From Bacillales bacterium (GTDB lineage Bacteria > Bacillota_I > Bacilli_A > RF39 > UBA660): DNA of 34,986 nucleotides. A program made the translations under genes and the position numbers. Shown piece after piece: positions 1 through 34,986 of the stretch. The notes under the pieces were generated by a model. That model made no database searches. It had not been told where the DNA came from and saw nothing but the letters and a program-made list of their open reading frames with translations. Within the stretch, counting starts at the first letter, position 1. Each line of letters begins with the position of its first letter. The DNA lies in assembly GCA_016291995.1 (NCBI GenBank), contig JAEEZV010000022.1, positions 1-34,986 on the forward strand, read 5' to 3'.

Positions 1-906
1 TACAATTTGTGATGTATCTCCATTCTTGATTGGTGTTGCACTCCAATTACCAAATGAACAACTTGGTGCTGATGTATCTACGCTATCAACTGTCACACTC
101 TTAGATACTGTATTTCCTTCACTATCTTTAAACCATACATAATATGTTCCAGATGTTGATGCTGTATATGTTAAATTATATATTCTTCCAGGTTCAGTTA
201 TTGTTTGCCAACTAGATGGTGTTCCAGTTGTTGCTGTTACTGCATAGTTTGTTATATCGTTTCTATTATTGACAACTGTTGCTGTAATTGTTTGATAGTA
301 AGCATTGATTTGTGTAATTTCAAATACATCTTCGATTCCTTCAGGTTGTGTAATTTCTGTCCATACTGTCGTATCTAATGTTTCACCTGATAATGCATCG
401 CTAGGATTTTCTGCTCTATCTAACCAAATCCATATCGTAAATTCTTTAACTGTTGTTAATACTTCGATATTCTGAAGTAACGTCAATGTATCACCAGCAT
501 TAGCTCCGATAAAGTTACCATTTGATAGTACCTGTCCTGGATTATCACTATTACCGCTAGTAACTACCCACTTAAGTGCTCTACTGTTTCTCATATTTGA
601 ACCAATTTGATTGACATCCATAAATATTGTGGCATATAAATCGATATTTGCTACATCGCTAGTTTTCTTAATTGAAATAGTTGAGTGTATTCCATCTGTA
701 TAAGTATCACCGATTTGGAAATCTCCAGAGAATACAGAATCTCCGTCATCATATTCGATATATTCAGATAAATCAGTTGCCGTATTAAAGACAATCCTTT
801 TCGGAGTCTCACTAGCCCATGACCAATATGCATAAGATCCAACTGCTGTTAAGATACCTAAAAATAAGACAATTATTGATAAATATATTGCTTTATTCTT
901 ACTCAT
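1..906 (-). CDS. Secreted TasA/camelysin-like protein with SipW-type signal peptide (3'-truncated by window edge; absent from supplied ORF track)
   Basis: Manual translation from ATG at 904-906 (RBS GAGGTG upstream) is open to base 1: MSKNKAIYLSIIVLFLGILTAVGSYAYWSW...ALKWVV...FTIWIWLD..., then a Thr/Ser-rich Ig-like segment (GTYYVWFKDSEGN...VDTSAP). GSYAYW matches the SipW-cognate signal motif. Confidence 0.75.
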   Translation of the reverse strand, partial: MSKNKAIYLSIIVLFLGILTAVGSYAYWSWASETPKRIVFNTATDLSEYIEYDDGDSVFSGDFQIGDTYTDGIHSTISIKKTSDVANIDLYATIFMDVNQIGSNMRNSRALKWVVTSGNSDNPGQVLSNGNFIGANAGDTLTLLQNIEVLTTVKEFTIWIWLDRAENPSDALSGETLDTTVWTEITQPEGIEDVFEITQINAYYQTITATVVNNRNDITNYAVTATTGTPSSWQTITEPGRIYNLTYTASTSGTYYVWFKDSEGNTVSKSVTVDSVDTSAPSCSFGNWSATPIKNGDTSQIV

Positions 907-989
907 ATTAGTCACCTCACTTTATCTGTGGTCCCTCTCCCACGCTATATTTTATTATTTATATATTATATTATAATATATAAGCCATT

Positions 990-1028
990 AAAAAACAACA
1001 TCTTATTTAAGAAAAATGTTGTTTTTTT
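990..1028 (-). terminator. Intrinsic terminator downstream of lemA
   Basis: Inverted repeat AAAAAACAACAT...ATGTTGTTTTTT with A/T tails, just after the lemA stop. Confidence 0.65.
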
Positions 1029-1047
1029 ATATATTTTTTTATTTCAA

Positions 1048-1740
1048 TTATTCGTCTTTGTTTTCTAGTTTTGCTTCTTCTTCTTTTGCTTTAACTTCTG
1101 CTTCTCTTTCCATTTCTTTCATTTTAAGCTCTGAAGCTAACTTCTCTTCTTTAACAGAATTAAATGTTGGCCTTTCTTTTGCAGCCTCAGCAACTTTAAA
1201 TAATTCATATGGCTTTCCAAAGCCTAAAAGTCCAGCAAGAAGCATTGTTGGGAATGATGAAATAGCTCTATTAAAACTAGTAACGTTAGCATTGTATTGT
1301 TTTCTTGCTGCAGCTAATTCCTCTTCGCTAATTACTGTTTCTTTAGCAGTAAATACTGCCATTTCCTTTCCTAAATCCAATGTTGGATATGCTTCAGTTC
1401 TAAGTGATGGAGTTCTAACAATGAATGCATTAATATCATTTTCAGCAGCTACTTTAGAGTTAATAGTACCCTCTTCCATTGCTTTAGTAATACCGCTTCT
1501 TAATCTAGAAACTTCTTTGAATACATCACTTTCATGATCGTATGCTTGACTTACTTGTTCTAGTAAAGATTTCATCTTATCAAATCTTTTTTGCAAGTAA
1601 ACATCAATAGTACTGAACGACTTTTCAATTCTATGCTTTTTGCCATTTAAATTGTTATAAGTTAACATTACAAGTAGTAACACAATGACAATTATTACTA
1701 CTAGTGGATGACTTAGCATCCAATCAAATATTTTTTCCAT
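1048..1740 (-). CDS. lemA: LemA family protein
   Basis: N-terminal TM, YNNL...IDVYLQKRFD, EAYPTL, AARKQYNANVTSFN...FPTMLLA motifs; extra charged C-terminal tail. Confidence 0.9.
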   Translation of the reverse strand: MEKIFDWMLSHPLVVIIVIVLLLVMLTYNNLNGKKHRIEKSFSTIDVYLQKRFDKMKSLLEQVSQAYDHESDVFKEVSRLRSGITKAMEEGTINSKVAAENDINAFIVRTPSLRTEAYPTLDLGKEMAVFTAKETVISEEELAAARKQYNANVTSFNRAISSFPTMLLAGLLGFGKPYELFKVAEAAKERPTFNSVKEEKLASELKMKEMEREAEVKAKEEEAKLENKDE

Positions 1741-3178
1741 AATATTCCTCTCTTCCTAAATTTATTTCAAAGCTTTTTGATTCTTCAAAAATAGCTTCGA
1801 TTTCTTCTTTATATTTCTTTTTAAATTCATCATAAAAAGACACTGATATCTCCAAATCTGTTGTTTGGAATGACTTCATAAGCTCAAAATTCTCTACTTT
1901 CATACTTTCTCTATGTAGATATGCTCTCATCAAATTATCAAAATATAAAATAAAGAATAATTTTTCAGCAGGTGGAAACATCTTATACAACATAAAATCA
2001 TTTGCTTTAGCACTTCCTGGTAATGGAAGTTTAAATAATTTTATATAGTCACGATATTTTGTTTTCCAAGAAAATTTATCTCCCGATTTCATCTTCTGAT
2101 AACTACTTTTAGACATATTAACATTAAAGTTTAACATCGTATCGGTTATAGTCATATTAAAAGTATTGTATCTCTTTCTTAAAAACAACAATTGTTCTTC
2201 AAACATAGGAGTAATAATCATTTGAATTCTTTGCATCAAATCATCGATATCACCAAATGAATTTGTGCCTTCAATAAAACAATCAAAAGCCTTGTTTAAT
2301 TCTTCACTATTAAACATGAATTCTTTATCACTTTGATGAATCGATTGAAGTGTATCTTCGGTAAATGCTGAAAAGGCACTTTCGTCGTCTCTTATCTTTA
2401 TAATTGCACCCTTCAAAAAGTCAAAACTTTGCCCATAATTAAGGGTAATACTAAATCCATCAAATACTTTTTTAGTGGTTGTTGTAACGTTACCATTCTT
2501 GTCTCTTGATTCGATATCTTTTTCCATTTCCATGTTATAAACATTACCACTCATTTTGTCATTTTGAAATGCTAAATGATTACTTGTCTTATACCTATCA
2601 AATCTAAATTTAACTAAATTTTGAACAATTTCTTTGGTTAAATCTATACTTGCTCCATTATATGTAACCGTATATCCAGGAAGTATACTAAAAATTAGAT
2701 CATACACTTTTTCTTTATAAAACTCTCCATAAGTTTGACCTTTCATAAGTATCTTGGAAACAACAAGCATTAAAACCATAAGAATAATAAATACAATTAC
2801 CGCTACAGGTATACTTTTCACAAGTAAATATAAAAGCGCAGTTATAAATAGTATTATTCCAAAAGCAATTTTAGAAAAATTATCAATTTTCTTTTGATAT
2901 TTTTTTGCTACGAATGCGTATTTAACAAATGTTTTATAATTAGCACTCATAAAAATATTATCGAAGTATTTAATTGGTTCATTAGCGATAATAAATTCAT
3001 TATTGACGTCTCCATCATTTGATACTTGAGGATTCATCCCATTAGAATTTAGCTTTATGTCATATGTTAATTTATCAAACCATTTATTAGCTTCAATTAT
3101 GGCTGCTTCTCTTTTTTTTCTTAAGGCGACGATAAACGGAAATGTTTTTTCTAAAAATTTGGTTAGTTTATCTCCCAT
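1724..3178 (-). CDS. Two-TM membrane protein, DUF3137-like partner of LemA
   Basis: 484 aa, two adjacent TM helices, 'RDKNGNVTTTTKKVFDG' and 'SEELNKAF...IITPMFEEQLL' resemble DUF3137; overlaps lemA start. Confidence 0.55.
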   Translation of the reverse strand: MGDKLTKFLEKTFPFIVALRKKREAAIIEANKWFDKLTYDIKLNSNGMNPQVSNDGDVNNEFIIANEPIKYFDNIFMSANYKTFVKYAFVAKKYQKKIDNFSKIAFGIILFITALLYLLVKSIPVAVIVFIILMVLMLVVSKILMKGQTYGEFYKEKVYDLIFSILPGYTVTYNGASIDLTKEIVQNLVKFRFDRYKTSNHLAFQNDKMSGNVYNMEMEKDIESRDKNGNVTTTTKKVFDGFSITLNYGQSFDFLKGAIIKIRDDESAFSAFTEDTLQSIHQSDKEFMFNSEELNKAFDCFIEGTNSFGDIDDLMQRIQMIITPMFEEQLLFLRKRYNTFNMTITDTMLNFNVNMSKSSYQKMKSGDKFSWKTKYRDYIKLFKLPLPGSAKANDFMLYKMFPPAEKLFFILYFDNLMRAYLHRESMKVENFELMKSFQTTDLEISVSFYDEFKKKYKEEIEAIFEESKSFEINLGREEYYGKNI

Positions 3179-3225
3179 ACTTTTACGATTATCTCACCTC
3201 CTAGCATATACATTTTAAGTATAGC

Positions 3226-3265
3226 AAAAAAAATAAAATAAATCTACAACATAGATTTATTTTTT
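3226..3265 (-). terminator. Intrinsic terminator ending the tyrS-led operon
   Basis: AAAATAAATCTA-caaca-TAGATTTATTTT hairpin over the stop codon, followed by a T-run on the minus strand. Confidence 0.6.
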
Positions 3266-3913
3266 GCTTCTTTTTGAAATAATTGTTTTAAAGTCTGGAA
3301 AAGATTCAACCAGTCTCTTTGTAAGTAATGAATGACTATGCAAGTATTCTTTAATTTTCTTATTTATCTTTTCCGTATCATCCTTAAATTTAGTAATACT
3401 ATAGTCTTTTACCTTGAGAATGACAAATGTTGATATTATTAAATCTACCAAAAAGATTACCATTAAAATAATACCAATAACAGTGACATTGGGTCCTAAA
3501 AATGATAGTAACTTTTCAAGTGCTGGATTAAGAACATACATAATAAATATGCCGCCTAATCCAAATGGGATTGTTGTCTCAAGACAAATTCTACCATTGA
3601 TATTAAACTTCATATTACTGTAGTCCCACCATCTAGCATTAAAAAGTTTTTCCATTAAAAAACTAGTCAAATATTCAAGCACCATACATATAAAACTTGC
3701 CATTACAAAAACAGTTAGATAATCTTTACTATATTTATTTAGAAAATAGACAATAAGAAGTACCCCAACACCATATATTGGACAATATGGTCCAATTAAG
3801 AAACCTCTATTGATAAACTTCTTCTCTACGAATAATCCATATATAACTTCTAGTATCCAGCCTAAAAAAGCATAAATAATAAACAGTATAAATAATCTGC
3901 AAATATCTTGCAT
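3257..3913 (-). CDS. Putative ABC transporter permease (DUF1113/CmpB-like)
   Basis: YAFLGWILE, NRGFLIGPYCPIYG, LEYLTS..MEKLF..RWWDYS...NINGRICL signature motifs. Confidence 0.85.
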   Translation of the reverse strand: MQDICRLFILFIIYAFLGWILEVIYGLFVEKKFINRGFLIGPYCPIYGVGVLLIVYFLNKYSKDYLTVFVMASFICMVLEYLTSFLMEKLFNARWWDYSNMKFNINGRICLETTIPFGLGGIFIMYVLNPALEKLLSFLGPNVTVIGIILMVIFLVDLIISTFVILKVKDYSITKFKDDTEKINKKIKEYLHSHSLLTKRLVESFPDFKTIISKRSKK

Positions 3914-3915
3914 GT

Positions 3916-4752
3916 CTACTCTCCTTTTTGTAGATAATATGCCTTTAAAACATTTTTAGCTAGCATTGCAACCGTCATCGGTCCTACGCCACCAGGAACA
4001 GGTGTTATATATTTTGCTTTTTCTTTAACATTTTCAAAATCTACATCACCGCATAATCCTTCAGCCAGTCTACTTATCCCTACATCTATAACAATAGCAC
4101 CTTTTCTTACCATATCTTTAGTAACTAATTTAGGTTTTCCTACTGTTACAACTAGCAAGTCAGCTTTTAAAGTATGTTTCTTTAAATCCTTTGTTTTAGA
4201 GTGGCAGATAGTTACCGTAGCTCCTGCATTTGTAAGCATTGTTCCCATTGGTTTGCCTACAAGATTGCTTCTTCCTACCACTACAGCATTCATACCTTCT
4301 AGTTTTATGTTATATCTTCTTAATAGTTCCATGACCCCATATGGCGTACAAGAAAACAAAGCATCCTTATTATGGAATAATTTACCCGCATTAATATCGG
4401 ATAATCCATCGACATCTTTGTATTCAGATACTGCATTTTGTACTTTTGATGTATCTATATGATCTGGAACTGGCATTTGTACTAAAATGCCAGTTACAGA
4501 CTTATCTTTATTTAATTCATCAATTTTAGACAATAAACATTCTTCCGTAATATCTTCAGGAAATTTCAAATGCGTATAATCATACCCAATATATTCACAC
4601 ATTTTAGCTTTCTGTTTTATATAAACATTACTTGCTTCATTATTACCTACTTGGATAACTACAAGATGAGGTTTATTCTTAAGTTTGCTAACCTCTTCCT
4701 TTAACTCATCTAGAATCTCTTGTTTTATTTTTTTACCATCTAAAATCTTCAT
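3916..4752 (-). CDS. folD: Bifunctional methylenetetrahydrofolate dehydrogenase/cyclohydrolase
   Basis: GILVQMP, KDVDG, CTPYG, GRSNLVGKP, TPVPGGVGPMTVAML. Confidence 0.97.
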   Translation of the reverse strand: MKILDGKKIKQEILDELKEEVSKLKNKPHLVVIQVGNNEASNVYIKQKAKMCEYIGYDYTHLKFPEDITEECLLSKIDELNKDKSVTGILVQMPVPDHIDTSKVQNAVSEYKDVDGLSDINAGKLFHNKDALFSCTPYGVMELLRRYNIKLEGMNAVVVGRSNLVGKPMGTMLTNAGATVTICHSKTKDLKKHTLKADLLVVTVGKPKLVTKDMVRKGAIVIDVGISRLAEGLCGDVDFENVKEKAKYITPVPGGVGPMTVAMLAKNVLKAYYLQKGE

Positions 4753-4759
4753 ATAAACA

Positions 4760-5611
4760 CTACTTTCTATTTTCAGGATATTTTACTTTTTCACCAGCCG
4801 GTTTCATCATTAATTCTGGTGTATCAAAAATATATTCAATTAATTTTAAAGCTTTACAGAAATAAAATCCATCGGCAATTCTCTCATCGATAGTAGCTCC
4901 CATTTCCATATAGTATCTACCATTCTCTTCTTGCTTTATTTCACCAAAAGTAATTAGTGAAGAAGAAGTACCAAAATTAGTTAAATTATGATAAATTGCT
5001 CCCACTTTAAAACTACCAATATTAGATAATATTGCTGTTGAATAATATAAATTATCTTCCGTAACACTCTTAGGAAGCCATCCATGCTTATCAAGCCATT
5101 TAAGTAGTCCTACGACAAACACTCTAAGTGGTTTAGGCAATTTTCCAATTACATCAGCTGCTCCATTAGCATTACCTTTACCATCTAGTTTCTTTTGTCT
5201 AATTGTATCAACTTTTTCTTTTGTTTTTCTTGAAATATCAACAAGTGTATCCTCAGGATCTATTTTAATATTCATAAGTGCTTCCATAGAATCGTCATCA
5301 AATTCTACCTTAATTGTCTGTGCTAATTCAACTGTATTATGCATATACATTGTTCTATTAGCAATAAATCTATTCATGTATGGTCTACTATAAACAGTTT
5401 TTCCCATTACACAAACAAGGCCATGATAATATGTTAATCCTTCTATCTCCTTTTTCTTTTTATCCATGAACTTAACAAAATTAGTCATATCAATTTTACT
5501 ATTCATATAAACTACTGAATCACATCTATTTGGTTTAAAATCAATTAAAATATTTTGTGTTCCATGAATATCCTTTACTCTTTTTCCGTCTCTTCTATCT
5601 CCCCAAGCCAT
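4760..5611 (-). CDS. Stand-alone 2-oxoacid dehydrogenase E2-type acyltransferase catalytic domain protein
   Basis: CAT/E2-fold motifs RPYMNRF, ILSNIGS, TIDERIADG (canonical DHRxxDG); no lipoyl domain. Confidence 0.8.
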   Translation of the reverse strand: MAWGDRRDGKRVKDIHGTQNILIDFKPNRCDSVVYMNSKIDMTNFVKFMDKKKKEIEGLTYYHGLVCVMGKTVYSRPYMNRFIANRTMYMHNTVELAQTIKVEFDDDSMEALMNIKIDPEDTLVDISRKTKEKVDTIRQKKLDGKGNANGAADVIGKLPKPLRVFVVGLLKWLDKHGWLPKSVTEDNLYYSTAILSNIGSFKVGAIYHNLTNFGTSSSLITFGEIKQEENGRYYMEMGATIDERIADGFYFCKALKLIEYIFDTPELMMKPAGEKVKYPENRK

Positions 5612-5616
5612 AATTA

Positions 5617-6846
5617 CTATACCTCCTTACATCCTACGTAATAATTTTTCTTACCACGTCTTACTATTAAGTAATTATCATTTAAAAAGTCTTTATCTAT
5701 TATTACATAATCCACATCAGTAATTTTATTACCACTAATACTAATTGCATTACCAGTAACAAATTCTCTAGCTTCTCTCTTGCTAGAACATACTCCCATA
5801 TCGATAAGAGTATCCAATATATTCTTTCCAGCCGTTACTTTTATTTTATTGTAACCGCGGAATAATTCCTCTAATTCTCTACTTCCTAAATTAGTAAATT
5901 TACCAGTAAACAATGCCTCGCTCATCATTACTGCTTTGTTGTATTCTTCTTCGCCATGTAAGTCAGTTATGATTTCTCTAGCCAAAGCTCTATGTGCTTC
6001 CCTTAATTCTGGATTAGCTGCATTCTTAGCCTCTAACTCTTCAATATCTTCTTTTGATAAGAAAGTTAATTGTTTTAAATAACTAATGATCATACTATCT
6101 TCAAGATTAATTAGATACTGATATAACTCATAACTACTAGTTTTATTCTTATCTAACCATAAAGCATTACCTTCAGTCTTACCAAATTTTACTCCATTAG
6201 AATCTGTCACAAGTGGCATAACCAATCCATAAGCCGTCTTATCTAGTTTCTTTCTAATAAGTTCAATTCCAGAAGTAATATTACCCCACTGGTCAGATCC
6301 TGCTACTTGAAGAGTACAATTCCTTGTCTCGTATAAATGCATGAAATCTAGTGCCTGTAATATCATATATGAAAATTCAGCAAATGTTATACCACTTTCT
6401 AACCTTGATTTTACTTTATCTTTAGCTAACATATAATTAATATTAAAATATTTCCCATAGTCTCTTAAAAAATCTACCACATTGATATCTTTAATCCAAT
6501 CATAGTTATTTACTACTTCAAAACCAAATATTTCTTTAGCTTGTCTAGCAAGTTCATGGTAATTATGCTCTACCTCTTCCTTACTAATCATTGGTCTTTC
6601 TGCCGTAGGTTTAGGATCCCCAATAAGACCTGTTGCTCCACCTACCAATAAAATTGGCTTATGGCCATATTTAGCAAGTCTCTTACTTATCAAAAATGAT
6701 GAATAATGGCCAATATGCATCGAATCAGCAGTTGGATCAGTTCCAATATAAAATGTTAGCTTATCATTATTTAATTTATCAATTAATGATTCATCACTAA
6801 TATCTTGTATTAAACCTCTCCATTTTAAATCTTCATAACAATTCAT
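5617..6846 (-). CDS. tyrS: Tyrosine--tRNA ligase
   Basis: GTDPTADSMHIGH, QVAGSDQWGNI, KFGKT, C-terminal S4 domain with RRGKK. Confidence 0.98.
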   Translation of the reverse strand: MNCYEDLKWRGLIQDISDESLIDKLNNDKLTFYIGTDPTADSMHIGHYSSFLISKRLAKYGHKPILLVGGATGLIGDPKPTAERPMISKEEVEHNYHELARQAKEIFGFEVVNNYDWIKDINVVDFLRDYGKYFNINYMLAKDKVKSRLESGITFAEFSYMILQALDFMHLYETRNCTLQVAGSDQWGNITSGIELIRKKLDKTAYGLVMPLVTDSNGVKFGKTEGNALWLDKNKTSSYELYQYLINLEDSMIISYLKQLTFLSKEDIEELEAKNAANPELREAHRALAREIITDLHGEEEYNKAVMMSEALFTGKFTNLGSRELEELFRGYNKIKVTAGKNILDTLIDMGVCSSKREAREFVTGNAISISGNKITDVDYVIIDKDFLNDNYLIVRRGKKNYYVGCKEV

Positions 6847-6861
6847 AATATCACTCCCTAT

Positions 6862-7040
6862 AAAAAAAGATGGTATCCCTATATAAAAGGAGTCAATATG
6901 ACGGTACCATCCTTTAGTTTACTTAATTTAATAACGGTATTACCGATTAGCTATAAATGGGTAATTCATAATTAAAAGTATGCTAATTCTCACCAAACAT
7001 TAACTCTCTTAAAGTACTTATAACTACTACTCTTTCATTT
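6862..7040 (-). promoter_or_regulatory. T-box riboswitch (Tyr) upstream of tyrS
   Basis: Minus strand: AGAGA and GGTGAGA stem I motifs, specifier GAAT-TAC-CC (UAC = Tyr, 6961-6963), T-box AAGGATGGTACCGT (~6901-6914), terminator ...GGGATACCATC-T7; extended -10 TGATATAAT at 7050-7058. Confidence 0.9.
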
Positions 7041-7082
7041 AAAATACTAATTATATCAACATATCTAATTATATCAAAAAAA

Positions 7083-7649
7083 TTAATCTATGACAATATT
7101 TTTTAACTTTATCATCATTTCAGGCTTACCCATATTTAATTCTTCAGATACATCAAGTCCCATATTATCAATAAATTTTTGAATATCCATTTTTATATCT
7201 TTTACAGATACATCTAAATCTGTACAGTATTCTACTTCCATAAAGATACCTAAATCTTTAACATTTTCTAAAACAATCTCATAATCATTATATTTATATT
7301 TTTCTTTAGTATTATCTATTTCTAATAACTTTTTAAAACCTAAATGTTTAAAAATTTCACGAATAGCATCGATATCATCTATAAGTGATTCATATTCATT
7401 TGAATATAACCATTTATCATTCTCAAAAACATCATCTTTATAAGTAATATAATATTTACCACTACTATTTCTAATTCTTAAACATTCATTAATTTCACCT
7501 TTATTATTAGGTTTTAGATTATCTCTTTTTGGATCGTAATAGTATTCATCTATTACTCTAGATACCCCAAGATATTCAAACTCTTTAAACTTATCTTTAA
7601 TCTCATCTAAGTTTTCATTTACTCTAACTAGTATTTCTATCTCTTTCAT
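7083..7649 (-). CDS. CYTH domain protein (class IV adenylate cyclase/triphosphate tunnel metalloenzyme-like)
   Basis: N-terminal EIE, DEYY, LRIR, ITYK, LGIFMEVE motifs. Confidence 0.85.
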   Translation of the reverse strand: MKEIEILVRVNENLDEIKDKFKEFEYLGVSRVIDEYYYDPKRDNLKPNNKGEINECLRIRNSSGKYYITYKDDVFENDKWLYSNEYESLIDDIDAIREIFKHLGFKKLLEIDNTKEKYKYNDYEIVLENVKDLGIFMEVEYCTDLDVSVKDIKMDIQKFIDNMGLDVSEELNMGKPEMMIKLKNIVID

Positions 7650-7656
7650 AACTCAC

Positions 7657-8580
7657 CTATTTCTTATTCTCAATGTTATATATAATTTCTTTGATCTTTC
7701 TAAAACGATGATTTAATCCCGATTTAGTAATTTTATTACCAGTTTCATTAGTTATTATTTCACTTAATTCAGATAAACTAGCTTCTGGATATTTAAGTCT
7801 ATAATCGATTACTTCTTTTATCTTATCATCTAGTAAATCAATAATATCATATTCTTTCAACTTTTCAATATCTCTAACTTGATTAGCAGCTGTTATAAAT
7901 ATCTTATCCATATTTGCTTGTTCACAATTATTAAGCCTATTAGTCATATTTTTATGATCGCGATATATTCTTATATCTTCGTAGTACATTACACCATTAT
8001 ATGCTCTTATTATCCTTAAAAAGTCACTTATTTTCTCAGCTTCTTTAACATAGACCATATATTTCTTTTCTCTTTTAATAATCTTACTATTCAAATCATT
8101 TTGATTAAGTAAATTACTAATAAAGTTAGCATATGTTTCTGTATCTACCAAAAATTCTAAATGATATCTTGAAGTCTTGGGATCATTAATACTACCTGTT
8201 ACTAAGAATACACCTCTTAGATATGCTCTTATTAAATCTTCATCCCCATATATGAATTCTTTAGGAATATCAAGATATTTATCATTCTCCATAACAGACA
8301 AATCATCTAAGATTTCTTTTACTCTATTTTTAATAGTAAGAATATAACTAAGTCCATTACTAAAATATTTTTTTCTAACTGTAATATTCGGAGACACATC
8401 ATAAGCATTTTTAAATAATTTAAATATTCTTCTAGCAACAGCATTATTTTCGATAAAAATAGTTATTTTTTTATCAATAATTGCACTATTCCTAACAATA
8501 GCAGATAATTCTGAAATAAGTTCTTCTTTCGTTACATCTAATCTTGTAACTTCATTTTTAATATCAGAACCAAAACTCAT
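7657..8580 (-). CDS. whiA: DNA-binding protein WhiA
   Basis: MSF..IKNE, AYLRGVFL.GSINDP..YHLE, NRLNNCEQAN, KSGLNHRFRK. Confidence 0.96.
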   Translation of the reverse strand: MSFGSDIKNEVTRLDVTKEELISELSAIVRNSAIIDKKITIFIENNAVARRIFKLFKNAYDVSPNITVRKKYFSNGLSYILTIKNRVKEILDDLSVMENDKYLDIPKEFIYGDEDLIRAYLRGVFLVTGSINDPKTSRYHLEFLVDTETYANFISNLLNQNDLNSKIIKREKKYMVYVKEAEKISDFLRIIRAYNGVMYYEDIRIYRDHKNMTNRLNNCEQANMDKIFITAANQVRDIEKLKEYDIIDLLDDKIKEVIDYRLKYPEASLSELSEIITNETGNKITKSGLNHRFRKIKEIIYNIENKK

Positions 8581-9530
8581 TATTTATGCTCCTTCATTAG
8601 ATAAGTAAATACTTCCGTTGCAGTTTTAATTGGATCGTGTCTTGCTTGATTATTCTCTGTAGATAAGAAATCAGCTGCAATTAATTTAACACCCATCTCT
8701 TTTATTTTATCAGCATCTAACATGATTTGCCCAGCCTTTTCTTCCTTATATAATTCCAAAATATTATCTGGTACTTTTTTCTTATTAGCTAAAACAACAT
8801 CAATAAAGTTTCTACCCACATATTTATTAACTTGCTTTACACAATCAGATGCAGAATAATTATCTGTTTCCCCATGCTGTGACATAATATTACAAATATA
8901 TAACTTCTTAGCTTTAGCTCTTTTTAAAGCATATTTCATTTCAATTGGTAACAAGTTAGGAATAATACTTGTATATAGACTGCCCATACTTAAAACAATT
9001 AAATCAGCTTCCTTAACAGCTTTTAATACTTCTTTAGTTACTTTAACTCTATTTTTATAATACACTTTCTTAATCTGCTTTCCAGCCTTTGTAATCTTAC
9101 TTTCACCAACAATAGTTTTGCCATCTTTAGTCTCAGCTACTAAAACAGCCTTATCTTCACTAAGTGGTAAAATCTTACCCTTAATATTAAATATTTTAGA
9201 AAGAGATTCAAGTGATTTAGTTAAACTACCCGTAATATTGTACATAGCTGTAACTACCAAATTACCTAAAGCATGCTTATCTAAGTCACTATAAGTATCG
9301 AATCTATATTGCAAAAGTTCACTAGTAAGCGTTTCATCTTCAGTTAAAACAGACATGACATGACGAAGATCACCAACTGCTGGCATATCAAATTCACGTC
9401 TAAGTCTTCCTGTTGAAGAACCATCATCAGCAACAGTTACAATAGCTGTTATATCAATTGGAAATAATTTTAAACCTCTAAGTAATGTTGATAATCCAGT
9501 TCCTCCACCAATAACAACAACTTTTTTCAT
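8580..9530 (-). CDS. yvcK: YvcK/GlmR family UDP-GlcNAc-binding protein (CofD-like)
   Basis: VIGGGTGLSTLLRGLK, VTVADDGSSTGRLR, HALGNL, GSLYTSIIPNLL, RHDP; adjacent to whiA. Confidence 0.95.
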   Translation of the reverse strand: MKKVVVIGGGTGLSTLLRGLKLFPIDITAIVTVADDGSSTGRLRREFDMPAVGDLRHVMSVLTEDETLTSELLQYRFDTYSDLDKHALGNLVVTAMYNITGSLTKSLESLSKIFNIKGKILPLSEDKAVLVAETKDGKTIVGESKITKAGKQIKKVYYKNRVKVTKEVLKAVKEADLIVLSMGSLYTSIIPNLLPIEMKYALKRAKAKKLYICNIMSQHGETDNYSASDCVKQVNKYVGRNFIDVVLANKKKVPDNILELYKEEKAGQIMLDADKIKEMGVKLIAADFLSTENNQARHDPIKTATEVFTYLMKEHK

Positions 9531-9603
9531 ATTATCACCTCTATTTTTCCCCTTTAAAATATTTTAACATATTTTAAAAAATAAATAAAGATTTGCCTTT
9601 TGG

Positions 9604-10455
9604 TTAATTGTTTATCTCTTTATTATCTTCAAGATATTTATAATTTAAATTGTTTTTATTAGTTACTATCTCTTCTTTTAAAAGTTTTTCAATATCATTA
9701 CGGGTATTACTGGCTACTTTACCACCCAACTTAGCTACTTTTAAGTTTTCCCCAATGCCTTCAGGTTTTTGCTTTTTTACTAGATATCTTGCCGTAGTTT
9801 CACCAATATCTGTTAAAAGCACTTCTAAATCAGTCATATTATCTCTTAGGTTTTCTTTTCTAATGTTTTTATATTTCTTATATTCACTTGCAGTCATCCC
9901 TGACCATTCTTTATATATTTCATTAGTTAAAATAGCATATTCAATATTATCTTTTACCCCGGTCTCTTTCCATGTATTAGTTAATTTTTTCCTATCCAAA
10001 ATAGCTTTAAACCTTAAGGCTATCCAATCTAAGCTATAGCCATGTTTTAAGTAATAGTCTATCATTTTATCAATTCCTTTTGATGGATCAAATATATTAT
10101 CAATCTCTTCGCGTCCTAACTTGGCTAACCATAATTTAAATGGCTCTGCTTTGGGACTTGGAACTGATTCAATTAACCTTAATATACCTTCTGTATCTAA
10201 TGTATCTGTATCCCTATATTTTCCATCTTTAGCTTTAAATTTGAAAGTGTCACAATTTGTGACGGTTTGATTGCCTTCTTTAATCATTCTTGATTTTAAA
10301 GTTCTCCAATAATGAGCAGGATCAGAACTATCAGTTAAAACACCAATTACATCAACTACACTTAAATAATAATCTTCTTTATCACTATTCCAAACACTTC
10401 TTATCTCTTTGCCCTCAAACAAATTTGTAATTATCTCTAATTTCTTTCCCTTCAT
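9604..10455 (-). CDS. Bro-N domain protein (antirepressor-like DNA-binding protein)
   Basis: FEGKEIRSVW...SVVDVIGVLTDS...YWRTLK...ILRLIESVPSPKAEPFKLWLA; ENLRDNMTDLE. Start moved to ATG 10455 (RBS GGAGGGA). Confidence 0.8.
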   Translation of the reverse strand: MKGKKLEIITNLFEGKEIRSVWNSDKEDYYLSVVDVIGVLTDSSDPAHYWRTLKSRMIKEGNQTVTNCDTFKFKAKDGKYRDTDTLDTEGILRLIESVPSPKAEPFKLWLAKLGREEIDNIFDPSKGIDKMIDYYLKHGYSLDWIALRFKAILDRKKLTNTWKETGVKDNIEYAILTNEIYKEWSGMTASEYKKYKNIRKENLRDNMTDLEVLLTDIGETTARYLVKKQKPEGIGENLKVAKLGGKVASNTRNDIEKLLKEEIVTNKNNLNYKYLEDNKEINN

Positions 10456-10515
10456 AAGTATATCCCTCCAATAGATATATACAAAGTTTTTAAGCGTTTT
10501 ACTTTTTTTAAGCAC

Positions 10516-10546
10516 AAAAAAAGAAGATTTTTTAAAATCTTCTTTT
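10516..10546 (-). terminator. Intrinsic terminator after TasA-like gene
   Basis: AAAAAAAGAAGATTTT-TT-AAAATCTTCTTTT hairpin. Confidence 0.7.
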
Positions 10547-10551
10547 ATTTA

Positions 10552-11808
10552 TTAATAATTTACATTAGAGCCCTTAGTAAAATTGCCGGATCCTTTATTA
10601 GTTAAAAAAGTACCATTAACTATTTCATATAAACCGATAGCCTGAGACTCCTTATCATAACAAGGAACATAACTACGTATAAGATTATTATTACTGTATA
10701 GACTTAAACTATATATTCTACCAGTATAATAATAATTAGGCCCACCAGTACCATTATAGGCAAATAACATTAAATATCTTGATGATCCTCCCGGATAAAC
10801 ATAAGATGATGTATAATTAGTACCATTTATATTTAGCGTCGTTCCAGACGAAGTAGTCGTTGCTATATAGTGAACTTTTTGATTGTAAAGTGCCGTAGAG
10901 TTTTTAACTGCTCCTGCATTGGTCCAAACGCCAGGTTTACCAGTTGAATCAAAATAATATTGAATACTTTTAGTATCGCCAACTCCAGCAAATGTAGGTT
11001 GTGAACCAGCACCAGATGGAGTATATACATCTGCTTCTACTTTAAAGTTTGATGACGGTATAACATCAGTTATAATATATTGTGCACCACTTGATTGAAT
11101 ATACTCTACTTGCTGATATTCAGAAGGTAAATTGCCAGCTGTTTGTTTTGCATATGCATTGATATTACCACTAAATGGTACATTATTATATGTGTTATCG
11201 GAATTATATCCATCTAACCAAAGATATATATAAAATACTCTTTCTGTCTTTGTAACACTAAAACCAGTATGAACTGGTGTATTAGCTCCAATCATACTAC
11301 TTGTAACATAGCCAACACTAACAGGATCTCCTGTCGTATCATCTTCATATATTGCATATTTTAAAGCTGTCCCATTTGTTACCCATGAACCACTATGACT
11401 AGTACAATCGCTACTAGTCTTATAATCATTTAATGTTTCTAATGTAGTAGGATTCTCACAATGAGCAGCAACAGTTGTACCAAAAACGGCACCGGTTCCA
11501 CTATTGATTTGCATCTTTAGTGTACCTTCTCCACTAATTGTACAATTATTATTAATCTTCATTGATACTTTTCCACCAAGTGTCCCAGGTCTTAAAGGAC
11601 CAGATGATGGAAATAATGTTCCTGTGATATCTTGTGTATTATCATCATTATTAATATTATAATCGATTAAAAAACAATCCGTAACTCCACTATAATTACC
11701 ATCGGATACAACTACTTGTGAATTAAACCACGCAAATGTTCCTCCAGCAACAGCTACACCGATAAAAATTACTAACATTGATAAAAGAAGTGCCTTTTTC
11801 TTATCCAT
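10552..11808 (-). CDS. Secreted TasA-like protein with SipW-type signal and C-terminal ConA/LamG-like domain
   Basis: Likely start MDKKK at 11808 (RBS AGAGGT); signal ...VAVAGGTFAWF; ALKYAI...FYIYLWLD; C-terminal EYIQSSGAQYI...YVPCYD...GLYEIVNGTFLTNKGSGNF. Confidence 0.7.
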   Translation of the reverse strand: MDKKKALLLSMLVIFIGVAVAGGTFAWFNSQVVVSDGNYSGVTDCFLIDYNINNDDNTQDITGTLFPSSGPLRPGTLGGKVSMKINNNCTISGEGTLKMQINSGTGAVFGTTVAAHCENPTTLETLNDYKTSSDCTSHSGSWVTNGTALKYAIYEDDTTGDPVSVGYVTSSMIGANTPVHTGFSVTKTERVFYIYLWLDGYNSDNTYNNVPFSGNINAYAKQTAGNLPSEYQQVEYIQSSGAQYIITDVIPSSNFKVEADVYTPSGAGSQPTFAGVGDTKSIQYYFDSTGKPGVWTNAGAVKNSTALYNQKVHYIATTTSSGTTLNINGTNYTSSYVYPGGSSRYLMLFAYNGTGGPNYYYTGRIYSLSLYSNNNLIRSYVPCYDKESQAIGLYEIVNGTFLTNKGSGNFTKGSNVNY

Positions 11809-11832
11809 GTAATCACTACCTCTACTATATAA

Positions 11833-11861
11833 AGAATACCATATATAGGGTATATTTTCAA
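11833..11861 (-). promoter_or_regulatory. SigA-type promoter of TasA-like gene
   Basis: TTGAAA-17 nt-TATTCT with extended TG; lies inside the longer ORF-track version, supporting the 11808 start. Confidence 0.55.
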
Positions 11862-11899
11862 TAAGTTTTATTTTTTTTGACATTTTTTTAAAATTTATC

Positions 11900-11928
11900 T
11901 TGACAAATTAGATAAGTTCGGTTAGTAT
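11900..11928 (+). promoter_or_regulatory. SigA-type promoter for candidate sRNA
   Basis: TTGACA (11900-11905)-17 nt-TAGTAT (11923-11928); inverted repeat TTATCT/AGATAA (11895-11915) overlaps -35. Confidence 0.55.
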
Positions 11929-11934
11929 ATTAAC

Positions 11935-12037
11935 TACCAATTCAAATTTCTTAGGCGAATTGGTGCTAGTATCACACTAGCCAACCCCTTTTTATTCTTT
12001 TTGGGAGGCTGTTCCTTAGGGGGTCAGCCTCTTTTTT
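11935..12037 (+). ncRNA. Candidate structured small RNA or attenuating leader
   Basis: Hairpin ACCAATTC/GAATTGGT, hairpin GCTAGT/ACTAGC, single-stranded ACCCCTTTT, GC-rich terminator GAGGCTG/CAGCCTC + T6; no ORF. Confidence 0.55.
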
Positions 12038-12058
12038 GTGCTATTTTCTTAATTTATG

Positions 12059-12066
12059 CATAAAAT
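12059..12066 (+). promoter_or_regulatory. Possible SigE-type -10 element for spoVD
   Basis: CATAAAAT fits CATAnnnT just upstream of RBS GAGGTGA; spoVD is SigE-controlled in Bacillus subtilis. Confidence 0.35.
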
Positions 12067-12081
12067 TTCTTGAGGTGAACC

Positions 12082-13989
12082 ATGTTTACTAAGGGAATAA
12101 ATAAAAGAATTAAAATCATTTTACTAGTAATTATCTTTTTATTTTTAATAATTATTATAAGAGTATTTTATATTCAAGTTTTTGATTATAAAAAATTAAA
12201 TAACTTAGCTAGTAATCTTTGGAATAGAAATCTTATTATTGGTGCTAATAGAGGTCGAATACTAACTAGTGATAATATTGTCGTTGCAGATAATACAACA
12301 ACCGTTTCCTTAGTTGTAGTTCCAAATCAAATAAAAAATAAAGATGATGTTATAAGAGACTTAGCTAAAATTTTAGATGTTAATGAAAACAAAATAAGCG
12401 AACATGTAAATAAAAAATCATCCGTTGAAATAATTCATCCAGAAGGAAGAAAATTATCTTTTGCTATCGCTGACAAAATTAATAATTTAAACTATGATGG
12501 AGTATATCTTTTAAAAGAAGGTAAAAGATCATATCCTTATGATACACTTTTATCCCATAGTATTGGCTATGTTGGAATAGATAATCAAGGATTATCTGGA
12601 TTAGAACTAAAATATGATAAATATCTTACAGGTACCAATGGTGCAATTAAATACTATTCTGATGCCAAAGGAAATAAACTAAATAAAAGTAGTATATATG
12701 TTGAACCAACTGATGGCCTAGATTTATATTTAACAATCAACTATAACATTCAAAGTGCTGTCGAAAGAGAATTAAATAATGCTATATCTAAATATAATGC
12801 CGATGGTGCTTGGGCTATCGTTATGAATCCCCAAAATGGAGAAATATTAGCCATCTCTTCAAAGCCCGACTTTTCACCAAGCAATTATAAAAACTATGAT
12901 ATTGAAACAATAAATAGAAATCTTGCCATTTGGTCGACCTATGAACCGGGATCGACATTTAAAATAATTACTCTAGCCGCCTCTATTGAAGAAAAAACTG
13001 TTGACTTACTGAAAGATACTTTTTATGACGGAGGTAGTGTCAATGTTGAAGGAGCTAGAATAAGATGTTGGAAAGCAGGAGGACATGGTAGCCAAACATA
13101 CCTAGAAGTAGTTCAAAATAGCTGTAATCCCGGTTTTGTATCCTTAGGAAATAAACTAGGAAAAGAAAGACTATTTAAATATATTAAAGAATTTGGCTTT
13201 GGTAGTAAAACAGGAATCGATTTAAATGGCGAAAGTAATGGAATACTTTTTAATTTAGATAATGTTGGCCCTGTCGAATTAGCTACCACTTCTTTTGGTC
13301 AAGGAATAAGTGTTACTGCGATCCAGCAAATTACCGCTGTTTCTGCTGCAATCAATGGAGGCTTTTTATATAAACCATATATTGTAAAAAGAATTGTCGA
13401 ACCAAACACGGGTGAAATAATCTTGGAAAATAGTCCTAAATTAATGAGAAATGTCATAAGTAAAGAAACCAGTCAGACCGTAAGAATGGCTCTAGAAACA
13501 GTCGTAGCTTATGGAACTGGAAGAAATGCTTACATTGAAGGATACCGAATTGGTGGTAAGACTGGTACTGCTCAAAAAGTAAAAAATGGTGTTTATATGA
13601 CTGGTAACTATATTTTATCATTTGTAGGATTCTTACCTGCTGATAATCCTAAAGCCGTTATCTACGTTGCTATTGATAACCCAAAAGGAGTTGTCCAATA
13701 TGGGGGAACAGTTTCTGCACCAATAGCAAAAAATATCATGATAGATGTTATCGAAGAATTAAATATCAAAGGATCTGATTATACTCTAGAAAAAACATAT
13801 AATTGGTATGATACAAAATATGCCAAAATACCCAATATTATTGGTAGTAATATAGATGATGTCAAAAAAAATCTTAAAGACTTTACTATTGAATATGCTG
13901 GAAATGGTAAAATAATTAAAGAAATATCTCCTAGTGGTGGTACTTATATCCCTATTGGTAGTACCATAAAGATACTTTTAGGAAACTGA
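12082..13989 (+). CDS. spoVD: Class B penicillin-binding protein, SpoVD-like, with C-terminal PASTA
   Basis: EPGSTFK (SxxK), SCN, KTGTAQK; LWNRNL..ANRGRIL, IRCWKAGGHGSQTYLEVVQNSCNPGFV match SpoVD. Confidence 0.88.
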   Translation: MFTKGINKRIKIILLVIIFLFLIIIIRVFYIQVFDYKKLNNLASNLWNRNLIIGANRGRILTSDNIVVADNTTTVSLVVVPNQIKNKDDVIRDLAKILDVNENKISEHVNKKSSVEIIHPEGRKLSFAIADKINNLNYDGVYLLKEGKRSYPYDTLLSHSIGYVGIDNQGLSGLELKYDKYLTGTNGAIKYYSDAKGNKLNKSSIYVEPTDGLDLYLTINYNIQSAVERELNNAISKYNADGAWAIVMNPQNGEILAISSKPDFSPSNYKNYDIETINRNLAIWSTYEPGSTFKIITLAASIEEKTVDLLKDTFYDGGSVNVEGARIRCWKAGGHGSQTYLEVVQNSCNPGFVSLGNKLGKERLFKYIKEFGFGSKTGIDLNGESNGILFNLDNVGPVELATTSFGQGISVTAIQQITAVSAAINGGFLYKPYIVKRIVEPNTGEIILENSPKLMRNVISKETSQTVRMALETVVAYGTGRNAYIEGYRIGGKTGTAQKVKNGVYMTGNYILSFVGFLPADNPKAVIYVAIDNPKGVVQYGGTVSAPIAKNIMIDVIEELNIKGSDYTLEKTYNWYDTKYAKIPNIIGSNIDDVKKNLKDFTIEYAGNGKIIKEISPSGGTYIPIGSTIKILLGN

Positions 13990-14037
13990 CAACAACATGT
14001 CAACCACTAATTTAAATATATATTATTGATACTTTTA

Positions 14038-14046
14038 TGGTATAAT
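14038..14046 (+). promoter_or_regulatory. Extended -10 SigA promoter for mraY
   Basis: TGGTATAAT about 20 nt upstream of mraY ATG. Confidence 0.55.
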
Positions 14047-14066
14047 GTTGGTGAAGGAAGTGAAAT

Positions 14067-15059
14067 ATGCTAACTTTAACAAAATCGTTATTTGCTCTTA
14101 TGATTGGCTTCATTATTACTACCGCTTTTGGTCTAGTGGCTATTCCACTTTTAAGAAAGATCAAAGCGGGACAAAGAATAAATGTATATGTTGAAACTCA
14201 TCAAAGAAAATCTGGTACACCTACTATGGGTGGACTAATATTCATAATCCCAACTATTTTGGCGACGATAATGTTAATAATTACAAATAAAATTGAATTT
14301 TCAGTTAACTTATTAATTGTTTTATTTGTATTTATCTCTTATAGTATTATTGGTTTCTTAGATGATTATCTAAGTATTAGAAAAAATCAAAATGAAGGAC
14401 TTACACAAATAGAAAAATTATTACTACAATTTGTCGTAGCCTTAATATTCTATGTACTATATTGTAAATATACAACTGCTAATTCCATATTAGAAATTAC
14501 CGCTCTAGGTATTAAATGGAATTTAGGTTGGGGATATGGTTTATTTATTTTATTCTTATTGGTTGGTACAAGTAATGCTGTTAATCTAACAGATGGCTTA
14601 GATGGTTTAGCTGGTGGTTTATCCGCTATTGCCTTTGTTGCCTTTGGTCTAATATCTTGGGGAAGTTACTGGATACAAGGTTACCAAGATATGGGTATCT
14701 TCTGTTTCATTGTCGTAGGTAGTTTGATGGGATTCTTAGTATATAATACAAATCCTGCTAAAGTATTTATGGGAGATACTGGTTCCCTTACATTAGGAGC
14801 TACATTAGCTACAATTGCTATTCTTACTAACCATGAATTATCTCTTGCCGTTATCGGTGGTGTATTCGTAATAGAAACACTAAGTGTTATGATTCAAATA
14901 ACATCCGTTGTCCTATTTAAAAAGAAAGTATTCTTAATGACACCAATTCACCATCACTTTGAAAGACTTGGATGGCGTGAAGGAGATATCGTTAAAGTAT
15001 TTTGGATAGCAGGATTTATCTTATGTCTACTAGCCTTAATATATGGCGTATGGTTATAA
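14067..15059 (+). CDS. mraY: Phospho-N-acetylmuramoyl-pentapeptide transferase
   Basis: GTPTMGG, GFLDDY, NAVNLTDGLDGLA, VFMGDTGS, PIHHHFE. Confidence 0.97.
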   Translation: MLTLTKSLFALMIGFIITTAFGLVAIPLLRKIKAGQRINVYVETHQRKSGTPTMGGLIFIIPTILATIMLIITNKIEFSVNLLIVLFVFISYSIIGFLDDYLSIRKNQNEGLTQIEKLLLQFVVALIFYVLYCKYTTANSILEITALGIKWNLGWGYGLFILFLLVGTSNAVNLTDGLDGLAGGLSAIAFVAFGLISWGSYWIQGYQDMGIFCFIVVGSLMGFLVYNTNPAKVFMGDTGSLTLGATLATIAILTNHELSLAVIGGVFVIETLSVMIQITSVVLFKKKVFLMTPIHHHFERLGWREGDIVKVFWIAGFILCLLALIYGVWL

Positions 15060-15082
15060 AAGCACAGAAATGTGCTTTTTTT
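15058..15082 (+). terminator. Intrinsic terminator after mraY
   Basis: AAAAGCACA-gaaa-TGTGCTTTTTTT. Confidence 0.75.
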
Positions 15083-15115
15083 ATGTATTAAACATATAAT
15101 TTAATGTGATTAAAT

Positions 15116-16198
15116 ATGAAAAAAATAGATAAAGTATTACTCTATTCCGTAATTATATTATCTTTATTTGGTCTATTAATGATTTATTCATCTTCATCTA
15201 TATGGGCAGAATATAAGTTTAATGATCCATATAAATATTTAAAAAGCCAAGGTATATTTCTTTTTTTAGGATATATCATCATGTTTTTTATCTCCAAAAT
15301 AGATTTTAAAATATATAAAAAATATAGTAATATCATCCTTATGATATGTCTTGGATTGCTTATCCTTGTTTTAATTCCTGGTATTGGTACAATTAGAAAT
15401 GGAAGTAGAAGTTGGTTTGGTATAGGGCCATTAGGTATTCAACCCAGTGAAGCCGCCAAAATAGGATTAATTATCTTTACTTCAAAATATTTAAGTAATA
15501 ATAAAATTAAAGATATTAAGCATTCTATATTGCCAATATTGATAATTCTTTTTCTAACATTTGCTCTTATCATGTTACAACCAGATTTAGGTACCGGTGT
15601 AATTATTGTCATGTCCGTTATCTCCCTCTTATTTATCTCGGGTGTAAATATGAGTTTCTTTATTAAAATGGGTATATTGGGACTAATCGGTATCATCGTT
15701 TTAATTATTATTGCTCCGTATCGTATTGCAAGAATTACTTCCTTTATAAATCCTTGGTCAGATCCATTAGGCAGTGGTTTTCAAATAATCCAAAGTTTGT
15801 ATGCCATAGGACCTGGTGGACTACTTGGTATGGGTATTGGCAATTCTATTCAAAAACACTTCTATTTACCAGAACCACAAACAGATTTTATCTTTTCCAT
15901 TATCAGTGAAGAATTAGGATTCGCTGGAATACTAATCGTATCCCTTCTCTTTATAACTATTATCTACCGAGGAATTAAAATATCTTTATCTATTGAAGAT
16001 AAATTTGCTAAATATTTATCCTTTGGCATAACCTTTAGTATTACCTTTCAATCTATCCTCAATTTAATGGTCGTAATAGGACTAATTCCTGTTACTGGTG
16101 TCACACTACCATTTCTATCTTATGGTGGCTCTAGCTTAATAATTTCCCTGTTAGAAATAGGAATTCTATTAAACATCTCTAAAAAAGAAGATCTATAA
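15116..16198 (+). CDS. spoVE: SEDS peptidoglycan glycosyltransferase, SpoVE-like (FtsW/RodA/SpoVE family)
   Basis: IQPSE..K, LQPDLGT, LPEPQTDFIF..ISEELG, PVTGVTLPFLSYGGSS; MIYSSSSIWAEYKFND resembles the SpoVE N-terminus. Confidence 0.85.
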   Translation: MKKIDKVLLYSVIILSLFGLLMIYSSSSIWAEYKFNDPYKYLKSQGIFLFLGYIIMFFISKIDFKIYKKYSNIILMICLGLLILVLIPGIGTIRNGSRSWFGIGPLGIQPSEAAKIGLIIFTSKYLSNNKIKDIKHSILPILIILFLTFALIMLQPDLGTGVIIVMSVISLLFISGVNMSFFIKMGILGLIGIIVLIIIAPYRIARITSFINPWSDPLGSGFQIIQSLYAIGPGGLLGMGIGNSIQKHFYLPEPQTDFIFSIISEELGFAGILIVSLLFITIIYRGIKISLSIEDKFAKYLSFGITFSITFQSILNLMVVIGLIPVTGVTLPFLSYGGSSLIISLLEIGILLNISKKEDL

Positions 16199-16210
16199 CA
16201 GATCTTCTTC
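16181..16210. terminator. Hairpin over overlapping convergent stop codons (possible bidirectional terminator)
   Basis: AAGAAGATCT-ataac-AGATCTTCTT. Confidence 0.55.
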
Positions 16211-17584
16211 TTCATTTTCTTCTTCCACTACTTTCTTTTTTCTACTTCTTGGTTTAGTTGCTTTTGCTTCTTTAACTTCTTTTAATTCTCTACCCAATTT
16301 TCTTTTAGATGCTGCTAAAGCAATTATTAGAATTAATAAAGCAAAAATTATACCAAGAGCTATTAACAAATATTTATAGTATGTATTCATATTATTTTTA
16401 TATAAATCTAACACTTCTAGATTATATCTTTGTACTGTCTTTTCCTTAGCATCATATTGATATAAACTAGTCTTACCAGTCTCAACATTTTTGGCATAGA
16501 ATAAGTAAAATTGATTACCCGTAATTTCTTCATTATCAAGAGCATATGTATTCTTTAAAATATCTAACTTTACTTCTTGATAACTAGGGATACTCTCTTC
16601 TCCATAGATGAAATTTGTCTTTTTATAACCTTTAGGCATTTCATCATCCAAAAGTTGTAATGTTACATTACCAAAAGTATACTCTTTATATAATGTATAT
16701 TTATTATCTTTATAAATATAATAATCTACACTACCCTCATCATCTTTTAGACCAACTAAAGTATAATCTAGTTTTTCATTGTAGTATCCATCTACTTTTT
16801 CTTCGCCAATTTCTACTTCTTTTTCTTCATAATATTCACTTATTTCAGGTAACTCATCTTTCTTTCTAACAACCGTATATGATTCATTATCTACCTGAAC
16901 TTCAATTGGTTTTAATTCCTCAACCGTTGCTTTAATCACATATGTTCTTTTACTACCATTAGCAGCTGTTACAACAACATTTAATGTATTAGTACCTGTA
17001 ACCAAAGCTACTTCACCAGTTCCTGTTACTCTAGCATCAGAATCAGCTAATTGAGCATTAATTTTAACTTTATTTGTTTCAGCAGGAAGAGTTAAAGTAT
17101 ATTCTAAAACTTCTTTATCAAAACTCTCATTTAATTTGTAACCTTCAACTGTCAAACTACTTAAATAATTATTTGAAGATTTTGGTTTAACAGGTGTTGT
17201 TGTCGTATTTCCACCAGTTGATTTAGCTCTAACTGTTACGGTAACTGTCTTACTTCCTTTTATAGCATTTTCATTATAATCGCTTACATCTGTAGCTGTT
17301 ACCGTAATTTTAGCAGTTCCTGCCTTATTTGCTTTTAATGATATACTTTCAGTCTTACTGTCTACCCAAACAGAACCACTTGCTATACTTAAAACTGAAC
17401 TATCAGATGTTGTAACAGTAAATTGTCCAGCAGCCTCGCTTGCTGTAATATTTAAAGAAATACTATTACCTACCGTTACAGTACTACTAGTAACAGAAAT
17501 ACTAAATCCAGCTGCAAAAACATTTGCTATAAATAACATAAAACTAAAAATTGTTACTGTAAATAACTTAATAATCTTTTTCAT
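16193..17584 (-). CDS. Membrane-anchored surface protein: cohesin/Ig-like N-domain, cadherin-like beta-sandwich, C-terminal TM
   Basis: Signal peptide (VFA), N-domain with TVTVGNSISLNIT...LKANKAGTAKITV, Thr linker, SSNNYLSSLTV...VTAANGSKRTYVI, TM plus basic/acidic tail. Confidence 0.7.
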   Translation of the reverse strand: MKKIIKLFTVTIFSFMLFIANVFAAGFSISVTSSTVTVGNSISLNITASEAAGQFTVTTSDSSVLSIASGSVWVDSKTESISLKANKAGTAKITVTATDVSDYNENAIKGSKTVTVTVRAKSTGGNTTTTPVKPKSSNNYLSSLTVEGYKLNESFDKEVLEYTLTLPAETNKVKINAQLADSDARVTGTGEVALVTGTNTLNVVVTAANGSKRTYVIKATVEELKPIEVQVDNESYTVVRKKDELPEISEYYEEKEVEIGEEKVDGYYNEKLDYTLVGLKDDEGSVDYYIYKDNKYTLYKEYTFGNVTLQLLDDEMPKGYKKTNFIYGEESIPSYQEVKLDILKNTYALDNEEITGNQFYLFYAKNVETGKTSLYQYDAKEKTVQRYNLEVLDLYKNNMNTYYKYLLIALGIIFALLILIIALAASKRKLGRELKEVKEAKATKPRSRKKKVVEEENEEEDLL

Positions 17585-17594
17585 GTCCTTCTCC

Positions 17595-19571
17595 TTACTG
17601 TACTATAAGTTTAGTACCCATTATATGATTCTTTATCGCTATATAATCAGCTGATGATATATCACCACTTTTATTTGCGTCAGCACTTTGTACGCTAACT
17701 CCGCTCAACTTTTTAGTACCCATTATATGATTCTTTATCGCTATATAATCAACAGAACTAATTAATCCGTCACCATTTACATCACCATAAATGATAAGTG
17801 TATATGTTTTTTCTTCTCTACTTGTTTTAATATTGATTACATCACCTGTTGCAATAATACCATTATTCTTAAGTTCCCCATCTTTATTCTTATATGTTAC
17901 TGTTGCCTTAGGTTCCTTATCCGTAATACTTTTAATAATTGCTGCGGCATCAGTACCGGTTTTATATCCATATACATATGTTCCGTCATTCTTTATTCCT
18001 AAGACTCTTAATATTTCCGCAATATCAAGTGCTTCTTCAACAGCATTCCTTTTAATAGTTAATACATATGTCCTTTTATCTCCATTTTCGGCAGTTACTA
18101 CAATACTTATTTCCTCTTGATCATTTTCAAGTGAAATACTTCCTGTACCACTAACTGTTGATCTATTACTTACTTTACTAGCTGCAATTTCTACTGTTTT
18201 AGTACTTGCATCTAAATTAAGATCATATTTTGTCTTAGAACTAGCCTTTTGGAATAAATAACTACCATTTACTGATAAACTACTCAAAAAGTTATTTGGG
18301 TTACCAATATTTGGTAAAGATACTTTCTCAGGCATATTTTTATATACTGGTATTGAAAATACAAAATCACTATTTAACATATTAACATTGCTATATGCCC
18401 TATATGTTTTAACTGATTCATTAGCTGGAGCCTCAATATTCTGCATATATTGGTGATTGACCAGAGAGTTTCCTACCATATCCCATTTTTGCAAGTATAA
18501 TGTATCTTGTCCCACAGATACATAATCATTAGCTAGGAAACTTGCTCCCCCAACAATAGCTTTATAATGAGTATTCCAGCCTTGTTCCTTCGCGTGCTTT
18601 AATCCGTTGGCAATCGTTTCAGCACTACCATTTCCAGAAGCTTTAATATTATAAAAGTTGTAATATCCTTCGTATCCAGCCACTGTACCAGATACAATTG
18701 TACTACCCTGAGCTCCCACTTCTTGTATTACTCTAGATATTAAAACATATGGACTAATATTATATTCCGTCGCTGCGTCTAAGAAAGCATCGACATATGT
18801 TTTTTTATTATCAGAATCAGCATATCCTTGCATAAAAGTGCCATTTAACATCTTTGTAACGCCTTCAGCAGTATGATAATTACTATTATAAGATAATGCT
18901 TCATACATAAATACTTGTCTTTCATTTAAAAAGTTACGTGGATCCATATAATAAGCAATTGTTGCTTTATTCGCTGCAAACCAATATGTTCCTCCACCTC
19001 TAAAATCATTTGAAAACGTATCAGTTAAATAATTATATGACCAAGAAGCAGTTGATTTATATCCATCACGACTTCTATTGGTATCTTCAATTAAACTCCA
19101 TCCTTGAGAATATCCATCATATTCTTTCGTTACCATACTATTAAAATCTTGTTTTATGTCATATACTTTGAATGACCAAGTCGGATATTTAACATGTAAT
19201 GTAACTAAATATGGAATATAACTATCCGGAAATCCTAAAGCTTTTAAATAATCACTATATTCTTCATAATCAGCCATATTTATTTCAGGTATTTCTTCTA
19301 TTTTAGTAAATTCACTACATATATAACCTACTGTCCCATTATTACTAGCTTTATACCATAATGTACATCCATTACCGGTACCAGCATTATCAGATATTAA
19401 TGATAATTGCTGTCCACTATTAAACATTGTAATAACAGAGCTTCCTGTCGTAGGTGCACTTCTAAAATTAACATAATCTTCTGTAACAACAATTATTTTT
19501 TCGGCAGATACAGAAAATGAAAAAATAACAAATGAAAAAACAAAGAAAACAAAATATGATATTTTTCTCAT
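17595..19571 (-). CDS. Secreted peptidoglycan hydrolase: SH3b + GH73-like glucosaminidase + cadherin-like + dockerin
   Basis: VNFRSAPTTGS...WYK...GYIC (SH3b); YYMDPRNFL, VIQEVG, YYNFYNI, GQDTLYLQKW, HQYMQNI; NNFLSSLSV...VTAENGDKRTY; duplicated Ca loops GDVNGDGLISSVD / ADANKSGDISSAD. Confidence 0.85.
   Translation of the reverse strand: MRKISYFVFFVFSFVIFSFSVSAEKIIVVTEDYVNFRSAPTTGSSVITMFNSGQQLSLISDNAGTGNGCTLWYKASNNGTVGYICSEFTKIEEIPEINMADYEEYSDYLKALGFPDSYIPYLVTLHVKYPTWSFKVYDIKQDFNSMVTKEYDGYSQGWSLIEDTNRSRDGYKSTASWSYNYLTDTFSNDFRGGGTYWFAANKATIAYYMDPRNFLNERQVFMYEALSYNSNYHTAEGVTKMLNGTFMQGYADSDNKKTYVDAFLDAATEYNISPYVLISRVIQEVGAQGSTIVSGTVAGYEGYYNFYNIKASGNGSAETIANGLKHAKEQGWNTHYKAIVGGASFLANDYVSVGQDTLYLQKWDMVGNSLVNHQYMQNIEAPANESVKTYRAYSNVNMLNSDFVFSIPVYKNMPEKVSLPNIGNPNNFLSSLSVNGSYLFQKASSKTKYDLNLDASTKTVEIAASKVSNRSTVSGTGSISLENDQEEISIVVTAENGDKRTYVLTIKRNAVEEALDIAEILRVLGIKNDGTYVYGYKTGTDAAAIIKSITDKEPKATVTYKNKDGELKNNGIIATGDVINIKTSREEKTYTLIIYGDVNGDGLISSVDYIAIKNHIMGTKKLSGVSVQSADANKSGDISSADYIAIKNHIMGTKLIVQ
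17610..17751. repeat. 40-bp perfect direct repeat (dockerin halves)
   Basis: TTTAGTACCCATTATATGATTCTTTATCGCTATATAATCA at 17610-17649 and 17712-17751, 102-nt period. Confidence 0.9.
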
Positions 19572-19594
19572 TTTGATACACCTACCTTTAGTTA

Positions 19595-19603
19595 ATTATA
19601 TCA
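19595..19603 (-). promoter_or_regulatory. Extended -10 SigA promoter for hydrolase operon
   Basis: TGATATAAT on minus strand about 24 nt upstream of ATG, RBS AGGTAGGTG. Confidence 0.5.
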
Positions 19604-19704
19604 AATGTATATGTTTTTGACTATGAACTAACTAGCACTTTACAAAAATTACTCTCCTACTTGTCATTAATATTATTTTTATATATAATTAAGTTGGTGG
19701 TTAT

Positions 19705-20286
19705 ATGTACACAATTAGTATTGACAACAAAAATGAAATTATCATTAAAAATTCCAAATTTATTGGTCTTATATATAAACTAGATAATGCTGACATAAAT
19801 ACTATATTAGACCATATTAGAAAAGAATATCCGGATGCAACACATTATTGTTATGCCTACATATATGAAAATAGTCAAAAATCAAATGATGATGGTGAAC
19901 CTAGTGGTACTGCAGGAATACCTATTTTAAAAGTATTAGAGGCCAACAATTTAACCAATACTCTAGTTGTTGTAGTTAGATATTTTGGTGGTATTAAACT
20001 AGGTGCCAATGGCCTAATAAGAGCCTATACAAAAGTTACCTCAAATTTAATAAAAGAAACACCTTTAGTTGAATTAATAGATGGCTTTAATTTAGATATC
20101 ACATTTGATTATTCCAAAATTAAAGAAATAGATTATCTCTTAAAAAATGAAAAAATAAATAATAAAACATTTGATAATACCATTACATATAACATATCCA
20201 TAAATAAAGATTTCTTAGACATTATTAAATCAAATAATATTACTTATAAAAATATTAAAGAAATAAAAATAGAAAGAACTATATGA
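19705..20286 (+). CDS. yigZ: YigZ/IMPACT family protein
   Basis: IKNSKFI, DATHYCYAY, DDGEPSGTAG.P, VVRYFGGIKLGANGLIRAY. Confidence 0.93.
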   Translation: MYTISIDNKNEIIIKNSKFIGLIYKLDNADINTILDHIRKEYPDATHYCYAYIYENSQKSNDDGEPSGTAGIPILKVLEANNLTNTLVVVVRYFGGIKLGANGLIRAYTKVTSNLIKETPLVELIDGFNLDITFDYSKIKEIDYLLKNEKINNKTFDNTITYNISINKDFLDIIKSNNITYKNIKEIKIERTI

Positions 20287-20977
20287 TTTTTCTTACTTTA
20301 ACATATAGTTCTTTATTTATATCTTCAATTGTTCTAATTTGTTTATCTTTAACGCAATCGATAACATCATAATCATATATTGCCGATAATTCTAAATAAG
20401 CTTTCTCTCCAAGTTTTAAATATTTTTCATTACGTTCAGTTTCATCTGCTACTTCTTTTCTGTCTTTCTTTAAAATACAAGCATATTCATATGGTAAGTA
20501 TAATAAAATAGTCAAATCTGGACGTGGTAATTCAAGTATATCATATTCCAAAGTTTCAATCTTTTTATAGATATCAAGTCTATCTTGTCTCTTTTCAAGT
20601 AATCCTCCTCTATGAGCCATATTGGAAGTAACATACCTATCGATAATTAAAATATATCCTTCATCAATTAATTGATTCAATTCAGAAAGATGATATCTAC
20701 GATCGGCCGCATAATAAAGTAATGCTGTTAAAGAATCGACATTTCCTCCACCTTCAGGAAAGAAACTATGATCTTCCTTTAATACTTCTTCACACATTGC
20801 CGGTTTTCCTAACAAACATGCCCCAACTATTTTACCCGTTGGACTATCATACCAAGGAAATGATAGTCTTTTTACTTTATATCCTTCCTTTTCTAATTTA
20901 GAAACCAACAAAGTTGTTTGTGTTTCTTTACCAGAGCAATCCGTTCCTTCGATAACTATTATCTTACCTTTTTTCAT
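20279..20977 (-). CDS. tmk: Thymidylate kinase
   Basis: IEGTDCSGKETQ P-loop, YAADR, DRYVTSNMAH, LPRPD. Confidence 0.88.
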   Translation of the reverse strand: MKKGKIIVIEGTDCSGKETQTTLLVSKLEKEGYKVKRLSFPWYDSPTGKIVGACLLGKPAMCEEVLKEDHSFFPEGGGNVDSLTALLYYAADRRYHLSELNQLIDEGYILIIDRYVTSNMAHRGGLLEKRQDRLDIYKKIETLEYDILELPRPDLTILLYLPYEYACILKKDRKEVADETERNEKYLKLGEKAYLELSAIYDYDVIDCVKDKQIRTIEDINKELYVKVRKII

Positions 20978-21022
20978 TCTATCACCATAATAAATATATC
21001 ATATTCATAAATGTTTTGACAA

Positions 21023-21814
21023 CTATTTATCTAAAATATATGATATAAAAATACCTAAAAAGAAAAACACAATCCCAAATATATTAAATTTAATATGTAT
21101 CGTCATAACCATTAAAGTAACTATACTGGCAATTGCTAAACCAAGAATAATTAAATACATTATATTTCTATGTTTTTTTAACAAATAATTAATCAAATAT
21201 ATATTTATAATAAAAGATACTATCATTCCTAATCCATATGAAAAATATATCTTAAAATTACTTATAACATAATTAATATCAAAAACATTAGCTATTATCC
21301 TAAGTACATCATTATAAATACCCATAATCATTAAAAGAGATGATCCACTAATCCCCGGTAAGATCGAAGCAAATATATCAGTATATCCACCAATAAAGAA
21401 AACTATATTGTTATCATTTTTAATATAAGCTGTATGATTAGATACACTAAATGTTAAAAATAAAAACATGAATAAAACAAACAAAATAATGATTATATTT
21501 TTTAAATTATAATTAATTTTCTTACCAAAATTATATGTTCCTCCTAATATTAAACCAATAAAAAATAGCATTGTAACAAATTTAAAATTATTTAAAAAAT
21601 ATAAAAGTATATTACTACATAATACTATAGATAATAATACTCCCCCAAAAAAGATAACAATCGTTTTCAAATTATTTTTCCAATCAGAAAGAAAATCAGT
21701 TAGTGCATCTAATATTCTTTCATAGATATTAAAATTAATAGCTAACAGTGCTCCAGATACTCCAGGCATTATTTTGCCGATACCAACGATAAAACTTTTT
21801 ATAAATAAAAGCAT
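21023..21814 (-). CDS. DUF368 family membrane protein (undecaprenyl-phosphate translocase family)
   Basis: Twin motifs MPGVSGALLA..IYE and LPGISGSSLL..GIY, FFIGLILG, multi-TM. Confidence 0.85.
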   Translation of the reverse strand: MLLFIKSFIVGIGKIMPGVSGALLAINFNIYERILDALTDFLSDWKNNLKTIVIFFGGVLLSIVLCSNILLYFLNNFKFVTMLFFIGLILGGTYNFGKKINYNLKNIIIILFVLFMFLFLTFSVSNHTAYIKNDNNIVFFIGGYTDIFASILPGISGSSLLMIMGIYNDVLRIIANVFDINYVISNFKIYFSYGLGMIVSFIINIYLINYLLKKHRNIMYLIILGLAIASIVTLMVMTIHIKFNIFGIVFFFLGIFISYILDK

Positions 21815-21836
21815 TATATCACCAATAAATAATATG

Positions 21837-21861
21837 AAAAAAAGAGCAATTAATGCTCTTT
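21837..21861 (-). terminator. Intrinsic terminator ending the cohesin operon
   Basis: AAAAAAAGAGCA-attaa-TGCTCTTT. Confidence 0.7.
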
Positions 21862-23056
21862 ATTCAAAACTTTGCATATTCTTTTTATAATAGTACATTG
21901 CAACTCCAAGTGAAGCTATTAAAACTATCGCCATAATAAATGCACTCGTTCCACCAGTACTAGGATTAACTGGTGGCTTTTGACTAGGCGTAGCAGATGA
22001 ACCAGCTTTCTTAACAGTAATCGTATAAGAAACTTGTTCGACTAAATTCTCTTTATGATTTATAGTTATTAATACTTGTCCTTCACCTGATAATACTTTA
22101 GGTGGAACAAAGAATGAAGAAAATTCATAGTTTTCACTATCTTTAAGTGTTGCATCAACTGTATATGAAGAAACATCATCAAGTGTTACTTCATATTCAT
22201 ATTTAGAACTAGATAAAGTAACATTCTTACCACCAACAGTCAAAGTTGCAAGTTCTCCACCTTCTACTTCTTGTGGAACAGGTCTGGCAACATTAAGTGT
22301 ATATATTACTTGGTTATCTCCTTCACCAACATATATCTTAACTTGCATATTTGTTTGACCACTAGGTGGATTAAATTCAATACTACTTGCATTAAGAGTT
22401 GCATCCGTATGACCATTCTTAATAACAATTGTATCATTAGCATTTTTACTAGTAGCAGAAATACCAAATGTAGTCGTAGTTTCACTATCTAGAAGAACAG
22501 CATATCCTGTATCATTATCTAATGATGAGAAAGGCCTACCCAAAGTACCATTAGTAATAGATAAATTCTTAAGACCTTTTTCCGTTTCTACCGGTTCTGA
22601 TCCAGAACCAACTGTAACTGATACTGTTGCATCGCTAACAGAATAATTATCATCCAAATCATAGAATTTAACATCCGTAAGTTTGATAGTTTTACTTCCC
22701 TCACTTATTGAATCAGAAAGTTTAAATTTTATTGATCCAATTTGAAATGATCCATTGGCTGGATTTCCCATATATGGAGCAATTTTATTACCATTAATTG
22801 TCTTACCTTCCCAATTGTCATCAGCAAAAGTAATATTTTGAGAATTAATTTCTATTCCATCAGGTAAATCAAACGTACCAGTTACACCATATATATCAGT
22901 ATCGGTCGTTCCGCTTAAAGAACACGTAATTATATCTCCTGCTTTAGCTTCTGATGGTGAACAACTCATAGATAAAGTACCAGATAATGCATTTACCGTA
23001 ATTGGGAAAAACAACATCAATGAAATTGTCAACAATAACTTTAGTTTATTTCTCAT
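21860..23056 (-). CDS. Sortase-type anchored surface protein: cohesin-like + two cadherin-like domains + NPSTG sorting signal
   Basis: Signal peptide (VNA), CSPSEAKAGDIITC...IGSIKFKL...KTIKLTDVKFYD; LKNLSI and LATLTV cadherin-like starts; NPSTGG-TM-YYYKK. Confidence 0.7.
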   Translation of the reverse strand: MRNKLKLLLTISLMLFFPITVNALSGTLSMSCSPSEAKAGDIITCSLSGTTDTDIYGVTGTFDLPDGIEINSQNITFADDNWEGKTINGNKIAPYMGNPANGSFQIGSIKFKLSDSISEGSKTIKLTDVKFYDLDDNYSVSDATVSVTVGSGSEPVETEKGLKNLSITNGTLGRPFSSLDNDTGYAVLLDSETTTTFGISATSKNANDTIVIKNGHTDATLNASSIEFNPPSGQTNMQVKIYVGEGDNQVIYTLNVARPVPQEVEGGELATLTVGGKNVTLSSSKYEYEVTLDDVSSYTVDATLKDSENYEFSSFFVPPKVLSGEGQVLITINHKENLVEQVSYTITVKKAGSSATPSQKPPVNPSTGGTSAFIMAIVLIASLGVAMYYYKKNMQSFE

Positions 23057-24402
23057 TTTTGCACCTCCAAAGTACTTATCTTTCCAAGTATGAATTGATG
23101 TAATTTAATAACATCACTTAAATCGACATTTCCGTTACCGTTGACTTCACCGGCCGTTAAATAAGCACCAGTAAGATGACTTATATCGATATTGTGTTGA
23201 TGTAATTTAATAACATCACTTAGGTCTACTGTACCACTACCATTTACATCTCCTAGTACAGATAACGTATATTCCAAAGTCTCATCACTAAATGCTATTT
23301 TTAAAACATCGCCTGTCCTAATTTTATCAGAATCGGTAACACTTTGACCTTTTGAATTAGTAATACTAATAGTACCTGATGTATCAAAATAATTTTTAAG
23401 ATTTGCATAACTTGTATTAGCTTTCAATCTTTCAATTGTCATCGTTGTATCATTAACTTTTAAACTCTCATCAATAACAAGTTTTTTACGTTTAAAACTA
23501 TATCTATCAATTTCATTATTATTATACATAATTAATAATTTACAATCATCATTTATTATTGTGTTAGCATCAGTAATTGCCGTACCATTCTTATTTATAA
23601 CCTTAATAGTAACTGTACTACTTGTAATATTTTGACTGATCTCACTATAATACGTATTATCAACATCATTAAGATATATTACTTTATCCATAATTTGATA
23701 ATCGGAATGGAATCTTATAATGTTTATTTCCTTAATTACTGTTCCACTACGCTTAAGTATTAATTTACCATCGCTAATACTATAAGCTATATTAGAATCA
23801 TTCGAACCAAGATTACTTATAATTACAGCATCTTCATCTGATCTAGTATAGATATAATTAGCATCTGCATTATATTCATAAACATCCGTACTAAATTCAT
23901 GCTCTGCCTCAACAGTAACCGTTGCTTCGACATCAGCCAATTCAATCATATTATATTCGTCATCGCATAGTTCAATATTAGTTAATTTAATTTTATAAGT
24001 CTTACCTGCTTCGGCATCATCTGCTATTTTTAGTTTTATTTGACCAACTGTTGTATTTGATGTTACACCAGTAGTTTTAACAATTGCAAATCCTTTAGCT
24101 GAACTAGCATACGTTTCAAAATCACCTTTAGCAGTAAATGACGTATATGTCAACTTTGAATCCAAAGTATAGTTTGCATTTACTGATAAAACTTTAACAT
24201 TTGATATCTTCAAATTAACATCGCATGTAATTATTGCTCCAGGCTCTGCTTCACTAGGTGAACAAGTAAGCGCTACACTACTTGTTGTATCTACACTATA
24301 TGTCCCTTTATTTATCCAAAATACAGACATCAGTATAAATAAACTAGCCACCGAAGCCAAACAAATACTAATTCCTAAATTCTTTCTTATAAAACTTCCC
24401 AT
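23053..24402 (-). CDS. Secreted cohesin-like + dockerin protein (adaptor-scaffoldin-like)
   Basis: N-terminal signal/TM; CSPSEAEPGAIITC...VGQIKLKIADDAEAGKTYKIKLTNIELCD; C-terminal GDVNGSGTVDLSDVIKLHQH / GEVNGNGNVDLSDVIKLHQF. Confidence 0.75.
   Translation of the reverse strand: MGSFIRKNLGISICLASVASLFILMSVFWINKGTYSVDTTSSVALTCSPSEAEPGAIITCDVNLKISNVKVLSVNANYTLDSKLTYTSFTAKGDFETYASSAKGFAIVKTTGVTSNTTVGQIKLKIADDAEAGKTYKIKLTNIELCDDEYNMIELADVEATVTVEAEHEFSTDVYEYNADANYIYTRSDEDAVIISNLGSNDSNIAYSISDGKLILKRSGTVIKEINIIRFHSDYQIMDKVIYLNDVDNTYYSEISQNITSSTVTIKVINKNGTAITDANTIINDDCKLLIMYNNNEIDRYSFKRKKLVIDESLKVNDTTMTIERLKANTSYANLKNYFDTSGTISITNSKGQSVTDSDKIRTGDVLKIAFSDETLEYTLSVLGDVNGSGTVDLSDVIKLHQHNIDISHLTGAYLTAGEVNGNGNVDLSDVIKLHQFILGKISTLEVQK
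23095..23222. repeat. 26-bp perfect direct repeat (dockerin halves)
   Basis: TTGATGTAATTTAATAACATCACTTA at 23095-23120 and 23197-23222, 102-nt period. Confidence 0.85.
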
Positions 24403-24417
24403 ATTCCCTCCATAATG

Positions 24418-25260
24418 TTATTTTTTCTTCATAATCATCCTTAAAACATTAAATATAACTAAGAACACAATAATAGATATTAGAATTTTTTTCATATCAA
24501 TTACATTCTTTTTTTCTACCGTAACTGCCTCTTTTTTAATATTGATAGTATACGTTACCTCATAATCATCTTTACTTACAACAATACTGATAACACTACC
24601 ATCTTTTAAGTTTTTATTACCTTCTATTTTATATGTCGATAAAGCATTACTTAAAATAGGAGTAATAGCAAGTTCATCTTCATTATCTATAGTAAGATCA
24701 TAATTATATACATCTTTATCAAATGCTAAATAATAATTATCGATAATTATATCTTCTAAATATATATCTTCAGTAGCAGCAGGAGTTTCTACCGCAGGCT
24801 GCTCCTTCGTATTACTGCTCACAGTACCATTATTTGATACGCTAGTCTCTTTCATATTAACCGTAACAGATACTGAATCAATCGCTGTATTATCATCAGC
24901 AGTATAAAAAGCAACATCTTTTAGTTCTATTAATCCTGGATTACTACCACTTTTTTTAAATTTAGCAGTTCCAATTTTAAAAGTATTCTTAATTTCATCT
25001 GCCGTATATATTGATACCTTACCATTAGAGCCATATCCATTCCATATTGCATTATGTACGAATGAGACAAACAACAAGCCATCATTTGTAACTATATTAG
25101 TCTCGACACCAGAAATTGCAGAATCAGTACTACCACTGATTTCACAAGTAAATTCTTCCCCATCAAAAGCCTCTTTTGGGCAACTAATAGTAATGCTATC
25201 AGCATACACATGTAATGGGCATAACAATAAAATAAATAATGTCAATATTTTTTTCTTCAT
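24418..25260 (-). CDS. Membrane-anchored surface protein: cohesin-like + cadherin-like + C-terminal TM
   Basis: Signal peptide (VYA), CPKEAFDGEEFTC...IGTAKFKK...IELKDVAFY; YLEDIII...FDKDVYNY...YTINI; TM + KKK. Confidence 0.7.
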   Translation of the reverse strand: MKKKILTLFILLLCPLHVYADSITISCPKEAFDGEEFTCEISGSTDSAISGVETNIVTNDGLLFVSFVHNAIWNGYGSNGKVSIYTADEIKNTFKIGTAKFKKSGSNPGLIELKDVAFYTADDNTAIDSVSVTVNMKETSVSNNGTVSSNTKEQPAVETPAATEDIYLEDIIIDNYYLAFDKDVYNYDLTIDNEDELAITPILSNALSTYKIEGNKNLKDGSVISIVVSKDDYEVTYTINIKKEAVTVEKKNVIDMKKILISIIVFLVIFNVLRMIMKKK

Positions 25261-25315
25261 ATATACCCCTTACTTTTATTCACAGTGCTTATAGCACACT
25301 CCTACTCTCTATAAA

Positions 25316-25344
25316 AGTGTACCATATATTAAAACTTTTTACAA
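25316..25344 (-). promoter_or_regulatory. SigA-type promoter of cohesin operon
   Basis: TTGTAA-17 nt-TACACT with extended TG. Confidence 0.5.
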
Positions 25345-25354
25345 GTATAAAAAC

Positions 25355-25381
25355 AAAAAAAATACACTTGAAGTGTATTTT
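25355..25381 (-). terminator. Intrinsic terminator after lon
   Basis: AAAATACACTT/AAGTGTATTTT inverted repeat with T-run on the minus strand. Confidence 0.65.
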
Positions 25382-27656
25382 AAAATAAATCATTATATAA
25401 CTCTAAATAGTTATTAATATATTTTACTTTTATTCCTTTCAATAACTCTATTGGCAATTCTCTAACATCTTCCTTATTATCAATTGGAACATAAATAGTT
25501 TTAACATTATTATTGATGGCTGCTAATATCTTTTCTTTAATGCCACCTACCGGTAACACTTTACCTCTTAAAGTAATCTCCCCTGTCATACTGACAGTCG
25601 TATCAATTTCCTTATTTTTAAGTAAACTAATTAAACCAGTAAGAATAGCTAGTCCTGCCGAAGGACCATCTTTTAATGTATCAGCTCCTTCAAAATGAAT
25701 ATGAAAATCTTTGTTATCGAATAAACTACTATCAATATCCATTATTTCACTATTACCTTTAATATAACTAATTGCTACATAGACACTCTCTTTGATAACA
25801 TCACCCAGCATTCCAGTAAGATGAATTTCACCCTTTCCTGGATAACTTAATGCTGTTGTCTTCTGAATGCATCCACCATATGGTGTATATCCTAGAGCAT
25901 TAATAACGCCGACATAACTATCTTTTTCATTCTTTAAGAAACGATATTTATAATCACCCAAATATGATACAACATCTATTTTATTAGGATTACCACCATC
26001 GATAAGTATTCTTCTAAATATCTTATCTAGTGATCTTTCTAACTGCCTTACTCCAGACTCTCTCGTATAATGTGTTATTATTTCTTTAATATCCTTATTC
26101 GTTAGATTAATTTTAATGCTATAGTAATCAGACAATTTAGGAATTAAATAATTCTTAGCAATATCTTCTTTTTCATTTATCGTATAACTAGATAAATTAA
26201 TTATCTCTAGTCTATCTTTTAAAGCATCCGGAATCTTATCTTCATCATTACCAGTAAGAATAAACAAAACATTTGATAAATCAAATTCCTCTTCGATATA
26301 ATTATCGACAAATGATGAATTCTGTTCTTTATCCAAAACATCTAATAAAGCTGATGCTGGATCGCCTTTATAATCCTTAGTAAGTTTATCTATTTCATCA
26401 ATTAAGAATACTGGATTATTAACTCCAACTCTCTTTAATCCTTGAATTATTCTACCAGGATTAGAACCAATATAAGTCTTACGATGTCCAACAATTTCTC
26501 CCTCATCATGAACTCCACCAACACTAATCTTAACAAATTTCTTATTTAACGCATTAGCAATTGATTTAGCCATCGTTGTTTTACCAACACCCGGAGGACC
26601 AATCAAACATAGTATTGGACTCTTATTTTTCTTTTTAATCTTACTAACTGCTATATATTCGACAATTCTATCTTTGACACTTTCAAGTCCAAAATGAGTA
26701 CTATCTAATTTCTTTCTAATATCAGCTATATCTTTATTATCTTTTGTATATTTATTCCAAGGTAAACTTGCTAACCAATCAAGATAATTTCTAATAACAC
26801 CCATTTCTGGTGAAGATGGACTAGTAAGTTCATATCTATTTAATTCTTCATTAATTCTATTTTGAATATATTCAGGATAATCGCCATCATTAATCTTCTT
26901 ATTAAGCTTTAAAATATCATTATCTTTAATATCTATTTCATTTATTTCTTCCTTAATAAGTTTTATTTTCTCTTTTAATATATAATTCTTTTGTTCTTCA
27001 TCTAATCTTTCTTTTAAATGTTCATCGATACTATTTTCAAGTTTAACCGTTTCCATTTCCCTATTTAAATCTTGAATTAAAGTTTTAATTCTATTCATCG
27101 GATTAGATAATTCAACATAATTTACTTTTGTTGTATATTCAAATGGCATTTCAAAAGCAATAATATCTGTTAGTCTTGAAATACTAGAAATACCACTTAT
27201 TCTACCTAATACATTATTAGATACATTAGGTGATAATTCAATATAATCATTTAAATCTTTTAAAAGAATTCTTTTTAAAGCAATTGCTTCAAGTTCATTA
27301 AAATCATATTCCTTGGTAGGAATAGCAAACGCTTCATAAGTATCATCATCATTTTCAAGATAATTAATTACTTCAACTCTATCGATACCTACGATAACTA
27401 ATCTAATTACTCCATTAGGAAGTGCTAACTTTGTCTTAATCTTACCTAAAATACCAATCTTCGGTAATTTTCTTACATTAGGTTTATCTTCAGCTATATT
27501 AGGAATATTAATAAATAAAATATGACCATCATGATTCTTTTCACTAATATTGATAATTCTCTTTTCAAGTTCTGAAGATACTTCTATCCTAAGTTCATTA
27601 TAAGGCAAAATAACAGTATCTCTTAAAAATAAAACCGGCAAATTTGTCTCAACCAT
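25380..27656 (-). CDS. lon: ATP-dependent Lon protease (LonA)
   Basis: Lon N-domain, GPPGVGKT, GHRKTYIG, LIDEIDK, KDGPSAG (catalytic Ser), PVGGIKEK (Lys). Confidence 0.96.
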   Translation of the reverse strand: MVETNLPVLFLRDTVILPYNELRIEVSSELEKRIINISEKNHDGHILFINIPNIAEDKPNVRKLPKIGILGKIKTKLALPNGVIRLVIVGIDRVEVINYLENDDDTYEAFAIPTKEYDFNELEAIALKRILLKDLNDYIELSPNVSNNVLGRISGISSISRLTDIIAFEMPFEYTTKVNYVELSNPMNRIKTLIQDLNREMETVKLENSIDEHLKERLDEEQKNYILKEKIKLIKEEINEIDIKDNDILKLNKKINDGDYPEYIQNRINEELNRYELTSPSSPEMGVIRNYLDWLASLPWNKYTKDNKDIADIRKKLDSTHFGLESVKDRIVEYIAVSKIKKKNKSPILCLIGPPGVGKTTMAKSIANALNKKFVKISVGGVHDEGEIVGHRKTYIGSNPGRIIQGLKRVGVNNPVFLIDEIDKLTKDYKGDPASALLDVLDKEQNSSFVDNYIEEEFDLSNVLFILTGNDEDKIPDALKDRLEIINLSSYTINEKEDIAKNYLIPKLSDYYSIKINLTNKDIKEIITHYTRESGVRQLERSLDKIFRRILIDGGNPNKIDVVSYLGDYKYRFLKNEKDSYVGVINALGYTPYGGCIQKTTALSYPGKGEIHLTGMLGDVIKESVYVAISYIKGNSEIMDIDSSLFDNKDFHIHFEGADTLKDGPSAGLAILTGLISLLKNKEIDTTVSMTGEITLRGKVLPVGGIKEKILAAINNNVKTIYVPIDNKEDVRELPIELLKGIKVKYINNYLELYNDLF

Positions 27657-27840
27657 ACTGTCACCTACCTATTTAAAAAAAGCGCATTTATTATCAAAAT
27701 AATATTTAAATAATAAATGTCACTTCCTCTTCATGAGTTAATATTTTAATCATATTTATTTATATATCAATAGATTTGACACATTTTTTACATAAGATTT
27801 TTTATACCTTTTTTTGCCATAAAAATTAGCTTATTTTCTA

Positions 27841-27869
27841 TTGACAAGGTATATGTTTTTACATATAAT
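27841..27869 (+). promoter_or_regulatory. Perfect-consensus SigA promoter
   Basis: TTGACA (27841-27846)-17 nt-TATAAT (27864-27869). Confidence 0.7.
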
Positions 27870-27943
27870 AAATGCCAAGACAATATCGCTGCATTAACAT
27901 TTTTCGCATTACTTAATATAATACTATGAAAGGATGTGAAAAA

Positions 27944-28132
27944 ATGTATCAAAGTAATTTTAAAAGACCTCCATATAACAATAGATTTGGTGGCAGTGGC
28001 TTTATTGCTCCGTTTATTTTAGGCGGTATTACCGGAGGACTATTGGCCCCTGCTTTTTATCCAAGACCAGTATATTATCCACCAGTACCAGTAAGTCCAT
28101 ATTACCCTGGAGGTTATCCAATATATTATTAA
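27944..28132 (+). CDS. Small Gly/Pro/Tyr-rich protein, spore-coat-like
   Basis: RBS GAAAGGA favours ATG 27944; RFGGSGFIAPFILGGITGGLL followed by YPRPVYYPP...YPIYY. Confidence 0.65.
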   Translation: MYQSNFKRPPYNNRFGGSGFIAPFILGGITGGLLAPAFYPRPVYYPPVPVSPYYPGGYPIYY

Positions 28133-28183
28133 TTTCTTATACACATTTTCATAATTCGTGTTATAATTATACTAGGTGGTAAT

Positions 28184-28708
28184 ATGAAGAATAACTACAT
28201 AATAGATTACGTCAATGAAAATGAATTCAGAAAAAAAGAAAGAGCTATCAAAAAGTATAACATGTTAGCCTACAAAAAACTTTTATTTGATTATTATCCA
28301 AGTTTAAGAGAAGGTAATTTTTTAGGAGTTCTAGTTTCATCAGATGAAAATGATAAAATCGATAAATATGAACTTACTCTTCCAACGGATAGAACATTCA
28401 CAATGGTTCATGGTAATATTACCCTTCACTATTCAGTATATAGAGATAATAAAACAGTCATTTTAGAAACATTGACTCCAGAAGATATCTTAACTGAAGG
28501 TCATCAAAAAGAACTAACTACATATAAAGGTGTTATGGTATCTAAATCACATAAAGACCTAGATATGTTTAAAATTAATCTTCTTAGTAGTATGAATAAG
28601 GATGGATTCTTCAAACTAGATACAATGCCTGTATGGTTACTTACAACTATTATTGGTATATTTAGTTTTATTACCGCATTCATTGTTGCTAAACTAATAA
28701 TAAAGTAA
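28184..28708 (+). CDS. Hypothetical protein with C-terminal TM helix
   Basis: 174-aa ORF, extended -10 TGTTATAAT (28159-28167), RBS AGGTGG, hairpin after stop. Confidence 0.75.
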   Translation: MKNNYIIDYVNENEFRKKERAIKKYNMLAYKKLLFDYYPSLREGNFLGVLVSSDENDKIDKYELTLPTDRTFTMVHGNITLHYSVYRDNKTVILETLTPEDILTEGHQKELTTYKGVMVSKSHKDLDMFKINLLSSMNKDGFFKLDTMPVWLLTTIIGIFSFITAFIVAKLIIK

Positions 28709-28766
28709 ACTTTACTTTATTATTTTTTTATGCTATAATAATCAGCCGTAAAAAAGGAGAAATATT

Positions 28767-29345
28767 ATGTACGAAGCTTATTGTGCATCATGCACTTATG
28801 TAAATGAGAATCTTTTCTGCGAAAAAAAAGGTGAATACATTAGTGGTAACGATCCAAAATGCTATAACTATTGTGAAGCATATTCAAGAAGCAATTCCGC
28901 AAGAGAAAACCTATATGGAAGAAGTGGTTCTAGTGGATGTTATATTACTACGATGATGTGTAATTTATTAGGATATCCTGATAACAATTATTATCTAAAT
29001 ACTTTAAGAAACTTTAGAGATAATGTTATGAAAAAAAATCCAAATTATATTCCATTATTAATTAAATATGATGTTATTGGACCACAAATTGCCTACTCTT
29101 TAGCTAAAGATAAACAAGGTAAAGAAATTGCTACCGCTATGTTTACTCGTTTTATCACACAAGCCGTATCAGCAATTGAAGCAGAAAAAAATGATATGGC
29201 TATCAATACATATATGGCTATGACAAACGCTTTGGCTGAAACTTATGGTATTGAAGTTATTCAAGCAGATCTTGATAACTATCAAGTAGATATGGAAACC
29301 CTTGGTAAGGCTAGAAGAAGAGTACCAAACGAAAATAATATATAA
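28767..29345 (+). CDS. Cys-rich N-domain + CFI-box-CTERM-like domain protein
   Basis: CASC...C...CYNYC; SGCYITTMMC...LNTLRNFRDNVM...YDVIGPQIA; RBS AAGGAG and TGCTATAAT (28731-28739). Confidence 0.7.
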   Translation: MYEAYCASCTYVNENLFCEKKGEYISGNDPKCYNYCEAYSRSNSARENLYGRSGSSGCYITTMMCNLLGYPDNNYYLNTLRNFRDNVMKKNPNYIPLLIKYDVIGPQIAYSLAKDKQGKEIATAMFTRFITQAVSAIEAEKNDMAINTYMAMTNALAETYGIEVIQADLDNYQVDMETLGKARRRVPNENNI

Positions 29346-29370
29346 AAAAAGAGCATAAGCTCTTTTTTTT
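29344..29370. terminator. Bidirectional intrinsic terminator
   Basis: AAAAAAAGAGC-ataa-GCTCTTTTTTT between convergent genes. Confidence 0.8.
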
Positions 29371-31792
29371 AATCTAAATCATGTCTTGCAAGAATCTGTG
29401 CTGGTGTCTTTCTAATTGTATTAAATACTGGTATTAAGCCAATAACAATGTTGAATAAATATAATAGTACAATACAAAGTACCATAACATAGATATTCAT
29501 AACATAATTTCTACCGACGTAATCAATATCTGATAAAACACTAATACAATATGACATAAATAATACTCCTGGTACTGAAGCTAATGTTGTAATAGCAAAA
29601 GCTTCACCCATAAACATCTTATATATATCACTCTTTTTAACACCAATAGCACGGTATATACCAACCTCTTTAATTCTTGATAAGAATGAACTACGCGTCA
29701 TCAAAATTATTTCGATTAATGAAATTGCTAACATAACTGCTGCCACGATAATACTTGAATTGATACTATCTTGATTTTCACTTACATATGCTTTTCTATC
29801 AACTTCATAAACATCGATTAATTTTCTATCCATATCTTCAAATTCTTGAATAGCTTTTTTCTTATCTTTAGCATATACAATTAGATTCTTCTTAGATTCA
29901 ATTAATTCATATTTATTAGTATTTGAATTAACAAAATAACTATTAATATCTGTACTAGATGTATAGTAACCAACGACATATAACTTTTCACCATTAATCT
30001 TAACTGAATCCATATACTTATTTAACTTAAAATCATATTTAAGATTATCATTGACAATTACCTCATAATCATTGCTTGGTGCTCTACCCTTTGTAATAGA
30101 TATCTTATCCTTATATAAATTGTAATCATATACCTTGCCTTCATTACTATCTTCAGCAGAAAACCAATCTACATTACTTGTGTTATCGATAATATTAATA
30201 AATTCATCCTCTGCAACATAGAATGATGGACTCTTAAGATCAGTAATACCTACAATAGTATATTCAAGTAATCCCTTCTTAATATTGATTTTAGAATCAA
30301 GCATTTTCTCTACTTTATAAAAGCCTAACATATTAAGTGCTTCAGCCTTATCATACATCATTTTATCGATAACTATCTCTTTATTATTTTCTGGCATTCT
30401 ACCGTAGATGATATCACTTTCTTTTAGCATATTAACACTCGCTATTGATCCTTTAATATTTACATCCGCATTTGCTGTTTGATAATATAAATTAGTATTT
30501 AATGGTAAATTAACTTGACTATCACCAGGTATTACATAATAAACATCTTCCATATCATTAAATTCTTTATATTCTTTTACTGTAACTTTACTACCATTTA
30601 AAATCAAATAATTAGCATTTGTTGAAACAAAATCAACATCTCTAATATTGGTAACTCCAAGTAAATTACTAATTGAATAAGTAACAAATAATGCTGATAA
30701 GAAGAAACCAACTAATAATAACTTTTTAATAAATGAATATGATTTTACTTTTTTAAATCCATTACTAAATATCGTAAATATATTAAATATTGATGTATAT
30801 CTTAATTTAAAATTATTATTGATAATTTTATCAAAATCAAAAGAATATTTTTCATAGACACTTTTATCTAATTCTTTATAATGATCATTAACTAATTCAA
30901 TATTAGAACTACTGTCGATAACCTCTATCTTATCATTATCTTTATTCTTAATATATAAATTTCCATTCTTAAGAATAATTACTAAATTTAATTCATCTTC
31001 TCCATCACTATACATTTCGATATTTATATTGTTATCATGATTCTTATTATGATATTTAAAATCTTTTAAATAAAACTTATTATCGATACGATAATCCAAA
31101 TTACCCGTATTTTTATTCTTATAATCCTTTGTAACAGTTCCGTCCAATACTTCAATAATTCTTGTTGCATAGAATTTAGCTAACTCTACTTCATGTGTTA
31201 CTAGTATTACTAATTTATCTTTTGAAATAGATTTAATAATATTCATTATTTCAATTGTATTCTTACTATCAAGATTACCTGTTGGTTCATCAGCTAATAT
31301 AATATCTGGATTTTTAACTAATGCTCTAGCAATACCAACTCTTTGTCTCTCTCCACCACTTAGCATTCCACAAGGACGATGTCTATAACGATATATTCCT
31401 AATCTCTCAAGAATATATTCTACTCTCTTCTTAACTTCTTCCTTATCTTTAATACCAATCATTCTCAAGACCATTGAAACATTTTCATAGACTGTTTTAT
31501 TATCAATTAATTTATAATCTTGGAAAATATATCCAACTTTTAAATTTCTTAATTTATCTTTTTTACCAGTAAAAATTGTAGTAATCTTATTATCATTAAT
31601 ATATATATTACCATTATTAACTTTATCTAATCCACCAATTGCATTAAGAAGCGTTGTCTTACCACAACCACTAGGCCCTAAAAGTGCAATAAGACCAGTA
31701 TCTGGAAGTGTTAAATTAGTATCATTAATAACATGAATTTGATTTTTTCTACCTTTGTTGTAATACTTATTTAATTTCTCAATCCTAATCAT
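29369..31792 (-). CDS. ABC transporter ATPase-permease fusion (MacB/FtsX-like)
   Basis: GPSGCGKT, LSGGERQR, ILADEPTGNLD, VTH; YGRMP extracellular motif; RIKEVGIYRAIG FtsX-type permease. Confidence 0.9.
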   Translation of the reverse strand: MIRIEKLNKYYNKGRKNQIHVINDTNLTLPDTGLIALLGPSGCGKTTLLNAIGGLDKVNNGNIYINDNKITTIFTGKKDKLRNLKVGYIFQDYKLIDNKTVYENVSMVLRMIGIKDKEEVKKRVEYILERLGIYRYRHRPCGMLSGGERQRVGIARALVKNPDIILADEPTGNLDSKNTIEIMNIIKSISKDKLVILVTHEVELAKFYATRIIEVLDGTVTKDYKNKNTGNLDYRIDNKFYLKDFKYHNKNHDNNINIEMYSDGEDELNLVIILKNGNLYIKNKDNDKIEVIDSSSNIELVNDHYKELDKSVYEKYSFDFDKIINNNFKLRYTSIFNIFTIFSNGFKKVKSYSFIKKLLLVGFFLSALFVTYSISNLLGVTNIRDVDFVSTNANYLILNGSKVTVKEYKEFNDMEDVYYVIPGDSQVNLPLNTNLYYQTANADVNIKGSIASVNMLKESDIIYGRMPENNKEIVIDKMMYDKAEALNMLGFYKVEKMLDSKINIKKGLLEYTIVGITDLKSPSFYVAEDEFINIIDNTSNVDWFSAEDSNEGKVYDYNLYKDKISITKGRAPSNDYEVIVNDNLKYDFKLNKYMDSVKINGEKLYVVGYYTSSTDINSYFVNSNTNKYELIESKKNLIVYAKDKKKAIQEFEDMDRKLIDVYEVDRKAYVSENQDSINSSIIVAAVMLAISLIEIILMTRSSFLSRIKEVGIYRAIGVKKSDIYKMFMGEAFAITTLASVPGVLFMSYCISVLSDIDYVGRNYVMNIYVMVLCIVLLYLFNIVIGLIPVFNTIRKTPAQILARHDLD

Positions 31793-31794
31793 AT

Positions 31795-34035
31795 TTACAC
31801 TTCCTCTCTATAAGATGTCATTGCACTATTTTTAAATATCTTATTTGAAAATCTTTGTGATATTAAATATGACATTAGAACTAAAATAATATACATTAAA
31901 ACATAATCTCTTAATTTTAAATATTCATAAATATTAGCAATAAATTTAATATATATAACATTGAATTTAACTAATAAAGTTAATCCTATATATACCAAAT
32001 ATGCAATTGTTGCATCAGTAAATATTTCAATATCTAATATTCTCTTTAAATGAATAAAATTAGCTCCTAATATTCTCAATGTTGAGAAATAAACATTACG
32101 TGATTTTAATATTAGTTTTATAACAAAATATGAAATAAAGAATAATGTAACTACCAATATAATTGTTACAACTAGTTTTAAAATCTTTAGAATCTTTAAC
32201 GCCTCAGCTCCGAAATTCTCTAATGTATGCCTAATTTGTAATGTCGTATAACCAAGTTCCTCTAAATCTTCGCATAATTTATCAACATTTTCTGGATGAT
32301 CTGCCATGACACTAGCTTGATAACTTTCTTTATTAAATAATTTATTATAATCAGAATTACTTATAAATATTGAACCATTTATTGGATTAGTTTTATTTAA
32401 CCATAATAATTCACCAACCGTTTTATCGGTATATACTCTACTTATATTTAAACTTAATTCATCTTCATAATATAAATTCTTAACATTTATCTTAAGATTC
32501 TTATTTCTACAATAATAGTCTTTACATGCATAACTAATTGCTTCAGAAACATATGCCTCTCCAGAAGAAACTCTATCTGTAGGTCTTATATCGAAATTAT
32601 ATCCTGGAGCAACATAACTTTCATAGCTCTTATTATTGATAATTACATTAACATTACTACGTTCATGATTAATTCTCTTCATGTAACTATCTAGAATATT
32701 TCCACTAACATATATCATATTTTGTTGATTAGAAACGACTCCAACTATTGTTGCTCTATCTTGAATGTATTTAACACCTACAACATTAATTTTAAATGTT
32801 TCTGTATCACCTTCTAAATAGTAATCCTTAGTAATTGCTTCTTCTAGTTTATCAACGAAATAATAATCATATGATGTTGTAAGATATATTACTTCATTAT
32901 CATTTTCAGGCATTCTACCATAATCTAGTTTACCTTCAAAACTATCTAGATCATTAAGATTACCTGATAAATTAAAGTAACTTCCATCATTACTCTCAAA
33001 CCACATAGTATTATCTAATATTAAATCGTTCTCTACAACTTTAGATACACCATCTAATTCTTTAATTTTATTAAAATCATCATTACTTATTGAAGAACCA
33101 TCTGTCTTTTTAATGACAATTCTCGTATCACTTAAATCATTAAAATAATAGTTATATCCTATCTTACTTTCCTCATATTCATTCTTTCTAAAAGAACCAT
33201 ACACACTAAGTAAACTGATAGTAACAAAGAAAAATACAATAAACATTAAAATAAATTTAGGAATTATATTAAATGTATTACGAAGTCCCAATCTAATCTT
33301 ATTAAACCATCCAATATTCTTAAATTCTCTTACTTCTAAATTCTTAACTTTCTCAGTTTTAACTACTTCCTTATCAGAAACAATTTTACCATCATGCATT
33401 TTTACAACACGTGTTGCCAAGTCTTCAATTTCCTTAAAGTTGTGTGTAACAACAATAACCAATTTATCCTTTGATATTTCTTTTAATAGTTTAATAACAT
33501 CTTTAGCAGATCTACTATCAAGATTACCTGTCGGTTCATCACAGACGATAATTGGTGTTTCTTTAGCCAATGCTCTTGCAATAGCTACTCTTTGTTTTTG
33601 TCCACCAGATAATTTAGATACTTTTGTTTTCTTATACTTCTTAAGTCCTACCTTATCGATTAACTCTAATACTTTTTCTTTAACTTCTTTTCTTTTATAC
33701 CCATTTAAAAGCATTACTAGTTCGATATTTTGATATACTGTATAACTATTAACTAAATTAAAATTCTGAAAAATGTTAGAAACATATTTCTTACGATATT
33801 CTTCAAAATCTTCTTCACGATAATGGCTTGTTTCTTCTCCATTAATATACATTTCTCCTTCTTCATAACTATCGAGTCCAGAGATAACATTTAAAAGAGT
33901 ACTCTTACCACTACCAGATTCACCAATAATAGCTACGAATTCACCTAAATGAAATTCGATATTTATTTTAGTAAAACCTGAAGCAATAACACCTTTACTA
34001 TAATAGAATTTTGATACGTTTTTTAACTTTAACAT
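31795..34035 (-). CDS. ABC transporter ATPase-permease fusion (MacB/FtsX-like)
   Basis: GESGSGKS, LSGGQKQR, VCDEPTGNLD, VTH; YGRMPEND; STLRILGA; extended -10 TGATATAAT at 34056-34064. Confidence 0.9.
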   Translation of the reverse strand: MLKLKNVSKFYYSKGVIASGFTKINIEFHLGEFVAIIGESGSGKSTLLNVISGLDSYEEGEMYINGEETSHYREEDFEEYRKKYVSNIFQNFNLVNSYTVYQNIELVMLLNGYKRKEVKEKVLELIDKVGLKKYKKTKVSKLSGGQKQRVAIARALAKETPIIVCDEPTGNLDSRSAKDVIKLLKEISKDKLVIVVTHNFKEIEDLATRVVKMHDGKIVSDKEVVKTEKVKNLEVREFKNIGWFNKIRLGLRNTFNIIPKFILMFIVFFFVTISLLSVYGSFRKNEYEESKIGYNYYFNDLSDTRIVIKKTDGSSISNDDFNKIKELDGVSKVVENDLILDNTMWFESNDGSYFNLSGNLNDLDSFEGKLDYGRMPENDNEVIYLTTSYDYYFVDKLEEAITKDYYLEGDTETFKINVVGVKYIQDRATIVGVVSNQQNMIYVSGNILDSYMKRINHERSNVNVIINNKSYESYVAPGYNFDIRPTDRVSSGEAYVSEAISYACKDYYCRNKNLKINVKNLYYEDELSLNISRVYTDKTVGELLWLNKTNPINGSIFISNSDYNKLFNKESYQASVMADHPENVDKLCEDLEELGYTTLQIRHTLENFGAEALKILKILKLVVTIILVVTLFFISYFVIKLILKSRNVYFSTLRILGANFIHLKRILDIEIFTDATIAYLVYIGLTLLVKFNVIYIKFIANIYEYLKLRDYVLMYIILVLMSYLISQRFSNKIFKNSAMTSYREEV

Positions 34036-34083
34036 TTAATCACCCTCTAAAAATTATTATATCACTATTAAAAATATACTTCA

Positions 34084-34986
34084 CTACTCATCATAATAAT
34101 TTACATAATTATCTTTTAACTTTGTCAAATTATCGCGAGATATATAAACTTTTTCAATATCATATCCATAATTATATTCTTTAAGTTCTTTTTTCTTTAA
34201 CGAATTAATTACATCTTTAAAAATTGTAAATCCATCATAGTCATCGAAAAACATCGTCATTGAATATACTTTGTTATGATTATAAACCTCATATGTATGC
34301 GTATATATTTTAGATTCCGCACATGTGCTTAAATCAAATTTAATTATATCTAAATCATTATCAATAACAATTTGATCATCTTTTAAATCGATAATGCTAG
34401 GAAGAACTAAATCATCCTTCATCTCAATAGTAATTGTCTTATTTGCTTTTTCACAAAAATTTTCTATTATTGTAAATGATTGCATATCATAAAAAGCAAG
34501 TCCTATACCTATTCCAAAGCATAGTATACTAAGAATAAATAACATAAATATCTTTTTATAATCTTGCTTTCTATCAAATATTAAATTAAAGATAAACCAT
34601 ACAAGTATAAATAAGAATAAACATGCCCCGATAGTCCCTAAAGAAATTCCGGCAAAAAACATTCCGTATATTACAAATAAAAGACTAACTGTTGCTACAG
34701 CTACTAAAGAAATAAATGCAATAACTAAAGGTATTGCCACAAAAAGCACTATGGCTTTAAATAAAAAGATAAATATTTTCCAAACTGTTTTAAGAAAATT
34801 AAAACTACTATGTTTTGGATCACGAATAACTACTTTGTATTCTTCCTTTTCTTTAAGTTCTTGAATTGGTTCTTCTACTCTTGTTTTATCGATGTTTTTA
34901 TCAGTAATAACAACATAATAATCTAAGTATCTTGTCCTAAACACTTTAATGACAATCATTATTCCTAAAATAATCCATGCTATATA
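34084..34986 (-). CDS. Multi-TM membrane protein, 5'-truncated by window edge
   Basis: Frame stays open upstream of the ORF-track ATG to the window end (YIAWIILGI-MIV...); several TM helices then a soluble C-domain. Confidence 0.7.
   Translation of the reverse strand, partial: YIAWIILGIMIVIKVFRTRYLDYYVVITDKNIDKTRVEEPIQELKEKEEYKVVIRDPKHSSFNFLKTVWKIFIFLFKAIVLFVAIPLVIAFISLVAVATVSLLFVIYGMFFAGISLGTIGACLFLFILVWFIFNLIFDRKQDYKKIFMLFILSILCFGIGIGLAFYDMQSFTIIENFCEKANKTITIEMKDDLVLPSIIDLKDDQIVIDNDLDIIKFDLSTCAESKIYTHTYEVYNHNKVYSMTMFFDDYDGFTIFKDVINSLKKKELKEYNYGYDIEKVYISRDNLTKLKDNYVNYYDE

Follow-up and report, generated by a model that had tools for sequence, protein, structure and literature searches.

The window, a stretch of DNA of 34,986 nucleotides, carries on its minus strand five genes that we interpret, with a probability of about 0.58, as two distinct surface modules made of cellulosome-type parts: a housekeeping autolysin (B) tethered by its neighbour (A), and a separate set of anchored cohesin proteins (E, D and C). 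Through cellulosome plug-and-socket modules, a gut bacterium with a small genome would thus fasten its own wall-trimming enzyme to an anchor encoded by the adjacent gene. The first-pass annotation had proposed a single cohesin-dockerin complex displaying a murein hydrolase, and was only partly right because the parts form two modules rather than one complex. Its five open reading frames, two dockerins and NPSTG signal were all recovered in place:

16193..17584, minus strand: gene A, 463 aa (open reading frame and fold model), candidate membrane-anchored partner
17595..19571, minus strand: gene B, 658 aa (open reading frame, Pfam, NCBIfam)
21841..21861, minus strand: terminator-like hairpin, directly 3' of the C stop codon
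21860..23056, minus strand: gene C, 398 aa (open reading frame)
23053..24402, minus strand: gene D, 449 aa (open reading frame, Pfam)
24418..25260, minus strand: gene E, 280 aa (open reading frame and fold model)

The start of A lies 10 bp beyond the stop of B, as had been reported, and the D and C frames overlap by 4 bp. The distance between the two units, given earlier as about 2.3 kb, was measured at 2288 bp from the end of C to the start of B. Three unrelated genes and the terminator-like hairpin separate them; three such hairpins were found where 1.9 are expected, so that the one following C means little by itself. The neighbours of B include genes for a PBP, MraY, FtsW and a DUF368 undecaprenyl-phosphate-translocase-like protein. 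The claim that the window holds no plant-polysaccharide CAZyme was borne out, none being detected among the 24 other open reading frames of at least 120 aa that were scanned (8 of the 24 gave no Pfam match at E 1e-6).

The B protein is secreted and consists of an SH3b domain, a SagB-like GH73 glucosaminidase, a cadherin-like domain, an X-like module and a dockerin:

19308..19475, minus strand: SH3b (SH3_3) wall-binding-type domain, residues 33-88 (PF08239, E 6.4e-10)
18330..19028, minus strand: GH73 catalytic core, residues ~182-414 (profile matches to PDB; invariant E284)
18048..18287, minus strand: cadherin-like beta-sandwich, residues 429-508 (PF12733, E 1.1e-5, 26.2 bits against a cut-off of 24.2)
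17802..18029, minus strand: X-like small module, residues ~515-590, preceding the dockerin
17622..17789, minus strand: dockerin, residues 595-650 (PF00404)

Matches to SH3_3, the SagB model and PF00404 confirmed the predicted order of domains, and with it a murein hydrolase bearing a Dockerin_1 module. The SH3b domain also matched the SH3b-type structures 2kt8 and 2kq8. The core matched the NCBIfam SagB model with E 8.8e-21, at 74 bits against a cut-off of 425 bits, and B is therefore not a SagB equivalog. Comparison of the B family profile with the PDB retrieved SagB (6fxp, E 1.6e-30; 6u0o, 3.9e-30), AtlE (4pi7, 4e-27) and Atl (6fxo, 8.5e-25), 'RVIQEVGA' of B being aligned with the Glu of the 'sHaLlEtGa' block; E284 is invariant across 18 orthologues. 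The dockerin scored above the Pfam cut-off (E 8.2e-14, 52 bits; E 1.4e-14 in a second search) and contains two near-identical Ca-loop/helix segments, DVNGDGLISSVDYIAIKNHIMG and DANKSGDISSADYIAIKNHIMG. It was present in all of the 119 relatives listed, which are 58-67% identical to B. The X-like module, which we name on a presumed analogy with X-Doc dyads, gave no Pfam family match. One precedes the dockerin of D as well, and tblastn with D residues ~337-447 as query produced alignments to the C-termini of B orthologues. In its own genome B was the only SagB-type match, alongside five Amidase_3 genes; its standing as only glucosaminidase is provisional because this genome (828 kb) is 79% complete.

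Gene A encodes a signal peptide followed by three beta domains and a membrane helix:

17225..17512, minus strand: Ig-like (Big_2/intimin-type) N-domain, residues 25-120, proposed socket for the B dockerin
16925..17164, minus strand: cadherin-like beta-sandwich, residues 141-220 (PF12733, E 1e-8)
16421..16903, minus strand: membrane-proximal beta-rich domain, residues ~228-388 (model strands 228-387)
16301..16375, minus strand: C-terminal TM helix, residues ~404-428, hydrophobic stretch YLLIALGIIFALLILIIALAAS

The reading frame and the model (C-terminal helix 389-441) agree on the membrane anchor previously assigned to A, which is followed by a basic/acidic cytoplasmic tail. The beta-rich domain, modelled with a disordered loop at 342-357, had no Pfam match; the cadherin-like domain is present in 19 of 19 A orthologues. 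The N-domain was modelled (pLDDT ~92) as an Ig-like sandwich of ~95 residues. In a VIA structure search it matched the intimin Ig domain 1f02 with Z 11.4 (1.9 Å over 86), whereas the best cohesin, 2vo8, ranked 50th with Z 8.7. The domain is therefore not a clear cohesin: of the 'cohesin/Ig-like' plus cadherin-like description given to A, the Ig-like and cadherin-like parts hold and the cohesin part does not. It has homologues in the N-domains of distant A orthologues (hhalign 96%, E 1.6e-9), which are longer and cohesin-like, their similarity to cohesins being marginal (12 of 20 PDB matches, best E 0.0017). We know of no solved structure in which a dockerin binds an Ig domain other than a cohesin.

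We propose that B is secreted as a SagB-like GH73 N-acetylglucosaminidase and would be retained on the outside of the membrane by the single-pass A protein, whose Ig-like N-domain would receive the C-terminal dockerin of B. The only SagB-type glycan-strand cutter detected would thereby receive a fixed membrane-proximal address, from which it would act on the cell's own peptidoglycan. Homology (SagB, AtlE, Atl; E284) and context make a membrane-tethered housekeeping autolysin the likeliest role of B. Of the two purposes suggested earlier, positioning an autolysin thus fits best, and attack on or scavenging of foreign walls fits less well. The latter reading, in which A would present the enzyme outward for competition or for amino-sugar scavenging by an organism with a reduced genome, has precedents in print: PMC6487960 interprets rumen metagenome proteins that join a dockerin to a putative lysozyme as a 'defense or attack mechanism', and PMC6403190, on the 'lyticome' concept, cites a lysozyme of the R. 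champanellensis cellulosome (Morais 2016). The small genomes of the order (0.7-1.6 Mb) would suit it, and the repeated switching of dockerin and anchor types described below could reflect conflict. We nevertheless consider it unlikely, since the nearest solved homologues are housekeeping staphylococcal enzymes, no second SagB-type enzyme was detected in the genome, B is strongly conserved in sequence, 89 of the order's 121 genomes have it, and wall synthesis genes flank it. Moreover, the anchor of A being a membrane helix, the enzyme would sit beneath the cell's own wall and not beyond it.

The pairing of B with A proved constant. An A-family gene follows B in all 89 B-containing genomes of the 121-genome order sample (coordinates compared by hand), and an A homologue does so in all 20 of the named loci, even where B identity falls to 32%. 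In the Clostridia loci L020, L080 and L081, the A protein of the B-A pair has a cohesin-like N-domain, and other large dockerin proteins of the family also have an A-like protein directly downstream. The two presumed contact modules vary together. For 18 pairs, distances between A N-domains and between B dockerins gave a Spearman coefficient of 0.81 and a partial Mantel value of 0.67 given both protein bodies; for 23 pairs the partial Mantel r was 0.59 (0 of 5000 permutations in each case). Unsupervised clusters of dockerins and A N-domains (23 pairs) agreed with an ARI of 0.90 (k=5), 0.66 (k=4) or 0.86 (k=6), against only 0.27-0.39 with catalytic-core clusters; this clustering recovered our by-eye classes incompletely, class III and IV dockerins merging and L014 standing alone. 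On the B-core tree the joint dockerin/N-domain classes require 7 changes, the minimum being 4. A single clade of L008 and L018, a group named after the sequences had been seen, was rejected (AU p 0.010), and L081 grouped with L013 (support 96/96) on this tree, in which two long branches meet. The B core and A body of L008 are 65-70% identical to the window clade, yet the nearest match to the L008 dockerin (54%) and likewise to the L008 A N-domain (43%) is in the distant L018. These results indicate that dockerin type and A N-domain type switch together between lineages. Dockerin and anchor N-domain may thus form a matched pair, exchanged jointly several times.

Complex prediction with A residues 23-222 and B residues 512-658 gave a score of 0.44 (runs 0.44, 0.46 and 0.34), the best of three controls reaching 0.00. 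Of 80 solved complexes, 58 attain the mark for this score, as do 2 of 110 mismatched pairs; scores that pass it at 0.60 or below comprise 7 of the 80 complexes and both passing mismatches. Contact agreement between runs was at least 0% and partner pLDDT at least 91, and the prediction returned no interface. It thus lends weak support to the proposed pairing; according to the tool, results of this class are wrong more often than not, except for pairings that were probable beforehand.

Taken with the co-variation, this leads us to infer that the B dockerin binds the A N-domain, its candidate socket. The two segments lie ~100 bp apart on the DNA, so that one recombination tract could replace both, and co-variation can arise from such a shared history without contact. 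It is accordingly conceivable that the dockerin binds elsewhere and that A is co-transcribed for another reason, for instance to regulate or chaperone B through other domains, or because both bind wall polymers. The generic Ig fold of the A N-domain, the weak complex support with no interface, and an Oscillospiraceae GH73-dockerin protein (L032) that has no A-like neighbour all speak for this. We hold it to be quite unlikely: neutral co-transfer fails to explain why matched types persist over widely differing depths of divergence, as in L012/L081 and in L008/L018, which share both module types despite distant B cores. The null controls, the marginally cohesin-like domain at the same position in distant A orthologues and the A-like neighbours of other large dockerin proteins also argue for A as the socket.

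The second module comprises the following features:

24847..25203, minus strand: E cohesin-fold module, residues 20-138 (pLDDT 93-98)
23896..24291, minus strand: D cohesin-type module, residues 38-169 (homologue of those in E and C)
23086..23256, minus strand: D dockerin, residues 383-439 (PF00404)
22601..22990, minus strand: C cohesin-type module, residues 23-152 (top profile-search match 9.3e-53; alignment A2)
21863..21967, minus strand: C sorting signal, residues 364-398 (NPSTG, hydrophobic stretch and basic tail)

E consists of a signal peptide, the cohesin, a cadherin-like domain and a C-terminal TM anchor (model pLDDT 87, helix 256-279). Foldseek matched its cohesin to 2vo8 (E 6.5e-7, target TM 0.74), and in a VIA search over 48,161 chains ranks 1-16 were all cohesins (Z 16.6-12.5), generic Ig/MG domains reaching Z 11.0 or less. 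C, D and E have mutually homologous N-domains, which upholds their earlier description as cohesin-like. The concern that such domains might be generic Ig/CBM modules therefore falls for these three, their folds being true cohesins, whereas the A N-domain has an ordinary Ig-like fold. In D, an N-terminal hydrophobic segment precedes the cohesin (matched below threshold by Pfam Cohesin, with E 0.0021 and model positions 7-138 of 139 spanned), an unassigned middle region, the X-like module and the dockerin. The latter, like that of B, justified the earlier call by exceeding the cut-off (E 1.2e-6; in a second search E 2e-5, 25.1 bits against 22.9). A search of 5.8 billion proteins found only 10 relatives of D besides itself. 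C runs from a signal peptide through the cohesin and a cadherin-like region to the NPSTG sortase signal, which scored under the cut-offs of NF033846 Rumino_NPXTG (13.3 bits) and TIGR01167 (13.5 bits); a sortase gene lies elsewhere in the genome (C4:11615-12109, E 2.5e-12). The anchors previously assigned to C and E are thus both present. PF12733, above its cut-off in A and B, was sub-threshold in C (162-258) and E. Pfam Cohesin matched 3 of 119 relatives of this cohesin family (best E 0.0018), which has two invariant cysteines. Complete E-D-C trios were found in six more loci of the genus, but the operon is patchily distributed, with the same count as its cohesin type (22 of 121 genomes), and diverges fast, its modules being 27-38% identical within one genus compared with 58-67% for B.

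No co-variation of any trio cohesin with the D dockerin was found (rho -0.15 to -0.19), and the wiring of this module is therefore a guess. Each protein has a single cohesin, E being membrane-anchored and C sortase-anchored while D carries the dockerin. They would probably assemble mutually through that dockerin, whose likeliest socket, by gene order, would be the C cohesin, leaving one or two cohesins free. The genome-wide inventory of dockerins that had been called for yielded three (B, D and a protein on contig C49). Neither a dockerin-bearing plant CAZyme nor a scaffoldin was found in this genome, and none of these proteins has more than one cohesin; there is thus no scaffoldin in the cellulosome sense.

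That the B dockerin instead enters a C, D or E cohesin, with D serving as adaptor and either C or E as the anchor that displays the hydrolase on the outer surface, is distinctly improbable: the true cohesin folds, the resemblance of the trio to anchoring and adaptor scaffoldins, the proximity of the units (also on one contig in genome G001) and the two near-identical halves of the B dockerin, which could permit a second partner, are outweighed by the lack of any C/D/E-type cohesin match in 69 of the 89 B genomes, all with A beside B, and in the B-A genomes G016 and G017, by the placement of B and the trio on separate contigs in G010, a genome of 4 contigs, by co-variation of the B dockerin with A, by differing dockerin helices (DLSDVIKLHQ in D, SSVDYIAIKNH in B) and by the genes and hairpin between the units.

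Under our reading of two modules, the closest precedents are dockerin-bearing wall hydrolases, which are already in print (an R. bicirculans GH73, the R. champanellensis lysozyme, the 'lyticome' idea). The first, mentioned in passing in its source as having one dockerin and one cohesin, likewise ties a GH73 wall hydrolase of a non-cellulolytic gut Firmicute to these modules. It probably belongs to the B-A type, because the B-A pairs of the Clostridia loci have cohesin-like A N-domains. Compared with that brief mention, the socket here is a ~95-residue Ig-like sandwich, and the pair extends through an order of small-genome Bacilli with documented co-switching of modules. In R. flavefaciens, RflaF_05439 (two NlpC/P60 domains and an X-dockerin) is reported in PMC3573020 to bind sortase-anchored ScaE. 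Such cellulosomal enzymes share with B a dockerin on a peptidoglycan-hydrolase-family protein, and dock to a cell-anchored cohesin. They are accessories of large cellulosomes for plant fibre, which have multi-cohesin scaffoldins and dockerins numbering from tens to hundreds, in contrast to the three dockerins found here and the dedicated single-socket membrane anchor proposed for B. The amylosome of R. bromii (PMC4611034) and the mucinolysome of Limousia (PMC12997984) also re-purpose cohesin-dockerin parts for non-cellulose substrates in gut bacteria. They assemble several catabolic enzymes, whereas the B-A module has one wall enzyme and the E-D-C module none.

The catalytic domains of B and S. 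aureus SagB are homologous (E ~1e-30; 6fxp, 6u0o). SagB has its own membrane helix, whereas attachment of B would be through its dockerin. SagB is also held and oriented at the membrane by the membrane protein SpdC, according to bioRxiv 10.1101/2020.05.21.109470, much as we propose for B; SpdC is an 8-TM CAAX-like protein, unlike the single-pass A with its Ig-like and cadherin-like ectodomains. For the C/D/E cohesins, the best structural matches were non-cellulosomal cohesins (Z 16.6, 15.9 and 14.3; 9-16% sequence identity), from C. perfringens glycoside hydrolases (2vo8, 2w1n, 2jh2, 2o4e) and Archaeoglobus fulgidus (2xdh), which likewise serve outside cellulose degradation. The C/D/E family differs from these in its invariant cysteines and in being mostly missed by Pfam Cohesin, and, while the C. 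perfringens cohesins lie inside large enzymes, those of C, D and E are N-terminal in small anchored proteins.

The five reading frames of the two gene units were all found on the minus strand, in the positions first proposed for them:

16193-17584, minus strand, gene A: ORF for the neighbour of the hydrolase, with a C-terminal membrane anchor
17595-19571, minus strand, gene B: ORF for the SH3b-GH73-dockerin protein
21860-23056, minus strand, gene C: ORF for a predicted cohesin-type protein with an NPSTG motif
23053-24402, minus strand, gene D: ORF for a predicted cohesin-type protein with a dockerin
24418-25260, minus strand, gene E: ORF for a predicted cohesin protein with a membrane anchor

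Genes B and A are separated by 10 bp and E and D by 15 bp, while D and C overlap by 4 bp. A terminator-like hairpin lies 3' of C, and three unrelated genes lie between the two units. The window, contig C21 in a genome of 828 kb and 79% completeness, has a G+C content of ~29%; genome size across the sampled order is 0.7-1.6 Mb. The relatives are uncultured gut MAGs from rumen, goat and human samples, labelled 'Bacilli', 'Tenericutes' or 'Erysipelotrichaceae'. A non-standard genetic code, considered on account of the 'Tenericutes' labels, was ruled out, every ORF being intact under table 11. The predicted products suggest that the region around both modules is rich in envelope biogenesis genes: PBP transpeptidase, MraY and FtsW genes (12082-16198) converge on A-B, and a gene for a DUF368/VCA0040-like, undecaprenyl-phosphate translocase-like membrane protein (21023-21814, minus strand; PF04018, E = 6.2e-29) lies between the modules. 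No plant-polysaccharide CAZyme was detected among the 24 other window ORFs of at least 120 aa that were scanned, in agreement with the first-pass annotation. A promoter scan returned 63 sites against 67.6 expected from shuffles, hence no excess. In the bovine-gut metatranscriptome X1, three whole contigs (193, 260 and 211 nt, with 2-4 mismatches) matched within gene A and one in yigZ. Sets X2 and X3 gave no match, X5 and the rest were partial matches of 30-40 nt, and one RNA run contained 0.08 of the sampled words. These matches are too few for us to claim transcription or co-transcription.

Protein B is composed of a signal peptide, an SH3_3 domain (E = 6.4e-10), a glucosaminidase core, a cadherin-like module (PF12733) and a Dockerin_1 domain. 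A family profile of the core retrieved SagB (6fxp, E = 1.6e-30; 6u0o, E = 3.9e-30), AtlE (4e-27) and the Atl glucosaminidase (8.5e-25) from the PDB; the single sequence scored 15.1 bits against Pfam Glucosaminidase (cut-off 30.2). The NCBIfam SagB model matched with 74 bits (E = 8.8e-21) against an equivalog cut-off of 425, so that on sequence grounds we class B as a relative of SagB and not as an equivalog. Residue E284 aligned with the conserved Glu of the SagB 'sHaLlEtGa' block, which we take to be the catalytic residue, and was invariant in 18 orthologues. B is thus predicted to be a SagB-like GH73 N-acetylglucosaminidase hydrolysing the glycan strands of peptidoglycan. It is conserved at 58-67% identity across at least 119 relatives, with a dockerin in all among the matches listed. 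B was the only SagB-type match in its own 79%-complete genome, where five Amidase_3 genes were also present and no NlpC/P60 gene was found. A role as a housekeeping autolysin is predicted, and is supported by the homology to SagB, AtlE and Atl, by the lack of a second SagB-type match in the genome, by high conservation combined with wide presence and by the wall-synthesis neighbours.

The dockerins called in B and D both scored above the curated Pfam cut-off for PF00404 (22.9 bits), with 52 bits (E = 8.2e-14) and 25.1 bits, respectively. Dockerin Ca-binding loops follow the consensus D/E-x-N-x-D/N/S-G...D and are followed by a helix. The B dockerin consists of two near-identical tandem Ca-loop/helix segments of ~22 residues, DVNGDGLISSVD and DANKSGDISSAD, and the D dockerin has two tandem segments of this loop/helix build, DVNGSGTVDLSD and EVNGNGNVDLSD. 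A genome-wide PF00404 scan of the 79%-complete genome revealed three dockerins, in B (54.2 bits), in D (28.8 bits) and in a protein of contig C49 (24 bits). Only one of these proteins, B, is an enzyme, and no plant CAZyme module was found on any of the three.

The third dockerin protein (738 aa; L001:7337-9553, minus strand, corresponding to G000:C49) is encoded outside the window. It contains a signal peptide, an acidic E/T/P-rich linker, the dockerin (~320-369), a cohesin-like module (Pfam Cohesin, E = 1.8e-4), a cadherin-like module and a TM anchor. Since a plug and a socket are combined here in a single anchored protein, self-assembly is conceivable, as is bridging to C, D or E. Its gene immediately precedes a group of Tad/Flp pilus genes, namely two TadE-like genes and those for a CpaE-like ATPase, a CpaF-type ATPase (T2SSE) and a TadB-like T2SSF protein. 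Dockerin-bearing frames of 753-785 aa recur in relatives.

The N-terminal domains of C, D and E are homologous to one another (~125 residues, with a SC.P.EA..G..iTC motif). Pfam Cohesin (PF00963, cut-off 24.1 bits) aligned with that of D at 17.6 bits (E = 0.0021; model positions 7-138/139); neither Pfam nor NCBIfam gave a cohesin match for C or E, and the profile of the three cohesin sequences, run against PDB sequences, yielded chance antibody matches only. When a profile of the three domains was run against 1.84 billion proteins, 572 representative clusters were matched at E <=0.001 and 156 at <=1e-10, and for 148 of the 150 matches listed the aligned part began no later than residue 60. Among 119 relatives of this family, 45 carry a cadherin-like module, 11 a dockerin and three a Pfam Cohesin match (best E = 0.0018). 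We folded E with an alignment of 29 relatives, and its N-domain was modelled with a pLDDT of 93-98. In Foldseek, the five PDB entries that this domain matched best were non-cellulosomal cohesins of C. perfringens (for 2vo8, E = 6.5e-7, with a target TM of 0.74 and 3.0 Å over 129 columns), and cellulosomal cohesins of types I, II and III came next. In a VIA search of 48,161 representative chains, cohesins occupied ranks 1-16 (Z 16.6-12.5, ~120 residues at 2.0-2.8 Å), and generic domains (Ig, MG or pilin) had Z <=11.0 at best. The modelled N-domain of E therefore has a cohesin fold and resembles solved cohesins more closely than it does Ig or CBM folds of the generic kind; those of C and D are probably cohesin-type by homology. 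The first-pass annotation, which had called all three domains cohesin-like, had named generic Ig/CBM folds as the finding that would tell against it; for the C/D/E family this was not what the comparison returned. The 572-cluster family is missed by Pfam and is seen through structure alone, which is reminiscent of recent surveys of cellulosomes by structure (PMC13463774).

This cohesin type has two cysteines in its first strands (C27 and C39 in E) that were invariant in 119 of 119 aligned relatives. An extracellular cysteine pair so conserved is unexpected for a gut anaerobe, and could form a disulfide, a metal site or a thioester-type link.

The N-domain of A gave a different picture. Protein A ends, like E, in a predicted transmembrane helix, and its N-domain (residues 25-120) was modelled with a pLDDT of ~92. 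In the VIA search, intimin/Big_2-type Ig domains came on top (Z 11.4-9.8; best 1.9 Å over 86 residues), and the first cohesin, 2vo8, appeared at rank 50 with Z 8.7. Of the 'cohesin/Ig-like' description originally given to this domain, the Ig-like part was thus borne out, but a clear cohesin was not. No link to the C/D/E cohesins was seen with hhalign (probability 0.3%). Distant orthologues of A have longer N-domains, to which the domain is homologous (hhalign 96%, E = 1.6e-9); of the 20 weak PDB matches of those longer domains, 12 were cellulosomal cohesins (best E = 0.0017), and Pfam Cohesin matched one of 19 A orthologues (E = 1.7e-4). It is therefore possible that the A domain is a trimmed derivative of a cohesin. 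Full-length A retrieved only generic multi-Ig proteins in Foldseek (S-layer proteins, intimin, cadherins), and an Atlas search with residues 225-392 returned unnamed clusters at best 0.85, under the 0.9 threshold of the tool.

The distribution of the genes separates the two modules. In each of the 20 named loci where B bears a dockerin, the next gene on the same strand was a homologue of A. We then compared B and A coordinates by hand in an order sample of 121 genomes from 73 genera. The B profile matched 89 genomes (56 genera) and the A profile 94, and an A-family match lay directly downstream of B in every one of the 89. A C/D/E-type cohesin was found in 22 of the 121 genomes, 20 of them also with B, so that 69 genomes hold B-A without this type of cohesin; among near relatives, G016 and G017 have B-A and no such cohesin. 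In G010, a four-contig genome, B and the E-D-C trio are on separate contigs. These observations, together with the terminator-like hairpin and the three intervening genes, indicate that B-A and E-D-C are independent modules; their closeness in the window is not conserved, although in G001 both are again on one contig.

Other lineages showed variants of the B-A arrangement. One genome of the order (G114) has two complete pairs on different contigs (C74:7572-10857 and C51:1500-4779). In an Oscillospiraceae MAG (L032:1775-5251), a shorter SH3b-GH73-dockerin protein (509 aa) is followed by an asparagine-synthase-like gene with no A-like anchor, and the pairing is thus not universal outside the Bacilli lineage. 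In a Clostridia MAG (L080:9872-15335), the GH73-dockerin gene and an A-like gene with a new type of N-domain are followed by one for a canonical cohesin protein (345 aa, C-terminal LPKTG) and then by a sortase gene; in that lineage the hydrolase pair neighbours a wall-anchored cohesin. Large dockerin frames (1,416-2,922 aa) of relatives directly precede a gene whose product matches A over the first ~231 residues, the Ig-like plus cadherin-like part (G084:C1:281469-282535, G105:C6:112105-113351, G093:C2:196640-198054 and G054:C119:8239-9414), which suggests that a dockerin gene followed by an anchor gene is a general arrangement in the family.

The dockerin of B and the N-domain of A were found to vary together. 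Over 18 pairs, distances between A N-domains and between B dockerins were correlated with a Spearman coefficient of 0.81, against 0.55-0.71 for other module pairs, and the partial Mantel coefficient given both protein bodies was 0.67 (0 of 5000 permutations as high). The clearest case was locus L008, in which the B core (70%) and the A body (68%) are nearest to the clade of the window, and the dockerin (54%) and the A N-domain (43%) are both nearest to the distant L018. Likewise, an LDLL.VQK type of dockerin is paired with the longer A N-domain in three loci (L014, L019 and L021), both module types are in common between L081 (Clostridia) and L012, and L080 has a fifth type of each. After addition of five loci, the partial Mantel coefficient over 23 pairs was 0.59 (0 of 5000 permutations as high). 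On a 23-row maximum-likelihood tree of the catalytic core, in which two long branches meet, the joint dockerin/N-domain classes, named after the sequences were seen, required seven changes against a minimum of four. Grouping L008 with L018 as one clade was rejected (AU p 0.010), and L081 was sister to the class-I locus L013 with support 96/96. Unsupervised clusters of the two modules, which merge classes III and IV, agreed with an ARI of 0.90 (k=5), 0.66 (k=4) and 0.86 (k=6), against 0.27-0.39 with the core.

The same pattern could have arisen without any contact, if one recombination tract had moved both modules, the segments for the B dockerin and the A N-domain being only ~100 bp apart. Prediction of the complex itself, with A 23-222 and B 512-658 (X-like module and dockerin) and both family alignments as input, gave a score of 0.44 (runs 0.44, 0.46 and 0.34), the best of three controls scoring 0.00; the verdict of the tool was weak support. 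Of 80 solved complexes, 58 attained this mark, as did 2 of 110 mismatched pairs; with a score of <=0.60, however, it was attained by only seven of the 80 and by both passing mismatches. Agreement between the runs was at least 0% of contacts, the pLDDT of the partners was at least 91 and no interface was returned. The score means little alone, and points in the same direction as the strict adjacency and the co-variation.

The most likely reading, to which we give a probability of about 0.6, is that B is secreted and its dockerin binds the N-terminal domain of A. Through the C-terminal helix of A, the enzyme would then stay on the outside of the membrane and cut the glycan strands of the cell's own wall. 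A comparable case is S. aureus SagB, described in a preprint as scaffolded and oriented by a membrane protein to release nascent peptidoglycan (bioRxiv 10.1101/2020.05.21.109470); the SagB-SpdC pair shares with this reading a glucosaminidase held by a membrane protein, but the parts of B-A are different. Dockerin-bearing wall hydrolases are already in print, a GH73 enzyme of R. bicirculans among them. R. flavefaciens RflaF_05439, with two NlpC/P60 modules and an X-dockerin, was reported to bind the sortase-anchored ScaE (PMC3573020), rumen dockerins fused to putative lysozymes were interpreted as 'defense or attack' (PMC6487960), and a review citing the lysozyme activity of the R. champanellensis cellulosome proposed a 'lyticome' (PMC6403190). 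The phylum table of PMC6487960 has no cohesins or dockerins for Tenericutes. In the literature covered, possibly incomplete for the primary R. bicirculans report and for supplements, we found no description of a conserved pair of GH73-dockerin and membrane-anchor genes, of its distribution or of co-switching.

Module 2 consists of three single-cohesin proteins and one dockerin, on D. The tail of C (NPSTG-GTSAFIMAIVLIASLGVAMYYY-KKN) contains the sorting motif that had been assigned to it, a hydrophobic stretch and a basic end, and a sortase gene (PF04203, E = 2.5e-12) is present on contig C4; C is accordingly predicted to be a sortase-anchored surface protein. C scored under the cut-offs of NF033846 and TIGR01167, and an NPxTG tail with a TM segment was found by a crude regular expression in 31 of 150 family relatives. 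By analogy with the gene order of the large dockerin proteins, the D dockerin may bind the product of the next gene, C. Co-variation over seven trios, with all modules near saturation, gave no support for this pairing: rho was -0.19, -0.17 and -0.15 with the E, D and C cohesins, and 3838, 3904 and 3587 of 5040 permutations were as high. The full E-D-C order recurs in six further loci of the genus, two genomes (G013 and G009) keep E and C with no D-like ORF, and D has just 10 relatives besides itself. Within a single genus, trio modules of different species share only 27-38% identity, which suggests that the trio encodes fast-evolving, exposed proteins. The contrast in rate with B, at 58-67% across at least 119 relatives, is large.

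The first-pass annotation had joined both modules in a single cellulosome-like hierarchy displaying a murein hydrolase. Its real dockerins, real cohesins and putatively docked hydrolase were retained in our interpretation, but as two modules, with a proposed socket for the hydrolase that is Ig-like and not a clear cohesin. The single hierarchy is considered unlikely, as C, D, E and the C49 protein have one cohesin-type module each, with no multi-cohesin scaffoldin among them, and the 69 genomes without a C/D/E-type cohesin match keep B-A. Neither of the two marks of a cellulosome, a multi-cohesin scaffoldin and dockerin-bearing plant CAZymes, was found in the 79%-complete genome.

A wider reading, which we consider doubtful and offer tentatively, is that dockerin/anchor cassettes act as a private self/non-self address keeping a wall hydrolase on the membrane of its producer. 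A dockerin gene with its own anchor gene would then be a general grammar of surface display in this family of reduced-genome gut Bacilli, in which the socket need not be a cohesin and would here be a ~95-residue Ig-like derivative. Matched dockerin/socket cassettes would be swapped between lineages, giving each a private address, and a potentially lethal hydrolase would dock on the producer's membrane alone and not on neighbours. E-D-C would be a second private set, in which the membrane (through E) and the wall (through C) are linked with a free cohesin that faces outward (on D), as an envelope-spanning device for adhesion or capture.

Cohesin-dockerin pairs are usually taken as a sign of fibre degradation. 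The gut lineage in question is abundant, uncultured and small in genome, and its most conserved dockerin is on the predicted SagB-type hydrolase of the cell's own wall, beside a dedicated membrane anchor. If the pairing with A is real, an autolysin would be placed at the membrane in a non-covalent, modular manner that parallels SagB-SpdC with different parts. The loci would also provide a natural series of at least four or five matched dockerin/socket types in which the rewriting of specificity could be followed, one socket being reduced to an Ig-like domain, and dockerin or cohesin counts in metagenomes would call for caution as evidence of cellulosomes.

Two further gene pairs were noted in the window. 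A Bro-N domain protein (9604-10515, minus strand; E = 1.6e-7) adjoins a 443-aa ORF without Pfam match (10552-11883, minus strand), just upstream of the divergently transcribed PBP gene; Bro-N domains are frequent in phage or mobile-element proteins. Two adjacent large ORFs of 807 aa (29369-31792, minus strand) and 746 aa (31795-34035, minus strand) each begin with an ABC ATPase domain, and the 807-aa product also has a C-terminal FtsX-like permease domain, making it a fused ATPase-permease of the MacB/FtsEX type.
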